IMG/VR virus record: IMGVR_UViG_3300027797_000011
Direction: 5' to 3' (one strand)
Length of the DNA: 64,000 bases
DNA from: a virus
Lineage: Duplodnaviria > Heunggongvirae > Uroviricota > Caudoviricetes
Both the position numbers and the translations under genes were made by a program. Below the pieces are notes generated by a model that had not been told where the DNA came from, searched no databases, and saw nothing but the letters and a program-made list of their open reading frames with translations. Positions 1 to 64,000 of the stretch are shown one piece after another. How positions within the stretch are numbered: position 1 is the first letter of the stretch; every line of letters begins with the position of its first letter.

Positions 1-7394: not shown

Positions 7395-9629
7395 ATGGCC
7401 AATGATTCTAACGTAGATAGGAAATCTACTGTATATCCTAAGGATTCTCCTGCCTTTAAAGTGGATGTCACGGGATTTGAAAATTCAGATAGTAAAACAA
7501 ATACAATACCTAAAGCATTAGACTTTGGTGAAAAAAATATATTACATAATTATAGATCATTTAACTACCTGTTTACACTCGCCGGAGTTGGCGACGATGC
7601 GTTAAGGAATCCCGATAAGTTAAGAACAAGTGAAAATTATCTTCCTGTAGCAAAGTCTTCGGGCAAATCTAGTAAGGTATTTTCAAGCGGACAAATAGCA
7701 CCTGCACCATTTAAAGGTGGCCAAGCAGGTTACGACGAAGCAGGTAATAGAATTCAGCCTAACGGAATGCCAAGCGGCCAACCAGCATCTGCTTCGTCGC
7801 TTATTGATGGATTTAATGATCTTAGTTCTGGTAGATTTGATCTATTTCTAAACAACGTAGAAATTACCACACTGATGGCTTTTAGTAAAAATACTAATCT
7901 AACCATGGCCACTAATATTTCTTTTGAAGTATTTGAACCTCATAGCATTAGTGGATTTATAGAAGCACTACAGGTAAGTGCTGTAGCCGCCGGAAATAAA
8001 TCATACATGTCAGCACCATTTTTATTAAAAATGGAATTTATGGGATATCCCGATACTGATTCATCTCCTTCAGCTAATTATCAATCAGTTGGAGATCAAG
8101 CTACTAGATATTTTATTATAACAATCACTAAAGTTGAAGTAGATATGAGTGAAACTGGCACACGGTATAGATGTCAAGCAGTTGCCCATAATGAAATGGC
8201 CTACGGCACGATGAATCAGATAAAACATGCAATTAAGATGGAAGGCTCTACGGTAAAAAAAGTGTTAGAATCTTTAATGAAAAGTTTAGATATATCATCT
8301 AGACACGCCGCCGAAGCCGCCGCCGGCAAAAAAAACAAAAGTCCCATTGTGTGGGATACATATGGTATTATATATCCCTCTCGGATAGACGGCGGAAAGT
8401 TTGATTATAATAAAGTTAATACTGATATAGCAGACGCAACTATTGTACAAGGAATATCTTCGCCTAATAACTTTGCCATGCCAGAAACCGGCGCAGTTGC
8501 AGAAGTCAATGATAAAAATGCTCAAAGAGGCCAGCCACCAGTTGAGCAAGATTGTTTTAAGGGAAACACTGCAACAGACACTGCTAAAGCAAAAGCTGGT
8601 CCTGACACCCCATCAAACCTACAGTTTTCCTCTGGCTCAAATATTCATGATATTATTGCAAGTGTAATTAGAGATAGTTCCTACGGTAAAAAAATTCTAG
8701 AAAAAGGGCCAGATAAAGATGGCATGGTTGATTATGTTCATATTGCTGTTGAATCTCAACCAACAGGAGAGTGGAACGCGGTAACTCTTCGTCCTACATA
8801 CAAATATGTCTATGTAGTTTTACCTTATAGAATGCATGCCTCAAGGGTGCCACAGTATCAGAAACAACTATCTCAAGACGATATTAATAAATTAAAAACA
8901 CTTTATGTAAAAAGAAAATATAGTTATCTATATACGGGAAAAAATGTTGATGTGAGAAAGTTTAATTTAAGATTTAATACATTATTTTATCAGGCATTTC
9001 CACAGGGTATGGGAACCAATATATTTGCAGATCCTCAAGCTAACTACGAAAAATCTACAGTTAAGAAACGGATAGATCCAACCAACCCCGCCCGTTCTGA
9101 ACAAAATATAATGCCGGCATCCCCAATGGGTGAAGATCCAGCAGCCGCCCGAGTTCAGAAAATTGGCGGAACAGGCGGCCGACGAGATTATAAAGAATAT
9201 GATGTTTTAGTGGAAAATATGCACCGTGCTGTGATTAATAATATTGATATGGTTAGTTGTGAACTTGAAATCTTAGGAGATCCTTATTTTTTATGCACTG
9301 GTGGGAATGGAAATTACCGACCAGAACTAGTTGATGCAGGGATAACAAAAAATGGGGAAGCACCTTATCAAACAGGCGATGTCATAGTAATTGTAGAATT
9401 TCAAACACCACAAGATGCAGGAGTCACTGATCAGGCAATTAAATTCTACAATACACCGTTTAGTGGATGTTTTAGGGTTACTAAAGTTAGAAGTAAGTTT
9501 AATGATGGCCTGTTTACACAAGTATTGTCGATGATTAGAATCCCCGGACAACCAGAAGATGCAAGTCCTGCAAAACAGGTAGTAGTTGCTAATGCTCCAG
9601 ATACCTATCTAAGTGATGATGTAGCATAA
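7395..9629 (+). CDS. Baseplate hub protein (gp27 / late-control D-like)
   Basis: 744 aa between gp53 and gp5; C-terminal ELEILGDPY...FSGCFRVTKVRSKFNDGLFTQVL pattern. Confidence 0.6.
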   Translation: MANDSNVDRKSTVYPKDSPAFKVDVTGFENSDSKTNTIPKALDFGEKNILHNYRSFNYLFTLAGVGDDALRNPDKLRTSENYLPVAKSSGKSSKVFSSGQIAPAPFKGGQAGYDEAGNRIQPNGMPSGQPASASSLIDGFNDLSSGRFDLFLNNVEITTLMAFSKNTNLTMATNISFEVFEPHSISGFIEALQVSAVAAGNKSYMSAPFLLKMEFMGYPDTDSSPSANYQSVGDQATRYFIITITKVEVDMSETGTRYRCQAVAHNEMAYGTMNQIKHAIKMEGSTVKKVLESLMKSLDISSRHAAEAAAGKKNKSPIVWDTYGIIYPSRIDGGKFDYNKVNTDIADATIVQGISSPNNFAMPETGAVAEVNDKNAQRGQPPVEQDCFKGNTATDTAKAKAGPDTPSNLQFSSGSNIHDIIASVIRDSSYGKKILEKGPDKDGMVDYVHIAVESQPTGEWNAVTLRPTYKYVYVVLPYRMHASRVPQYQKQLSQDDINKLKTLYVKRKYSYLYTGKNVDVRKFNLRFNTLFYQAFPQGMGTNIFADPQANYEKSTVKKRIDPTNPARSEQNIMPASPMGEDPAAARVQKIGGTGGRRDYKEYDVLVENMHRAVINNIDMVSCELEILGDPYFLCTGGNGNYRPELVDAGITKNGEAPYQTGDVIVIVEFQTPQDAGVTDQAIKFYNTPFSGCFRVTKVRSKFNDGLFTQVLSMIRIPGQPEDASPAKQVVVANAPDTYLSDDVA

Positions 9630-9646
9630 AATTAAGAGTAATTTAA

Positions 9647-11698
9647 ATGTCAGAAAATAAAAGAACAGGTTTTAAGTTGCCACATCCCGGACCGTATGTG
9701 GCTAAAATAACAAATTATGCAGATCCCACGTACATGGGATGTTACGAAGCTATTCTTGAACAGGGCCTAGGACCCGGTGATCCGCAAAAGCTCTTGAAAG
9801 GGCGCACAGTTCTAATTCATTATGCTCCTCCTTTTTATGGAGTAACATCTTCACAATTTGAAGGTAATAATCCTGCCAGCTTTAATGATGTGCAAAAGAG
9901 TTATGGTATGTGGATGGCTCCTCCGGATCTTTACACGCATGTATTATGTATGTTTGTAGAAAGTGATTCAAATCAGGGATATTGGCTTGGTTGCGTTCCG
10001 GATAGATGGCAAAATCATATGGTACCGGGTATTGCCAGTAGTGAGAATGTTGCATGGGCACCGGGACAAAAAGAAAAATATGGTAACATGCCGGTACCTG
10101 TTGCAGAATTTTTAAAAAAAGCAAAAGAAGGTACGACATTCAAACCAAATCTTGAACCTAAACCAGTCCATCCTTTTGCAGATAGATTATTAAAACAAGG
10201 ATTATTAGCTGACAAATATAGAGGTTCGACAACTAGCAGTGCTCGAAGAGAGTTACCTAGTCAAGTGTTTGGTATTAGCACACCCGGCCCTCTTGATCCA
10301 AATGGACCAAAAAAAGAAGTAGGATACGAATCAAAGAAAACAACTGCACGAGTTAGCAGGACAGGCGGACATACGTTTGTTATGGATGACGGCGACATAT
10401 ACGGTGAAAATCGGTTGGTAAGAATTCGGTCATCCATGGGGCATCAAATATTATTAAATGATACAGCCAATGTTCTTTACATTTCAAATGCTGAAGGTAC
10501 TGCCTGGTTAGAAATGTCTGCTCAAGGTAAAATTGATATCTATGCCCAAGATTCTATAAGCATTCATTCAGAGCAAGATTTTAATTTTAGGGCCGATAGG
10601 GATATTAATATTGAGGCCATGCGTAACGTTAATATTAAATCTGTAAAAGACACAGTATTCAATGTTGGGCACGATCATCATTTAGTTGTTGCTAACGACG
10701 GCAAGGTTCAAATAAATGGAAAACATGAACATTTTACCAGAGGTGATTCTAATATAAGTTCTGGTAACGAATTAAATCTATATGCGTCTACAGGCGCGGC
10801 AAATATTACAGCTGGTGGCGGCATCAATCTAGCCAGCACCATAATTAAAACACGTCCCGGAATGAAACAAAATGATGGTAGTACCAAACAAGCTACGTTT
10901 GCTACGGGTGCGTTGACGGGTGTAATTAGATTGGCTGCATTTAGTCTTCCGTCAACCTCAGTTGATCGAGGATGGGCCGCCCGATACCAAGGCGGAAACA
11001 TTACTAGTATTATGCAACGTGTTCCAATGCATGAGCCGTGGACACAGCACGAAAGTTATGATCCTAAGAAATATACCGCAAATTCAACAGATGTTGATTG
11101 CGCTAATACTAGTGGTAGTAGCGGTAGTAGCGGATCCTCTGCGGCTAATGCACCAGAAAAACCGATAAATCCGGCTACTCCAGCTGACTGGACTAAAGAC
11201 GACGACTGGTTAACCGCAGTGCAGGCGCTAAGTGGAAAATTAAATTGTGACTTCTATGATATTTTAGCTGTTATGTATTTAGAAACATCAAGATCAATGG
11301 CTCCTAACAAAAAGAATCCCAAATCAAGTGCCACTGGATTAATACAATTCTTAGAAGCTACTGCAAAATCCTTAGGCACAACAACAGCTCAGCTAGCAGG
11401 TATGACACGAGTGCAACAGCAAGTTTTTGTTGACAAATATTTTTTACAATCTGGCATTAAATCTGTGGCCAGTCCTACATTGGGTGATGTATATATGGCT
11501 GTATTTGCTCCTAAAGGTATAGGAAAAGCAGACAGCTATCCTTTATATACATTAGCAAAAAACCCAAAAGAGTATGCAGACAACAGTATATTTGACAAAC
11601 TTCCAAACGGAAACAATGACGGCATTATAACCAAGGGAGAAGCTACAGCACCTCTTGCCAAGTTTAAAGCAGATGTTAGGAAAAAATTAGGTGTATAA
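9647..11698 (+). CDS. gp5: Baseplate central spike (gp5-like) with C-terminal lytic transglycosylase-like domain
   Basis: N-terminal OB-fold region (SYGMWMAPPD...GYWLGCVP), RTGGHTFVMDDG and beta-helix repeats; C-terminal VMYLETS...SSATGLIQF lysozyme-like motif. Confidence 0.8.
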   Translation: MSENKRTGFKLPHPGPYVAKITNYADPTYMGCYEAILEQGLGPGDPQKLLKGRTVLIHYAPPFYGVTSSQFEGNNPASFNDVQKSYGMWMAPPDLYTHVLCMFVESDSNQGYWLGCVPDRWQNHMVPGIASSENVAWAPGQKEKYGNMPVPVAEFLKKAKEGTTFKPNLEPKPVHPFADRLLKQGLLADKYRGSTTSSARRELPSQVFGISTPGPLDPNGPKKEVGYESKKTTARVSRTGGHTFVMDDGDIYGENRLVRIRSSMGHQILLNDTANVLYISNAEGTAWLEMSAQGKIDIYAQDSISIHSEQDFNFRADRDINIEAMRNVNIKSVKDTVFNVGHDHHLVVANDGKVQINGKHEHFTRGDSNISSGNELNLYASTGAANITAGGGINLASTIIKTRPGMKQNDGSTKQATFATGALTGVIRLAAFSLPSTSVDRGWAARYQGGNITSIMQRVPMHEPWTQHESYDPKKYTANSTDVDCANTSGSSGSSGSSAANAPEKPINPATPADWTKDDDWLTAVQALSGKLNCDFYDILAVMYLETSRSMAPNKKNPKSSATGLIQFLEATAKSLGTTTAQLAGMTRVQQQVFVDKYFLQSGIKSVASPTLGDVYMAVFAPKGIGKADSYPLYTLAKNPKEYADNSIFDKLPNGNNDGIITKGEATAPLAKFKADVRKKLGV

Positions 11699-11701
11699 AT
11701 A
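11694..11701 (+). promoter_or_regulatory. T4 late promoter TATAAATA
   Basis: Exact T4 consensus immediately upstream of gp25. Confidence 0.55.
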
Positions 11702-11706
11702 TTGTC

Positions 11707-12147
11707 ATGGCTTATAAAAATCTAGTAATAACTCCTCCAAAGTACGCAAATCAAGATACGACTAAAGCAAGTCAATTTTATCGCGGCTTCAGTACCCAAG
11801 ACAATACAACACGTTCTGTAACCTTGTATGATACAGAATTAATTAAACAAGATCTCATAAATCAGCTGTCCACTATTAAGGGCGAACGTCTAATGAATCC
11901 AGAGTTTGGAACAATTATATGGAATTTAATATATGATCCGTTGACTGATGATCTTAAAGAACAAATACAAGAAGATATAGATCGAATATTAGCTAGTGAT
12001 CCTAGGATCAACCCAATTAAAGTATTTTTACTGGAAAAAGATTACGGTCTACTTATCGAAGCCTCACTAACCTATGCAGATTCCAATCAAGTTGATAATA
12101 TAAAGTTTTCTTTTGATAAAGAAATTGGGCTTTCTGTTAGTCAATAA
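11707..12147 (+). CDS. gp25: Baseplate wedge subunit gp25
   Basis: LIKQDLINQLSTIKGERLMNPEFGTIIWNLIYDP...DPRI, a GPW/gp25 motif. Confidence 0.9.
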   Translation: MAYKNLVITPPKYANQDTTKASQFYRGFSTQDNTTRSVTLYDTELIKQDLINQLSTIKGERLMNPEFGTIIWNLIYDPLTDDLKEQIQEDIDRILASDPRINPIKVFLLEKDYGLLIEASLTYADSNQVDNIKFSFDKEIGLSVSQ

Positions 12148-12168
12148 TATACCAACATTTTAAAACAA

Positions 12169-12175
12169 ATAAATA
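12169..12175 (+). promoter_or_regulatory. Late promoter core ATAAATA upstream of gp6
   Basis: Motif 21 nt upstream of the 12197 start. Confidence 0.5.
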
Positions 12176-12196
12176 CGGTATCGGAATATATAACTT

Positions 12197-15100
12197 ATGA
12201 TACCATCAACTACAAATCAATTACTTGTTACAGAAGACTGGAAAAAGATATACCAGTCTTACAAGAACTCAGATTTCAAAAGCTATGACTTTGAAACTCT
12301 TAGAAGGACTATGATCACGTACCTTCGTGAGAATTATCCAGAAGATTTCAACGATTTTGTCGATTCAAGCGAATATATCGCTCTCATTGATTTAATCGCT
12401 TACATGGGACAGAATTTAAGTTTCCGTATTGATTTAAATGCCCGCGAAAACTTTTTAGAAACAGCTGAACGTAGAGAAAGCATACTACGACTTGCTCGTT
12501 TAATAAACTATAATGCTAAACGTAATACACCAGCCTCTGGTCTTTTAAAAATTGTATCAGTTCAAACAACTGACTCTGTATTTGATAGTAACGGTGTTAA
12601 TCTAGCAAGTTCTCCGATCACATGGAATGATGCAACAAATGCCGGCTGGTATGAACAATTTGTTACAGTTATTAATTCTGCAATGCCTATTGGAGTTTCT
12701 TTCGGTAAGCCTGCGGCCAAAGGAACTGTTGATGGCGTTACAACTGAAAAATATGTAGTAAATTCTAGCAATGATGCGGTGCCAATATATACTGTTAGCA
12801 GAGGTATTAACGGAATTGGAATGACATTTGAAATTGTCGGAGCCGACTTTGATACCTCTATTTTTGAGGCAGTTCCTCGCCCAACCAACCCTTTCACATT
12901 TTTATATAGAAACGACAATAGAGGTAACGGATCTAATAGTACTGGATTTTTTGTACTCTTTAAACAAGGTACTTTATCTGTATCAAACTTCTCAATCGAT
13001 AATCCTGTGCCAAACGAAGTCATTGGAATCAACACAACCGATATTAATGATACTGATGTTTGGTTATGGCAATTAAATCCTGACGGATCGTATCCACTTG
13101 AACCGTGGACAAAAGTTTCTGCCACAAGCGGAAATAATGTTATCTATAATAGTTTGTCAGAAAATGTAAGAAACCTATATTCAGTTATTACTAGAGAAAA
13201 TGATCAAATTGATTTAAACTTTGCCGATGGATCATTTGGCAATTTACCTAAAGGACAATTTAAATTATTTTATAGACAAAGTAACGGACTAAGTTATACT
13301 GTTAAACCAGAGAATATGAGTGGAATAAGTGTTAGCATTGATTACACTAATGATTTAGGCCAAGAGCACACATTGACATTGTTGTTAAACTTACAATATG
13401 CCGTTAGTAATTCTACTTTTTCAGAAACCAGTGCATCTATTAAAACCAAAGCACCTCAAGCATTCTATAGTCAAAATAGAATGGTTACTGCTGAAGACTA
13501 TAATATAATGCCGCTTACTGCGGGCAATGATATTTTAAAAATAAAAACTATTAATAGAACGTCTTCTGGTGTTTCTAGATATTACGAAATGTCTGATATC
13601 ACAGGAAAATATAGTGATGTTACTATCTACGGAACAGACGGAATCTTATATAAACAACCTACAGAATATTATTTTGAATATCTAATTACTACCACTAATG
13701 ATATAAAATATAATATAAAAAATAATCTTGCAAGAATTTTTAACCTAAAAGAATTTAGATCTTTTTATCTAGATAATTATACCAGGCCTAATTTTATTGG
13801 TTATAGTATCAGTTGGCAACAATCAACTAAGACTACGAATCAAACTACTGGGTATTTTAAAATTAATGGATTGCCGACACCAACAGGAACATTTTCTTCT
13901 AACAATTTAAAATATGCAACAGTTGGATCGTTAATTAAGTTTGTTGCTCCTAAAAAAGTTAATCCTGCAAAAATTAATGACGCTACTTTATATCAACAAT
14001 ATTTTTTGCCTAACGGTAAATTAACATTTATAGAGGATAGCACTACTACATCAATTAGATGGGCCAAGGTTATATCTATTGTAACCGATGGATTTAACGG
14101 CGGATTAGGTGCCTTGTCAACTGGTGTTGGGCCTGTTATTCTTACCGGTAATATACCATCCGAAGCTATGCCTGTAGAAATTATTACAAAGTTTGTGTCA
14201 GTTCCGTCTGATGATATTGAAAATACTATTGTTAACTTGTCATTAACTAAAAAGAATTTTGGTATTAGTTTAGCACAAGACACCGGCGATTGGTATATAG
14301 TTTCTGATACCAATATAGATCTACTAACACCATTTAGTCTAATAAATCAGAAAGATGTGTCGGATAAAAATAGAGATGCTTCCTGGATGATTGCGTTTGA
14401 ATGGACCGGGATTAATTATAAAGCTAGGTATAGGGTAACTGAATATATATTTGAAAGCGAAAATGAAACAGCGTTTTATGTTGATGAATCTGCTTCAAAT
14501 TATGATTATGTAAACGATACAGTTATTAAAGATAAAATAACCGTATTAGGAATAAATTCACATCCAACCGATATTTTAGGTAAATCATTAAAAGTTGAAA
14601 ACAACTGGCAGGTTGACAGTTCAGTTATAGAGCCCGACGGTTATCAAGAACCTAAAAAAGTTAAAGTTAGTTTCTTTGATAAAGATGATGATGGTCAAAT
14701 TGATAACCCTGATTCTTTTATTGACACAGTAAGTCCAGAAACTACCAGTACAAATACATATTTTAAAAACAATTTTGTTTTCTTTAAAAGATTATCCGAT
14801 GGATTGCGATATACATTAGTTGACTCTTCAGATTTTTTGTCTTACCCTACAGAATCTAATGTTGCAGCCTTGGCCAAAGAAAACGGCCGTTTATTTTATT
14901 TTTATGATCCTACGGTAAATGTAGTTAAAAGTTGGTCATCGTCTACACAGACATTTGTATTAGAACCGACTTATTTTGCTAAACCGGGAAGGTCTAATAT
15001 TAAGTTTCAATATACACATAAAACATCAGATAATCGTCGTCTAGATCCTAGTAAAACTAACCTAATGGACATTTATCTGTTAACAAGTACATATAATACT

Positions 15101-15640
15101 GAATTTAGAAATTGGCTAACTTCAGGAGCAGGCTCCGAACCACTTGCTCCCACAAGTCAATACTTGGATCTTGCATATTCTAAATCGTTAAACTCCATTA
15201 AAAGTATTAGCGATGAATTAATATTTCATCCTACAAGCTATAAAGTATTGTTTGGAAATAAAGCTTCTCCTATGTTACAGGCAACGTTTAAAGCATCTCG
15301 AAACACCTACAGATCAAACAGTGATAATGCATTAAAAACTAGAATTTTAACTGCTATTAATGATTTCTTTTCTATTGAAAATTGGGAATTTGGTCAAACT
15401 TTTTATTTTAGTGAATTGGCTACTTATGTTATGAATATAATGACTCCGGATATTACTAATTTTGTAATTGTACCTAAACAACAAAATGCTTTTGGTAGTT
15501 TGTATGAAATTCAATGTCAGTCAAATGAAATATTTGTTTCTGGTGCAACGATATTTGATATTAATATAATTGATTCTGTTACATCTTCTGAATTAAAATC
15601 TGCAGGCACAGTTATTAATACAGTAGGAGGACAACGATAA
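12197..15640 (+). CDS. gp6: Baseplate wedge subunit gp6
   Basis: DFKSYDFETLR...DFVDSSEYIALIDLIAY...ENFLETAERRESILRLARLINY and SQNRMVTAEDY motifs. Confidence 0.9.
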   Translation: MIPSTTNQLLVTEDWKKIYQSYKNSDFKSYDFETLRRTMITYLRENYPEDFNDFVDSSEYIALIDLIAYMGQNLSFRIDLNARENFLETAERRESILRLARLINYNAKRNTPASGLLKIVSVQTTDSVFDSNGVNLASSPITWNDATNAGWYEQFVTVINSAMPIGVSFGKPAAKGTVDGVTTEKYVVNSSNDAVPIYTVSRGINGIGMTFEIVGADFDTSIFEAVPRPTNPFTFLYRNDNRGNGSNSTGFFVLFKQGTLSVSNFSIDNPVPNEVIGINTTDINDTDVWLWQLNPDGSYPLEPWTKVSATSGNNVIYNSLSENVRNLYSVITRENDQIDLNFADGSFGNLPKGQFKLFYRQSNGLSYTVKPENMSGISVSIDYTNDLGQEHTLTLLLNLQYAVSNSTFSETSASIKTKAPQAFYSQNRMVTAEDYNIMPLTAGNDILKIKTINRTSSGVSRYYEMSDITGKYSDVTIYGTDGILYKQPTEYYFEYLITTTNDIKYNIKNNLARIFNLKEFRSFYLDNYTRPNFIGYSISWQQSTKTTNQTTGYFKINGLPTPTGTFSSNNLKYATVGSLIKFVAPKKVNPAKINDATLYQQYFLPNGKLTFIEDSTTTSIRWAKVISIVTDGFNGGLGALSTGVGPVILTGNIPSEAMPVEIITKFVSVPSDDIENTIVNLSLTKKNFGISLAQDTGDWYIVSDTNIDLLTPFSLINQKDVSDKNRDASWMIAFEWTGINYKARYRVTEYIFESENETAFYVDESASNYDYVNDTVIKDKITVLGINSHPTDILGKSLKVENNWQVDSSVIEPDGYQEPKKVKVSFFDKDDDGQIDNPDSFIDTVSPETTSTNTYFKNNFVFFKRLSDGLRYTLVDSSDFLSYPTESNVAALAKENGRLFYFYDPTVNVVKSWSSSTQTFVLEPTYFAKPGRSNIKFQYTHKTSDNRRLDPSKTNLMDIYLLTSTYNTEFRNWLTSGAGSEPLAPTSQYLDLAYSKSLNSIKSISDELIFHPTSYKVLFGNKASPMLQATFKASRNTYRSNSDNALKTRILTAINDFFSIENWEFGQTFYFSELATYVMNIMTPDITNFVIVPKQQNAFGSLYEIQCQSNEIFVSGATIFDINIIDSVTSSELKSAGTVINTVGGQR

Positions 15641-18600
15641 TGGCAACTAGTCGCAAGTCAGCAAACTTACTTCCTGCATTTTTTAGAACAGAAAAAAATT
15701 CAAAGTTTTTATCTAGTACTTTAGATCAATTAATATCAGTACCAAAGTTAAATCGTATAGATGCATTTGTTGGGAGTACTGATACTCCTACATATCAAAC
15801 TGGAGATTTGTATCTTTCAGAAACTAATGCCTTAAGACAGACATATCAGCTTGAGCCTGCATTAATTGTAAAAACACTTGATCAAGAAATTAAAAAAGCA
15901 TTTGCTTTAGATGATCTATTAAATCAAATAACATCCTATGGTGGAAATTCATCTAACCTAGATAGACTTTTTAATCCTGCGTTTTATTCTTATGATCCAA
16001 AAATTGACTGGGATAAGTTTGTTAATTTTAGAAATTACTATTGGATGCCTAATGGCCCTAGTTCAATTACAGTTACCGGCGGTCAAAAAAATCCTATCGT
16101 AGAATATACAATAACTGATGCAGCCGATGGCATTCAATTTTTATTTGGAGGGTTAGTTACTACTGAACAGTTAGTACTATATCGAGGCTATACCTATGTG
16201 TTTAATATAACATCAGAACACAATTTTAATATAAAATACTCTAATAGGGTAGGATCTGACGATTCAGTAATTAATAATATCACAGGTAACGGAACAAAAG
16301 ACGGACAAATTATTTTTACAGTTGATTGGGCAGTTCCTGACAATCTATATTATACGTCAAACGATAATCAGTTATCTACTGGTAACATAATTGTTAAAGA
16401 GCCTAATTTAAATTCAACGATCAACGTTAGTGATGAAATAGCAGGAAAAAGATATTACACCACTAGTGATGGCATAAAGTTTATTAACGGACTTAAAGTT
16501 AGATTTGACGGTATTGTATTTCCAGAAGAATATAGAGATGCAGAATTTATAGTTGATGGTGTAGGAAGCAGTATTCAATTAATAAAGTTTAGCAATTTAG
16601 ATACACCAGATAATATAGCAGACCTAGTTAACTCGAAGTTTGATGGAACAAACTTTGATGATTTTCCTTTTGATGATTTTAAAAATATTCCACTAGTTCC
16701 TGAATATGTTACAATTAATCGGGCAAGTACTGACCGAAATCCTTGGTCTAGGTATAATCGGTGGTTTCATAAAGATGTAATAACACTTACTGCAAACTAC
16801 AGTAATGCTCAGGTAGTTTATCCTGAAAACTATAAGGCAAGAAGACCAATTGTGGAGTTTGTTGCAAATATACAACTTTTTAATTTTGGATATTCTGCAT
16901 TACAAAATATAGATTTAATTGATAATACAGTAACAAATACATTTGATCAAGTAGAAGGTCAGATTGGATATTATATTGACGGAATTTTATTAGAAGAAGG
17001 ATTCCGAGTAATTTTTAATACTGATGCCGATTCATTGGTAAGAAATATAATTTATAAAGTAACATTTTCAAATAATGCAGACAACATATCAGTAATTAAT
17101 TTAGTTGCAGAAAGCGATATTGTAGAAAACGGATCATCTATTCTAGTACGTCAGGGCAATTTACATGCCGGCTCTTCATGGAACCATGACGGAACTGAAT
17201 GGATATATAGCCAACAACGAACTTCTAGAAATCAAGCACCATTATTTGATTTATTTGATGACACCGGAATTAGCTATGCTAATTTAACTGCGTATTCTAC
17301 AAACTTTTTAGGAAATAAAATCTTTGGATACGGTATAGGAACTAGTGTCATTGATCCTGTTTTAGGATTTCCTTTACTTTATAGAAACACAGGAGTTGAA
17401 GGAACCTTTTTGTTTAAGAATTATTTTTCAACAGAATCGTTTATTTTAACTGAGCAACCATTAATTAAGACTGTTCAGACTTCTAAAACTTATATTAAAG
17501 TTAATTCTCAATTAAGTTCAATATGGGTAAAAGGTGAACCTTACACTATTCCTAACGTTGACGGAGTTTATGAAGTTCCGTTGAACTTGACTAATAATCC
17601 AATGAACGGGTCAATATCAGAGTTCACTCTTACTGAGTTAGCAGATCACCTATCATCGATGACTGACAGAGATCCAGAATTTACAGGAAACAATGTAAAA
17701 GATCTTCCTAATATTGGAAAATACGGAACTCGATTGATATCAAACTTAAATCCGTTGAGCTTTGCAAATCATTTTATTTCGGATCAAGAAAACAGCATAA
17801 TTAGTGCCGCAAGGATCGTAGGAGAACACTACTATCAGTTTAAGTTTAATTTACTTGATGCTATGAACGACATTAGGCAGGATTTAGATCCGGCCGATGC
17901 ATTAGATAGTATTCTGTTAACGTTAAACAAAAATAAAACAACAACATTTCCTTATTATAAAAGTGATATGCTCCCATACGGAAATGGAGCAATTATAAGA
18001 ACTTATAAAGTTACTGATTCTAGGAATAAAAAATATTTCTTACCAGCCCAATATAGTCCATCAGTATTAAGTTCGGCAGGTGTATTAGTTTATGTTAATG
18101 GAACGCAATTATTACATAAAAAAGAATATACATTTGATGCATATGATTCAAATGTTGAAATATTAATTCCTCTAACAAGAGGAGATACAATTGTTGTTAA
18201 ACAATTTAATAACACTGACGGAAGTTTTATACCGCCAACTCCGACCAAATTAGGATTGTATCCTAAGTTTGAACCAATGTTATTTACAGACAATACTTTT
18301 GCTGACGGTTCTCGTAATGTTATACAAGGACACGATGGTAGTATTATTCTTGCATTTGGAGATTATAAAGATAACATTTTATTAGAATTTGAAAAACGTG
18401 TTTATAACAACATAAAAGTTTCATATAATCAGGATCTCTTTGATATTAATTCTGTATTGCCTGGAATTTTTAGAAATAAGGAATATACATATAGTGAAAT
18501 ATTTAATCCAGTATACAGAGATTTTCTAAAATGGAAAACTACTTACGGAGTAGAAACTGAAAAGAATTTATCTTTTAATATTGATAATACAAAAACATTT

Positions 18601-21600
18601 AACTACAGTTCTATAGTTTTGCCTAATGGAGAAACTGCTCCAGGCAACTGGCGTGCAATTTTTAAATTATATTTTGATACCGATCGCCCGCACACCCATC
18701 CTTGGGAAATGTTAGGATTTAGTGAAAAACCAAACTGGTGGGAAACTCAGTACGGTCCCGCGCCGTACACCTCAGGAAACGATTTACTTTGGAAAGATCT
18801 TGAAGAAGGTAGAATTGCACAAGGAACTAGAGCAGGTATAGATACCACTTATGTCCGCCCTGGGCTTTCTAATATGTTACCAGTTGACGAAAACGGTAAT
18901 CCATTAGATGTTCGCAACTGGGGAATTATTGGATTAGAGGGGTCCTTATCTTTTGCAAATACTGGTTGGAAGTTTGGCGATAGTGGCCCTGCCGAAACAT
19001 CTTGGAAAAGAAGTAGTTACTGGCCGTTTGCTGTACAGATAATTTTAGCAGTGTGCAAACCTGCATCGTATGCAGGCACCTTATTTGATACAAGCCGCAT
19101 GATTAAAAACGCTGTTAGTAATTATGTGTATTCGGAAGATAATTTATTTGTAAGTCCTACAAGAATATTATTGCCGTATGATATTTCTAATGAATCTTTA
19201 ATACTTACAGCAGGGTATAGTGTACTTGTAGTTGAAGCAGGAACTATAAAAAATTCTAATTATCATTCACAATTAAAAATTGAATTAAGAAATTCTAACT
19301 TTAATCTAATGAATAAAACAGGCGGGTTTGTTAGTAAAGATAAGTTAGAAGTTGTTATTGAATCAGTTGATCCTAAAAGTATTAACCCTGGAATTTTACT
19401 GCCTACGGAAGACTATACCATACATTTTAATGTAAGTAACCCTGTAAAAACAATTGCAATATCCGGGGTGTTAATTCAAAAGTATCAGGGAAAGTTTGTT
19501 ATTAGAGGATACGATAAAGTAGATCCATTTTTTAATGTGTTAAACCCAATTCATCAAAGGACTGATGCAAATATCGTAGTCGGAGCCAAGTCCGAAGACT
19601 ACGCACTATGGTCAACTAACGTATTTTATGCACAAGGTCAAATTGTGCTTTATCAAGATTCTTTTTATAGGGTTGTCGGAAATCATAACTCTGGTCAATC
19701 TCTTGATGCAACGCAATACAGAAGGTTGCCTATTCTACCCAATATAGGCGGAACTACTGTACAACATGCATCGATGTTTGAATCAACTCCTACTCGTATA
19801 GTTTACGGAACAACGTTTGAAACTATCCAGGAAGTTGCAGATGTAATGACCGGCTATGGAAAGTGGCTTGAAACTGAAGGATTTTCATTCACCACTTACA
19901 GTAAAGATATTGGGCAATTATTAGATTGGCAATTTACAGTCAAAGAATTTTTATTCTGGACAACCCAAAATTGGGCAGACAACGGCGTAATTGTATTAAG
20001 TCCGTTTGCAGATAGGATAGAATATAAATTCACTGATTCAACAGTTGATGATATTTTCAGTAGTTTTTATGATTATAGTTTATTAAAAGCTGACGGATAT
20101 GCGTTTCCTAAAGATAGTTTTAGTATCTCACGAACTGACGGTGTGTGTACTATAACATCTAATGATACACAAAACGGTTTATTCTTTGCTAGATTAAGAT
20201 TAATACAAAAAGAACATGCAATAATTCTTAGTAATACTAGTAGATTTAATGATATTATATACGATATTGAAACAGGATACAGACAACGAAGAATTAAACT
20301 AATAGGATTTAAAACAACTGAATGGAACGGCGATTATTTAAGTCCGGGCTTTATATATGATCCTGCAAAAATACAAGAGTGGTTGCCTTACGCTGATTAT
20401 ACAGCAGGTGATATTGTTGAATACGCAGGAAATTATTATTCATTGACTAGAAATCGTTCGGGCACAGAACAGTTTGATTTTACCTTCTGGTCTAAATTAG
20501 ATTCAAAACCTCAGGCGCAATTAATTCCAAACTTTGAATATAAGATTTCTCAATTTGAGGATTTTTATAGTTTAGATATAGATAATTTTGACGTTAGTCA
20601 ACAACAACTAGCTCAACACTTAATCGGGTACAGTTCTAGATTATATCTTGATAATATATTTTTAAATCCTATTGCTCAATATAAATTCTATCAAGGATTT
20701 ATTAGAGAAAAAGGTACAAGGAATGCGCTAGACAAACTGGCTAGAGCAAGTGTTCATAACCTTGATGGAAAAATTAATTTTAATGAAGAATGGGCATTTA
20801 GGGTAGGAACCTTGGGAGCTTACTCGTCGGAATATGAATTAGAATTTCCGTTGTCTGAATCTAAATTCGTTGACAATACTCAATTAATAAAGTTTGTAAA
20901 TGAAAAGCCGTCATTGGCATATGATGCTACGGTATATATTTCACCTAGTGAATTAACAATGATGCCGTTAGATTATTCACCCGACTTAACTTTTTATAGT
21001 TCAGCTAATAGTGATAGTGATCTAATAGTCATGCCGGTCGCAGGATATGTACGTCTCGAAGATGTTGATTTTGCATTAAAAACCAAACAAGATTTATACA
21101 GTTTTGTTCCAGGCAAGACTATTAAAATTGGAGATACTATTTGGATAGGATTTGATGATAACGGCGACTGGGGAGTTTACAGATATGCTCGCGTAGCACA
21201 AGCAATCGAATCAGCAGAAGCATTAGTCTACGGAGAATCGGTAGTTTTTACAACAGATAGATATCATGGATTAAAAGTCGGGGACATTGTTGCTATTTCT
21301 AGATTTAGTGATACATTAAATGGTATATATAAAATTGAAGCAGTTCCTCGTTTAAACGAATTTGTAGTATTATCATCTAATGAAATTGGTACCACAAACG
21401 CACCTGGAATTTTATTTAAATTCGTATCTTCAAGGTATACATCGTTTGATGATTTAGTAACAGCTGAATATACTGCCGATATTCGTATAGGAAAAAGCAT
21501 TTGGGTAGATAGTGGTGATGAAGGTAAGTGGCAAGTCTACACAAAAATTAAAAATTATAACGCCAGACAAGTTAAGGGAATAGTTGGAGATTCTTCATAC

Positions 21601-24600
21601 TTCGGAAAAAGGATAATATCAAAAGAATCTTCAGATATAGTAATTGTATCAGCGCCATCATATGATGACGGCGGCGGCGCGGGAAAAATATTTGTGTATT
21701 CAAATATAAGTTCACCACAGTTAATCATATCTTATTCTATAAATTCGTTCAACGATCAGTATTACAGAAATACTATTTCTCCGCGCCCTGCATGGTTTGG
21801 CAATTCTATGGATTTTGATTCTGCCGATGGAATAATCGTAGCAGGAGCACCGTATGCATCTTACCTAAAAGCCGACGTCGATGTTGACACCCGATTTGTG
21901 AGGGTAACTAATAATACATCTACTTTTGTCAATGAGGGACTTGTAGTTATTTCTTTAATTAACGAAGAAACTGCAACAGAAACAAATAGATTAATACTTG
22001 CATGTCAGAATCCAAATGACTATATAGAATTTGGTTACAGCGTATTTGTTGGTAGTGTACCAAATCTTAAAACTTTATTAGTAGGTGCTCCTGGATTTAA
22101 TAATAATACCGGTAAAGTATTTGCATATAACCTGGCCTATAGTCGATCATTTGACGGCAGTATTGTTCAAATTAATGCAACAAATACTTCGTACAATGCA
22201 GTAACTCCGCCAGTAGAAATTACAAACGATTCAAGATTTGGCGAAAGCATTACAGGCAGTTTAACTGCAAGTATACTTGCTATTTCTGCACCAGGACAAG
22301 ATGGCAATGGAGTTGTATGTGTTTTTGAATTTAATAATATAACAGTTAATTATGACTATGTACAAACTATATCTCCTACAGATATTCCTAGTATATCAGA
22401 TAACTCTAATTTTGGATCTTCAATAAGTATGAGCGATACCGGCGAGTGGTTGTTTGTATCGGCTCCGGATGCTACTGATAAATTATTGCAATCTGGAAAA
22501 GTATTAGTTTATAGAAATACTACCGGTACATTTATATTAACTCAAATAATTAATAATCCGTCGTCATCGTCGGGATTAAAATTCGGCCATAGTTTAGAAA
22601 CTGACGAAACTGGAGAATTATTGGGCGTTACTTCGATTGGCCCTACTAATTATTCTGGAATGATTTTTGATTCAGGAACCACTACATTTGATTCTGAATC
22701 AACTAACTTTAGTGAATATATTTCAGACGCAGGAACCGCGTATACCTTTAATAGATATAAAGATAAGTTTGTATTTGCTTCAGAATTGTTTGATGCATAC
22801 ATTACAGATGGTAGTGCATACGGTACTAGTATTTCTGTTAATAGGAGTGCAATTTATGTCGGAGCTCCTTTATATATTACAACATCTACTATTAAAGCAG
22901 GTCAATTCTATGCATGGAATGCAATTGATACTAATTCAAATAGCTGGTCTTTGATTAGAGAAGAATCCGGATTAGTTGATACTAATAGAATTAAACAAAT
23001 TAAAACAATCGATACATTTGCAGAAACAGTAGAAGATTATTTAGAAATATTTGATCCAATCAAAGGAAAGATTTCTCAGGCAGCAGACCAAGAACTTCGA
23101 TATAGAACAGTATTTGATCCTGCGATATATAGCACCGGAACATCAACATCGATTGTTATTGATTCTCAAACTTACTGGGGAAATGAACATGTTGGTGAAC
23201 TTTGGTGGGACCTATCTAGTGTAAAATATCAGTGGTACGAACAGGGCGAGTCCGAATTTAGAAAAAATAACTGGGGAGCAGTGTTTCCTGGATGCACGAT
23301 AGATATATGTGAATGGATATCAAGTGACTCTTTACCAGACGATTGGGCGGTGTTGGCAGATACCAGTACCGGACTTGCGGCATCAATAAGCGGACAACCG
23401 AAATATTTGTCCGATTTAGCATACTGTGTAGAACAGGTATACAGTTCTATAACTGATACATTTACTAATAGATATTATTATTGGGTCAAGAATACTGTTA
23501 TTGTGCCCAACAGACAGGGTAGAAATATTTCTGCATATGAAGTATCAAATCTAATATCTAATCCAAAATCTGCAGGGTTAAAATATGTAGCCGTCTTATC
23601 AAGCAGTTCGTTGGCAGTGAACAATGTTAAGGGATCTTTAATTAACGATAGAATATCGTTAAACATGCAATTAGATAATATTAATAACAAGAACAATAAA
23701 CATACTGAATGGTTATTAATAGAAGAAGGTTCTGCACACAGTTTGCCTAATGCATTATTAGAGAAAAAATTAATAGATAGCTTACTGGGTCGTGATTCTT
23801 TAGGAAATACAGTTCCTGATCCTGCATTAAGTGCAAGACAAAAGTACGGTATAGGTATTAGACCAAGACAATCTATGTTTAAAAATAGAGCAAATGCTTT
23901 AAGAAATATGGTTGCTTATGTCAATACCGTATTTGCAGATAATTTAATTACTGATTTTTATAATTTAGATAATTTTAACGATAAAGATGAAATTAGTCAA
24001 GTTCCAATTAATCAATATGATAAAATTGTACAAGATCTCGAAGCGAGAAATGCATTGTACACTGGGGATTTTATACAGGCAGAACTTACCTGTTTGTTAG
24101 TAAATGGAAAAATTGACTCTGTTAATATTGTAACTCCTGGATACGGTTATGGGAAAATCGACGCATACTCGTATGATGCCCAAGGAAATATTATTTCTTG
24201 GAAAGGTCCAAAAGTATCAATACTTGACGATGTCAACGGTGCAGAAATTGAAACAGTTATAAATCAATACGGATCTATAATTTCTGTTTTAATAAAAAAC
24301 TATGGAAATAATTATTCTTCTATACCTAAATTGTATGTAAGACCTTATACCGTAATAGTACAAAGTGATTCGGAGTCTAGGAATCGTTGGACAATTTATT
24401 CTTTAATGGATAAATCTTGGACTAAAATTCAAACGCAAGGGCATGATACTACCTTATATTGGGATTATGCCAACTGGGTTGCTTCAGAGTTCAACCAATA
24501 TCAAACTCTAGCCTCTATAGTTGACCAATCATATCAGTTGGCCGAGTTGGATCTTGACATTGGTGATTATGTAAAAATTAATAATAACGGTGCCGGTCGA

Positions 24601-27600
24601 TATCTTATATTGAAAAAAATACAAACAGGGTCAAGCGGCACATACAATCTTGACTACGATATTATCGTTAGTGAAAAAGGCACACTAAAAATTAAAGACA
24701 GTATATGGGACATTTTAAATTCTCAATTTGGATGGGATCAAGTGTCACCGTATGATGAAACATTCTTTGATCAAATACCGGATGTAGAATTAGAAAAAAT
24801 TATATATGCTTTAAAGAACGATATTTTTATTGGTAATTTAAAAGTGTATTGGAATACGTTTTTCTTTACAGCAATAAAATATGTATTAACAGAACAGAAA
24901 GTTGTTGACTGGATGTTTAAATCAAGTTTTATAAATGTTACTAATAATGCGGGAGAATTAACACAACGTCCTGTTTATAAATTCCAAGACACAACTTGGT
25001 ATGAAGATTACTTAAATGAAATTAAACCATATCATACACAAGTTAGGGAATATAAACTAGGATATACAGTTACAGAACCAAGTCTAACCTTTACTACAGA
25101 TTTTGATTTACCTGTAGTTTATAATAAAGAAACCGGAGTCTATTCCTCACTAACTGCCGGAGATCCGCTGTTAAACACATATCCATATAAGGGCTGGTTT
25201 GATAACTATACATTATTTTTAGATTCTATTGCAATTTCAAATGCTGGTAGTGGATATACAGAAATACCAGAAATTAGAATTATATCTGCTCCAATAGATA
25301 GCGGAGTTACTACCACCGCTACCGCAGTTGCATTGATTGCCAGTGGAAAAGTAGTGGGAGCGCAGATTACTAATCCGGGTTCAGGGTATACCGTAAATCC
25401 TTCAATAGTATTAGTAGGCGGCGGAGCAGTAACTATTCCTGCTAAACTATCTCCTATTATGTCTAATAAAAAGACTAGAGTAAACAAAGTAGGACTAAAG
25501 TTTGATCGAATCTCAAGAAGCAGGGAAATATTAACAAACACATTTACCGATACGTTTACTGCTGACGGCATCCAGTCTGAATTTAATCTATCCTGGTTAG
25601 CATCTCAAGATAGAGTAAATGTAACTCTTACAGTTGATGGAATTTTTGTTACTCCTTCTAATTATTCTTTGACAGAATATACAACTTTTGCCAACGGTTA
25701 TAATAAATTATTCACAAAGTTAACAACTAGTGTACAGTATGACCAAGGAGCAATTGTAAGAATAACCTATGCCAAGAGTTTAAAAATATACAATGCATAT
25801 GATAGAATTCACGATTACTATTTTCCAACAGCCGGAATGCCTGGTAAAACTCAAAATGACAACTATGCCCAGTTAATGAAAGGCATGGAGTATCCGGGAA
25901 CAACAATTCAAACAACTCCATTTGAAAGTGATTTTTCTTGGGATTCAGTACCGTTTGGCTCACTACTGTGGGACCCTGCATCAAGCCAAACTGTTGATTT
26001 AGATACAATCTATACTGGCGGTACTATTACCACATCAACTCCTTGGGTATACGGACAATGGACACCAATTGGTGATACTACCTATATTACCACATCGACA
26101 CCGTGGATTTTTTCTGAAGGGACAGGCACATGGTCTTTGGTAGAAGTTCAAAGTACATCAACTCCGTGGGTATCTGGACACTGGAGTTCTGCACGATCTG
26201 GAGCAACAGGCATTAGGCCAGAAGACATAAATCTTGATGGCGATCAATTTATATCACCAACAAGAACTTATGCGCCTGAAGAATTGGTCCCCGGTCATGT
26301 AACTGAAACGTTAGGAATTAATATATTCACAAGAGCATCGTCTGGTAGTGCCCTAATTCTTACACTTCAACAACCCGCGGTAGCCAATCAATTCACAATA
26401 GTTCAATTAACATTGGCTCTTCCAAGCAGTGGTGCTATTTTTGTAAGCTATAATAACGAAACATTAATACCAAGTCGAGACTATGTTATTAATTACATTA
26501 ATAATACCGTAACAGTATACCCTAAGGCAGATGACGGTTCTATTGAAATAATTTATATGCCTGGAATTGGCGGAACTGGATTCTTAAGTTCTAATTCTAC
26601 TACTGTTGAAGGAGTTTCGATAGGAGCAGTAATTGGCGATTGTGCTTATTCAGAAGTTAACAGTATATATGTAACCTTAAACGGTCTACCTATTGATCCA
26701 GATAGTGGAGGAGTTGGACAAGGATTATATTATATATCGTCTGAAGAACATCCGGGCGTTAACAATCGAATAAAGATAACTGTCCACGGATTAGGTACAA
26801 TAGGTAAGAATGTTATATTTGCTGCCTTTTTTACTTCTGAGCCTAAAGGGTTTAGTGAAATTAGAGAACAGATAGAATATACCGTAAATGCAAACAATAG
26901 AATAATTGAGTTACGGCAACCCCCCGGAGTACTAGGGCCTGCGTCCGCAAACTCAATAGTAGAAGTTAATGGAGTTAGAATTGTTCCTCCAAATACCACC
27001 TATTATGAAATTACCAATACAGGTCAAACGAGATTTGATATTAGTACTAGAAGAACGTTTCCTTATAATAGCTTTGATATGACCATGTTAGAAGTTTATA
27101 AAAACGGAGTTCGTGTTCCTTTAAACATATATTATTTAGATCAATTTAATAATGTAATAATATTCCCTGTCAATTATTTTGCATTAAATGATGTACTTGC
27201 TATAACCGCTGTTATTGATTACGATTATATTATAAGGGGTACAAAGTTAGAAATTACTAACAGAATTCCGTTAGAAGCAGATAGTAATACTGTAAGGATT
27301 ATCACTTTTACTAATCAAGATGAACAATATGTTAGGACAGAAGTGTATTTGTCCAATAGTGCAAGATTATACAAATTATCTAGAGCAGTTTTTAACGATA
27401 ATTATGTTTGGATGTCCATTGGAGATAAAACTTTAGTGTCTGGCTACGATTTTGTAATTTTAGACGACGGTAAATCTATTCAGGTAGATATAGATATTCC
27501 GTTTATAGAAGGAGAACAGGTAATAATTACTAGCCTGGCAGAAACATCGGCAGGTAGGACTTTATCTTTCAAAGTGTTTAAGGATCCTATCGGACGTACT

Positions 27601-28404
27601 TCATATAGAAGACTTAGCTCAGAAGAAACCACATATTTGATTGAGCCGTTGCAGTTAACTGATACTCAGATTGTTGTAGAAAATGGAGATAAATTACCAC
27701 CATTAAGTCCCAATGCTACATCTCCGGGCGTTGTGTTTATTGCAGGCGAGCGCATTGAATATCTACAAAAGGTTGGAAATGTATTGTCCAGAATAACTAG
27801 AGCTACACTAGGGACCGGCGCAAAACCATATTATACAATTGGGTCGTGGGTAATTGATCAAAGTCAAACTCAAAACATGCCAGCTACTGACACCGTTATA
27901 GTTGCAACAACCAGTACAACCGGAAGTACATCATATATATTATCAAATCAGCTAAACTTTGTATTGGGTGCAAATTATCATGATCAGGTAGAAGTTTATT
28001 TTGGCGGCCGACAGCTAGAAAAACCAACTGCTCCGGGTGTTGTTAGATATGCTCATGATTATTCTTTGTCGTATGATTCGGGGCCTGGGGATGTTCCATT
28101 AGCTCCTGGGTTTACTATTACGTCTAGTACAGTAAATACATCAGTTGTATATAGATTAAATCTTCCGTTTACTCCGCCCGCAGGTGTAGAACTTAAGGTA
28201 GTACAAAGAACAGGTAAGTCATGGTACGCTACACAAACTCGTTCGTTACTAAACATAGACGAAAATTCAGTTACAGCATTATTCCTTAACGACAGAAACG
28301 GAATCACTGTTGATCAATTATACTATGGTGGCGATCCGGTATTAAGATTAGATGACAGTACAGCATTAACATTTGACGACGGCCGTCCAATCGACGGATA
28401 TTAA
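15640..28404 (+). CDS. Giant baseplate wedge/adhesion protein (gp7-like position), 4254 aa
   Basis: Uninterrupted ORF coupled to gp6. Contains FG-GAP-like repeats (VSAP, VAGAP, LVGAPG, ISAPG, YVGAP), W..Y..GD.V.Y carbohydrate-binding-like motifs, GSGY repeats and KPYHTQVR near the C-terminal third. Confidence 0.75.
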   Translation: MATSRKSANLLPAFFRTEKNSKFLSSTLDQLISVPKLNRIDAFVGSTDTPTYQTGDLYLSETNALRQTYQLEPALIVKTLDQEIKKAFALDDLLNQITSYGGNSSNLDRLFNPAFYSYDPKIDWDKFVNFRNYYWMPNGPSSITVTGGQKNPIVEYTITDAADGIQFLFGGLVTTEQLVLYRGYTYVFNITSEHNFNIKYSNRVGSDDSVINNITGNGTKDGQIIFTVDWAVPDNLYYTSNDNQLSTGNIIVKEPNLNSTINVSDEIAGKRYYTTSDGIKFINGLKVRFDGIVFPEEYRDAEFIVDGVGSSIQLIKFSNLDTPDNIADLVNSKFDGTNFDDFPFDDFKNIPLVPEYVTINRASTDRNPWSRYNRWFHKDVITLTANYSNAQVVYPENYKARRPIVEFVANIQLFNFGYSALQNIDLIDNTVTNTFDQVEGQIGYYIDGILLEEGFRVIFNTDADSLVRNIIYKVTFSNNADNISVINLVAESDIVENGSSILVRQGNLHAGSSWNHDGTEWIYSQQRTSRNQAPLFDLFDDTGISYANLTAYSTNFLGNKIFGYGIGTSVIDPVLGFPLLYRNTGVEGTFLFKNYFSTESFILTEQPLIKTVQTSKTYIKVNSQLSSIWVKGEPYTIPNVDGVYEVPLNLTNNPMNGSISEFTLTELADHLSSMTDRDPEFTGNNVKDLPNIGKYGTRLISNLNPLSFANHFISDQENSIISAARIVGEHYYQFKFNLLDAMNDIRQDLDPADALDSILLTLNKNKTTTFPYYKSDMLPYGNGAIIRTYKVTDSRNKKYFLPAQYSPSVLSSAGVLVYVNGTQLLHKKEYTFDAYDSNVEILIPLTRGDTIVVKQFNNTDGSFIPPTPTKLGLYPKFEPMLFTDNTFADGSRNVIQGHDGSIILAFGDYKDNILLEFEKRVYNNIKVSYNQDLFDINSVLPGIFRNKEYTYSEIFNPVYRDFLKWKTTYGVETEKNLSFNIDNTKTFNYSSIVLPNGETAPGNWRAIFKLYFDTDRPHTHPWEMLGFSEKPNWWETQYGPAPYTSGNDLLWKDLEEGRIAQGTRAGIDTTYVRPGLSNMLPVDENGNPLDVRNWGIIGLEGSLSFANTGWKFGDSGPAETSWKRSSYWPFAVQIILAVCKPASYAGTLFDTSRMIKNAVSNYVYSEDNLFVSPTRILLPYDISNESLILTAGYSVLVVEAGTIKNSNYHSQLKIELRNSNFNLMNKTGGFVSKDKLEVVIESVDPKSINPGILLPTEDYTIHFNVSNPVKTIAISGVLIQKYQGKFVIRGYDKVDPFFNVLNPIHQRTDANIVVGAKSEDYALWSTNVFYAQGQIVLYQDSFYRVVGNHNSGQSLDATQYRRLPILPNIGGTTVQHASMFESTPTRIVYGTTFETIQEVADVMTGYGKWLETEGFSFTTYSKDIGQLLDWQFTVKEFLFWTTQNWADNGVIVLSPFADRIEYKFTDSTVDDIFSSFYDYSLLKADGYAFPKDSFSISRTDGVCTITSNDTQNGLFFARLRLIQKEHAIILSNTSRFNDIIYDIETGYRQRRIKLIGFKTTEWNGDYLSPGFIYDPAKIQEWLPYADYTAGDIVEYAGNYYSLTRNRSGTEQFDFTFWSKLDSKPQAQLIPNFEYKISQFEDFYSLDIDNFDVSQQQLAQHLIGYSSRLYLDNIFLNPIAQYKFYQGFIREKGTRNALDKLARASVHNLDGKINFNEEWAFRVGTLGAYSSEYELEFPLSESKFVDNTQLIKFVNEKPSLAYDATVYISPSELTMMPLDYSPDLTFYSSANSDSDLIVMPVAGYVRLEDVDFALKTKQDLYSFVPGKTIKIGDTIWIGFDDNGDWGVYRYARVAQAIESAEALVYGESVVFTTDRYHGLKVGDIVAISRFSDTLNGIYKIEAVPRLNEFVVLSSNEIGTTNAPGILFKFVSSRYTSFDDLVTAEYTADIRIGKSIWVDSGDEGKWQVYTKIKNYNARQVKGIVGDSSYFGKRIISKESSDIVIVSAPSYDDGGGAGKIFVYSNISSPQLIISYSINSFNDQYYRNTISPRPAWFGNSMDFDSADGIIVAGAPYASYLKADVDVDTRFVRVTNNTSTFVNEGLVVISLINEETATETNRLILACQNPNDYIEFGYSVFVGSVPNLKTLLVGAPGFNNNTGKVFAYNLAYSRSFDGSIVQINATNTSYNAVTPPVEITNDSRFGESITGSLTASILAISAPGQDGNGVVCVFEFNNITVNYDYVQTISPTDIPSISDNSNFGSSISMSDTGEWLFVSAPDATDKLLQSGKVLVYRNTTGTFILTQIINNPSSSSGLKFGHSLETDETGELLGVTSIGPTNYSGMIFDSGTTTFDSESTNFSEYISDAGTAYTFNRYKDKFVFASELFDAYITDGSAYGTSISVNRSAIYVGAPLYITTSTIKAGQFYAWNAIDTNSNSWSLIREESGLVDTNRIKQIKTIDTFAETVEDYLEIFDPIKGKISQAADQELRYRTVFDPAIYSTGTSTSIVIDSQTYWGNEHVGELWWDLSSVKYQWYEQGESEFRKNNWGAVFPGCTIDICEWISSDSLPDDWAVLADTSTGLAASISGQPKYLSDLAYCVEQVYSSITDTFTNRYYYWVKNTVIVPNRQGRNISAYEVSNLISNPKSAGLKYVAVLSSSSLAVNNVKGSLINDRISLNMQLDNINNKNNKHTEWLLIEEGSAHSLPNALLEKKLIDSLLGRDSLGNTVPDPALSARQKYGIGIRPRQSMFKNRANALRNMVAYVNTVFADNLITDFYNLDNFNDKDEISQVPINQYDKIVQDLEARNALYTGDFIQAELTCLLVNGKIDSVNIVTPGYGYGKIDAYSYDAQGNIISWKGPKVSILDDVNGAEIETVINQYGSIISVLIKNYGNNYSSIPKLYVRPYTVIVQSDSESRNRWTIYSLMDKSWTKIQTQGHDTTLYWDYANWVASEFNQYQTLASIVDQSYQLAELDLDIGDYVKINNNGAGRYLILKKIQTGSSGTYNLDYDIIVSEKGTLKIKDSIWDILNSQFGWDQVSPYDETFFDQIPDVELEKIIYALKNDIFIGNLKVYWNTFFFTAIKYVLTEQKVVDWMFKSSFINVTNNAGELTQRPVYKFQDTTWYEDYLNEIKPYHTQVREYKLGYTVTEPSLTFTTDFDLPVVYNKETGVYSSLTAGDPLLNTYPYKGWFDNYTLFLDSIAISNAGSGYTEIPEIRIISAPIDSGVTTTATAVALIASGKVVGAQITNPGSGYTVNPSIVLVGGGAVTIPAKLSPIMSNKKTRVNKVGLKFDRISRSREILTNTFTDTFTADGIQSEFNLSWLASQDRVNVTLTVDGIFVTPSNYSLTEYTTFANGYNKLFTKLTTSVQYDQGAIVRITYAKSLKIYNAYDRIHDYYFPTAGMPGKTQNDNYAQLMKGMEYPGTTIQTTPFESDFSWDSVPFGSLLWDPASSQTVDLDTIYTGGTITTSTPWVYGQWTPIGDTTYITTSTPWIFSEGTGTWSLVEVQSTSTPWVSGHWSSARSGATGIRPEDINLDGDQFISPTRTYAPEELVPGHVTETLGINIFTRASSGSALILTLQQPAVANQFTIVQLTLALPSSGAIFVSYNNETLIPSRDYVINYINNTVTVYPKADDGSIEIIYMPGIGGTGFLSSNSTTVEGVSIGAVIGDCAYSEVNSIYVTLNGLPIDPDSGGVGQGLYYISSEEHPGVNNRIKITVHGLGTIGKNVIFAAFFTSEPKGFSEIREQIEYTVNANNRIIELRQPPGVLGPASANSIVEVNGVRIVPPNTTYYEITNTGQTRFDISTRRTFPYNSFDMTMLEVYKNGVRVPLNIYYLDQFNNVIIFPVNYFALNDVLAITAVIDYDYIIRGTKLEITNRIPLEADSNTVRIITFTNQDEQYVRTEVYLSNSARLYKLSRAVFNDNYVWMSIGDKTLVSGYDFVILDDGKSIQVDIDIPFIEGEQVIITSLAETSAGRTLSFKVFKDPIGRTSYRRLSSEETTYLIEPLQLTDTQIVVENGDKLPPLSPNATSPGVVFIAGERIEYLQKVGNVLSRITRATLGTGAKPYYTIGSWVIDQSQTQNMPATDTVIVATTSTTGSTSYILSNQLNFVLGANYHDQVEVYFGGRQLEKPTAPGVVRYAHDYSLSYDSGPGDVPLAPGFTITSSTVNTSVVYRLNLPFTPPAGVELKVVQRTGKSWYATQTRSLLNIDENSVTALFLNDRNGITVDQLYYGGDPVLRLDDSTALTFDDGRPIDGY
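26025..26184 (+). repeat. Three imperfect TTSTPW-coding repeats inside the giant wedge gene
   Basis: TATTACCACATC at 26025 and 26085 (60-nt period); a third ACATCAACTCCGTGGG near 26155. Confidence 0.65.
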
Positions 28405-28422
28405 TTTTAAGGATTTATTAAA

Positions 28423-29451
28423 ATGGCAACAATTTCATCATTACCTCGAGTAACTAGTTTATCAGACCCGACGCTGTTTTTAGTTACAGAGAACGGAGTA
28501 AGTAAAGTAGTAACCTGGCAATTTATTAAAAATAACGCTCGAGGTTACAGTGGCTCGGCGAGTAATATTAGCGGCCCCACGGGCGCAAGAGGATACAACG
28601 GCAGTCAAGGTACTGGCTTTGCCGGTAGTCGAGGTACAGCAGGTCCTGCTGGCGGATATACGGGTAGTGCAGGATTAGGGTTTGTTGGTAGTAAAGGACC
28701 TGGGTATACTGGTAGTAAAGGAGAGAAAGGTGATCCTCAAGGTTATACAGGTAGCGGAGGATCTGGTTTCGCTGGCAGTATAGGTTATAATGGTAGTCGG
28801 GGATTTTCTGGTAGTATTGGATTTATTGGATCAATGGGTTACACAGGTAGTAGTGGTGCATTTGCAGCCATTGGGTATGTTGGTAGTCCGGGTGCTTCGG
28901 GATCCCCCGGCGGATTTGTAGGTAGTCAAGGTCCGGCAGGACCGTCGGGCGGATTTACAGGTAGTCGAGGTTCGGGATTTACAGGTAGTGCAACAGCAGG
29001 ATATGTTGGCAGTCCGGGTAGCTTAAGAGGTTTCACAGGCAGTGGCGGAGGCGGCGGCGCCGGCGTTGGACTAACCAGTAGATTCGCTATTACCGGTACC
29101 ACAAACTCGTTGGCTAATGGATCTAGTGGAAATGTAACACTAACTGGATATAAATCTTACGCTTTATTGAAAGTGCAAACAAACGGTGCGGCGTGGGTAA
29201 GAATATATTCAAACGCGGCATCACAAACAGCAGATGCTTCTAGGGTTATTGGTAATGATCCTGTTCCAGGCGCGGGTGTTATTGCTGAAGTTATTAATAC
29301 AGGTAATACAACCCAGCCAATTACCCCGGCAACTATAGGGTTTAATGATGATAGTCCAGTTAGTGGTAATGTTTATGTTACCGTAACAAATCAAACTGGT
29401 GGTACAACTGCTATTACTGTTACATTAACAGTCTTACAACTTGAGGCTTAA
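28423..29451 (+). CDS. Collagen-like tail fibre protein with G[YF]xGS repeats
   Basis: About 18 copies of G-[YF]-x-G-S in a Gly-X-Y context (e.g. GYTGS, GFVGS), flanked by non-repetitive N- and C-terminal domains. Confidence 0.75.
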   Translation: MATISSLPRVTSLSDPTLFLVTENGVSKVVTWQFIKNNARGYSGSASNISGPTGARGYNGSQGTGFAGSRGTAGPAGGYTGSAGLGFVGSKGPGYTGSKGEKGDPQGYTGSGGSGFAGSIGYNGSRGFSGSIGFIGSMGYTGSSGAFAAIGYVGSPGASGSPGGFVGSQGPAGPSGGFTGSRGSGFTGSATAGYVGSPGSLRGFTGSGGGGGAGVGLTSRFAITGTTNSLANGSSGNVTLTGYKSYALLKVQTNGAAWVRIYSNAASQTADASRVIGNDPVPGAGVIAEVINTGNTTQPITPATIGFNDDSPVSGNVYVTVTNQTGGTTAITVTLTVLQLEA

Positions 29452-29453
29452 TT

Positions 29454-31196
29454 ATGTCTAATCTAAGAGAATATATTATTACTCTAAATAACTTTGAGGA
29501 TTTAGACGAGTTTTATACTGACATGGAAACACTTCGTCCTACTATGTACGGAGTTATGCCCGAGCGAACGGTTGATTGTTCTTTTAGAAGACCTGCTAGC
29601 AGAAATACTCATTATAACTTAACAGACGACGAAGCTGAAAAATTAAAAACAGATCCGAGAATATTGGCTATTGAATTAAGCCCAGAAGAGTTAGGATTAG
29701 AAATTACCCCATCTTGGGTACAGACATCTGCTGATTGGAATAAAAGCTCTATTGACTCGGTTAATGCCCATAGAAACTGGGGGTTATATAGATGTGCAAC
29801 ATTAACAGCTCAACTAACTGGCTGGGGTTCCAATGTAACTGCATCAAAATCTGGAACTGTAACTACTACTTCGGGCGGAAAAAATGTTGATGTTGTTATA
29901 TGTGACGGACATTTAGACCCCACACACCCGGAATTTGCTGTGAATGCAGACGGCACAGGCGGCAGCAGAGTTAATCAATTTAACTGGCTTATATATAATC
30001 CTCAAGTTACAGGAAATCCGGCAGGTACTTATACCTACCCTCCTTACTCTGATCCTAATTACACGGATATCTTTGGGAACCCGTCAACTGCACGTTCAAC
30101 TGATAATGATCACGGAGCTCACGTTGGTGGTACAGCTTGCGGAAATACACAAGGTTGGGCAAGAGATGCTAACATATATAATTTAAGTCCGTATGGTACA
30201 AATCAAAATTATTTTAGTGTATTTGGCGGTTCATACGGATCCAATGCGGCCCTTACAGTATTTGATTTTATAAAACAATTTCATCTAAACAAATCTATCA
30301 ATCGATCTACAGGAAGAACAAATCCCACAATAGTTAATAATAGTTGGGGGTATTCTAGAACAGTATTAATAGAAAATATATCAACAATTAATTTTAATGG
30401 AACTGTTGCTAATGGCCCATTCACAAATAATGATGTTTACTTTAAGAATTTGGTTCCTTTCGGCCCAAACTCTGCCGGAAAATATTATGTATACTTCCCA
30501 TACAGAGTGGCTTCAGTGCAAGCAGATATTGCTGATTGTATAAATGCAGGTATAATTTTAGTAGGAGCCGCTGGCAATAATTATATACGGGGTGCAAAAA
30601 CCAGTAGTGATGCTAATTGGAATGATTATATTATTCAAACAATTAACGGCGTTAACACTACTTATTATTATGGTCGCGGGTCGTCTCCAGGAGTTGACAT
30701 GATATGTGTGGGAGCACAAGGATCGTTAGCAACTGAAATGAAGGCAGATTTTAGTAATTCAGGGTCTGCGGTAGATATACTTGCACCTGGCGAAAATATT
30801 ATAAGTTCAGTTAACGATAATCTTGAAGGCGGTACTTATGATTCTAGGAATGCTAACTATCTTATTACTAAACTAAACGGGACAAGTATGGCTAGCCCGC
30901 AAGTAGCCGGAGTTCTTGCCTGTGCATTAGAAACATATCCAAATATGGATCAAACTCGGGCACTTGCTTATTTGCAAAATTATGCATTTTCAAATCAATT
31001 AACTGATACTGCTGATTGGCCGTATAGTTTTAATGATCTTCAAGGAGCTACTAATAAACTGTTACGATATAGAGTTGAAAGACCAATTTCTGGAGCAGTT
31101 TATCCAAAAGTAAATACTAACGCAAGACCAACATCCGGCCACGTTTTCCCCCGTAACAGAATATATAGATACGGTCCCGAGGAGGGACTAGTATAA
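29454..31196 (+). CDS. Subtilisin-like serine protease (S8) in the tail module
   Basis: Catalytic triad motifs VDVVICDG, HGAHVGGTACG and GTSMASPQVAG; oxyanion region GAAGN; propeptide-like N-terminus. Confidence 0.9.
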   Translation: MSNLREYIITLNNFEDLDEFYTDMETLRPTMYGVMPERTVDCSFRRPASRNTHYNLTDDEAEKLKTDPRILAIELSPEELGLEITPSWVQTSADWNKSSIDSVNAHRNWGLYRCATLTAQLTGWGSNVTASKSGTVTTTSGGKNVDVVICDGHLDPTHPEFAVNADGTGGSRVNQFNWLIYNPQVTGNPAGTYTYPPYSDPNYTDIFGNPSTARSTDNDHGAHVGGTACGNTQGWARDANIYNLSPYGTNQNYFSVFGGSYGSNAALTVFDFIKQFHLNKSINRSTGRTNPTIVNNSWGYSRTVLIENISTINFNGTVANGPFTNNDVYFKNLVPFGPNSAGKYYVYFPYRVASVQADIADCINAGIILVGAAGNNYIRGAKTSSDANWNDYIIQTINGVNTTYYYGRGSSPGVDMICVGAQGSLATEMKADFSNSGSAVDILAPGENIISSVNDNLEGGTYDSRNANYLITKLNGTSMASPQVAGVLACALETYPNMDQTRALAYLQNYAFSNQLTDTADWPYSFNDLQGATNKLLRYRVERPISGAVYPKVNTNARPTSGHVFPRNRIYRYGPEEGLV

Positions 31197-31205
31197 ATCA
31201 AACGG

Positions 31206-31212
31206 ATAAATA
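31206..31212 (+). promoter_or_regulatory. Late promoter core ATAAATA
   Basis: Immediately upstream of the 31218 start. Confidence 0.45.
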
Positions 31213-31217
31213 TCACT

Positions 31218-31868
31218 ATGGACAATATTGAGAATCAAAAAATGCAAGAACCCCAACAAAATACCCCTACCAACGAGCAAGCAGGAATTCGATTACAAGG
31301 TCATATTAAGATATTTGACCCTAAAACCAAAGAAGTTTACGTAGATAAACGTAATGCAATTCATTATGAAAACTTCAGTATTGCATTAGCTAGCGGTGTT
31401 AGTAATCAAGAATCGGGCGTTATTGCAGAAATGGCATTTGGCAATGGCGGTAGTAGAATTGACCCTACAGGGATTATTACCTACTTAACACCAAATAGTT
31501 CAGGTAGTGGAGCCAGTCTTTACAATCAAACTTATTATAAAACTGTTGATGGTCGAAATCCAAATGCAACAGATCCAAGTCGAAACTTCATGGAAGTTAG
31601 GCATATTGTTGGTACTACCTACAGCGATATATTAGTCAGTTGTTTGTTAGACTACGGTGAGCCAAGCGGGCAAGCGGCATTTGATACAGGTGCTAATCAA
31701 GATAACAGTTTTGTATTTGACGAGCTAGGATTAAAAAGTTATAACTCTGCAGGTCCTAATACAGGACTTTTGTTAACACACGTAATTTTCCACCCAGTAC
31801 AAAAATCATTAAACAGATTAATACAGGTAGATTATACAATTAGAGTACAGAGTCTTAGCGGAGTTTAA
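31218..31868 (+). CDS. Conserved virion structural protein (baseplate/tail-fibre associated)
   Basis: VDKRNAIHYEN...MAFGNGG...FVFDELGL...LLTHVIFHPVQKSLNRLIQVDYTIR; context in the tail operon. Confidence 0.6.
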   Translation: MDNIENQKMQEPQQNTPTNEQAGIRLQGHIKIFDPKTKEVYVDKRNAIHYENFSIALASGVSNQESGVIAEMAFGNGGSRIDPTGIITYLTPNSSGSGASLYNQTYYKTVDGRNPNATDPSRNFMEVRHIVGTTYSDILVSCLLDYGEPSGQAAFDTGANQDNSFVFDELGLKSYNSAGPNTGLLLTHVIFHPVQKSLNRLIQVDYTIRVQSLSGV

Positions 31869-31870
31869 CA

Positions 31871-33340
31871 ATGACATATTCAGTCCATTTTTCTAATTCA
31901 GTTAAGAACCCAATTGTTGTTGCAGATAGCACGGTTAATAATGACACCAGTTTAAATCTAGTAGGAAAAAATTCTTCTAATTATGGACAACTGTTTGCGG
32001 AAAACTTTCTTCATCTTTTAGAAAATGCGGCTAATTTAACAGCACCAGATACTCCTGTAGAAGGACAGTTATGGTATGATACCAGTGCTCCTACTTCTAA
32101 AATATTAAAAGTTTACGATGGTGCAAACTGGGTTCCGGCTAACGGAGTACATCAAGCTAGTTCAAACCCTACTAGTAAAAAAGTAGGTGATATATGGGTT
32201 GATACATTAACCAGTCAGTTAAACATTTGGAACGGATATGAATGGCTATTAATTGGTCCCACTTCGTCGAGCGGATTAAAGAATGGAATTTATCCAACTA
32301 CACTTCTTGACAATTTAGGCGACCAGGCAATATATCATAATGTAATTTTAAGTTACATTAATGATGATGTTATAACCATCGTTGCAAAAGAATCATTCAC
32401 TCCTAACCCAGTAATTTCTGGATTCTCCTCACTTGTTCCTGGATTAAATGTTAGTACAAAACAATTTAATGGTGCTACTGCTAGACTAGGCGGCCTTGCT
32501 AATACTGCACTAAGTTTGCAAGTGTCAAATTCCACAGACCCTGTACTAGCCGATTATTTTTTAAGAAATGACGTACCTGGAAGAATTAACGGGTATTTGC
32601 GTATCGACGGTGACACAGGACTATGGATAGGAAATGTTACACAAACCGTTCAACTATATAGGAGTGGTGGTCGTGACGCAGTTCTTGCCAACAGATATAG
32701 CGGTGCTAATATAGGACTTTCTATTTTAAAAGGTAACACTTTAAATGAAATTGTTACTGTAGATGGCAACTATTTGCGTGTTGGAATTAATAACGATGCC
32801 CCTACAGTTGAGTTAGATGTTATTGGGTCAGCAAAGATTTCCGGCACACTAGCAATAGATGATGCAGTATCTTTTGCCGACGATCTTGATGTACTAGGAA
32901 CTGTATCAATTGGACAAGAATTGACTATTGGCATGGACACTACAGTTAACGGTCAGTTGTATATAAGTCGGCAAGATTCCAGTAATAATCCTATTCCCGG
33001 CTCAGCAGTAATGCCTGGAGAACCAAATATATATGACCTAGGAGCAATAGATGCTCCTTTTAGAAATGTGTATGCTAATTCTTTTATTACAACATCGACC
33101 GCATTTTCTATGGTGCCAACTGGAGCAATAACTTTATTTGCGGGTGCGGTTGCACCGGATGGATTTATAGTATGTGATGGTAGTTCAAAACTTAGGACAG
33201 CTTATCCTAAACTGTTTAGTGTAATTTCTACAACTTACGGATCAACTAACGAGAATGAGTTTAACGTGCCTCAGCTAGATGCATTACCGGCTATTAATCC
33301 TAACGTTACTGTTAGTTTAAATTATATAATAAAGTATTAA
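31871..33340 (+). CDS. Tail fibre/virion protein, paralogue 1, with C-terminal tail-collar-like domain
   Basis: Shared N-terminal domain (TSLNLVGKN...LLENAA...GQLWYD); PTGAITLFAGAVAPDGFIVCDG collar motif. Confidence 0.7.
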   Translation: MTYSVHFSNSVKNPIVVADSTVNNDTSLNLVGKNSSNYGQLFAENFLHLLENAANLTAPDTPVEGQLWYDTSAPTSKILKVYDGANWVPANGVHQASSNPTSKKVGDIWVDTLTSQLNIWNGYEWLLIGPTSSSGLKNGIYPTTLLDNLGDQAIYHNVILSYINDDVITIVAKESFTPNPVISGFSSLVPGLNVSTKQFNGATARLGGLANTALSLQVSNSTDPVLADYFLRNDVPGRINGYLRIDGDTGLWIGNVTQTVQLYRSGGRDAVLANRYSGANIGLSILKGNTLNEIVTVDGNYLRVGINNDAPTVELDVIGSAKISGTLAIDDAVSFADDLDVLGTVSIGQELTIGMDTTVNGQLYISRQDSSNNPIPGSAVMPGEPNIYDLGAIDAPFRNVYANSFITTSTAFSMVPTGAITLFAGAVAPDGFIVCDGSSKLRTAYPKLFSVISTTYGSTNENEFNVPQLDALPAINPNVTVSLNYIIKY

Positions 33341-33344
33341 CGAT

Positions 33345-35504
33345 ATGGCATACACAATTAAAAACGCAGATGGCACAGTTTTACTAAATCTAGTTGACGG
33401 AACCGTAGATAAAACAACTACAAGTCTTACTTTAATAGGTAGGAATACAGACGCCTACGGTACAGCACTAAACACTAATCTAGTAAACATTTTACAGAAT
33501 TTTGCAAGCATATCACAACCAAGAAGCCCCCTAACTGGTCAACTATGGTATGATGTATCTGCTGGCAGATTAAAAGTTTTTAACTTAGATGGAGTATTTG
33601 GAGAAATATCTGCATCTATATTAAGCGACATTAAGCCTACAATTTTAAAACAAGGTGACCTTTGGATAGACACTACAAATGATCAATTATATTTTACAGT
33701 TGATGGAGTGAATACAACTTTAGCAGGCCCAATATATTCTTCTCAGGATGGGAAATCTGGATGGGTAACGGCAGAAGTGCTTGATACAGGAAATAGAACA
33801 CGAAAAATTACTAGTTTGTATGCAAATGATCAAATGCTTGGAGTATTAAGTACATCAAGTTTTGAGCTTAAAGAGTCATTCCGTGGCACAGGCTTTCAAT
33901 ATATAACAGCTGGACTAACTTTAAATCCATCAATTCCCGGAATAAGATTTGCTGGCACATCGACTAATGCTGATGCGATTCTTGGAATAAATGCTCAAGA
34001 TTATCTATTAAAACAAAATAATGGTGATGACCAGCAAATTCAGGGAGCTGGCGGACTTGTACTTTTATCTGATGCAGGTCTTACTGTAGGTCTTTACAGT
34101 GATTTAGAAATATTTGCAGGCGGCGCAATTGGATCGAGGTCGACGGCAATTAGAAATACAATAGTTGACGGATCAACAAAGTTTATTACAGTTAAATCTA
34201 ATTCGCCTGGTCCAAATGCAGAAGTAACTCCGTTAACTTTAAAAAGAGATAGAGTAGGAGTTAACACATTAAACCCTATTACTAATTTTCATGTTGAAGG
34301 AAGTGCATTCTTTAATGGAAACGTAGAAGTATACAGTAACTTATATGTATATGGTACATATACTTCTATTTCGTCTACACTAATAGAAATTGCTGATAAA
34401 AATATTGAACTGGCAGTTATGCCACAAGGCACCCCAGCAAGTGACACATTTGCCGACGGTGGTGGTCTAACACTACACGGCAGTACTGATAAAACATTAA
34501 CCTACATAAATTCTTATACTGCTTGGTCGTCAAATATTGATTTTAATATTGCCACTGGTAGATCATACAAAGCTGGGGGAGTAACGGTATTAACAACTTC
34601 AACGTTGGGTCCTACAGTTGTTAATTCTAATATTAGAACTCTTGGAGTGCTAACACAACTTACTGTCACTAATGTGCTAATTAAAGGAAGTGGTATTTCT
34701 TCTTTAGATTCAAGTTATGTTATTGCAAGTGCTAGTTCAACTGATACAAATATTGGGTCTGTTATTACAATAAATCTAGGAGCAACAGTTCCTATTCTTA
34801 GTTCGGGAACTACCGTAACCGTATTGGGTATTGCCGATCTTGGGTATAACGGCACCTACAATATTAAATCAATTGTTAGCACAGGAACTTCATTTACAGT
34901 AATTGCCGCAAATACATTATCATCAGTGACTGCAATTATGGGAGCAAACCCTGTTGCTGAATTTAAAGATTTAATGTTAACAACACAGTCTTCGCCTATT
35001 GATGCAGGTATTGATGCTACAGCAAGACGCATTAAAAATGTACAGTATTCTAATGTACCAACTGATGCGGCTACTGTGCAATTTGCAATTGATGCAGGGT
35101 CTGTACAAAGTTTAAAAGGATTTATTGTTACACTTGATGTATCAAAGATGATAAATCAAAATGCTGAAATTATTACAATTTTAAATGCACTTTCTCCACC
35201 ACTTAATACGGTGCCAAATGACGGACTATATCAAAATGATTATCAATATGACTTACCTATAGGATATCGTGCAAGAGTATTGTGTCAATCTAATAGTATC
35301 AGTGTACCACCGCAACCAGTTAATGTGTCAGCGGCCACTTCGCCAGTTATGGCATACCCAGATGGGACCGAATTATTAGCGATTACAAACGTTGCAGTTA
35401 GTACCGTGGGCGTGATAACAACTGCAACTGTTTCATATAGCATTAAAGAATTTAGAGTTATCGATGGCCCTCCACGCTGGGCATGGTACAGAAATATACC
35501 TTAA
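33345..35504 (+). CDS. Tail fibre/virion protein, paralogue 2
   Basis: Same N-terminal domain (TSLTLIGRN...ILQNFA...GQLWYD); Thr/Ser-rich beta-strand body. Confidence 0.7.
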   Translation: MAYTIKNADGTVLLNLVDGTVDKTTTSLTLIGRNTDAYGTALNTNLVNILQNFASISQPRSPLTGQLWYDVSAGRLKVFNLDGVFGEISASILSDIKPTILKQGDLWIDTTNDQLYFTVDGVNTTLAGPIYSSQDGKSGWVTAEVLDTGNRTRKITSLYANDQMLGVLSTSSFELKESFRGTGFQYITAGLTLNPSIPGIRFAGTSTNADAILGINAQDYLLKQNNGDDQQIQGAGGLVLLSDAGLTVGLYSDLEIFAGGAIGSRSTAIRNTIVDGSTKFITVKSNSPGPNAEVTPLTLKRDRVGVNTLNPITNFHVEGSAFFNGNVEVYSNLYVYGTYTSISSTLIEIADKNIELAVMPQGTPASDTFADGGGLTLHGSTDKTLTYINSYTAWSSNIDFNIATGRSYKAGGVTVLTTSTLGPTVVNSNIRTLGVLTQLTVTNVLIKGSGISSLDSSYVIASASSTDTNIGSVITINLGATVPILSSGTTVTVLGIADLGYNGTYNIKSIVSTGTSFTVIAANTLSSVTAIMGANPVAEFKDLMLTTQSSPIDAGIDATARRIKNVQYSNVPTDAATVQFAIDAGSVQSLKGFIVTLDVSKMINQNAEIITILNALSPPLNTVPNDGLYQNDYQYDLPIGYRARVLCQSNSISVPPQPVNVSAATSPVMAYPDGTELLAITNVAVSTVGVITTATVSYSIKEFRVIDGPPRWAWYRNIP

Positions 35505-35514
35505 GGAATTGTAG

Positions 35515-36459
35515 ATGTCATACTCGATTAGAAAAACGGATGGTAGTTTAATAATAGATCTAGCTGTAGGAACTACTGATTTTACAAGAACAAGTCTAGC
35601 ATTGATAGGAAAAAATGCTTCGGATTTTGGGCTGAATCAAAATCAAAACTTCGTAAGATTACTAGAGAATTTTGCGGCTACGGATATACCTAATAATGCA
35701 TTAGTAGGTCAACTTTGGTTTAACATCGATGCACAACAATTAAATGTAAAAACAGCTTCTGGCTTTACACCTATTGGACCATTTTCGGAACCAGCAACAC
35801 CGGCAATAGGCGATAAATCAACTTCATTGGCTACTACCGCGTTTGTACATGGTATATTGCCCACAGGATCTATTATATTATGGTACGGCTCAGTTGCTAG
35901 CATCCCAACTGGTTGGGCTCTTTGCAACGGACAAACATCTAACGGCGTACAAACTCCCGATTTATGCGGAGTATTTGTCATGGGGGCAGGAACATCGCCT
36001 GCTAAATTAAGTATACCTGGTTATGTTCCTAAGGTTCCCGGCGATGCAGGAGGTAACAGTTCAATAACAGCAACACCTACGCATAGTCATCAGTTTTCAA
36101 CAAATGAAGTAACACTTCCTCACTCTCATCAGGTGTTTGGAAGTGTTAGCATTGGTCCTCACAAACACGTATTTCCAGGTGATGATCAATTAAGTTTTGC
36201 AAGTGGTAGAGGCAATTGGTCTGCTAATTCTCGGGCAGGTTTTAATTACGATGCTACCTCTAGGGGTAGTGGAGGCGGCCAACTATGGGAAACTACCACA
36301 AACTTAGATGGTAATGGCACATCGGGGACACTTAATGTAACCTCTGCTGAATCTAGCCCAGTGCATACGCATACTGGTACAACTAACCCAACGGGTGATA
36401 GTTCAGTAGATATTACAAATCCGTATTATGCACTTGCTTACATCATGAAGGTAATTTAA
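35515..36459 (+). CDS. Tail fibre/virion protein, paralogue 3, with collar and short-fibre tip motifs
   Basis: Same N-terminal domain; PTGSIILWYGSVASIPTGWALCNG...TPDL collar; HSH/HKH/HTH repeats; NPYYALAYIMK end. Confidence 0.75.
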   Translation: MSYSIRKTDGSLIIDLAVGTTDFTRTSLALIGKNASDFGLNQNQNFVRLLENFAATDIPNNALVGQLWFNIDAQQLNVKTASGFTPIGPFSEPATPAIGDKSTSLATTAFVHGILPTGSIILWYGSVASIPTGWALCNGQTSNGVQTPDLCGVFVMGAGTSPAKLSIPGYVPKVPGDAGGNSSITATPTHSHQFSTNEVTLPHSHQVFGSVSIGPHKHVFPGDDQLSFASGRGNWSANSRAGFNYDATSRGSGGGQLWETTTNLDGNGTSGTLNVTSAESSPVHTHTGTTNPTGDSSVDITNPYYALAYIMKVI

Positions 36460-36472
36460 TTGGAGTTTATGG

Positions 36473-37669
36473 ATGCCCTATACGATATATAAAACAAACG
36501 GTATAAAACTAACCACTGTTGAAGACGGTACGTTAAATCTAACAACGGACCTACAACTTGTTGGAAAAAACTATGCCGGATATGGGCAGGTTGTAAACGG
36601 CAACCTAATAAAATTATTAGAGAATTTTGCTAATGCATCGGCTCCGGCTCGTCCATTAGCAGGACAGTTTTGGTACGATACAACCAATCAAAAAATTAAA
36701 TTCTATACGGGCACTCGATGGACTCCGTTGGCAACTACTAATGTGTCATCTAATATACCCACAGATTTAACTAACGGTGAATTTTGGTATGATTCTTCGT
36801 CCAAGAAATTATACATTAAGTACAACGGCAACTTTGAATTAATTGGACCAGGTACTGGCGGGGTAGGGTCTGTTAACGGATCGTTAAGTACAACTAGGGT
36901 ACAAGCAACTAGCGGTCGTTTTGATGTTATCGAGTTACCAATAGGTGACAGCATACCAGCAATAGTATCGTCACATGAATTTACAGTCGATGCTACGGAT
37001 CCTTTGATTACGTTATATTCTAATGTAAAAAATGGAATTACATTATATGGCGCCGATCCTGTGACAGGAATATCGTCATCGACTGGTGTTTATTTTTGGG
37101 GATCTGCTGCCGATTCGGTTCGATTAGGTGGTAAAGTATCTACTGATTTTTTAATGAAAACAGAAGTTGGAACGCTTACTGGGAATATTACTGAGCTAAC
37201 TAATATTACTCGTATCAGTTCTGGATCACCGGCAACACCGGGAACAATTGAAGGTACCTGGGCACTTACTGCTGGTTCTACATTGCAAGCAACTTATGCT
37301 GACTTAGCTGAACGATACGAAGCGGATGCAGAATACAACCCCGGAACTGTTTTGGTACTAGGTGGAGATAAAGAAGTCACAGTTACAACAACTTTTGCTG
37401 ATACAAGGGTAGCGGGTATTGTATCTACAAATCCTGCATTTAAGTTAAATTCCGACGCAGGAACTGACAAAACTCACCCCTATATTGCCTTAAAAGGTCG
37501 AGTTCCGTGTAAAGTTCAGGGGTATATTAAGAAGGGTGATCTAATAGTAACAAGTAGTACACCCGGATATGGAATAGCCGCCAGCAGTGTTTTTGGCGGC
37601 GCCATAATAGGAAAAGCCCTAGGAACTCAATCCGAGGGCTTTGGAATTATTGAAGTTTTAGTAGTTTAA
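36473..37669 (+). CDS. Tail fibre/virion protein, paralogue 4, with putative C-terminal autocleavage/chaperone domain
   Basis: Same N-terminal domain; C-terminal YADLAERYEAD...GTVLVLGG...GIVSTNP...IALKGRVPCKV. Confidence 0.7.
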   Translation: MPYTIYKTNGIKLTTVEDGTLNLTTDLQLVGKNYAGYGQVVNGNLIKLLENFANASAPARPLAGQFWYDTTNQKIKFYTGTRWTPLATTNVSSNIPTDLTNGEFWYDSSSKKLYIKYNGNFELIGPGTGGVGSVNGSLSTTRVQATSGRFDVIELPIGDSIPAIVSSHEFTVDATDPLITLYSNVKNGITLYGADPVTGISSSTGVYFWGSAADSVRLGGKVSTDFLMKTEVGTLTGNITELTNITRISSGSPATPGTIEGTWALTAGSTLQATYADLAERYEADAEYNPGTVLVLGGDKEVTVTTTFADTRVAGIVSTNPAFKLNSDAGTDKTHPYIALKGRVPCKVQGYIKKGDLIVTSSTPGYGIAASSVFGGAIIGKALGTQSEGFGIIEVLVV

Positions 37670-38541
37670 ACAGCCATAGGTGCTGTTATAGCTTCGTGAC
37701 TTTGATAGTTAACTAACTCAATAGCTTCCATAGTAAATTCTGTAATGCTTACTATTTCTGGATTCAATTGTAATTTTGGTGGTGCAAATGGTTTACGTGC
37801 AATTTGCTCTTTAACCTGATCTATATGATTTTCATAGATATGTGCATCACCTAAAACAATAGTAAGCTCTCCTACATTTAATTTACATGCCTGTGCAATC
37901 ATATGCGTGAACAATGCATAACTTGCAATGTTAAAAGGCACTCCAAGAAACATGTCCGCCGAACGTTGATACATCTGACAACTTAGTTTTTTGTCTGTAC
38001 TAACATAGAATTGTGCCATCATATGGCACGGAGGAAGGGCCATGAGATTTAATTCTCCCGGATTCCATGCAGTTAGAATATGTCTGCGTCCATAAGGATC
38101 TTTATTAATGCTGTTGATTAATTCAGCTAATTGATCAATATGCCTTACGCCCATTTTGTTTACACCAAATACCGGTGCTCTCCACGCTCGCCATTGCACT
38201 CCATATACACGCCCTAGATCGCCTACATGCTTTTTGTTAGGCAACCAATAATCGGCATTCGCATTATCTGTCCAGATAGTTCGTTTAGTCGAGTCTCGAT
38301 CTCCGTGTAAAATCTCTCTCAATCGACGCTCATCTCCTGAACCTTCGATAAACCACAGTAGCTCGGATACTATACTTTTCCATGCTAACTTCTTAGTAGT
38401 AATTGCAGGAAATCCTTTCTGCAAATCAAACTTTAATTGGATACCGAATTTAGAAAAGGTGCCAACTCCTGTTCGATCAGGGCGTTGTTCACCAGTTTCT
38501 AAAATACTTTTTAATGCATCTATGTATATTTTTTCTGACAT
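37666..38541 (-). CDS. thyA: Thymidylate synthase
   Basis: DRTGVGT, LPPCH and YQRSADMFLGVPFNIASY; the Asn in PFN indicates dUMP specificity. Confidence 0.95.
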   Translation of the reverse strand: MSEKIYIDALKSILETGEQRPDRTGVGTFSKFGIQLKFDLQKGFPAITTKKLAWKSIVSELLWFIEGSGDERRLREILHGDRDSTKRTIWTDNANADYWLPNKKHVGDLGRVYGVQWRAWRAPVFGVNKMGVRHIDQLAELINSINKDPYGRRHILTAWNPGELNLMALPPCHMMAQFYVSTDKKLSCQMYQRSADMFLGVPFNIASYALFTHMIAQACKLNVGELTIVLGDAHIYENHIDQVKEQIARKPFAPPKLQLNPEIVSITEFTMEAIELVNYQSHEAITAPMAV

Positions 38542-39152
38542 TATTCAGCAATAACTTTTTCTACTTTGGCTCTAGCGGTAGTAGTTTTTTTCTTTGGAGG
38601 ATCCAAATCGTCAGCTTGCTTACGCAATACCTGTGCCTGTTTAAATAATGCATCTGCACGACTACGAAGTTCTGCAGGAGTCATTTCAAATGTACTAGAT
38701 GATGCTGGCGCTTCTTCTTCTGTTACAATCTTTTTGGCTTCTTTCTTCTTCTTATCTTTAGATTGTTGACTACCATCATTGATTGCTAAGTCCTCAATAC
38801 TAACACCCTTACTTTCGGCAATGAGTCTATTCATTTCGTCAAGACTAAGGGTAGTCTTTGAATCCGGGGTCATACTAACTAGGCCAGTTTTAACCTTAAT
38901 TAAATGTCCGTTAGCATGTAGGTATCCTAACATGTTTGAACCGTCTGGGAATCTACGGACCGATAAAATATCAGCAAGCTCATTAGATTGTTGACCGCTG
39001 TCGCTTTCAACAACTGACATTAATGTATCGTGATAACTATCACCTAATCCTGATGTTCCAACAACCAAACAACTGTGGGGGTCGCCTGGCAAAGTTCTAT
39101 ATGCAACAACAATCCTTGCGGCATTGTTTTTCATTTTTCCAACGTGTTTCAT
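38541..39152 (-). CDS. Hypothetical protein
   Basis: 203-aa ORF with GGAG RBS, coupled to thyA; charged C-terminus. Confidence 0.7.
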   Translation of the reverse strand: MKHVGKMKNNAARIVVAYRTLPGDPHSCLVVGTSGLGDSYHDTLMSVVESDSGQQSNELADILSVRRFPDGSNMLGYLHANGHLIKVKTGLVSMTPDSKTTLSLDEMNRLIAESKGVSIEDLAINDGSQQSKDKKKKEAKKIVTEEEAPASSSTFEMTPAELRSRADALFKQAQVLRKQADDLDPPKKKTTTARAKVEKVIAE

Positions 39153-39164
39153 TTTAATCTCCTT

Positions 39165-39407
39165 TTAAGCAACTGGTGGTTGATCAGCAGGTGGCTGTTG
39201 TGGAGCAACTGCATTTAGAAATGCATCTAATTTATTAAATACTCCGCCTACTCCTGCCATTTCGCCTGCACCAAATGCTCCACGACGACTTGCCGCATCG
39301 ATAATAGTTTTGATGTTTTGCAAATCTGTAACTGTTAGTTCTGGAGCCGCTGGCGCAGATTGTGCTTCTTGTGTTTGTTCAACTGCTTGTTGTTCTTGAT
39401 TTTCCAT
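39165..39407 (-). CDS. Hypothetical protein
   Basis: 80-aa ORF with AGGAG RBS, in the operon. Confidence 0.65.
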   Translation of the reverse strand: MENQEQQAVEQTQEAQSAPAAPELTVTDLQNIKTIIDAASRRGAFGAGEMAGVGGVFNKLDAFLNAVAPQQPPADQPPVA

Positions 39408-39419
39408 ATTTTTCTCCTG

Positions 39420-39701
39420 TTAGGTATTATGTAAGTAAGGGCACCCTAAACTTAGCATAGTAAGTTCTTTATGATCTTCCATACCAATTTCACACATTTC
39501 TGTTATTTTATTATTACCATCTAACATGTGAGTTTTTTTAATACAATATCGACTGTTAAGATTTGTATAAATCCAATCATCGATGTTATGTATATCCTTT
39601 AAGTTTTGGGTATGCGTTCTGCCAAAATGAGAAGGTATGTATGGAAGTTTTCTTACTTCCAAAACATTTAACGGATTAACCGTGCCTCTTATTAAAGACA
39701 T
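39420..39701 (-). CDS. Hypothetical protein
   Basis: 93-aa ORF; ATAAATA late-type motif at 39715-39721 upstream. Confidence 0.6.
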   Translation of the reverse strand: MSLIRGTVNPLNVLEVRKLPYIPSHFGRTHTQNLKDIHNIDDWIYTNLNSRYCIKKTHMLDGNNKITEMCEIGMEDHKELTMLSLGCPYLHNT

Positions 39702-39713
39702 TATCTACCTACT

Positions 39714-40970
39714 TTATTTATAGTGTGCGGTCTGACCGAAGGGCGCAATTATGGTTTCATTTCCGTGGACAATAAACAGGGTTTCTGCATAGTCCTCGTC
39801 ACCCCAACTTCCGCAAGGGTATCCATCTGTAAACATAATAAAGCGTTTTGGCTCAATGCCTTGTTCCTTCATAAAAGTCCAATTGACTTCAAAGTCAGTA
39901 CCCCCACCGCCTTGGCACTCGTATTCCATAATTTCGTCGGCAGTATCGCCGGTAAATTGTTTGTAACCGTAAACTTCTGTATCAAATGTCCACAGGTCCA
40001 ATTTAAAGTCAGTATACTCGTCCATGATACCTTTAACTTCTGATAAGAAGTCCTTAGCCATTTCGTCACTGATAGAACCAGACATGTCAATACAAACACT
40101 TACGTCAATAGTTTCTTCGTTCATCATACCGGGTAGTATTGCACCGCAATGTTGTGACTTACGATTAGGACGTTGGAAACTAAAATTGCTTTTAATGAGA
40201 CTTTGGATGTTCATACGCAACATCTGACGCCAGTCCATCTTAGGTTCTGTAAAATCAGAAATCATACGTGCAACACCTGCTGGTACCCTGCCAGCACCTG
40301 CGGCTTGTGCGGCCGCAACCATTGCTTCTTTAATTTCGTCTCGAATCTTTTTCTTCTCGTCAGCAGTTAAACGTGGTCGGCCCTTGCCATTACCCTTGCC
40401 ATCTTGATCTCCATCTTCATCGCCGTCATCACTATCGTCGAGGTGCTCGTCTAACAGTTCACCTAACTTGCTAATATCAATTTTTTCTGCTTTCTCGTAT
40501 AGCTCTTCGTAGATCTGCTCATAGCTCATGCCACGATATTTGTTGTCTTGAAAGATTTTAATCCAACTAGGCACTTCACCAATACGTTCATCTTTTAAGA
40601 TTTGATTGGTAGCGTAGTCTGCGGCAATGTTTGACAGTTGGGGATCTCGGCTATCTCGACGACCCATGTGGTCAAATACATTGTGTAATACTTCGTGAGC
40701 AAAGCCAAACTCTGCTTCTTTAGGTTTGAGCTTGTCTACAAATTCGTTATTGTAATAAAAATTCCGACCATCTGTTGCCAGGGTAGCACACCACTCGTCG
40801 GCATTCACTAATTTCAAACGGGTTGCAAGATTGCCAAAGAAAGGATGACGTAACAACAGACCCACACGGGCTGTAATTAGTTTGTCAAGAATAAGATTCT
40901 TTTCTCGGTCAGTAAACGTTTTAGTATTTTTTGGTTTACGAATTTTTTCAGTTTTCATTACAGATGTCAT
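39714..40970 (-). CDS. VWA-domain protein with N-terminal zincin-like (HExxH) domain (DUF2201-like)
   Basis: TLATDG...FAHEVLH; MIDAS motifs CIDMSGSI, GGGGTDF and FTDG. Confidence 0.85.
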   Translation of the reverse strand: MTSVMKTEKIRKPKNTKTFTDREKNLILDKLITARVGLLLRHPFFGNLATRLKLVNADEWCATLATDGRNFYYNNEFVDKLKPKEAEFGFAHEVLHNVFDHMGRRDSRDPQLSNIAADYATNQILKDERIGEVPSWIKIFQDNKYRGMSYEQIYEELYEKAEKIDISKLGELLDEHLDDSDDGDEDGDQDGKGNGKGRPRLTADEKKKIRDEIKEAMVAAAQAAGAGRVPAGVARMISDFTEPKMDWRQMLRMNIQSLIKSNFSFQRPNRKSQHCGAILPGMMNEETIDVSVCIDMSGSISDEMAKDFLSEVKGIMDEYTDFKLDLWTFDTEVYGYKQFTGDTADEIMEYECQGGGGTDFEVNWTFMKEQGIEPKRFIMFTDGYPCGSWGDEDYAETLFIVHGNETIIAPFGQTAHYK

Positions 40971-40993
40971 AATGTTCCTTTCGATGATATACT

Positions 40994-41022
40994 ATTATAT
41001 ACTCAAAAATGTAAAATAGCAA
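40994..41022 (-). promoter_or_regulatory. Sigma70-type promoter for the VWA gene
   Basis: TTGCTA-N17-TATAAT; AAGGA RBS downstream. Confidence 0.7.
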
Positions 41023-41024
41023 GT

Positions 41025-41051
41025 AAAAAGGGCTCCGAAGAGCCCTTTTTT
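41025..41051 (-). terminator. Rho-independent terminator after the MoxR ATPase gene
   Basis: GGGCTC-TTCG-GAGCCC hairpin (cUUCGg loop) with T tracts on both sides. Confidence 0.85.
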
Positions 41052-42147
41052 AGCCTTCCATTGCTGTGATAATGTACTTGCCATACTTATCGTGGAACTT
41101 GTCAAAGTGGACTAATTTGCTTGCATCAAACGGCAAGTTATAGTTAGTCAACGCTACTTTGGCACCCATAACTGTAAGTTCAGTTGGGAAGTTCTCCATC
41201 ATAAACTTGAAGAAATTGTCAGCCATTGCATCCCAATTCTTAACTTTCTTCTCGTCAGCAGTTTGGAGTTCGTAACACAAACTAATTGTAAGTGAATACA
41301 TTGCAGAGATTTCTTTAATTGAAACCTTTTCTACTTTACCAGATAGGATATCTTCTGGCTTAGGCATCTGTTTAGCAACCTTGCGGTGTGCCATAAACTT
41401 AACAGCAAGCCCTTCACCAACTGCACCTGCAACCAAGTCAGTCAATGTGCCTTCATCCAAGTCGTCATCTGTAAGTAATTCGCTAACAAAGGACCAGCTA
41501 CGTGGTGTAGCAAAAGCACGTGAACTAGACTTTGGATCAAAGTCGTACAAGTCTTGTTTGGCAAAGCCAACATAACCAACAACTTGTTCATGCACCTTGT
41601 TCAACGTAGCCCAGTTCAACCAATCTTCGTAGTCTGTCTTAAGTTCAATATGCACAAAACGATTAGCCAACGGACTAGGCATACGATAAGTTACGCCCTT
41701 GTCAGTTTCACGGTTACCAGCGGCAACAATGCTAACACCTTTTGGCAAATGGTACGTACCAACACGGCGATTAAGCACCAATTGGAATGCCGCCGCCTGT
41801 GTAGCAGGAGCCGCAGAGTTCAACTCATCCAAGAACAGGATAGCAGTTGAGTTAGGGTCAGTGGGCAGTTCTGCAGGAGGAGCCCAGCTCATAGTGTTTT
41901 CTGTAGCGTTGTAATATGGAATACCTTTAATGTCGGTAGGTTCCCACAAACTCAAACGAACGTCGATCACTTCACGATCTTGTTCTTCGCCGATTTGTTT
42001 AACAATATCGGACTTACCAATGCCCGGAGGGCCCCACATGAAAACCGGACGTTGAATTTTAACACACTTGCGTAGTGACTTTTTAGCTTCGCTAGGGGTT
42101 ACTGTCCGATTTGCGCTCATTTTTTCTGCCATAATAAACTTTCTCAA
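41050..42147 (-). CDS. MoxR-type AAA+ ATPase (likely start 42132)
   Basis: Walker A WGPPGIGKS, Walker B ILFLDELN, AAGNR, SPLANRF, TPRSW. Confidence 0.9.
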   Translation of the reverse strand: MRKFIMAEKMSANRTVTPSEAKKSLRKCVKIQRPVFMWGPPGIGKSDIVKQIGEEQDREVIDVRLSLWEPTDIKGIPYYNATENTMSWAPPAELPTDPNSTAILFLDELNSAAPATQAAAFQLVLNRRVGTYHLPKGVSIVAAGNRETDKGVTYRMPSPLANRFVHIELKTDYEDWLNWATLNKVHEQVVGYVGFAKQDLYDFDPKSSSRAFATPRSWSFVSELLTDDDLDEGTLTDLVAGAVGEGLAVKFMAHRKVAKQMPKPEDILSGKVEKVSIKEISAMYSLTISLCYELQTADEKKVKNWDAMADNFFKFMMENFPTELTVMGAKVALTNYNLPFDASKLVHFDKFHDKYGKYIITAMEG

Positions 42148-42194
42148 ATTAGGTTTAAAAAAATGTTAAGCACTTATTGCTTCAACATGTATAT

Positions 42195-42223
42195 ATTATA
42201 TAGTCATTCAGCCGGGTTGTCAA
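42195..42223 (-). promoter_or_regulatory. Consensus sigma70 promoter for the AAA ATPase
   Basis: Perfect TTGACA-N17-TATAAT. Confidence 0.85.
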
Positions 42224-42626
42224 TGGGCAATTGATGATTTTTTGCTGATAATGCCTTAGCAAGTCCGTATTTTTGGACATCACCGCTAAACAGTACTAAT
42301 TGTACAGCCATTTTTTCAGTAAAAACTTTTATATACTTTCTAGTTACATAATACGGACTGTCTATAAATCTGTCCAAATGTAAAATAAGTTGATTAGTAA
42401 CCACTTCAATTGGTTCTGGAAAATCTATTTTATAAGATTTAAGGCCAACTTTGGTTTCAAAGTCTTCGAGTCCTCGTTCGGTTAATCGAAGACTATGGGC
42501 GCCGTTGTTCCTGGGATTTTTCCACCATAGTAGGTGCCATTCTTTTATATTTTTAGGAGTTGTAGCGATACCTAACTGCGTTAGCAGTTGTTCAGTCAGC
42601 TGAAGCTTTTGATCCGATTTCGCCAA
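42204..42626 (-). CDS. Hypothetical protein
   Basis: 140-aa ORF overlapping the upstream gene; WWKNPR...LRLTERG. Confidence 0.65.
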   Translation of the reverse strand: MAKSDQKLQLTEQLLTQLGIATTPKNIKEWHLLWWKNPRNNGAHSLRLTERGLEDFETKVGLKSYKIDFPEPIEVVTNQLILHLDRFIDSPYYVTRKYIKVFTEKMAVQLVLFSGDVQKYGLAKALSAKNHQLPIDNPAE

Positions 42627-42963
42627 CTTTATCTCCGGTGGTTAATCTAAATACAGAAAAATCATTACAGTTAAACATCTTATTAAGTTTCTCGGCCAAA
42701 TTAATAGCATGGCCTCTATTTGAAAAACTTACCTTTTTATATTTTGGACCTAAGTGTTGTGCCACCATGCTTGTGGTCTTTAAATTAACTGGTTTTTCTT
42801 TATAAAAGACAGCCCAAATGGCATCGGCTTCTAAAACCTGTTCAGTTTTATAAGTTTTTTTATTAGTAATTTCTAACAGAATAGACGGCTTTGGTCTTGA
42901 CATTGATATATGCGCTCCGGGTTCAGTACGCATATATTTATTATAAATCTTAAAACTTTCCAC
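42592..42963 (-). CDS. Hypothetical protein (likely start near 42904, MSRPKP)
   Basis: KYKKVSFSNRGHAINLAEKLN; ATAAATA at 42935-42941 favours the later start. Confidence 0.65.
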   Translation of the reverse strand: MESFKIYNKYMRTEPGAHISMSRPKPSILLEITNKKTYKTEQVLEADAIWAVFYKEKPVNLKTTSMVAQHLGPKYKKVSFSNRGHAINLAEKLNKMFNCNDFSVFRLTTGDKVGEIGSKASAD

Positions 42964-43162
42964 CGTCCATGCTTACTTGCACTGAGTCAATTGGTGCAGA
43001 AGTAACTGTTTGACCCGCTAATCGTGTCATGACTACTGCTAGACTATCCGCTAGTGCCTGTACTTCTTTAATGTCTAAAATTAGGTTCTTTTGATTGCTT
43101 TTGGTAGCGATTCTAGCCTTATCTAAGAACATTTCGATGGGTAAAGTGTTTAAGTTACTCAT
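42950..43162 (-). CDS. Hypothetical protein
   Basis: 70 aa, overlapping start/stop with its neighbours; ends SMDGGKF. Confidence 0.6.
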   Translation of the reverse strand: MSNLNTLPIEMFLDKARIATKSNQKNLILDIKEVQALADSLAVVMTRLAGQTVTSAPIDSVQVSMDGGKF

Positions 43163-43644
43163 TTTTCTTTACTCAGCTGACTTAGTACAGTCTTCATTTC
43201 TTCTTCGGTCTTAAAAGGACCTTTAAACGGATATCGTTCTAATGTAATTAATTTTGGACAAAAGCTCTTAACCCAACCTTTACGGAATTGAATAACGTAG
43301 TGCCCTGCACAATACAGGCTTTTACTTTTATTACTTTTGGCATAGATCGGCAGTTTTTTCTTTATGTTGTAAACAGGATTATGTGGTCTACTACCGCATG
43401 GATATTCATATACATTAAGTGGTTCAGTTGTTACTGTTTTAGAAATCTTTACAATCTTCTCAATCTCTTCAGTAATACTTTCTCCAAATTGTTGTTTGAT
43501 ACCTTTTTTATCAAAGTCCATTTTCTGACCTTTATGATAAAAACTGAATCCCTTTTTCTCTTTGTTTAGTGTTCCAACTTTTTGACCGCCATCTTCAACG
43601 ATCCATATTTTATTTGGAACAAGTACCTTAGCAACTGCGTTCAT
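43159..43644 (-). CDS. Hypothetical protein (T4-like phage conserved)
   Basis: 161 aa coupled to RNase H; SKSLYCAGHY...GWVKSFCPKLITLERY. Confidence 0.7.
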   Translation of the reverse strand: MNAVAKVLVPNKIWIVEDGGQKVGTLNKEKKGFSFYHKGQKMDFDKKGIKQQFGESITEEIEKIVKISKTVTTEPLNVYEYPCGSRPHNPVYNIKKKLPIYAKSNKSKSLYCAGHYVIQFRKGWVKSFCPKLITLERYPFKGPFKTEEEMKTVLSQLSKEK

Positions 43645-44627
43645 TTTGTATACCTTGCATTTAACGGGTCAGCGTAACCTTGTACATTATCGCTAATTCT
43701 TTGTAAGTCATATTCTGCACAAAACTTTAACAGACGAACACCTACTTGTGGAATATTTTTTTCCTTGCTAGTTTCTGCATTAATAGTTTCTTGGATTATA
43801 GTTTTAATCTCAGCAGGTTGTGCAGTTAAATCGCATAGTTTAACATTACGATTATAATCTTCTAGTACCTTGTGTTCAACACCTTCGTGGTCGGTCCAAC
43901 GCTGAAGCATCATATTGTTCCAAGAATATCCGCGCTTGTCACGGTCGGCAAATGCGTCACGGAGACCAACTTTATTCTTTGTGCCTTTCTCACGTACTCC
44001 CGGATAAGCACTAAAGATGTTGTCGGAGGTGTCTCCACGCATACACTTCTCAAATAACAACCAGGATGGATCCGGCGCCGGCTTAACTTGTTTAGTTTTC
44101 TTATCAACGACAGGTTTACCTTTAGCATCAAAATATCCTTCATGCGTGGTTGTAATTTCCATTACACCATTATATTGTTTTACGTTCGGCGCAATGAGCT
44201 GTGCAAAGTCGCCGTCAGTTGATATGATAACATGATTCGAATTGGGATGCGCCTGGATAAATCCTGCAATAAGATCATCTGCTTCTAGTTGAGGATTTTG
44301 TAATACTGAACAGTTTGTTTTGCTAGTAACAAAATCTTTAAACTGATCAAACGTTTCCCAAAATAGTTTTTCTTCCTCAGCTTCGCGAGGGCTGTGCGCG
44401 GCCCGAGCATCGGTGCGGTTTCGCTTGTAAGGTGCATAATGATCCTTACGCCACGATCTACCTTCTAAACAGAATACTACATGACTGCCATCAAAGTCTT
44501 GCCATGCTTTCTTAACTGAATTAAGAATAATATGCATAGCCATGCCTACTTTCTCACTAGTATCTCCACGAACTACGTGTCTAGCACGAAAAAAAGTATT
44601 TGCTGTATCAACTAAAATATATGTCAT
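43641..44627 (-). CDS. rnh: RNase H / 5'-3' exonuclease (T4 rnh-like, FEN/PIN fold)
   Basis: LVDTAN, CLEGRSWRK, LEADDLIA, ISTDGDF and GDTSDNI motifs. Confidence 0.9.
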   Translation of the reverse strand: MTYILVDTANTFFRARHVVRGDTSEKVGMAMHIILNSVKKAWQDFDGSHVVFCLEGRSWRKDHYAPYKRNRTDARAAHSPREAEEEKLFWETFDQFKDFVTSKTNCSVLQNPQLEADDLIAGFIQAHPNSNHVIISTDGDFAQLIAPNVKQYNGVMEITTTHEGYFDAKGKPVVDKKTKQVKPAPDPSWLLFEKCMRGDTSDNIFSAYPGVREKGTKNKVGLRDAFADRDKRGYSWNNMMLQRWTDHEGVEHKVLEDYNRNVKLCDLTAQPAEIKTIIQETINAETSKEKNIPQVGVRLLKFCAEYDLQRISDNVQGYADPLNARYTK

Positions 44628-45064
44628 TAACTGACCTCTGTTTTTCCATCACCTAGATTATTAACATTAATATATCCAGAACCTCGTCTGTCCATATCAA
44701 CACCTGATTCTTGTCCTACATTCCTACAAAGGTCCTGGAACCACAAATCAACTACTGCCTCTTCGTCGTCACCTTTATAGCCTGCTAATCTTAATTGTAC
44801 TACAAAATGTTCATTCCAGTCAAGTTCAAAAAACCCATTGCGAGGATTTTCCGGATTTACTTTTGTATCTAGTACTCCTACCCACGGCTCACCTTTTTCT
44901 GTAGCAAGATCTTTGGGTGTTAGTTTAGCTTTTCGTGCATCTTCTTTGGCTTGTTTGGCTTCGGCTTCGGCTTCAATTTTTTGTTTAGTTGCTTCGGCTA
45001 CTTCAGCTTCAATTTTATCGATGCCAAATATCTTTTTAATAAACTTATTCATCAAGTTCCCCAC
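44627..45064 (-). CDS. Hypothetical protein (T4-like phage conserved)
   Basis: EPWVGVLDT...NGFFELDWN; coupled between queE and rnh. Confidence 0.7.
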   Translation of the reverse strand: MGNLMNKFIKKIFGIDKIEAEVAEATKQKIEAEAEAKQAKEDARKAKLTPKDLATEKGEPWVGVLDTKVNPENPRNGFFELDWNEHFVVQLRLAGYKGDDEEAVVDLWFQDLCRNVGQESGVDMDRRGSGYINVNNLGDGKTEVS

Positions 45065-45924
45065 TCATTTTTAAATAGTGGCACCTGCAACCTATCACTG
45101 TAACGTAAACCGTTTTTCATAGCTAATATTGCTACATTACGATTATTCATTGCGTAGACACTTTCTACACCGCCCACTGGCATTAGATAAACATGCCCTT
45201 TAAATCCTGCTGTACGATAAGCGGCAATAGCACATTCAGCATCAGCAAAGTCTTGCTCTGTAGCAATAACAAACTTCAAATAAGCTGTACCGTATTGCTC
45301 ATACTCAACTACTCGCTCTGGTTTAATAGCATCGTCCCACGGCTCGCCACTGCAAGGAAGTTTGGCACTTACACTAAATGTAATTTCTCTCTCGTCGCCG
45401 CCAAATGCCCAGTCTGCTAAGAATTCTTTAAATGCAGTAGTAAGACGCATTGTTCCGTTAGTTTCAAACGTAAGTTCTTTCAAACCTTTCATCTTAGGAT
45501 GTCTTAACAAATCTGGATATTGTTTTTGCCAACCTAGCAATGGTTCGCCGCCAGTAATGACAAGATGTTCATCATGCCATTCTTTGTGTGGCAACATTTC
45601 CATAATGCGTTCTACGATGCCATCAGTTTCGACTAGCGGGCTAAGATCTTTAAAACGAGCATCCCAACTTGCATAACTGTCGCAACCTGTACTTACTAAT
45701 GGAAGTTCATTATAATCTTTAAATTCTAGAATACGCTCTGCAATAGCTTCACGTTCATTAGATAGTTCGCCACGTGGCATACCAAAACCTTGACAGGTAA
45801 AGTTACATCCAAATGTACGCAAGAACACAGACGGTACACCCATGTAACGTCCTTCACCTTGTATACTATAAAATAATTCTGCTATCTTAATTTTACTCAT
45901 ACAATCTTTCCTAATCCTAACCAA
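45052..45924 (-). CDS. queE: 7-carboxy-7-deazaguanine synthase, radical SAM (likely start 45900)
   Basis: ELFYSIQGEG, FLRTFGCNFTC...GCD, ITGGEP, FETNG, SVSAKL. Confidence 0.9.
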   Translation of the reverse strand: MVRIRKDCMSKIKIAELFYSIQGEGRYMGVPSVFLRTFGCNFTCQGFGMPRGELSNEREAIAERILEFKDYNELPLVSTGCDSYASWDARFKDLSPLVETDGIVERIMEMLPHKEWHDEHLVITGGEPLLGWQKQYPDLLRHPKMKGLKELTFETNGTMRLTTAFKEFLADWAFGGDEREITFSVSAKLPCSGEPWDDAIKPERVVEYEQYGTAYLKFVIATEQDFADAECAIAAYRTAGFKGHVYLMPVGGVESVYAMNNRNVAILAMKNGLRYSDRLQVPLFKNEWGT

Positions 45925-46118
45925 ATTAATTGGTTTAATTCTATTTGATAATCTTTACCCAGTCTGCGTTTTTCATAAATCGCTTCTAGAATCTCTTTGC
46001 CATCACCAAACTCGACAATGCCAGCCCCGCGGCTTTCTAGTTCCTCAATGAGATCATCAGTGTCGAACTCCGATAGCTCGACATCAACTTCAACTTCGGT
46101 ATATATTGTTTTATACAT
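45897..46118 (-). CDS. Hypothetical acidic protein
   Basis: 73 aa, coupled overlaps on both sides. Confidence 0.6.
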   Translation of the reverse strand: MYKTIYTEVEVDVELSEFDTDDLIEELESRGAGIVEFGDGKEILEAIYEKRRLGKDYQIELNQLIWLGLGKIV

Positions 46119-46389
46119 TTTCGTAAATGGTAGACCATTGTTTTAGTTTTTCAATTTTAGCTTTTTTTGCTACGTCTAATGATACTTGATTAACCACACC
46201 TATGTCAAGTAGAATATCTACCATAGCTAGCAAATCGCCAATTTCTTCTTCTAAGTGTTCACAGTTAGTTTTTGGTTTACCCGGCTTGTAATTGTGTAAC
46301 CCAAATCTATGACACTTACTAACTGCCTGAATTACCTCAGCACATTCTTCGCTAAGGATATTCATTACTTCTCTTTCTTGATTATTCAT
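46111..46389 (-). CDS. MazG-like nucleotide pyrophosphohydrolase
   Basis: EECAEVIQAVSK...LEEEIGDL, the ExxE...ExxD motif. Confidence 0.8.
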   Translation of the reverse strand: MNNQEREVMNILSEECAEVIQAVSKCHRFGLHNYKPGKPKTNCEHLEEEIGDLLAMVDILLDIGVVNQVSLDVAKKAKIEKLKQWSTIYENV

Positions 46390-46895
46390 TTTTTTGCTCT
46401 TTCGGTAAGATATATGTCATTGTGAATCCACTTGTTCTTAACAAGAAATCCCCATTCACGTTTCTGCGGCCCTGGCATAAACAAAGTCCATGCGGTAATA
46501 TTTGGATCTAGTTCAATTCTATGATAACTGTTAGCACCGCAAATCCTAAAATGACCAGGACCTCTCCACTTTGCAATCTCACCAACTTTTTCATCAATTG
46601 AATTAAAAACTGGAACCCATTCCCAATAACCACCTTTGAGGATCAGTGTAGCATAAGGCCAAGGATGATCATGAACATCATCTGGATCTGACTTAAGAAA
46701 CTTGTGTATAAAAGCATTAAAGGGAAAACGCTGTCTGTCTTTTAGGAAGATATAATAACGTTCAAGATATGGTTCATCGTTTATTCTGTCAAAAATAACA
46801 CGCTTTCTACCATTCTTCTCTAACCAAGATAACATCCATTTCATATAGACTCCACTATGCGATACTTTGAAGCAGGATATTGTTCCTGAAGCCAT
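46386..46895 (-). CDS. Cupin-fold hypothetical protein (likely start 46844)
   Basis: HKFLKSD...HDHPW...ILKGGYWE...YHRIEL metal-binding cupin pattern. Confidence 0.7.
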   Translation of the reverse strand: MASGTISCFKVSHSGVYMKWMLSWLEKNGRKRVIFDRINDEPYLERYYIFLKDRQRFPFNAFIHKFLKSDPDDVHDHPWPYATLILKGGYWEWVPVFNSIDEKVGEIAKWRGPGHFRICGANSYHRIELDPNITAWTLFMPGPQKREWGFLVKNKWIHNDIYLTERAKK

Positions 46896-46957
46896 TCTAA
46901 CAAACCGGGTTCCCAGGGAAGCTTAATCTCGCCTGTTATGTTGGTAATGTATTTCAT
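46841..46957 (-). CDS. Small 38-aa hypothetical protein absent from the ORF track
   Basis: MKYITNITGEIKLPWEPGLLEWLQEQYPASKYRIVESI; ATG overlaps the upstream TAA and its TGA overlaps the downstream ATG (ATGA). Confidence 0.6.
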   Translation of the reverse strand: MKYITNITGEIKLPWEPGLLEWLQEQYPASKYRIVESI

Positions 46958-47169
46958 TTACATGTTTCTAAGAATGAATGTAATGTGCTAACGGCTTCGT
47001 CAAAATTGATAGCCCAAACTTTTGCTTCAAGTACACTACCTGTTATTTGCATGTCAAATGGTACAAGTCCGTTGAATCTAAAATCATCCGGCACCTCAGT
47101 AGTAACTGTAAACTCTTCTATGTGTTTAGCTCTAAAAATTAAATTATTAGCCATGTCAACGGAGTTCAT
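46954..47169 (-). CDS. Hypothetical protein
   Basis: 71 aa in a continuous operon. Confidence 0.6.
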   Translation of the reverse strand: MNSVDMANNLIFRAKHIEEFTVTTEVPDDFRFNGLVPFDMQITGSVLEAKVWAINFDEAVSTLHSFLETCK

Positions 47170-47171
47170 AA

Positions 47172-47906
47172 TTATTTCCTATCGCCAAACAACTGTAACA
47201 AGTTCAAGAACAAGTTTATAAAGTCCATATATAAACTTAATGCGCCTGTTACTTCTACAGCTGGGCTAGTGTCAACACTGACTGCTTCACGGATACGTTG
47301 TGTGTCATAAGCCGTTAATCCCAAGAAGATGATAATAGCCAAAGCACTAATAACCATAGCCATAACACTTGAGCCAATAAAGATGTTTACAATGCTGGCA
47401 ATCACAATAGCAATCAAACCAACAAACATCATCTGGCCCATTGAGCTTAGATCCTTTTTAGTAAAGTAACCATAACCACTCATCACACCAAACAGTATTG
47501 CCGCACCCATAAATGCTGACACAATACTACCCATAGTAAACACAGCAAAGATTGTGGCAAAGCTCAATCCCATAAGCGCCGCAAATCCGTGCAAGCATAA
47601 CTGTGCTACACTTTTACTGGGATTGTTAGCTAATACCGCAGAAATACCAAATATTGCTAATAGCGGTGAAAAGATTACAATCCATTTTGTTACGCCTGTA
47701 AAAAAGAACTGCAATAATTCTGGAGTAGTTCCGACCCAGTAACTAACTAGCATCGATACAATAACAGCTAGGCTCATATGTCCGTAGACACGACCCATTG
47801 CTGAATTAATTTCGCTAGCACTGCGGTAACTTAACACGTCGTCGCCTGTAAAGTTTGTTTCAAACATAATATTTCTCCTTAAGTATCTAATTCCATTGAG
47901 TTCCAC
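47172..47906 (-). CDS. Bax inhibitor-1 / YccA family membrane protein (likely start near 47868)
   Basis: About 7 hydrophobic segments; TKKDLSSMG, LTAYDTQRI and ALSLYMDFINLFLNLLQLFG. Confidence 0.9.
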   Translation of the reverse strand: MELNGIRYLRRNIMFETNFTGDDVLSYRSASEINSAMGRVYGHMSLAVIVSMLVSYWVGTTPELLQFFFTGVTKWIVIFSPLLAIFGISAVLANNPSKSVAQLCLHGFAALMGLSFATIFAVFTMGSIVSAFMGAAILFGVMSGYGYFTKKDLSSMGQMMFVGLIAIVIASIVNIFIGSSVMAMVISALAIIIFLGLTAYDTQRIREAVSVDTSPAVEVTGALSLYMDFINLFLNLLQLFGDRK

Positions 47907-48070
47907 TCTTTGACCACTGCAAGTACTTCTTCTTCAGAATTGCACATAGTCTTGGTGTTCTTCCAATCTTGCTTTTTGTCTCGCCCACCAATTTCTACCA
48001 TCCAACCATTATCGTAACGATTGATAGTAATTGATTCATTTACTTTTGCTAGTTTGTTTAATTTTGCCAT
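47879..48070 (-). CDS. Hypothetical protein
   Basis: 63 aa with GGAG RBS; ITINRYDNGWMVEIGG. Confidence 0.6.
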   Translation of the reverse strand: MAKLNKLAKVNESITINRYDNGWMVEIGGRDKKQDWKNTKTMCNSEEEVLAVVKEWNSMELDT

Positions 48071-48081
48071 TTTAGATCTCC

Positions 48082-48831
48082 TTATCTTGGTGCAAATTCT
48101 TGCTGTAATTTAATGTTATCAAAGAACTCTTTCTTTGTATTGCCATCGGTGTTAAACGCACCTTTAAGTACTGTAGTCTGCGTAAGACTAGAGTGTGCCA
48201 TAATGCCACGATTTTCACAACATCCATGAGTTGCTTGAATATAAACAGCAACATTTTCGCTATCAGTTGCCTTCATAATTTCTCGGGCAATGTCGTTGCA
48301 GAGTTCTTCTTGTAGTGTTCCTCGACGAGCACACCATTGTGCGATACGAGTATATTTAGAAAGACCAATGAGTTTATTAGCGGCAATGATACCGATGTAG
48401 GCAACCCCAGATACAGGCTGGTGATGATGAGAGCACATGGACCGTAGCTCACTGCGAACAACCAACATACCTTCGTACCTATCTTCACTATCATTTGGGA
48501 ATGCCGTTGCGTCTGGTGCTGGATCATATCGACCTCCCATAATTTCGTTGTAGTACATTTTAGCCAGTCGCCTTGCTGTGCCTTTTGAGTTGGGATCGTT
48601 CTCACGATCAATAAGTAATCGATCAAGCACTGTTTCAAATGCTTCTGCGGCTTCGTCAATTAGCTGTTCTTTAACATGCTCATTGTCAATATACTCGCTA
48701 ATATTATCACCTGCCCAGAAACGTTTGCCTTCGCGTTTCATTTTAAAGCGAAGGTAATTGCCTAGATATTTTTCTTCTTTGTAGCCGCCATCACCTGCCA
48801 TAGCGTCTAATCCTGTTTCTTTATTTGTCAA
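48082..48831 (-). CDS. folE: GTP cyclohydrolase I
   Basis: SMCSHHHQP, IGLSKYTRI, RRGTLQEEL, HGCCENRG; TTG start with GGAG RBS. Confidence 0.95.
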   Translation of the reverse strand: MTNKETGLDAMAGDGGYKEEKYLGNYLRFKMKREGKRFWAGDNISEYIDNEHVKEQLIDEAAEAFETVLDRLLIDRENDPNSKGTARRLAKMYYNEIMGGRYDPAPDATAFPNDSEDRYEGMLVVRSELRSMCSHHHQPVSGVAYIGIIAANKLIGLSKYTRIAQWCARRGTLQEELCNDIAREIMKATDSENVAVYIQATHGCCENRGIMAHSSLTQTTVLKGAFNTDGNTKKEFFDNIKLQQEFAPR

Positions 48832-48881
48832 TTAAATTCTCCGAGTTTGTGTCGTGGATGACATTTGTTTAGTTTACATTA

Positions 48882-49688
48882 CTATTTAGGTTCTGTCAAC
48901 CTAAGTAGTGTATTTTTCTTAACGGCTGCATCAATAACATTTAGAACAACGTTTTGAGTTTCGGCAAACTTTAGTAATGCGGCTGTATCTTTTGGAAAAC
49001 ACATCCCGCCAAATCCCAAAGCGCCATCTGGACCTGGAACTTGCGTATGGCTTTTGCCAAATCTTTTATCTAATCTAATCAGATTAGTAATATGATTGTA
49101 ATCCATTCCTGATGCTGTAGCTAACGCATACAACTCGTTCATGAATACTACTTTTGTAGCCAAGAAACAATTGATAGCATATTTGGCCAGGCTTGCTTCA
49201 GCGGTGGTTGCATATCGGATGTCTTTAAGACCACTTTGTCCCCATTTTATAATGCGTTCAGCTTCTCTTATATAAGCAGAAGTACTTCCGCCAATAATGG
49301 CAAACGTTCCACTGGCATAATCCTTACTAGCATTTGCTGCCGTTAAAAACTCTGGTGCATGTACTAGATTGATATATTTTTGAGATAAGTTTTCATACAC
49401 GCTAGGAGGCGCAGTAGTTTTACTAATGATCACTCCTTTAAAGTCTTTAAGTTTATCTAAGGTGTCTTCTAAAATAGTCGTATCGCAACTACCGTCATCA
49501 CTACTTGGGCTAGGTACACATACAAATATAGCCTCGCATGATGTAAGATCTTTATATGTGTGGGGTAACCCTTTTGGCGGATCTACTAAAATTAAATTAC
49601 CAAATCCACTCATTGAGTCGCGAATTGCACTTCCAACAAATCCTAATCCTACAATTCCTATTTTAGGAAACTCATTTTCAAAAATCAT
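48882..49688 (-). CDS. UDP-glucose/GDP-mannose 6-dehydrogenase-like protein lacking the C-terminal domain
   Basis: GIVGLGFVG Rossmann motif, FVCVPSP, ISKTTAPP, HAPEFL, AKYAINCFLA, catalytic GFGGMCFPKD. Confidence 0.85.
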   Translation of the reverse strand: MIFENEFPKIGIVGLGFVGSAIRDSMSGFGNLILVDPPKGLPHTYKDLTSCEAIFVCVPSPSSDDGSCDTTILEDTLDKLKDFKGVIISKTTAPPSVYENLSQKYINLVHAPEFLTAANASKDYASGTFAIIGGSTSAYIREAERIIKWGQSGLKDIRYATTAEASLAKYAINCFLATKVVFMNELYALATASGMDYNHITNLIRLDKRFGKSHTQVPGPDGALGFGGMCFPKDTAALLKFAETQNVVLNVIDAAVKKNTLLRLTEPK

Positions 49689-50836
49689 TTAATATTCTCC
49701 AATAGACGATCTGCGCTAAAGAAATATTTAGACAAATCGTCGGCCTGTTTGCGTATTTGTGGAATTCTAGTCTTGTAATTGGCCATGTGTTCTATAATTA
49801 GACGACACAAATCTTGTCGATAAACTTTGTATGTTTCAAAACTTTCAGTCCATTCACTTGGATATTTGAACGTATCATAATACATTTCTGTATAACTTAA
49901 CCGATCTGGAACTAAGGGAATTGCATCAACGAGGGCACCTTCGTAGCAACTGATGCCAAGTGTTTCTTGTAGATTGGCACTGAATACCATCTTAGCTTCA
50001 CCTAGCAAATTGTGATATTCATTCTTTGTTAATTGTTGATCCTGACAAACAATAAATTCATATTGTGGCAAATGTTCTTTTAAGTCGCGGAAGATTTCAA
50101 CCTGTTTCTCTGGAGCGATACGATGCGGGAACAAGATAAGATCACGCTTGGGCATGCCTTTGTATGGAGTAAGGGTTGCATCCATATACTCCATGGGCCA
50201 GCCTGTGCGTACAATCTTACCGCTGTCGTAACGCTCTGACCAATCTTCTGCATACCAAGGATTTTCTACTGGATAATCATGTAAAAGATTATCAAACATC
50301 ATTTTAACATGAAACTCTGTGGCAAAATAGTTGTGGTCAAATGCTGAAAAGAATGATTTCTCTGCATTACGTACCCAAGGCTTATTGCCAACTAGTCGAC
50401 CTAGGAAGTCTTGAGGATCATAACTACCAGCATGCCACAAGCCGTGAATTGTGATAGGAATGCCTAATAGCTCACTCATGTACTTTAGATTAATGATACC
50501 TGGATGCCAAGCATCAGTAAACACAAAATGATCGCCGGAATTAACGGATCCGCTACAAAATAAACGGCCCATCTGCTCCACTTGACTAGCTTTGTATATA
50601 TTAGTTCCACCAAAGTTGAGAAATGCACCAGGAGTGGTAGCACTAGGAATGTCCGTAGGACCTGATATAATGTTGACATTGTGTCCTGCCTTTTTAAGTA
50701 AGGAAGGTACATGGGACTTCCATTGCCCCGTGTACCGTGTCTCTACTGATTCTAAATCAACGAGAAAAATTCTGCTCATTGCGTCTACCGGTGTTGTCCC
50801 AACGTGGCTTATTGCCCAAGTACGGTTTACGCTCAC
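49685..50836 (-). CDS. GT-B fold glycosyltransferase (likely start near 50780, MSRIF)
   Basis: LFPHRIAPEKQ and FSANLQETLGIS...EGA...PLVPDRLSYTEM, as in GT-B/GT4-like C-terminal domains. Confidence 0.75.
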   Translation of the reverse strand: MSVNRTWAISHVGTTPVDAMSRIFLVDLESVETRYTGQWKSHVPSLLKKAGHNVNIISGPTDIPSATTPGAFLNFGGTNIYKASQVEQMGRLFCSGSVNSGDHFVFTDAWHPGIINLKYMSELLGIPITIHGLWHAGSYDPQDFLGRLVGNKPWVRNAEKSFFSAFDHNYFATEFHVKMMFDNLLHDYPVENPWYAEDWSERYDSGKIVRTGWPMEYMDATLTPYKGMPKRDLILFPHRIAPEKQVEIFRDLKEHLPQYEFIVCQDQQLTKNEYHNLLGEAKMVFSANLQETLGISCYEGALVDAIPLVPDRLSYTEMYYDTFKYPSEWTESFETYKVYRQDLCRLIIEHMANYKTRIPQIRKQADDLSKYFFSADRLLENIK

Positions 50837-51083
50837 GGTGCTCGCCGGTACCTCTAGCAGAGTCTCGCCACTCTCGTGAACGATACATATCGGCAGGATT
50901 AAAGTTAATTAAATTGAAACGACAATAGTCGAGCCATTTATCGAGGTCATCGAATACTTTTTCAACCTCTGGTTTCATTTTAAGAGTTTTTTGGATGTAG
51001 GCAGGGATATTTGCCATTTTAAGATTCCATTGTAGAAATGTGATTAATAAAAGTAAGTGCGGCGCCATTCTCACCGTCTTCAC
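50757..51083 (-). CDS. Hypothetical protein (likely start near 51017, MANIP)
   Basis: KMKPEVEKVFDDLD...YCRF; Arg-rich tail. Confidence 0.55.
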   Translation of the reverse strand: MKTVRMAPHLLLLITFLQWNLKMANIPAYIQKTLKMKPEVEKVFDDLDKWLDYCRFNLINFNPADMYRSREWRDSARGTGEHRERKPYLGNKPRWDNTGRRNEQNFSR

Positions 51084-51438
51084 TTACATCGATGATAGTC
51101 TTACGACCAGGGTATCTTGCTTTGATGATGTCGTTAAGATCACGAGCAATCATCTCACAGGAACAATGGTTGAGCTCTAATGTACCATCACTGTAGCACT
51201 TTTCAAGCCAACGCTTAAACTGGATAAACTCAATGTCACGGTCATCTTGATAGACCTGGATATAAACTTTAAAATGGAAAATATGACGATGTGGAGTTCC
51301 GAGGAAACTAACATCATATTCATCACCTGTAGCCAACTTAGGATCAGTTGCCGCGGCAGGGTACATGTGAATACCTTCTTTACGGAAGGTTACCCAAATC
51401 ATTGATAGATCAGATGACATTTTTAATTCCTTCTGCAA
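51019..51438 (-). CDS. QueD-like T-fold protein, probable DpdL-type (CDG decarboxylase)
   Basis: T-fold pattern with FLGTPHRHIF (LxxxHRHxF) rather than the QueD CxxxHGH; SCEMIA; EDGENG; lies in a deazaguanine cluster. Confidence 0.65.
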   Translation of the reverse strand: MQKELKMSSDLSMIWVTFRKEGIHMYPAAATDPKLATGDEYDVSFLGTPHRHIFHFKVYIQVYQDDRDIEFIQFKRWLEKCYSDGTLELNHCSCEMIARDLNDIIKARYPGRKTIIDVSEDGENGAALTFINHISTMES

Positions 51439-51619
51439 GGATATCTAGTTCGGCGTCTGTCATAAAAAATTGATATGTTGAAGATAGTGTAACGTCACCA
51501 TTTAAATCTTTTGCTTGTTGAGTAAATTCAAGAGCATTTAAATCTCGAGGTGCGGAACATTTCCATGCTTTAAGAACAAGCCGAAACCCGGCATCGTCTT
51601 TGATAATAACTTCTTTCAT
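51410..51619 (-). CDS. Hypothetical protein
   Basis: 69 aa with coupled overlaps. Confidence 0.55.
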   Translation of the reverse strand: MKEVIIKDDAGFRLVLKAWKCSAPRDLNALEFTQQAKDLNGDVTLSSTYQFFMTDAELDILAEGIKNVI

Positions 51620-52128
51620 TTTAAGATTGTATCGTTAGAGTAAGCATCCCATGGAGTAAACTTACTACGGTCTTTTAAATCGTGTAGGCTATGACACCAC
51701 ACGCCCGGGTTCGTTGCTTTAAAATCTTTATCATCGATCTTAAGCATCGTGTTATAGTTCCATAATTTAATATATGGAACTGGAACTCTTATTTGCGGAA
51801 TGAAGTTATCGTAATCATTCAATCCACCGTCATTAAACTCTTCTACAGCACTCAACGGAATATCTAGGGAACACAGATAATCTTTATCTAAGAAATATGA
51901 AATCATATCTTCCCACTGTTTCCATTCTTCCGAAGTCCGTGGATTAAAGCTATGATTTGCACCAAAGAAAATATGCTCTGCTCCATTTAAGTTTAGAGCA
52001 ATTTCTTCTACTGGATGTATGCCTGTTACAAACAATGTCATCTTTCCAAATGCCGGTGTATGTTCAACCTCTACGCCTGTAAAGAACTGAACATCGCTTG
52101 CTTCGCCTGTTGTGTAATCACGTTTCAT
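51616..52128 (-). CDS. Hypothetical protein in the deazaguanine cluster
   Basis: 170 aa; GVEVEHTP...TLFV...HIFFGANHSF...KIDDKDFKATNPGVWCH. Confidence 0.7.
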   Translation of the reverse strand: MKRDYTTGEASDVQFFTGVEVEHTPAFGKMTLFVTGIHPVEEIALNLNGAEHIFFGANHSFNPRTSEEWKQWEDMISYFLDKDYLCSLDIPLSAVEEFNDGGLNDYDNFIPQIRVPVPYIKLWNYNTMLKIDDKDFKATNPGVWCHSLHDLKDRSKFTPWDAYSNDTILK

Positions 52129-52642
52129 CTGTTAATGGCTGTATGTTAGTTTCGATAACATTAGTATACGTGGTTCCTGTCACTATGTCAATAGTTACGG
52201 GGCCCAAAATACGTATTTTTGTACTAGCAGTACTCCATCTACCGGATCTAAACGCATCGGACGTAAACAAATCCATTTTGGTTAAGCCTTCGTACCCCTC
52301 TTTGGATGTGCCGTTAGTCCACATGTCTTGAAATACATCAGCAATATGAGTATTACCGTCACTGCTAATAATAAATTCATTAAATTCAAATTCTTCTTCT
52401 GGTCGAGGATCTGTTAGTTCGGGTGCCCCAAGTTCGGCATTACATTCAATATAAGAATCAATCTCTGATGCGTATACCGGTTTGTCCATGCTTCGGAACG
52501 CACATCCAGTATTGTATACTGTAATAATTGACATGCCTCTATCTTCCCCAGCCATCATGTTGCTTGTGCTTTGTTCGATGATACTTAGTACCATTTTAAT
52601 TGATCCTGTATTAACAGGTGTAATTCTATATAATTGTGTCAT
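52118..52642 (-). CDS. Hypothetical protein
   Basis: 174-aa acidic ORF directly downstream of dpdA. Confidence 0.55.
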   Translation of the reverse strand: MTQLYRITPVNTGSIKMVLSIIEQSTSNMMAGEDRGMSIITVYNTGCAFRSMDKPVYASEIDSYIECNAELGAPELTDPRPEEEFEFNEFIISSDGNTHIADVFQDMWTNGTSKEGYEGLTKMDLFTSDAFRSGRWSTASTKIRILGPVTIDIVTGTTYTNVIETNIQPLTDET

Positions 52643-52648
52643 GTTTTT

Positions 52649-54184
52649 TTAGACTCCTAAGTCGCTCATTAATTTAATCATTTTTTCGTCTTCAACATCT
52701 TCGAGATCAACTTCGTCTGATTTAGTTACTTCTACTTCAAACAAATTGTTAAACGTGTTTTGTTTAGGACCACCTTGTAGTCGAGAACCTTCTAAACTCT
52801 TTAAGAATGGAACTGCTTGTTCAATCATCTCAAATGCTTCGGCTTTTGTTTTAGTGTTAAACAACTCTTCTACAAATCTATCAAAATAAAGAATCTTTCG
52901 TGGAACCCAATCGCTTAATTCGATTTCTTTCTTGCCTTCTAAACTCCACATGCGCCAATCTGGCTTATGTTTAGCACATTCAATGTCCATTAACTGTTGA
53001 GCACGTTGTACGGCAACAATATGACAATATACATTATGTCCCATCATTAGAGCATAGGCAAAACTATCCCAACTAGTTTTTCCTTCTTTCTTAATCTTAT
53101 TTAACATTCCGGGTGCGTAATGACAAATGTCGCCTACAGTTAATCTGCGACCGATCTCTGATTCGAAGGGGAACGGAATATCGCTTCCTGCAAGAGCTTT
53201 GTTGTCAAAGGCTTTGTCCATAATAACGCTCCACCTTTTTGGTGTGTGGACTGCATTGGTGTAGACAAGTCCGTGGGCTGTTGCAATGAACGGTGAGGCG
53301 CAATCAAAAGAGATGGTAATTTCTTCATTTATGTGTTTCCTTATTTGACGTTGAATTGATGTTAAAAAGCATGACCAATCTAACTGTGCTGTACCCAAAA
53401 AGTGGATCCAGTTTTTGCCTTCGAGCAAACCATCTTCTCTAAGTGTCATTAAACGCTTGAGAGTAATATCCATCTTACACATATTAGCACCACCAAAGGC
53501 CCACCCTTCGGCTTCACGACCGGCATACGGACCTGTGGGATCGCTAAATTCTTTTACACCTTGATACCATGCTTCTGCGGTATCCCAGTCGCCGCCTTGT
53601 AGCACGTTAAGCCATTTAGTTTGACCTAATCGATTATCTAAGAAATACTTATTATTGAATTTTGTTTTATCTAAACAATCATCAAATGTTTTTAATCCAG
53701 TCTTTGGACTATGAATGTGATCACATGCCCAAGTAGGAACGTCCAGCATCATGGACCAGTCAGCAGTAAGTTCTAACCATTCTAAAATACTTTGACGAGT
53801 CTTGTTTGCGGCCTTGCCCTCAAAATCTAGCCAGTCAAACTTAAGAACACCTTTACCAATTTGATATCCACCAGAGTCACCTAAGATCATTGTGTTGCCA
53901 CGATCTCGTTGTTGAATCATTGACTCTTGCGTCAATGATTTGTTTAGGTCTAACTGTGCATGACCTGCGGAATACAATCCATATTTGTAAGTAAAGTAAC
54001 CTTGTTCGGGATTAAGAAAATTCATTCCTTCAATACCACGATCAAATCCCGTCGGAACACGATCGTCTGGAATAAACTTCTCTAATCTCTGTTTAGCAAC
54101 ATAGGTGCTATAGAAACTACTAATAGCTGGCAAATAGACAGCGTAGTCTTTCTGAAATGGGGTTAGGTTAACTGGTGGATTCAT
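52649..54184 (-). CDS. dpdA: TGT-fold deoxyguanosine transglycosylase (DpdA-like)
   Basis: ILGDSGGYQ, SMMLDVP, NVLQG, GWAFGG, IHFLGT and SFDCASP; co-located with folE, queE and the QueD-like gene. Confidence 0.8.
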   Translation of the reverse strand: MNPPVNLTPFQKDYAVYLPAISSFYSTYVAKQRLEKFIPDDRVPTGFDRGIEGMNFLNPEQGYFTYKYGLYSAGHAQLDLNKSLTQESMIQQRDRGNTMILGDSGGYQIGKGVLKFDWLDFEGKAANKTRQSILEWLELTADWSMMLDVPTWACDHIHSPKTGLKTFDDCLDKTKFNNKYFLDNRLGQTKWLNVLQGGDWDTAEAWYQGVKEFSDPTGPYAGREAEGWAFGGANMCKMDITLKRLMTLREDGLLEGKNWIHFLGTAQLDWSCFLTSIQRQIRKHINEEITISFDCASPFIATAHGLVYTNAVHTPKRWSVIMDKAFDNKALAGSDIPFPFESEIGRRLTVGDICHYAPGMLNKIKKEGKTSWDSFAYALMMGHNVYCHIVAVQRAQQLMDIECAKHKPDWRMWSLEGKKEIELSDWVPRKILYFDRFVEELFNTKTKAEAFEMIEQAVPFLKSLEGSRLQGGPKQNTFNNLFEVEVTKSDEVDLEDVEDEKMIKLMSDLGV

Positions 54185-54533
54185 ATTCTTCTTTGCTTAA
54201 TATTTGTGTTATTTCTAATTGTTTAGCGGCACGTTTCATATTTTCATATGCAATCTTAACAGCAGGGTTTTCATTACTTAATTTTTGAAGTTCTTTTTCT
54301 TCGTTCATTTTACCTAATGCCCAATTTATTGCAGATTCGGCGTTTGATGTTAATCCTACACTTGCATATGAACCTTGTATCTTATGCCAAATTGAGCCGT
54401 CGTAAACTTCAAATTCGTTATTGCAATATCTTACCTGACCGGACATAGGTTGTCCAGTTTGATAATATGTCGGAGCAGGAGAGCCGTTGCTAACCTGTGT
54501 AAACATTCCCTGTTGTGTAAGGCTTTTTATCAT
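54168..54533 (-). CDS. Hypothetical protein
   Basis: 121 aa coupled to gp45 by an ATGA overlap. Confidence 0.6.
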   Translation of the reverse strand: MIKSLTQQGMFTQVSNGSPAPTYYQTGQPMSGQVRYCNNEFEVYDGSIWHKIQGSYASVGLTSNAESAINWALGKMNEEKELQKLSNENPAVKIAYENMKRAAKQLEITQILSKEEYESTS

Positions 54534-55264
54534 GCGTTAGCTGGAATAATATATTTGTAATTGGCAATACCGCTGTCTAACATAACTTGCATAGCACCTT
54601 CATTTGAAAATGCAACGGTTGCATTGTTAGCATCAGCAATCTTAAGAATACTTAATACGCTAGCAACTGGCCATGTCCATGCTTTATTTAGGCTACCGGC
54701 TACGTTAGTTGCAAAAATAAATTCACCACCGTGTGTTGATTGGTCACCAAAGATAAACTTTAAATTACCGCCTTCAGTTTTGGCAAGGAATGTAGTGTGT
54801 TCACTATTTGCACTTGCCTGAAAATTAAACCGCTGTATTGATTGAACACTTGGGCTAACAGTTACATCCCACTTAACGCCTTTAAACTTCATAGTCTTAA
54901 GTTTTTCGTTAATAATGTCAGTACTCATAAAACGATAATCGTTTTTAAAATCCTTTGTTGCATTTTCAAAATGCAAACCTACTGGCAATGTTTCACCGTT
55001 TCGATCCGCGGTGATAGTTGCAATAGATGCGTTTTCTTTATATTCTGGGCAATCTAACAAGAACTTTAGTTTATTCAATTGCGGCATGCCAAACACACCA
55101 ATCATATCTGGATGCGGGTCTGCTGTTTCGGCAGTCATAATAACCGAACGGTCATCTGCCATAGAATCAATAAGTGTTTTCTTATCGTCACCTGTAATTT
55201 TTACAACGTTGAGGAACCCCAGGTTATGTGTATGTCCTACGATGTCTTGAAGAATGTCTTTCAT
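54530..55264 (-). CDS. gp45: Sliding clamp (T4 gp45-like)
   Basis: 244 aa adjacent to the polymerase; clamp-like size with C-terminal SNEGAMQVMLDSGIANYKYIIPA; no catalytic motif, so the call rests on synteny and pattern. Confidence 0.7.
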   Translation of the reverse strand: MKDILQDIVGHTHNLGFLNVVKITGDDKKTLIDSMADDRSVIMTAETADPHPDMIGVFGMPQLNKLKFLLDCPEYKENASIATITADRNGETLPVGLHFENATKDFKNDYRFMSTDIINEKLKTMKFKGVKWDVTVSPSVQSIQRFNFQASANSEHTTFLAKTEGGNLKFIFGDQSTHGGEFIFATNVAGSLNKAWTWPVASVLSILKIADANNATVAFSNEGAMQVMLDSGIANYKYIIPANA

Positions 55265-55282
55265 GTTAATTTCCTTTTGTAT

Positions 55283-55311
55283 AGTTTATTTAGAATTTTG
55301 AACAATGTCAA
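55283..55311 (-). promoter_or_regulatory. Sigma70-type promoter for gp45
   Basis: TTGACA-N17-TAAACT; AAGGA RBS. Confidence 0.65.
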
Positions 55312-55318
55312 ATATATT

Positions 55319-57988
55319 TTATTCAAATGTGAATAGCGAACCAAACGTGTTAGTTTGTGTAGTGGACCCCAAGTCCCACTCTAGAACCCCAATAAGATTT
55401 TCGAGTTTGTTATTAATAATAGTGGCTTCCATTTCTGCATGATCAAATGGTAAATCCTGAAACCACTTAGGTAACCGTAATTCATCAACTGGATAAGCAA
55501 TTGATGTATAGCCTAAAGGATTATCCTTAACCTTACATACAATAACTTTCATGCCATCAACAATACCCATTGAGTATTTGTCTCCGTTCATGCGTTTTAG
55601 AGTATTCCAATTAATGCTAGCACGAACGTGTCCGGGCATATTTGCTCTACCTGCCTTGGCTTCCTTAGCTTGATAGTCCGTAATATTGTTAGCACGTTTT
55701 GGACTACCTTTCTCCCAACCGGGTCTAGCTTTGAACTCAGTGCGAAACTCGCTAATGCGTTCTAGAATATCTGTCTCCTGGGCACCGTTAAGTACATCAG
55801 TTAGAATTTCTTCTAAGAACTTCTGCATAAATTCCGGCGTATCGCTACGCTTAAGATCCAAGCCCATGGCCTTGATCTTTCCAGGCTTTCCGTCTATGTC
55901 TTGTCGTTTACCTTCTTTGTCGTAATACAATACAGCATAACGCTTCTTGGTAATAAACAAGCCTTTAACTGCTACAATCTCACGTCCTGCCTTAATAACT
56001 TCACCGCGCGATTTAGGGCAGTGATGTGCATCTAACATAAACTGTGGGAATGTACTGTTTACTTCTTCAGCAACGGTATCATACAATTGAATAATACTGT
56101 CTCTTGTCCAAGGAATTTCTTTTTTATCAATTTCTTTCCTAAGGGTTGCGTATGCCGAGAAATATGCAGAATCAGTATCACCGTAGATGATAGCCTTGCC
56201 AGTATGGTTATACTCGCCTGTGACTACTTCATTTATTTTTGCGGCCATATGGCGGGCAATGCCTCGGCCGGTAAGCGTGGTTGACTGACCAATACGATTA
56301 TCGAAAAACCTACAGCCAGCGTTAAGTATAGCACCGTATAAGCTATTAAGGTTAATCTTTTTAACCAATTGTCTCTTGTCCCAATATTCTTCTTCAATTT
56401 TATTCTCCGCTTTAATTGCATCTTTTAGTTTGGCCTGCATTTCTTTACGTTCAGCATACCAGCGTTTTAGTAGTCCAGGAATAATACCTTCTTTTTCATA
56501 GGTAAAGATAGTACCGTTAGCACTTAGTACCCATGGCTGATTACTTTCAAAAATCATTTCATAGATTTGTGCTCCAGTAAGTACATCAGTATCACCGTTT
56601 TCCCAGTCAACGTGAATTTCGTGAGCTTTGTCTTTATTCATAACAAACTCATATTCATTAGCACCAAACTTACCTTCCCATGCCGCGGCAAAACTATTAC
56701 CTTTAGCAATCTTAGCATCAATTTCTGCTTGAGTGTATGTTTGGCGTAGCTGACCGACAATAGTTTCCGGCCCCATGTTCAATGCACGAATTACAGATGG
56801 ATACAGACTGTTGATGTCCATTGATCCGATCCAATCGTGAAGTCCTTTCTTTGGATAGGCAACATACGCACCTGCGGCCTGATTACTAGCATCCTCATCA
56901 CGCTTTGGTCGACTTGGAACAATCAAACCTCTATGATGTGCTTCATTTACAATAGCCTGTTCAGTTACTGCTACAGCACCCATTGTGGTTTGTAGCAATA
57001 CAGTACATTCATGTGCCAGTGTATTAGCAAGATCAATAAACCTTAATTTCTTATCTAGTTTGTTTAATAATGCAGTATCTTGTCTGTTATATTCGATAAA
57101 CTTCTTAAAGTCATTATTGTACAGTTGATCCAGTGTACCTTCGTATTGTGTCTTAGTTTCGCCTACTTCTAATTCTCCAATCGCATCAAGTCGGTAAGTA
57201 TGGCGTTCTTCGTATGTATACTTGCGGTACAGCTCGAGACTGTCCAGATGAACACGACCAACCAGATCATAAGTAACAGCCGCTTTTCCATACTTCTCAT
57301 ACTCTCTCTTTTTAGGCATTGCATCCCATAGACATAATCTACGAGTATCATCCTTGCTTAACACTTTAATAATACGATTTACAGTATAGGGCATATCAAA
57401 GCCTTCGCTGTTCCACCCACTTAACACATCAGCATCTTCAATCAATGTTAAAAATGTATCTAACATTTCTCCTTCTGTTTCAAACAGAATTGTATTTGGA
57501 AAATCTTTAACCTGTTCCTTCGCCTGTTCCATGGTAAGTGTTTTGGGAGGAATAGCAAGGCATATTAATGTGTCTAACCATTGTAGGTGAACAGCGATAG
57601 CAGTGATTGGCATGAACGCATCATCTGGACTTGCATAGCCTCGTTCTGGATCAAAGTCCACCTCGATGTCCCAAAACGCTACGTTGAGTTTTGGGGCATC
57701 TTTACCTAGATAGTTTTCTTCTAGTGATCTAAAAACTTGATTAATATCGCTTTCGAACAATCGTTGATTGTTGTGGATACGTTGTTCTTTTTGAAATTCT
57801 TTGTGGCTTTTGCATACCACTTTGGACAGGCTTTCGCCGTAAATTGATCTGTACTTACCCTTTTGATCAGGATAATAAAATACATAACGGGCTGGAAATT
57901 CTTGAAATATCCTTCCCTTCTTTGGATCACGCTCTACAACTTTGATAATGTCATTGTCGCGATCCCATATGGCATCTACATAACTCAT
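55319..57988 (-). CDS. gp43: Family B DNA polymerase (T4 gp43-like)
   Basis: Exonuclease motifs WDIEVD, WNSEGFD and YNRQD; polymerase motifs DINSLYPS, KINLNSLYG and YGDTDS; no intein or intron visible. Confidence 0.97.
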   Translation of the reverse strand: MSYVDAIWDRDNDIIKVVERDPKKGRIFQEFPARYVFYYPDQKGKYRSIYGESLSKVVCKSHKEFQKEQRIHNNQRLFESDINQVFRSLEENYLGKDAPKLNVAFWDIEVDFDPERGYASPDDAFMPITAIAVHLQWLDTLICLAIPPKTLTMEQAKEQVKDFPNTILFETEGEMLDTFLTLIEDADVLSGWNSEGFDMPYTVNRIIKVLSKDDTRRLCLWDAMPKKREYEKYGKAAVTYDLVGRVHLDSLELYRKYTYEERHTYRLDAIGELEVGETKTQYEGTLDQLYNNDFKKFIEYNRQDTALLNKLDKKLRFIDLANTLAHECTVLLQTTMGAVAVTEQAIVNEAHHRGLIVPSRPKRDEDASNQAAGAYVAYPKKGLHDWIGSMDINSLYPSVIRALNMGPETIVGQLRQTYTQAEIDAKIAKGNSFAAAWEGKFGANEYEFVMNKDKAHEIHVDWENGDTDVLTGAQIYEMIFESNQPWVLSANGTIFTYEKEGIIPGLLKRWYAERKEMQAKLKDAIKAENKIEEEYWDKRQLVKKINLNSLYGAILNAGCRFFDNRIGQSTTLTGRGIARHMAAKINEVVTGEYNHTGKAIIYGDTDSAYFSAYATLRKEIDKKEIPWTRDSIIQLYDTVAEEVNSTFPQFMLDAHHCPKSRGEVIKAGREIVAVKGLFITKKRYAVLYYDKEGKRQDIDGKPGKIKAMGLDLKRSDTPEFMQKFLEEILTDVLNGAQETDILERISEFRTEFKARPGWEKGSPKRANNITDYQAKEAKAGRANMPGHVRASINWNTLKRMNGDKYSMGIVDGMKVIVCKVKDNPLGYTSIAYPVDELRLPKWFQDLPFDHAEMEATIINNKLENLIGVLEWDLGSTTQTNTFGSLFTFE

Positions 57989-58000
57989 TAATTTTTCTCC

Positions 58001-58053
58001 TACCGCTTATGGCCGGCAACCTTCTATATAACGACTTATGGCTCGCTGAACCT
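58001..58053 (-). promoter_or_regulatory. Tandem stem-loops with identical GCCAUAAG loops in the gp43 leader (putative translational operator)
   Basis: AGCGA-GCCATAAG-TCGTT (58030-58047) and TGCCG-GCCATAAG-CGGTA (58001-58018), each preceded by AAGGTT; the second abuts the GGAG RBS. Confidence 0.7.
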
Positions 58054-58064
58054 TTGCAATATAT

Positions 58065-58355
58065 TTAACCTAACATCCTAATCAGGCCAATGGTATCGAT
58101 GCTTACAAGCAGGATATAATTAGCCAACATACCAAAGCTCTTTCGAGTCCAACTAGCCCAAGCATACATAGCACAGCCTGCTATCCAGATAGGATATAGT
58201 ATGATCAGCGGCGGATTAGGTACAGTTGCTGCCATAGTGATTGAGCAACCAATACTAATAGCCCAAGCAAGTAACTCAACAGTAAACCTAAACTTGTTAC
58301 TGCGCCAGTCATCATCAATCCATTGTAAGGTTGGCCTAAATAATGTATCAATCAT
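58065..58355 (-). CDS. Small membrane protein
   Basis: Three hydrophobic segments, 96 aa; coupled to dsbA. Confidence 0.7.
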   Translation of the reverse strand: MIDTLFRPTLQWIDDDWRSNKFRFTVELLAWAISIGCSITMAATVPNPPLIILYPIWIAGCAMYAWASWTRKSFGMLANYILLVSIDTIGLIRMLG

Positions 58356-58624
58356 TAATCTTCACGGCGGTTGGCATGTCCGCTGATATCTACAATAGTT
58401 TCCAAGTCATCAAACTCGCGGAATACTTGATCCCATGTATCTTTTTGTGCAATTTTAATTGCTTTACGGATAACACTGGGTTTAACTTCTAGTTCTTCTG
58501 CCACCGCTTTGATAGTTTCATTAAGACCTTCTGTTAGGTCTTGAATCTCTTGCATGACGGTACAACCCTCTGCAATAATTTGTTTAATCTTGGCCTGTTC
58601 TGGTGCACCAAATGCTTTACTCAT
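58355..58624 (-). CDS. dsbA: Double-stranded DNA binding protein (T4 DsbA-like)
   Basis: 89 aa; LNETIKAVAEELEVKPSVIRKAIKIAQK matches the phage DsbA pattern. Confidence 0.7.
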   Translation of the reverse strand: MSKAFGAPEQAKIKQIIAEGCTVMQEIQDLTEGLNETIKAVAEELEVKPSVIRKAIKIAQKDTWDQVFREFDDLETIVDISGHANRRED

Positions 58625-58643
58625 AAGTATTCTCCTATGTGTT

Positions 58644-58672
58644 ATTATACTTGGTAGAAACTAAAAGGTCAA
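58644..58672 (-). promoter_or_regulatory. Sigma70-type promoter for dsbA
   Basis: TTGACC-N17-TATAAT; AGGAG RBS. Confidence 0.75.
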
Positions 58673-58673
58673 C

Positions 58674-59246
58674 TTATTTTATGCCAATTTTCATAAAACG
58701 GAGATAATCAGTATCTGGATCTTCTAGTGTCTTTTTACCTAAGAATAAGGTAGTCGACATAGGGAAGGTTTTATCAAATTCGTTTAGATCTTTAAACGGG
58801 TCTTTAACAGCATCTCTACCTTGTAGTGCAATCAATATACCGCGTGGAATGTTTTTATACCATGCAGTACCTTCTATATCTTTTGTGCTGGTGTTTATTA
58901 TTAAACTATCTGCGGTTGCCTGTTGATAATTTAAAGTGTTGGCATCTTTGTCCATGCTTACTAAATTATCAATACCCGCCGCCCGAAGCATTTTATCAGA
59001 CTTGTCTAGTACATCTTTGTTAGTATCTACATTTATAATTTTATTAAATGGTATGCTGGCATGTTTGAGTGCATAGGCCATATTACCATACCATGAACCT
59101 AGTATATAGATTGTTGAAAATTCTGAAATATCTAAATCTAATCCGACTAGTATTTCACACAACCATTCTTTGCTTTTTATTAAATCAGGAGTGTTGCTGC
59201 CTTCGAATGTCCCAGGGCTAGATTCATTTAGATCATACAACCGCAT
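58674..59246 (-). CDS. Putative Rossmann-fold SAM-dependent methyltransferase-like protein (start MRLYDLNE at 59246)
   Basis: IYILGSWYG motif-I-like, KIINVD acidic strand end, DAN and IINTS; capsid-targeting-like N-terminus. Confidence 0.5.
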   Translation of the reverse strand: MRLYDLNESSPGTFEGSNTPDLIKSKEWLCEILVGLDLDISEFSTIYILGSWYGNMAYALKHASIPFNKIINVDTNKDVLDKSDKMLRAAGIDNLVSMDKDANTLNYQQATADSLIINTSTKDIEGTAWYKNIPRGILIALQGRDAVKDPFKDLNEFDKTFPMSTTLFLGKKTLEDPDTDYLRFMKIGIK

Positions 59247-59250
59247 ATGA

Positions 59251-59499
59251 TTATTTTTTTTGAGAGAACCAAAGTTTAAACCAGGCATCTGTTCCCGGTT
59301 TGATATTTTGCTCGCGCATAATACGAGCTTTTTCTGAGCCGCTATTGTCTGGGTTTACCACAATAGTCGGTTCATGTGTTTTAATTTTTTCTACACTAGT
59401 ATGTTGCCACATTGGATCATCTGCCGGTAAGAAGCAATCGTCTTCTTCTTTTGGTAAGAAGTCTGCCGATGTTAATCTACGTTGTGGCCAGCTACTCAT
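59251..59499 (-). CDS. Hypothetical protein
   Basis: 82 aa; EQNIKPGTDAWFKLWFS. Confidence 0.6.
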   Translation of the reverse strand: MSSWPQRRLTSADFLPKEEDDCFLPADDPMWQHTSVEKIKTHEPTIVVNPDNSGSEKARIMREQNIKPGTDAWFKLWFSQKK

Positions 59500-59987
59500 T
59501 TTTTCATAGCCCGTACATTAGCTTCTAGCAAAGTTTGTAACCGTAATTCGTACCAGCTTTCAGATACTGTTGCGGCCTTTTTATGCTTTGATTTACGTGG
59601 AACAGTTTCGGCTTTCTTTTTATCTTTATGTGCGCCCGCCGCCCCGCCGCCCAATGAGGCCATAGCATGTTTTGCTACAGGATTGATAGGTTTTGGTTTT
59701 TTAGTATGCTTCATAGCCTTAACGCCTTTTTTATTTTCGTTAATCTCTGGATCGTTTCCTTGAGCTTTTTCGCTTTGTATGTAATCCCAAACAGTAACCA
59801 GATAATCTTCAGCTAAAGAAATCTTTTCTTGACACCATTCTGGCAAGTTATCGTTTTCATCGATAGTATTCATTAGCCCATCTACGGCTCTTTTTAGTGT
59901 ATGAAGACTACCTGCAGCCATTCCTGCTTCGTCATCATATTCACCGTTAAATTCTTTTAATGTTTTTTTGTTCATAATATTTCTCAC
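59496..59987 (-). CDS. Probable internal head protein (likely start 59975)
   Basis: MNKKTLKEF start; LPEWCQEKISLAEDYL module; Lys-rich module bounded by INE and VSES. Confidence 0.6.
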   Translation of the reverse strand: MRNIMNKKTLKEFNGEYDDEAGMAAGSLHTLKRAVDGLMNTIDENDNLPEWCQEKISLAEDYLVTVWDYIQSEKAQGNDPEINENKKGVKAMKHTKKPKPINPVAKHAMASLGGGAAGAHKDKKKAETVPRKSKHKKAATVSESWYELRLQTLLEANVRAMKK

Positions 59988-60442
59988 ACTACTATACTAT
60001 CTGGACGACCTTTGCCGGGTCCTTGTGGAACAGCTGATGAGCTAGTTGAACCACCGCTTGCACTTTCTTGAGCACCACCTGCGGCATTTATTCTTGCTTG
60101 TAGTGCATATAACTGACTCTGTAAATCTTTTTGCTTAGACCAAAAACTATGATCATCACTATATTCAAAATTAGGATCAAACTGTGCTCGTAGTTGTTCA
60201 AGTTGTTTTACTAATTGTGGAAGATTTTTTCTATCTTGTTCAACCTGTGCCGCCCTAGCCTGTTGTGCTTTATCCTCACGATCGGTTCGGTCTGCTTGAC
60301 GTTTTAGTTCATCTTGCTTACGTAACTCGTCATGTTCTGGATCTCCGTGAATTCGCAGATTTTTAAACTTTGGATCTGTTTTTTGAAGATTCTTAAAAAA
60401 TGAGGTCATGTCATTTTCTTGTACTAGGTCGTGTATTTTCAT
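59984..60442 (-). CDS. Probable internal head protein
   Basis: MKIHDLVQE capsid-targeting-like N-terminus; coiled-coil body. Confidence 0.6.
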   Translation of the reverse strand: MKIHDLVQENDMTSFFKNLQKTDPKFKNLRIHGDPEHDELRKQDELKRQADRTDREDKAQQARAAQVEQDRKNLPQLVKQLEQLRAQFDPNFEYSDDHSFWSKQKDLQSQLYALQARINAAGGAQESASGGSTSSSAVPQGPGKGRPDSIVV

Positions 60443-60807
60443 TTTTTCATCCAGTTACTTATAGGGCTTACTGTGTGCGTGTCGTCTAACTCTTTGCTTT
60501 TCATATCGCCGTTGTTAACGTCTACAGCACTGGCTCCCACAGCCTTGGCTGCTTGCAAAAACATTTTTTGTTCTATTTCGGAATAAGGTTGAGTTGTTTT
60601 CTTTTTTCCATGCCAGCTTTTTGCATCAATGTCTAATGGTTTATTTGAACCGTCGGCCATTGCCATTGCCTGTCCTAATTTAAATGAAACATAATCACCG
60701 CTTACACGTTCCTCGTCTCCGTAGGTATTAATCCCTCGACTTGGCTGTTGCACTCTTTTAGTAATATGACCTTTTTTCTTTTCAACAATGAATTCTTTAA
60801 AACGCAT
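60439..60807 (-). CDS. Probable internal head protein (start MRFKEFIVE)
   Basis: N-terminus closely resembles the T4 IP capsid-targeting sequences MKTFKEF / MKTYQEFIAE. Confidence 0.65.
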   Translation of the reverse strand: MRFKEFIVEKKKGHITKRVQQPSRGINTYGDEERVSGDYVSFKLGQAMAMADGSNKPLDIDAKSWHGKKKTTQPYSEIEQKMFLQAAKAVGASAVDVNNGDMKSKELDDTHTVSPISNWMKK

Positions 60808-60808
60808 A

Positions 60809-61261
60809 TTATTGTCCTTGTAGGCTAGCACTTAACATCCAGCCGTGTTTACGATGTGCATCCATACGTTCTGCTAAGAAATTACTAAATCCGTGTTCAC
60901 CGTATTTTTCTGCTAGATCATAAACTAATTTTAAAACTTCTATCATGCGTTCGTTATCTTGCAATAATTCTGCAACCATTGCTTCTTTAGGTGGAAGACT
61001 ATTTTCATCTGGAACTGTACTAAGCATACTAAATGCGCTTAGACTTCCGGGAACAAAGGTGCCTAAGCTACGAATTTTTTCAGCAAAGATATCGATGCTT
61101 GCATACACTTCTTCGTATACAGCACCAAACAGTTGATGATATTCTAAAAAGTCACTGCCCACAACATTCCAATGGTAGTTATGCGCCTTTAGATAAAAAC
61201 TAAATTCGCTTGCGAAACCTATCTTAGCAGCCTTACGTAAATCTTCCATTTTTAAATCCAT
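60809..61261 (-). CDS. dps: Dps / ferritin-like DNA protection protein
   Basis: FYLKAHNYHWNVVG..F..YH.LF...YEE...DIFAEKIRSLG ferroxidase motifs; HRKHGWML end. Confidence 0.9.
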   Translation of the reverse strand: MDLKMEDLRKAAKIGFASEFSFYLKAHNYHWNVVGSDFLEYHQLFGAVYEEVYASIDIFAEKIRSLGTFVPGSLSAFSMLSTVPDENSLPPKEAMVAELLQDNERMIEVLKLVYDLAEKYGEHGFSNFLAERMDAHRKHGWMLSASLQGQ

Positions 61262-61269
61262 TTAATATG

Positions 61270-64000
61270 TTATTTATTTTCTAGAAGTCTGATTAAGTCT
61301 GACATCTTGTTCTCAATATCTTCGCTAACTTTGACGCAATTATTAACACGAGTACCACCCTTCATCTTAGTACCTTGCTTGCGATAGCCCTTCCAACACT
61401 TAGGATCTAGACGTTGATCTTCGGATTGTATACTTTCTGCAGAACCAACTAGATCACCTGCTCGAGCATGTTTAGCAGTTGCTTTTAATTGCCCAGCTGT
61501 ACCTAGTTTATTCTTTTTACTTCCTGCAAAGTTACTTGCAGGCATCATTGCTTCTACTTTAGGTTTAATTTCTTTAGTATTGGGTACTTCGTGGTCGCCT
61601 ACTTTTGCTTTCTTGTAGACTTTCTCACCGGTGCTTGGGCTAATGTAGTACTCACCTTTCTTGTCTTGTCCGATGCTTCTTACTTTGTATTTGGCACCGC
61701 TAGAACCTTCCGCCACACCTTGCTTACCCAATAAAGATTGCACCCATGGAATGAATGTGTTGATGATCCAGTCATTGTGCTGTTTGCTTTTGTCCAGTGT
61801 GCTAGAGTCTGCCGCACGACCATTTATTGTCACAGGCTTGATGTTGTTCACAGCATCTGTGATTTTCTTCTGCACAGCTGGATCAGCATCCTTGATCACT
61901 GTTTGTAAGCGGCCGGAGGCTTCTTGCTGCCTGCCTTGCATGGCCAATAAAGCTACTCGTTGTAGGTTAGCATACACAGGATCACCTAGGTTGTTGAACA
62001 TTTTGTTGATACCTGCCGCAGGGTTGTTTTCCGCCACACCCTTTTTAGCAAAGCGAGAATTTTGGAAACTACCTTCAATATACCATTCCATGTCGTCATC
62101 ATTTACTTTACAGTTTAATACTTGAACATTATAGCCTTGATCATCTAACCAGGCCTGTGCTTGTTGGATCATTTGTTGTTTGGGAATATCACCGCTTACA
62201 TCTAAATCGTTGTACCATCCATCACCGACAATATCAGTTAGTTGATCGTCTGTGTACCAGCGTCCTGATTCTCCGCCTCCAGGACCTGGTGCAAATTCTT
62301 TTAGATTGCCTTCCGCCACACCTTTCTTGGGGCGATTTTTTTCTACCCACTGCGCCACTTGTGTTTTTAGTTCTGACGGAACTGTCTCTTCTTTGCTGTT
62401 TACAAAATCTACTACGTCTACACTTCTATTACCCCAAGGGCCGGCTTGCCCTACATACTGAGGAGATACAATACTTTGTGCATTTCGACTTCTTGTGTCA
62501 TTAGGATCAGATCCTTTTGCTAATGTTTTATCAAGTCCTAATGATCTAGCGGTATTGGTAGAAACCCATGACATTGATGTAAAGTTCACCTGGTCATTTG
62601 CTTTGTGTCCGCCGCCAAAAATAGTTTCACTTCCTCGATAATCTGCTTTAATATAATTACCGTCACCCATCTTAAAATAAACAGTACGAGGAGCAAACAT
62701 ATCTAATTCATTTAAGTTGTCTTCCGCTACACCCTGACCCGGTTGAATTTGTCTAGTCTTAACACCAGGCATACCGCCTAATGTTGCTAATTTTTTAATC
62801 CAGCCTTCGGCACTAGTATCCTGGAGAGATATAACCACAGTACCATTAGGATCAATGGAATCTATCCCGGAAAGTTTATCACTGGCATATCCTCTAGGAT
62901 CAAAATAATGCCCAGGTACTGTACCAACTTTATTGGATCGATCTAACCGAGTTTTATATTCGGCATCACCTTTTTGTTTGTGTACTTCTAAACCTTTAGT
63001 AATTGCGGCACGGACCTGTTGTTGTTGAGGAGTTTCTTGGTCTTCATCAGATCTTGTATATACTCGTTGTATCTTTTCTCCACCGTCGCCCCTCTCCGTT
63101 TTTTCAGGCTTGCTAGGTTTGTCTTTTTCAAAATACTTACGCATGTCTGCCGAACTTGTAGTAGATTTCTTTTCAATAGAGTGTTTAGGTGTTGCTAAAA
63201 ATCCCATGATACTTTCATCTTTTGTCTCGTCTGGTTTTTTATTTTTATTAGCAACATCTTGCTTGATCTGATTCATATACTCTTCGCCACGCTTGCGACT
63301 TGCAGTGCTCTTAGCTTGCTCACGTTCCCAAGCACGTTGTAGTTTAACTGCCGCACTCATTCGAGCAGATTCAATTAAACTTTCTGCCATTGGTGCTTTA
63401 ACTCCGCGCTTTTGTAATTCTGCTTGCAATGCTTGTAATTTATTGGGACTACGTGCAATAGCATTACGAATATCTCCTGCTACTTTGCTAGGGAGATTTT
63501 TTAGAATATCGTTTACAATTTGATCTGCTTGAACATTTTGTTTACCAAAAGTATTGTCTTTTGGTGCTTTAGGTTCTTCATATCCATCATCGTCATCTGT
63601 ATCAACTTCTGCTTCAATTTGTGCTAGATAGTTTTCGTAATCTTGCTGACGTTTATTCCAGTTGGCACCAAATGATGATAGTTCTTTATTTCCCATCCTT
63701 GTACCAATTTGTTGTAGTATAGACGGTAGGCTTGAACTAATTTCTCTAAAGTTAATATGTCTTTCTCTATCTTCACTAGCATCTTTTAAGAAGGCCAATA
63801 ACGGAGGCGCATATTTTGAAGCCTGTTTGGTTAGATCATATAGATCTCCCTGCATTTTATTCCAATAGAAATTGTTAAACCACTGTGCGCTTTGACCCGC
63901 GGCGTTGCGATGATACCCTTTTAGACTACCATTGTTATCAACCCAACGCTTGGCCATTGCTTTTAATTTTTCATATAATTGTGCAATTGATTCACCATTA
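61270..64000 (-). CDS. Modular Glu-delimited polyprotein-like protein (probable internal head protein); 5' end lies outside the window
   Basis: The frame stays open from 63957 to the window edge (NGESIAQLYEKLKA-MAK). Unrelated 30-140-aa modules are separated by GVAE(G/D/N), MAES/LIES and SED. Confidence 0.75.
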   Translation of the reverse strand, partial: NGESIAQLYEKLKAMAKRWVDNNGSLKGYHRNAAGQSAQWFNNFYWNKMQGDLYDLTKQASKYAPPLLAFLKDASEDRERHINFREISSSLPSILQQIGTRMGNKELSSFGANWNKRQQDYENYLAQIEAEVDTDDDDGYEEPKAPKDNTFGKQNVQADQIVNDILKNLPSKVAGDIRNAIARSPNKLQALQAELQKRGVKAPMAESLIESARMSAAVKLQRAWEREQAKSTASRKRGEEYMNQIKQDVANKNKKPDETKDESIMGFLATPKHSIEKKSTTSSADMRKYFEKDKPSKPEKTERGDGGEKIQRVYTRSDEDQETPQQQQVRAAITKGLEVHKQKGDAEYKTRLDRSNKVGTVPGHYFDPRGYASDKLSGIDSIDPNGTVVISLQDTSAEGWIKKLATLGGMPGVKTRQIQPGQGVAEDNLNELDMFAPRTVYFKMGDGNYIKADYRGSETIFGGGHKANDQVNFTSMSWVSTNTARSLGLDKTLAKGSDPNDTRSRNAQSIVSPQYVGQAGPWGNRSVDVVDFVNSKEETVPSELKTQVAQWVEKNRPKKGVAEGNLKEFAPGPGGGESGRWYTDDQLTDIVGDGWYNDLDVSGDIPKQQMIQQAQAWLDDQGYNVQVLNCKVNDDDMEWYIEGSFQNSRFAKKGVAENNPAAGINKMFNNLGDPVYANLQRVALLAMQGRQQEASGRLQTVIKDADPAVQKKITDAVNNIKPVTINGRAADSSTLDKSKQHNDWIINTFIPWVQSLLGKQGVAEGSSGAKYKVRSIGQDKKGEYYISPSTGEKVYKKAKVGDHEVPNTKEIKPKVEAMMPASNFAGSKKNKLGTAGQLKATAKHARAGDLVGSAESIQSEDQRLDPKCWKGYRKQGTKMKGGTRVNNCVKVSEDIENKMSDLIRLLENK
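61271..61277 (-). promoter_or_regulatory. Late promoter core ATAAATA upstream of dps
   Basis: Plus-strand tatttat at the end of the upstream gene. Confidence 0.45.
61708..62733 (-). repeat. Four dispersed 12-bp direct repeats GGTGTGGCGGAA (GVAE codons)
   Basis: Exact copies at 61708-61719, 62029-62040 and 62311-62322; a one-mismatch copy GGTGTAGCGGAA at 62722-62733. Spacings of 321, 282 and 411 nt are all in frame. Confidence 0.9.

Follow-up and report, generated by a model that had tools for sequence, protein, structure and literature searches.

Gene organization of the deazaguanine locus

The window, that is, the whole 64,000-nt stretch of DNA analyzed here, derives from a jumbo phage. A glycosyltransferase (GT) gene and a dehydrogenase gene, both real open reading frames on the minus strand, are flanked in it by folE and by dpdL/dpdA. 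The minus-strand order is pol, clamp, a 121-aa gene, dpdA, genes of 174, 170 and 69 aa, dpdL, an 86-aa gene, the GT gene, the dehydrogenase gene, folE, a cupin gene and queE. The features are as follows.

37666..38541, minus strand: thyA, canonical thymidylate synthase (PFN motif; NCBIfam equivalog above cut-off)
45052..45900, minus strand: queE, CDG synthase (radical SAM; PHROG 2076, E 4.9e-51)
46386..46844, minus strand: cupin gene, 'cysteine dioxygenase'-like (PHROG 4786)
48082..48831, minus strand: folE, GTP cyclohydrolase I, which opens the route to 7-deazaguanines (Pfam PF01227, E 7.6e-40)
48882..49688, minus strand: short UDP-glucose/GDP-mannose dehydrogenase-like protein, 268 aa (Pfam PF03721+PF00984), accessory gene
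49685..50779, minus strand: GT, 364 aa, predicted retaining GT-B/GT4 fold with a QTMAN/GTDC1-like C-terminal donor domain and a family-specific N-terminal acceptor domain
50757..51017, minus strand: 86-aa conserved gene (called gene) that shares 23 nt with the start of the GT gene
51019..51420, minus strand: dpdL, a QueD paralog that carries LxxxHRHxF and is proposed to decarboxylate CDG (tblastn and motif)
51616..52128, minus strand: conserved gene for a 170-aa protein, whose model is weakly QueE-like with a partial barrel
52649..54184, minus strand: dpdA, 511 aa, of Wroclawvirus type, resembling DNA 7-deazaguanine transglycosylases of the TGT family (hhalign to DpdA2 group)

The two sugar genes thus lie inside the deazaguanine cluster, between folE and dpdL/dpdA, and are translationally coupled, both as the earlier note described: the GT gene ends and the dehydrogenase gene begins within a shared ATGA (49685-49688), with GGAG about 8 nt upstream. 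The GT start itself had been placed at 50836, which is an in-frame GTG within the upstream 86-aa gene; the true start is the ATG at 50779, in exact agreement with the database protein and the called genes. The 86-aa gene is present in 69 of the 91 loci clustered first. The cupin gene occurs in 58/67 loci of this clade, whereas the GT loci from cultured phages (L001-L005) are without it. The assignment of thyA as canonical, and not as a dCMP hydroxymethylase, is borne out by the PFN Asn and by an NCBIfam thymidylate-synthase equivalog score of 347.6 bits against a cut-off of 327, and no hydroxymethyl-pyrimidine gene is seen in the ORF lists of the window, which covers part of the genome.

Deazaguanine genes

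FolE and QueE are both encoded in the window. A canonical QueD was not seen in the window and was found elsewhere in three of four related contigs and in Paride. No QueC scored above the cut-off in nine related genomes, five of them complete, with 2.275.O as positive control and one sub-threshold hit in X1, and neither QueF nor QueA was seen in the GT loci. Neither the GT nor DpdA, DpdL or the 170-aa protein reached a cut-off in direct Pfam, PHROG and NCBIfam scans, DpdA having no direct Pfam hit, and the alignments of DpdA and the 170-aa protein had no significant PDB sequence match. DpdA was placed by hhalign with the DpdA2 group including VH7D (probability 96.8, E 2.3e-10) and is 44.7% identical to the PA5oct/Paride protein. 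Its D103-SGG, D148, Q196, H261 and D294 are conserved, and the TGT catalytic aspartates D103, D148 and D294 are invariant. DpdL matched phiST CGPG_00067 (34%) and ACP17 gp125 (56%) by tblastn and carries the LxxxHRHxF motif as defined in PMC10516641.

The 170-aa gene occurs in 118/119 loci and in ACP17 (gp122). The model of its product (pLDDT 89.6) matched three QueE structures with VIA Z of 5.2-6.0 over 122-129 residues. The protein has no CxxxCxxC, sequence profiles give no support for the QueE likeness, its ESM Atlas matches are all below 0.9, and Foldseek returned none at E<=0.001; we take the weak likeness of the model to QueE as a lead only. phiST CGPG_00066, considered both as a GT and as a homolog of the 170-aa protein, is a P-loop protein and was rejected.

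The module shares FolE, QueE, DpdL with LxxxHRHxF, a DpdA and no detected QueC with the QueC-less, DpdL-type dDG system of phiST (Cui, Hutinet et al., NAR 2023, PMC10516641). Whereas phiST has a short DpdA3 and no such GT, the present phage has a 511-aa DpdA2-related DpdA and a built-in GT4. The same paper includes ACP17, whose dpdL and dpdA formed no dDG in E. coli, so that DpdL activity is unproven, and its main text contains no word beginning 'glycosyl' or 'sugar'.

Fold and family of the glycosyltransferase

The AF2 model of the GT (pLDDT 95.5) has a GT-B fold with two Rossmann domains, and its best structural match reaches Z 26.0 with an rmsd of 3.2 over 316 aligned residues. BshA, sucrose-phosphate synthase and glycogen synthase are the top fold matches by Foldseek and VIA. 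H116 of the N-domain, the phosphate binders R220/K225 and the pair E272-x7-E280 are kept across 114 homologs. Fold and motifs mark the protein as an intact retaining GT-B/GT4 enzyme. T4 alpha-glucosyltransferase (AGT), which is also retaining, comes far down among the fold matches, in 34th place (Z 18.4 versus 26.0 for the best). The T4 alpha- and beta-glucosyltransferases and the 5mYOX-associated phage GTs (Pyle et al., 10.1101/2023.12.21.572611) likewise have the GT-B fold and put sugars, including uronic acids, onto DNA bases, but they act on 5-hydroxymethylcytosine, and no hydroxymethyl-pyrimidine gene is linked to the GT here.

The donor half of the GT resembles that of QTMAN/GTDC1 (QTMAN_N PF12038 plus Glycos_transf_1, with bacterial homologs too), a GT-B enzyme with a related C-terminal donor domain that mannosylates queuosine in tRNA (PMC11755703). 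The GT profile scored 46-78 bits against 14 QTMAN_N proteins and at most 12 bits against about 35 generic GT4s; in the donor-domain test the GT4 controls reached at most 14 bits. The reciprocal donor-domain comparison gave a median of 40 bits versus 1.7 bits for controls, with 99.5% by hhalign. QTMAN_N was matched in the GT neither by member scan nor by genome search, and the acceptor half is dissimilar (N-domain profile <=1 bit; hhalign E 0.08), so that the match is confined to the donor half and the GT as a whole is ruled out as a QTMAN ortholog. The QTMAN family uses GDP-mannose as donor, and the resemblance of the donor domain speaks against UDP-glucuronate, the donor that the earlier note had proposed.

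QTMAN glycosylates a 7-deazaguanine derivative in tRNA, and this GT is predicted to do so in DNA. The relationship to QTMAN and the Vut_1 transporter neighbours would also fit a tRNA target, in which the TGT-like enzyme and the QTMAN-like GT build a glycosylated position-34 base. We regard this as very improbable: the transglycosylase is a relative of DpdA2, and VH7D DpdA2 inserts deazaguanines in DNA (PMC10516641); PA5oct DNA is G-modified (see below); and the acceptor domain of the GT is unlike that of QTMAN. Furthermore, the queuine cyclopentenediol acceptor would not be made by the phage genes, since QueC stayed below cut-off in the GT phages and neither QueF nor QueA was seen in the loci.

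Linkage of the glycosyltransferase to dpdA and dpdL

The supposition of the earlier note that the GT is part of the deazaguanine machinery is supported by the linkage of the GT with dpdA/dpdL over unrelated phage lineages and bacterial islands. Among the IMG/VR GT loci, dpdL was present in 125/125 and dpdA in 105/105, or 67/67 once near-duplicates were removed; these loci are mostly one clade (GTs 76-86% identical), which keeps the high numbers from being independent observations, and a related-locus search with a second alignment gave mainly close relatives. The GT recurs with dpdA/dpdL in Paride/PA5oct, ACP17, X1 and BUCT-ZZ01, with shuffled gene order and two DpdA subfamilies, and with dpdL also in Phosso and BCSR5. 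In ACP17 the GT gene lies between dpdA and dpdL, and BUCT-ZZ01 carries a second GT. On GTDB contigs dpdA accompanies the GT in 26 of 30 loci, the remaining four being short or cut. The GT-bearing bacterial islands have neither virion genes nor folE, and nine of them carry a Vut_1/YhhQ-like preQ0-transporter gene adjoining or near the GT.

This distribution bears on the alternative in which the operon is merely shared and the GT and the dehydrogenase have some other substrate to glycosylate, such as virion proteins, the host surface or a pterin. For the dehydrogenase this is plausible, as its GT-less loci with folE lie amid GT-like or oxygenase-like genes, and for a pterin there is the tetrahydrobiopterin glucosyltransferase 5ZER in the GT fold list (Z 20.8). 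The GT, however, stays beside dpdA/dpdL despite rearrangements, in unrelated phages and in islands devoid of virion genes and folE, and we judge the alternative highly unlikely. The earlier note named co-occurrence of the GT with hmC/hmU genes as an observation that would refute its proposal; this was not seen in the loci examined. In the loci clustered, neither a dCMP hydroxymethylase nor a TET/5mYOX partner was seen beside the GT, and the complete Paride and Phosso genomes have one TS-family gene each, both with Asn. A TET_JBP search matched nothing, controls included, and is uninformative; restriction-site counts within the window are not diagnostic.

With Paride and ZZ01 as positive controls, the GT was not found in phiST, whose dDG is sugar-free, in the other DpdL phages RHph_I1_18, D479, Ahp1 and Bakedbeans, in the QueC/QueF phages pf16 and 2.275.O, or in CP220. 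The GT is therefore dispensable for plain dDG. It is acidic (net charge -9, equal to the family median of -9), and its fold resembles small-molecule GT4s more than T4 AGT, so that direct action on duplex DNA has no structural support. These two properties would suit a GT that serves the deazaguanine module and leaves no sugar in DNA, either by transient glycosylation of the free base or CDG (activation, storage, detoxification) or as a non-catalytic partner. Such a role would explain the dpdA/dpdL linkage equally well, and the transporter and phosphoribosyltransferase neighbours suggest free-base handling. It is nonetheless unlikely, given that phiST and four other DpdL phages manage without the GT, and we know of no precedent for a transient glycosylated deazaguanine intermediate. 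A complex prediction for the GT and DpdA scored 0.00 and carries no verdict.

A proposed pathway to a glycosylated purine in DNA

A GT within a gene set that exchanges guanine in DNA for 7-deazaguanine predicts a sugar-bearing purine in DNA. From the observed gene identities, the intact motifs of the active sites, the fold, the linkage and the pattern of presence and absence we infer the sugar, its donor, its position and its timing, and we lean slightly towards DNA in which a QueC-independent 7-deazaguanine bears a sugar, probably a neutral hexose. Synthesis of CDG by FolE/QueD/QueE and insertion of deazaguanines in DNA by DpdA2 are established from the literature. In the phage, GTP would be converted to 7-carboxy-7-deazaguanine (CDG) by FolE, a canonical QueD probably encoded elsewhere in the genome and QueE, with no QueC. 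DpdL would act on CDG, the proposed reaction being decarboxylation to 7-deazaguanine, and DpdA would swap guanine in replicated DNA for the DpdL product. The GT, as a dedicated part of this QueC-less module, would transfer a sugar from a nucleotide-sugar onto the deazaguanine with retained configuration. The sugar is most likely a neutral hexose, and the QTMAN-like donor domain suggests a donor of GDP-mannose type. It counts against the proposal that plain 7-deazaguanine offers no hydroxyl acceptor. The sugar may be placed on N2 after insertion, as in huimycin and dapiramicin, or at position 7 before or after insertion. The glycosylated purine would block restriction and other DNA-targeting defences.

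By description, the huimycin and dapiramicin systems are comparable, in that a GT is encoded with folE/queD/queE and the sugar sits at N2 of a 7-deazaguanine-derived base; HuiG adds GlcNAc at N2 of the 7-deazapurine (PMC7439116). GTs of the huimycin-cluster family are annotated PF13439/GT4 (10.64898/2026.04.15.718813). Huimycin differs in being a small-molecule antibiotic that needs QueC and a methyltransferase and no DpdA.

The sugar-modified DNA bases known to us are pyrimidines (glucosyl-hmC, base J and glyco-hmC variants). The accessible literature, with subscription papers outside the search, yielded no glycosylated deazaguanine in DNA and no nucleoside mass spectrum of a GT-carrying phage. 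PA5oct DNA resists enzymes at GA/GG sites, which its authors read as modified G (PMC12191111). We hold it marginally probable that glycosylated 7-deazaguanine is present in the virion DNA of this phage, PA5oct/Paride, ACP17, X1 and BUCT-ZZ01, made by a GT that has its donor half in common with the queuosine mannosyltransferase of animals, that in lineages like the present one the truncated dehydrogenase may oxidise the sugar, possibly on DNA, to give neutral and uronic variants, and that the same module operates in bacterial chromosomal islands. If true, this would bring together two kinds of modification that have so far stood apart, and tie the DNA chemistry of phages to the glycosyltransferases that act on queuosine in tRNA. 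For the modified G of PA5oct-like therapeutic jumbo phages it supplies a definite candidate, and it may also be the reason that ACP17 dpdL and dpdA by themselves yielded no product in E. coli.

The short dehydrogenase and the question of a uronic acid

The dehydrogenase consists of the NAD-binding and central domains and retains G14xGxxG, E113, K169, N173, C230 and D234. It shares these domains and the catalytic Lys, Asn, Cys, Glu and Asp with UDP-glucose/GDP-mannose 6-dehydrogenases (PF03721+PF00984+PF03720). In the 'UGDH' of the earlier note, however, the C-terminal, UDP-binding domain is missing entirely: the protein ends at 268 aa, versus about 390-450 aa in those enzymes. In UDP-sugar dehydrogenases this domain binds the nucleotide of the sugar substrate. 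The PDB alignments stop near residue 300 of about 440, the NCBIfam score of 133 bits lies under the cut-off of 189.8, and nearly all homologs in these loci have 250-307 aa. The short subfamily is also found in Campylobacter CP220, Microbacterium phages (e.g. KaiHaiDragon) and C48C1.

In non-redundant loci, the short dehydrogenase lies directly after the GT in 14/67 and somewhere in the clamp-folE region in 47/67, and is absent from 20/67 complete close loci. It was not found in the complete cultured genomes of Paride, ACP17, Phosso and BUCT-ZZ01, all of which have GT, dpdL and dpdA, and occurs in 2 of 30 GTDB GT loci, both phage-like. Among its closest relatives folE comes next in 71/73 loci and the GT precedes in 39/63. 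The dehydrogenase is also found in loci with no GT, dpdA or dpdL nearby, on contigs 13-26% complete, so that a GT may lie elsewhere in those genomes. Locus L235 has retained the dehydrogenase and lost dpdA, dpdL, GT and folE. In a quick tree, GT-less copies interleave with GT-adjacent ones, as read among close rows only, the CP220 and Microbacterium rows being long-branched. Collectively, the dehydrogenase tracks folE more than the GT.

The idea of a uronic acid (+176 Da) on the base, for which the dehydrogenase would produce UDP-glucuronate (or GDP-mannuronate) or oxidise a hexose already bound to DNA, draws on the ATGA coupling, the intact catalytic residues and the frequent presence in the clamp-folE region. 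In locus L324 a full-length dehydrogenase directly follows the GT, in Microbacterium phages short homologs are coupled to a GT, and uronic acids occur on phage 5hmC (10.1101/2023.12.21.572611). Against it stand the lost C-terminal domain, the scarcity directly after the GT, the absence from a good part of the GT loci, the closer tie to folE, the interleaved tree and L235. CP220 points the same way: its DNA has 100% dADG (PMC10516641), and it carries one short dehydrogenase near queE. A uronic acid on the base is accordingly quite unlikely, and the dehydrogenase, shortened, optional and present in GT-less loci, is not supported as the UDP-glucuronate source for the GT. Under the preferred neutral-hexose pathway it may be an optional tailoring enzyme, oxidising C6 of the nucleotide-sugar or the attached sugar in some lineages, or serving an unrelated glycan. 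As it is an unreliable predictor of the sugar, mass searches should extend beyond +176 Da.

The GT-less dehydrogenase-folE loci have other GT-like and oxygenase-like genes around them. A Gfo/Idh/MocA plus Zn-ADH gene pair does not co-occur with the GT-adjacent dehydrogenase subtype; it does co-occur with the upstream subtype, and pair and short dehydrogenase are thus no strict alternatives.

Gene cluster around the glycosyltransferase

The window, a portion of a jumbo myophage genome, carries a glycosyltransferase (GT) and a UDP-glucose/GDP-mannose dehydrogenase-like gene, which are both real open reading frames on the minus strand. They lie inside the deazaguanine cluster between folE and dpdL, and are translationally coupled as the earlier note described, the GT stop and the dehydrogenase start overlapping as ATGA at 49685-49688. 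The GT start formerly placed at 50836 is an upstream GTG within an 86-aa gene; the actual start is the ATG at 50779, giving a protein of 364 aa that exactly matches a database protein and independently called genes.

Features of the window
2417-6178, 39714-42147 and 60809-61261: SbcCD-like nuclease pair, late sigma-like factor, MoxR-type AAA ATPase with VWA/metallopeptidase partner, Dps/ferritin-like protein (assigned from sequence only)
45052-45900: queE
near 47172-47867: YccA/Bax-inhibitor membrane protein (likewise assigned)
48082-48831: folE
48882-49688, minus strand: dehydrogenase
49685-50779, minus strand: GT
51019-51420: dpdL, with LxxxHRHxF motif, matching phiST CGPG_00067 and ACP17 gp125
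51616-52128: 170-aa gene
52649-54184: predicted dpdA, 511 aa, by profile alignment to the DpdA2 group and invariant residues

The 511-aa product is identified from its sequence as the probable DNA transglycosylase DpdA: profile alignment places it with the DpdA2 group, to which the validated VH7D enzyme belongs (prob 96.8, E 2.3e-10), and D103, D148, and D294, residues of the TGT type, show no variation. The SbcCD-like, sigma-like, MoxR/VWA, Dps, and YccA genes are judged to be ordinary jumbo-phage content. Several 6-bp palindromes are under-represented in the window (observed/expected: AAGCTT 0.27, GAATTC 0.48, CTGCAG 0.48, GGATCC 0.53; small counts), which suggests restriction pressure despite modification.

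Linkage of the GT to DpdA and DpdL

In a set of 144 IMG/VR loci, the neighborhood check proposed earlier found dpdA in 105/105 and dpdL in 125/125 of those with enough flank, and both genes accompany the GT in all 67 loci left after removal of near-duplicates. These loci belong mostly to one clade, so recurrence in unrelated genomes is the weightier evidence. The order is dpdA-GT-dpdL in phages Paride and PA5oct, dpdA-GT-dpdL-queE in ACP17, and GT-dpdA-dpdL-queE in X1; the module recurs, shuffled, also in BUCT-ZZ01, BCSR5, and Phosso, and these unrelated genomes use two different DpdA subfamilies. The GT is thus tied to DpdA and DpdL. With Paride and BUCT-ZZ01 as positive controls, it was not found in phiST (plain dDG DNA), four other DpdL phages (RHph_I1_18, D479, Ahp1, Bakedbeans), the QueC/QueF phages pf16 and 2.275.O, or CP220; the DpdA of 2.275.O is of the window type.

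In GTDB contigs, dpdA accompanies the GT in 26 of 30 loci, the other four being short or cut. About 10 of the 30 look like mis-binned phage; the others represent bacterial islands, from Magnetospirillum, Shimia, Sulfitobacter, Azospirillum, and Aurantimonas among others. In nine islands the GT has, adjoining it or close by, a gene for a Vut_1/YhhQ-like queuosine-precursor transporter, by weak, sub-cut-off family matches. Islands with the GT and a dpdA-like gene (L330, L332, L340, L341, L344, L345, L326-L328, L334-L339, L342) add a Vut_1-like transporter or dpdL/queD, plus large ORFs of no assigned function, and possibly form an undescribed Dpd-type defence or self-modification system. The Synechococcus phage BUCT-ZZ01 (L090:4364-8521) has dpdA2-dpdL flanked by two GT-B genes; relatives of the extra 447-aa GT adjoin some islands (L330, L332, L340). 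In Vibrio phage Bakedbeans, gp176 (L091:6218-7369) is a DpdL fused to an N-terminal domain of ~260 aa of no assigned nature.

Fold and family of the GT

Sequence and model both point to a real, intact enzyme. H116, R220, K225, and E272-x7-E280 are kept across homologs (n=114), and the model (pLDDT 95.5) resembles the retaining GT-B enzymes BshA, sucrose-phosphate synthase, and glycogen synthase (best Z 26.0), with T4 alpha-glucosyltransferase at rank 34 (Z 18.4). It is a large family, with 8000 or more clusters when grouped at 90% identity and 1147 representatives at 50%, and its Atlas clusters are nearly all viral. Its profile scores 46-78 bits with bacterial QTMAN_N proteins (n=14) and at most 12 bits with generic GT4 controls from the same phylum (n~35). 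QTMAN, which mannosylates tRNA queuosine (PMC11755703), is the nearest characterised relative among the families compared, and its sugar target is likewise a 7-deazaguanine derivative. When the profile was split, the whole QTMAN signal fell in the C-terminal domain and none in the N-terminal acceptor domain, so identity with QTMAN was rejected. From this kinship we infer a donor of GDP-mannose type.

Proposed pathway and sugar acceptor

FolE, QueD, and QueE yield 7-carboxy-7-deazaguanine (CDG), an established step. QueC was not detected above cut-off in the GT-bearing genomes searched, most of which encode a canonical QueD elsewhere. DpdL would then probably convert CDG to 7-deazaguanine, as proposed previously (PMC10516641); ACP17 dpdL and dpdA in E. 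coli formed no dDG (PMC10516641). By homology, DpdA would exchange the base into DNA, and the GT would attach a sugar. On balance we lean towards a neutral or unspecified sugar on deazaguanine in DNA, and the predicted system would be a new variant of the 7-deazaguanine DNA modification systems already known; no report of glycosylated deazaguanine in DNA was found in the literature searched.

The acceptor is the weak point of this mechanism because 7-deazaguanine has no hydroxyl. One candidate is N2 once the base has been inserted, for which huimycin and dapiramicin offer a precedent (PMC7439116); GTs of the huimycin cluster family are annotated GT4 (10.64898/2026.04.15.718813). Carbon 7 and the CDG carboxylate are others, and a further one is a hydroxyl supplied by another gene such as that of the conserved 170-aa protein. 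This gene is present in 118/119 close loci and in ACP17, and its protein model is weakly QueE-like (Z 5.2-6.0 over 122-129 residues) and lacks the CxxxCxxC Fe-S motif; it is possibly a QueE paralog that has degenerated and serves to bind a deazaguanine. In X1 and BCSR5, a small gene directly before the GT has a weakly similar N-terminal motif (E 0.02 for BCSR5). The GT is acidic (net charge -9). This agrees less well with an enzyme working unaided on duplex DNA than with one that modifies the free base ahead of its insertion or is helped by a DNA-binding partner.

As the earlier note had it, the window thyA is canonical. No hydroxymethyl-pyrimidine gene was seen beside the GT in the loci examined. 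Paride and Phosso each have one TS-family gene with the Asn, the Paride copy being divergent; the Asn alone is compatible with a dUMP hydroxymethylase.

The dehydrogenase is a mobile accessory gene

The earlier assignment as a UDP-glucose dehydrogenase holds for the NAD-binding motif and the catalytic residues (E113, K169, N173, C230, D234), which are kept, and fails for the C-terminal domain, which is missing from the 268-aa protein; nearly all homologs in the compared loci have 250-307 aa. Counted from the sliding-clamp gene to folE in the 67 non-redundant loci, the dehydrogenase comes immediately after the GT in 14, is placed farther downstream in 10, sits upstream of the clamp in 23 (there mostly as a subtype with 33-42% identity), and is absent from 20. 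A search of the complete Paride, ACP17, Phosso, and BUCT-ZZ01 genomes found no copy, and the gene occurs in 2/30 GTDB loci. A uronic-acid adduct on deazaguanine driven by this enzyme, as first suggested, is improbable given the 20 loci and four complete GT-bearing genomes without it. The conserved GT reaction cannot depend on the dehydrogenase, which could tailor the sugar in the window lineage; lacking a nucleotide-binding domain, it might, speculatively, act on sugar already on DNA.

Searched from the dehydrogenase side, the closest relatives have folE directly after them in 71/73 loci and a preceding GT in only 39/63, although the flanks are short in a few of the 24 misses. Dehydrogenase-folE stands without GT, dpdL, and dpdA within the available flank (up to 7 kb) in about 17 loci, and in a quick tree GT-less copies interleave with GT-adjacent ones. 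At this position L235 has lost dpdA, dpdL, GT, and folE, yet the clamp, the dehydrogenase, and the genes of 121 and 86 aa are kept. This scattered presence, with GT-less copies, marks the dehydrogenase as a mobile accessory gene whose companion is folE rather than the GT.

A purine phosphoribosyltransferase, which could recycle guanine released by DpdA, is found in 43/67 loci (e.g., L021:9799-10314, Paride gp120, BUCT-ZZ01) and is absent from the window cluster. In 21/67 loci, a Gfo/Idh/MocA oxidoreductase and a Zn-alcohol dehydrogenase lie between dpdA and the 170-aa gene (L023:5060-5941, L062:4726-5622). This pair was never seen with the GT-adjacent dehydrogenase in the 67 loci; the redox genes near the GT are therefore exchangeable.

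Campylobacter phage CP220 (L156:8928-10762), whose DNA is 100% dADG (PMC10516641), has a short dehydrogenase from this subfamily two genes after queE and no GT of the window family; the enzyme may conceivably serve deazaguanine chemistry proper instead of sugar metabolism. A second phage lineage (L177:6851-9513; similar L169, L174, L179, L182, L190, L195, L196, L206, L215) has dehydrogenase-folE and, in most cases directly behind it, a conserved gene of ~240 aa whose matches are faintly GT-A-like; the folE of this lineage is ~85% identical to that of the window, with no dpdA or dpdL nearby. Short homologs in Microbacterium phages are coupled to another GT, and in KaiHaiDragon (L157:5286-7681) a ParB-like gene, a small gene, a GT, and the short dehydrogenase form an overlapping run, a candidate separate DNA glycosylation module.

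Follow-up and report, generated by a model that had tools for sequence, protein, structure and literature searches.

In-frame module swapping at a codon-frozen joint in a putative polyprotein gene of a jumbo T4-like myophage

Introduction

The internal proteins of phage T4 counter the restriction systems of the host (PMC12373910, PMC9026906), into which they are injected as inhibitors, each with a narrow target (PMC12373910). The T4 capsid-targeting sequence (CTS) reads MKTYQEFIAE (PMC8442874), and two positions, a hydrophobic residue at P3 and Glu at P1, are required for processing of the IPIII leader (PMC9026906).

Variable units of T4-type phages can be flanked by PeSLs, short conserved DNA elements that are sites of insertion, deletion and replacement (Arbiol 2010, PMC2839356). 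PeSL-mediated shuffling involves mini-circles, and the phage's own homologous recombination has been proposed as its agent (PMC2839356); the same paper cites Repoila 1994 for repeats at the IP locus of T4-type phages. In T-even gp38 adhesins, according to the account in PMC3157838 (citing Tetart 1998), recombination inside short conserved glycine-rich motifs swaps segments. Polyvalent proteins, finally, are long chains assembled by shuffling from numerous domains that are unrelated to each other, and Iyer et al. (2017, PMC5512222) predict that they are packaged and reach the host.

Here we analyze a window of 64 kb (the whole stretch of DNA under study) whose source is an uncultured jumbo T4-like myophage; homologues of T4 gp55, gp46/47, gp5/gp6 and PolB are present. 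A first-pass annotation of this window had proposed that a 12-nt repeat encoding GVAE is both a protease site and a recombination site, joining the modules of an integron-like, cassette-shuffling polyprotein.

Results

The gene in question is a minus-strand ORF (61270–63999, –) that runs past the end of the window, so that 909 aa are visible and the 5′ end lies beyond. Neither this ORF nor its 1776-aa orthologue in the related locus L001 contains a Pfam domain, and PHROGs of unknown function match only the C-terminal ~50 aa of the window ORF. By motif search of the window, GGTGTGGCGGAA was found exactly three times on the minus strand, and a fourth copy, GGTGTAGCGGAA, differs by a single synonymous change to GTA. 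All four copies read GVAE in the frame of the ORF, as the first-pass annotation had stated: joint 1 (62722–62733, –; aa 423–426; GGT GTA GCG GAA) is the variant copy, while joint 2 (62311–62322, –; aa 560–563), joint 3 (62029–62040, –; aa 654–657) and joint 4 (61708–61719, –; aa 761–764) are exact. When the window was shuffled with its dinucleotides preserved (n = 100), the 12-mer gave 0.10 matches on average and never reached four copies (0/100). No GVAE peptide occurs elsewhere in the window (47 long ORFs covered). The copies are all direct repeats, with no inverted copies and no dyad symmetry at the joint.

The four joints separate modules of 137, 94 and 107 aa, in agreement with the first-pass annotation; these have no detectable similarity to one another or to any Pfam family. 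Upstream lies a conserved part, M0a (63037–63999, –; aa 1–321), with 96.6% nucleotide identity to L001 and also common to loci L155, L023, L044 and L015. Cassette M0b (62722–63036, –; aa 322–426, ETPQQQQVRAA...) is without a left joint in the window, but has GVAE on both sides in L082 and L109. Joint 1 marks the M0b/M1 boundary, and the orthologous site reads DVSE in L155 and AVAE in L001. Cassette M1 (62311–62721, –; 137 aa) is found in the orthologue L155 and missing from L001; it ends at joint 2, the M1/M2 boundary. Cassettes M2 (62029–62310, –; 94 aa) and M3 (61708–62028, –; 107 aa), which meet at joint 3, are both missing from L001 and L155, and M3 had no relatives in the loci examined.

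Joint 4 separates M3 from M4 (61273–61707, –; 145 aa), a composite of cassettes that are found separately elsewhere. M4 begins with a GSSGAKYKV part of ~50 aa, followed by a decayed joint, KVEA, at ~61549–61560 (RVAE in L155), and its final part is the RLDPKCW...NNCV cassette; a GSAE at ~61435–61446 is a possible relic joint. No relative of M4 above 78% identity turned up in the metagenome collection. The visible part of the ORF comprises at least six cassettes, each with an independent distribution.

Function searches with M1–M3 returned no Pfam or PHROGs match, and M1 had no usable match in the Atlas. For M2, AlphaFold predicts a small alpha/beta fold whose ends are disordered; the quality of the model is moderate (pLDDT 64.7), and in Foldseek searches it found no match at E ≤ 0.001 in PDB or BFVD. 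Other M2-bearing proteins also contain lysozyme, SLT, LysM, ParB_N and cytidylyltransferase-like domains.

Alignment with orthologous loci, in which module gain or loss at the 12-mer had been named as support for the model, showed that content is not fixed: in both L001 and L155, entire modules differ from those of the window, and the breaks lie at joints. Between flanks that are 96.6% and 86% identical in nucleotides, the 1.3 kb of the window are replaced in L001 by an unrelated 0.63 kb. The left breakpoint coincides with the start of M0b (nt 63026), and on the right the homology restarts at 61726, 7 nt upstream of joint 4. In L155 (68% aa identity), M2 and M3 are missing: at the counterpart of joint 2, M1 and M4 meet at a single perfect joint. 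These comparisons show in-frame module swapping at the joints.

Across 140 joint-bearing ORFs, 46–50% of internal DNA-homology ends fell on a joint, as compared with 7% for random positions, and 200 internal cassettes sorted into 132 families. M2, 78–98% identical in more than 270 proteins with differing partners, has six different neighbor families on its left and five on its right. Junctions without a joint also exist: in L007/L008 one reads QQG followed directly by NLKEF, and the M0a/M0b boundary of the window is another.

The comparison data are metagenome assemblies throughout. The tracts of identity at joints have a median length of 16 nt, with only 2.7% reaching 21 nt or more; being so short, they make chimeric assembly an unlikely source of the sharing. 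Two counterpoints concern the breakpoints themselves: homologous recombination would have little to work on in a tract of 16 nt, and selection acting on random recombinants would also place breakpoints at linkers.

The consensus of the joint extends over ~16 nt (A-GGT-GTG-GCG-GAA-GGC). In the window, GTG accounts for 10% of Val codons and GCG for 8% of Ala codons, so that the exact 12-mer would be expected for 0.25% of GVAE peptides. It was present, however, at 29 of 41 GVAE sites found via protein similarity and at 85 of 119 that were not matched by the search pattern, i.e., at ~71% of independently found sites against 0.25–0.4% expected from codon usage. This agrees with the earlier argument that a repeated GTG-GCG is unlikely to arise from protein selection alone. 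In joint-bearing phages no Val codon is rarer than GTG and no Ala codon rarer than GCG; the window contains no tRNA gene, for these codons or any other. Where residues are identical, codon identity is 76–83% inside the joint versus 51% in the flanks.

Synonymous variation within the GVAE codons had been named in advance as a sign against the model. The freeze is strong, yet some drift of this kind is seen (GTA in joint 1), and non-synonymous drift has occurred at the sites orthologous to joint 1 (DVSE, AVAE); given both, the freeze is not absolute. The history of joint 1 suggested that perfect joints might mark recent swaps while static ones decay, but as a general rule this was rejected: exact 12-mers make up 85% at static joints of diverged pairs and 85% where homology breaks (Fisher p = 1). 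Since exactness is equal in the two classes, recent recombination alone cannot account for the freeze, which requires selection acting directly on the nucleotides.

The joint occurs two to six times per ORF in more than 100 environmental phage contigs from many samples and with diverged flanks, and its unusual codons are the same at hundreds of sites. In two near-complete relatives (345 and 338 kb), where a control pattern (the motif reversed) gave no match, the motif is limited to one small locus per genome, with four copies each on one strand and within ~6 kb. The gene itself sits among replication genes (PolB, a Dps-like protein), away from head genes; the 64-kb window contains neither head genes nor a Peptidase_S77 protease. 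The late promoter TATAAATA is absent upstream of the L001 gene and occurs only twice in the window, an uninformative result. HNH and homing-endonuclease-like genes are also present there.

Megablast found no match to the window in INPHARED. By tblastn, cultured phages gave only single cassette families, in the T4-like cyanophages ACG-2014d, S-WAM2 and S-H9-1, where they are fused without GVAE joints. We found no cultured phage that carries the joint and no publication that describes it.

Variants of the joint include GMAE, SVAE, DVAE, GVTE and GVEE, with KMAE, GLAE and GATE before M4. They retain Glu at P1 and a mostly hydrophobic P3 (V/M), whereas P4 and P2 vary, a pattern that, judged from sequence, fits the T4 gp21 rule. 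The near-complete, motif-bearing relatives G001 and G003 encode a Peptidase_S77 protein of the gp21 type over the curated cut-off, as well as Gp23. Alignment of the G001 capsid protein to mature T4 gp23 would place its cut near residues 31–42, a region with ILE/N and LKE/N; this is compatible with the protease rule, albeit imprecise. All in all, the joint looks like a cutting site of the head protease.

Many joint-bearing proteins open with leaders such as MKINQVLVE, MRAHEFIAE or MRAIEFLAE, the latter followed by GSLNEF. T4-CTS-like leaders were found in 51 of 1020 ORFs in loci with the system versus 2 of 523 in control loci. The codons of the leaders are AT-rich and synonymously variable, indicating that only internal joints are subject to the codon freeze. 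Two to four genes neighboring the window ORF carry such a leader: MRFKEFIVE in a small gene at 60439–60807 (–; ATG at 60807), MKIHDLVQE in another at 59984–60442 (–), and ...KTLKE in a third at 59496–59987 (–). The domain that follows in the third gene, FNGEYDDEAGMA..., recurs in over 15 further proteins, where it is a cassette with G[VM]AE joints at either end. The methyltransferase-like gene at 58674–59246 (–), in which an internal ATG would give the leader-like MRLYDLNE, is a weaker case. The start of the L001 orthologue, MILNELFRPKKTIPLFE, is only loosely leader-like, and the window ORF has its own start beyond the window.

Discussion

Like IPI, IPII, IPIII and Alt of T4, the proteins of the GVAE system are small, highly variable, non-essential-looking and encoded outside the head gene cluster. 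Many of them have leaders of the form M-K/R-x-x-E/Q-F/I-I/L-x-E, the presumed cut is likewise after Glu with a hydrophobic P3, and the phage group has a Peptidase_S77. However, T4 has one gene for each internal protein, whereas the GVAE array strings many cargo units in one frame with internal sites between them, and these sites are fixed at the DNA level. In sequence, the GVAE cassettes are all unlike the T4 internal proteins.

With PeSLs the joint has in common that it is a conserved DNA element at breakpoints between related genomes. PeSLs, however, are ~100 bp long and intergenic, with a promoter and a stem-loop, while the joint is ~16 nt, in frame and translated, without promoter or hairpin. 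Its resemblance to gp38 lies in short conserved in-frame motifs between hypervariable coding segments; there the motifs build the structural core of one domain, with the segments as its loops, whereas each GVAE unit is an independent domain in its own right and the joint, unlike the glycine-rich motifs, looks like a protease site.

As in polyvalent proteins, several unrelated domains occur in one phage polypeptide. Lysozyme, SLT and ParB_N, which are typical of that class, appear here only in other proteins that share M2, and in the window ORF and its L001 orthologue none of the conflict domains that mark the class (MPTase, ParB-like, ART, lysozyme and others) was found. Polyvalent proteins have been described without a common linker, a DNA-level joint or regular protease sites, and their processing, where proposed, is by an embedded metallopeptidase domain, of which there is none here. 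Integron arrays likewise consist of exchangeable units delimited by a repeated site, with content that varies among close relatives, but their units are separate promoterless genes, whereas the GVAE units are translated in frame as one protein; neither an IntI-type integrase nor a structured site of the attC/attI type was found. Recombination in the gp38 motifs and PeSL-mediated shuffling are precedents for exchange at short conserved elements.

We consider it moderately probable that the window ORF is a modular precursor of head-internal cargo, in which the joint is at once a cut site and a recombination handle. The ORF would be an in-frame, multi-cassette counterpart of the T4 internal proteins, made of domain-sized cassettes (the median is ~78 aa) joined by a linker K-[KEQ]-[QK]-G-V-A-E-G-S. 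Its place among replication genes and the only loosely leader-like start of the L001 orthologue count against this reading. At the protein level, V-x-E would be cut by the phage's gp21-type prohead protease: the precursor would enter the prohead, be divided into separate small proteins and leave with the DNA. At the DNA level, the ~16-nt tract could act as a homology patch for the T4-type recombination machinery, allowing cassettes to be gained, lost or exchanged in frame, with partners drawn from joints within the array and from co-infecting phages. Cassettes also shuttle between arrays and free-standing genes, in which a T4-like capsid-targeting leader ending in phi-x-E (phi, hydrophobic) substitutes for the joint. 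Its modular build, a joint that marks swaps and the protease-site appearance of that joint suggest that the probable role of the gene is to provide the virus head with protein cargo whose composition can change.

It is unlikely, in our estimation, that the joint is instead an uncleaved flexible linker in a large polyvalent protein acting as one chain, packaged or not, the DNA identity either serving domain shuffling or simply reflecting it. The protein does combine many unrelated small domains (lysozyme, SLT or ParB_N occur in other M2-bearing proteins; cf. PMC5512222), some polyvalent proteins are packaged unprocessed, such as the N4 virion RNA polymerase (PMC5512222), and certain junctions lack the joint (L007/L008 and M0a/M0b). 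A passive linker, on the other hand, would not keep P3 hydrophobic and P1 as Glu while leaving P4 and P2 free. Moreover, the same cassettes are found behind T4-CTS-like leaders, where phi-x-E occupies the position that corresponds to the joint, and relatives encode a gp21-type protease.

We are doubtful that the frozen nucleotides have a direct RNA or DNA function besides homology, whether as a translational pause where domains end, a regulator site or a target for a sequence-specific nuclease whose cuts lead to repair-driven exchange. Persistence of the freeze at static joints of diverged genes does point to purifying selection on the sequence, the two codons are the rarest of their kind, and the window has HNH and homing-endonuclease-like genes. 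Yet pairing of the joint with the anti-Shine-Dalgarno sequence amounts to –7.2 to –9.2 kcal/mol, where the 5th percentile of random 24-mers is –8.9 and an AT-rich synonymous version of the joint gives –6.5; a Shine-Dalgarno-like pause is unsupported, the duplex energy with the 16S 3′ end being unexceptional. The copies are never inverted and lack dyad symmetry, no candidate binding partner was identified, and only recombination explains why a DNA signal should lie exactly in frame at cassette boundaries.

That cassettes leave and enter as circles through a dedicated site-specific recombinase with the joint as its recognition site, as in a true integron, seems to us very improbable. Direct-repeat joints do flank cassettes, close relatives differ in cassette content, and the PeSL mini-circles show that circular intermediates are possible in T4-type phages (PMC2839356). 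However, none of the ~45 window ORFs scanned matched an integrase or recombinase family; the joint, asymmetric and only ~16 nt long, is unlike attC or attI; and the T4-type general recombination genes of the window (gp46/47-like) would suffice. Of the original proposal, then, the swapping of cassettes stands, with L001 and L155 breaking at joints, while the integron-like mechanism is not supported: no site-specific recombinase was found in the window and all copies are direct repeats lacking dyad symmetry, so that "integron-like" holds by analogy only. Chance, codon bias, recent internal duplication or assembly artefact is effectively refuted, for although duplication can yield direct repeats and the comparison loci are metagenome assemblies, the shuffles never reached four copies, the modules flanking the joints are mutually unrelated, more than 100 contigs from many samples have the motif between flanks that have diverged, and k-mer chimeras would need longer shared tracts.

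A further step from the cargo-precursor reading, which we offer tentatively, is that the ~16-nt joint is under selection as an in-frame recombination site in active use, by which giant freshwater phages re-assort head-delivered anti-host arrays at high frequency, the same sequence being decoded as the protease site that releases the units. If so, it would be the equivalent, within coding sequence, of an att site or exon boundary, and a device dedicated to evolvability, with DNA-level and protein-level selection acting together on one oligonucleotide. It would then be a rare instance of a short sequence selected both as a DNA exchange handle and as a peptide cut site, giving a natural viral system for in-frame domain shuffling, and the joint may offer a practical design rule for the use of a single gene to load T4-type heads with several foreign proteins. 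If GVAE arrays carry cargo like the T4 internal proteins, hundreds of unexplored cassette families would await in uncultured giant lake phages, and the cassettes (132 families in a small sample) would be candidate anti-defense or host-takeover proteins, marked out by the joint.

Gene Content of the Window

Judging from its encoded proteins, the window derives from a jumbo T4-like myophage. Its family B DNA polymerase (55319-57988) is ~51% identical to that of Sinorhizobium phage Phosso, ~47% to that of Agrobacterium phage Atu_ph07 and 44% to that of Rak2-like coliphages, and T4-type homologues include the late sigma factor gp55, gp46/47, baseplate hub and wedge proteins, and tail fibres. A thymidylate synthase homologue is also encoded, together with a 4254-aa virion protein, a lone ORF (15640-28404, plus strand) matching the virion structural protein PHROG phrog_10938, flanked by baseplate wedge and tail-fibre genes and having the lowest GC of the window (0.32-0.34). 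No near DNA match to the window was found among 50,697 deposited phage genomes.

Minus-strand genes at 45052-45924, 48082-48831 and 46386-46895 comprise those for a QueE-like radical SAM enzyme and a GTP cyclohydrolase, adjoining a cysteine-dioxygenase-like gene; the QueE-like and cyclohydrolase genes suggest that the phage may have a 7-deazaguanine (queuosine or archaeosine type) DNA-modification pathway. An HNH endonuclease (phrog_1314) is encoded at 39714-40970 (minus), and a small gene at 1492-1929 (minus) matches homing-endonuclease PHROGs as well as NAD-synthetase-named ones.

A Joint Conserved at the DNA Level

The minus strand carries three exact copies of GGTGTGGCGGAA (61708, 62029 and 62311) and, at 62722, a fourth in which GTA replaces GTG. 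As the first-pass annotation had described, all four encode GVAE in one reading frame, that of ORF 61270..63999(-), which continues past the window end, and they separate modules of 137, 94 and 107 aa. Profile searches detected no family for these modules (M1-M3), and the GVAE peptide was absent from the rest of the window (47 long ORFs examined). In the window, GTG makes up 10% of Val codons and GCG 8% of Ala codons, a usage under which 0.25% of GVAE peptides should carry the exact 12-mer, as compared with the three of four observed; this bears out the earlier claim that repeated GTG-GCG is unlikely from protein selection alone.

This joint exists well beyond the window, is frozen at the DNA level and is confined to these genes. 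Scanning IMG/VR by protein similarity yielded 17 loci related to the window ORF, and a pattern scan at least 120 loci matching a 15-nt joint pattern; long ORFs of contigs with GC 0.34-0.46 carry the motif in frame, at 2-6 copies per ORF. In the loci found by protein similarity only, 29 of 41 distinct GVAE sites carry the exact 12-mer and 34 match GGTGTGGCGGAR. At sites beyond the reach of DNA-pattern selection the exact form accounts for 85 of 119, the share predicted from codon usage of the same ORFs being 0.4%.

The codon bias reaches the flanks (CAA 102 vs CAG 2 before the joint; GGC 98 vs GGT 24 after it), and the identical tract between unrelated joints has a median of 16 nt. Where alignments of 35-85% identity have identical residues, codons also agree in 76-83% of cases within the joint vs 51% outside. 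Counted genome-wide, a check suggested in the first-pass annotation, the 12-mer occurs four times in each of two near-complete relatives (345 and 338 kb), on a single strand and within ~6 kb; a reversed control pattern had no occurrences in either genome.

Searches of proteins against the DNA of deposited phage genomes found no cultured phage with the joint. T4-like cyanophages share some of the cassette families but fuse them without GVAE. In the cultured T4-like cyanophage Synechococcus phage S-WAM2 (our L144; KU686211.1, 146611-147755), cassette families (EYDYEGDMA...NLPEW and CWKGY...KKVDDCV) reside in two adjacent hypothetical proteins with no GVAE joints, one of which has the leader-like start MKTFKQLRE.

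Cassette Exchange at the Joints

Joint-bearing genes gain, lose and replace cassettes at these sites. The window ORF reads M0a-M0b-[GVAE]-M1-[GVAE]-M2-[GVAE]-M3-[GVAE]-M4, and its two orthologues, L001 and L155, read M0a-M0b'-[AVAE]-Y-[GVAE]-M4 and, with insertions, M0a-M0b-[DVSE]-M1-[GVAE]-M4. In-frame insertion, excision and swapping at the 12-mer had been proposed from the window alone, and these loci indeed differ from it by whole cassettes, with breaks at joints.

L001 is close to the window (96.6% nucleotide identity over 64000-63026, 86% over 61726-55280), but the 1.3 kb of M0b+M1+M2+M3 corresponds to an unrelated 0.63 kb, homology ending at the first codons of M0b and restarting 7 nt before joint 4 (61708). 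In two other loci (L082 and L109) M0b has perfect joints on both sides. In L155 (68% identity) M1 runs directly into M4 via one perfect joint, and M2 and M3 are therefore missing; extra cassettes within its M4 are bounded by RVAE and KVAE.

Of the internal ends of DNA homology in 140 joint-bearing ORFs, 46-50% coincide with the joint, vs 7% of random positions. The cassettes bounded on both sides (n = 200, median 78 aa) form 132 families. M2, 78-98% identical across more than 270 proteins, has neighbours from at least six families on its left and at least five on its right, with similarity ending at the joints.

IMG/VR contigs L007 (262 kb; ORF at +5298) and L008 (345 kb; ORF at +4807) have M2 directly continuous with the cassette before it (...MYGQQG|NLKEF), lacking the VAE residues; in further contigs, GVAE or GMAE links the same pair. 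Elsewhere (proteins P0049, P0076, P0099, P0120 and others) M2 partners include phage lysozyme, SLT, LysM, PG_binding_1, ParB_N, cytidylyltransferase-like, SutA RNAP-binding, GP88, DUF6321 and DUF5661 domains. Outside the region covered by the window, the N-terminal part of the 1776-aa L001 orthologue (L001:1144-2300, plus strand) matches phrog_19290 and holds a G-S ... D-I-D pattern that, on inspection, is reminiscent of nucleotidyltransferase folds.

T4-like Leaders and a Possible Protease-Site Signature

Many joint-bearing genes and neighbouring genes carry leaders resembling the T4 capsid-targeting sequence (CTS), MKTYQEFIAE (PMC8442874, PMC9026906). Proteins containing M2 frequently start with MKINQVLVE, MKASEFISE, MNIKDIITE, MRANEFIVE or MKTTDFLTE, and one (P0002) reads MRAIEFLAE|GSLNEF..., thus placing M2 directly behind the leader. 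Such leaders (e.g., MRAHEFIAE, MRAKEFISE) were found on 51 of 1020 first-ATG ORFs in 66 system loci vs 2 of 523 in control loci, and several of these ORFs are polyproteins with 2-5 joints.

In the window, genes just downstream of the polyprotein begin with MRFKEFIVE (ATG at 60807) and MKIHDLVQE (60442); the Dps/ferritin-like DNA-binding protein gene between them and the polyprotein (60809-61261, minus) has no obvious leader. Far from this locus, a 334-aa ORF (19-1023, minus) with no PHROG match begins with the CTS-like MRLDNILSE. In the gene at 59496-59987, a leader ending in LKE precedes a domain that more than 15 other proteins carry internally, as a cassette with a G[VM]AE joint on either side. 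Leader codons are AT-rich and synonymously variable (ATT GCT GAA, ATT GCA GAA), meaning that a phi-x-E site as such needs no GC-rich codons and that the codon freeze belongs to the internal joints.

In-frame near-matches to the 12-mer encode GMAE, SVAE, DVAE, NVAE, GVTE, GVSE and GVEE, and M4 is preceded across contigs by KMAE, GLAE, DVAE, GATE or GVAE. Numbering the residues P4-P1, with the cut presumed after P1, Glu at P1 is therefore essentially invariant, P3 is V, M or L and rarely A, with no constraint at P4 or P2; the bases that vary least are the Val-codon T and the Glu-codon GA. Processing of the T4 IPIII leader is set by residues 8 and 10, i.e., P3 and P1 (PMC9026906). Judged by this pattern, the joint appears to retain the residues needed by a gp21-type protease. 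In both near-complete relatives G001 and G003, Peptidase_S77 and Gp23 score above curated cut-offs, and the G001 capsid protein has N-terminal phi-x-E sites near the position at which mature T4 gp23 starts. A structural model of M2 shows disorder over 14 residues at the N-terminus and 8 at the C-terminus.

Possible Mechanism and Alternatives

The precursor would be directed to the prohead and cut at the joints, and the pieces delivered along with the DNA. The 16-nt identity may favour in-frame exchange by the general recombination machinery of the phage; the window encodes a gp46/47-like pair. Precedents are recombination inside short motifs of gp38 (PMC3157838) and the shuffling mediated by PeSLs, in which mini-circles occur (PMC2839356). 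The 12-mer is exact in 85% of cases both at joints static between diverged genes and where homology breaks. The freeze can therefore not be put down to recency of exchange; it requires that the nucleotides be under some form of ongoing selection or homogenisation.

It is possible that the joint is instead an uncleaved linker of a polyvalent protein (PMC5512222), but this would leave both the P3/P1 pattern and the joint-leader equivalence unexplained. Action of a dedicated recombinase would fit the integron-like array initially envisaged, but a check of the window ORFs for a linked recombinase found none, and that part of the proposal was not borne out. There is no support for ribosome pausing by pairing with the anti-Shine-Dalgarno sequence. 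Chance or assembly artefact is excluded for practical purposes, as dinucleotide-preserving shuffles gave a mean of 0.10 12-mer matches (none of 100 giving four) and the motif recurs across many contigs, within shared tracts with a median of only 16 nt.

CTS-targeted internal proteins, gp21-type cleavage after Glu and short-motif recombination are already known in T4-type phages. A full-text search for GVAE together with "phage" returned nothing relevant, and we found no description of a GVAE-joined cassette array in the literature on prohead proteases and polyvalent proteins. As far as can be told, it is the combination that is new: an in-frame array of cargo cassettes in which one joint is conserved as both peptide and DNA.
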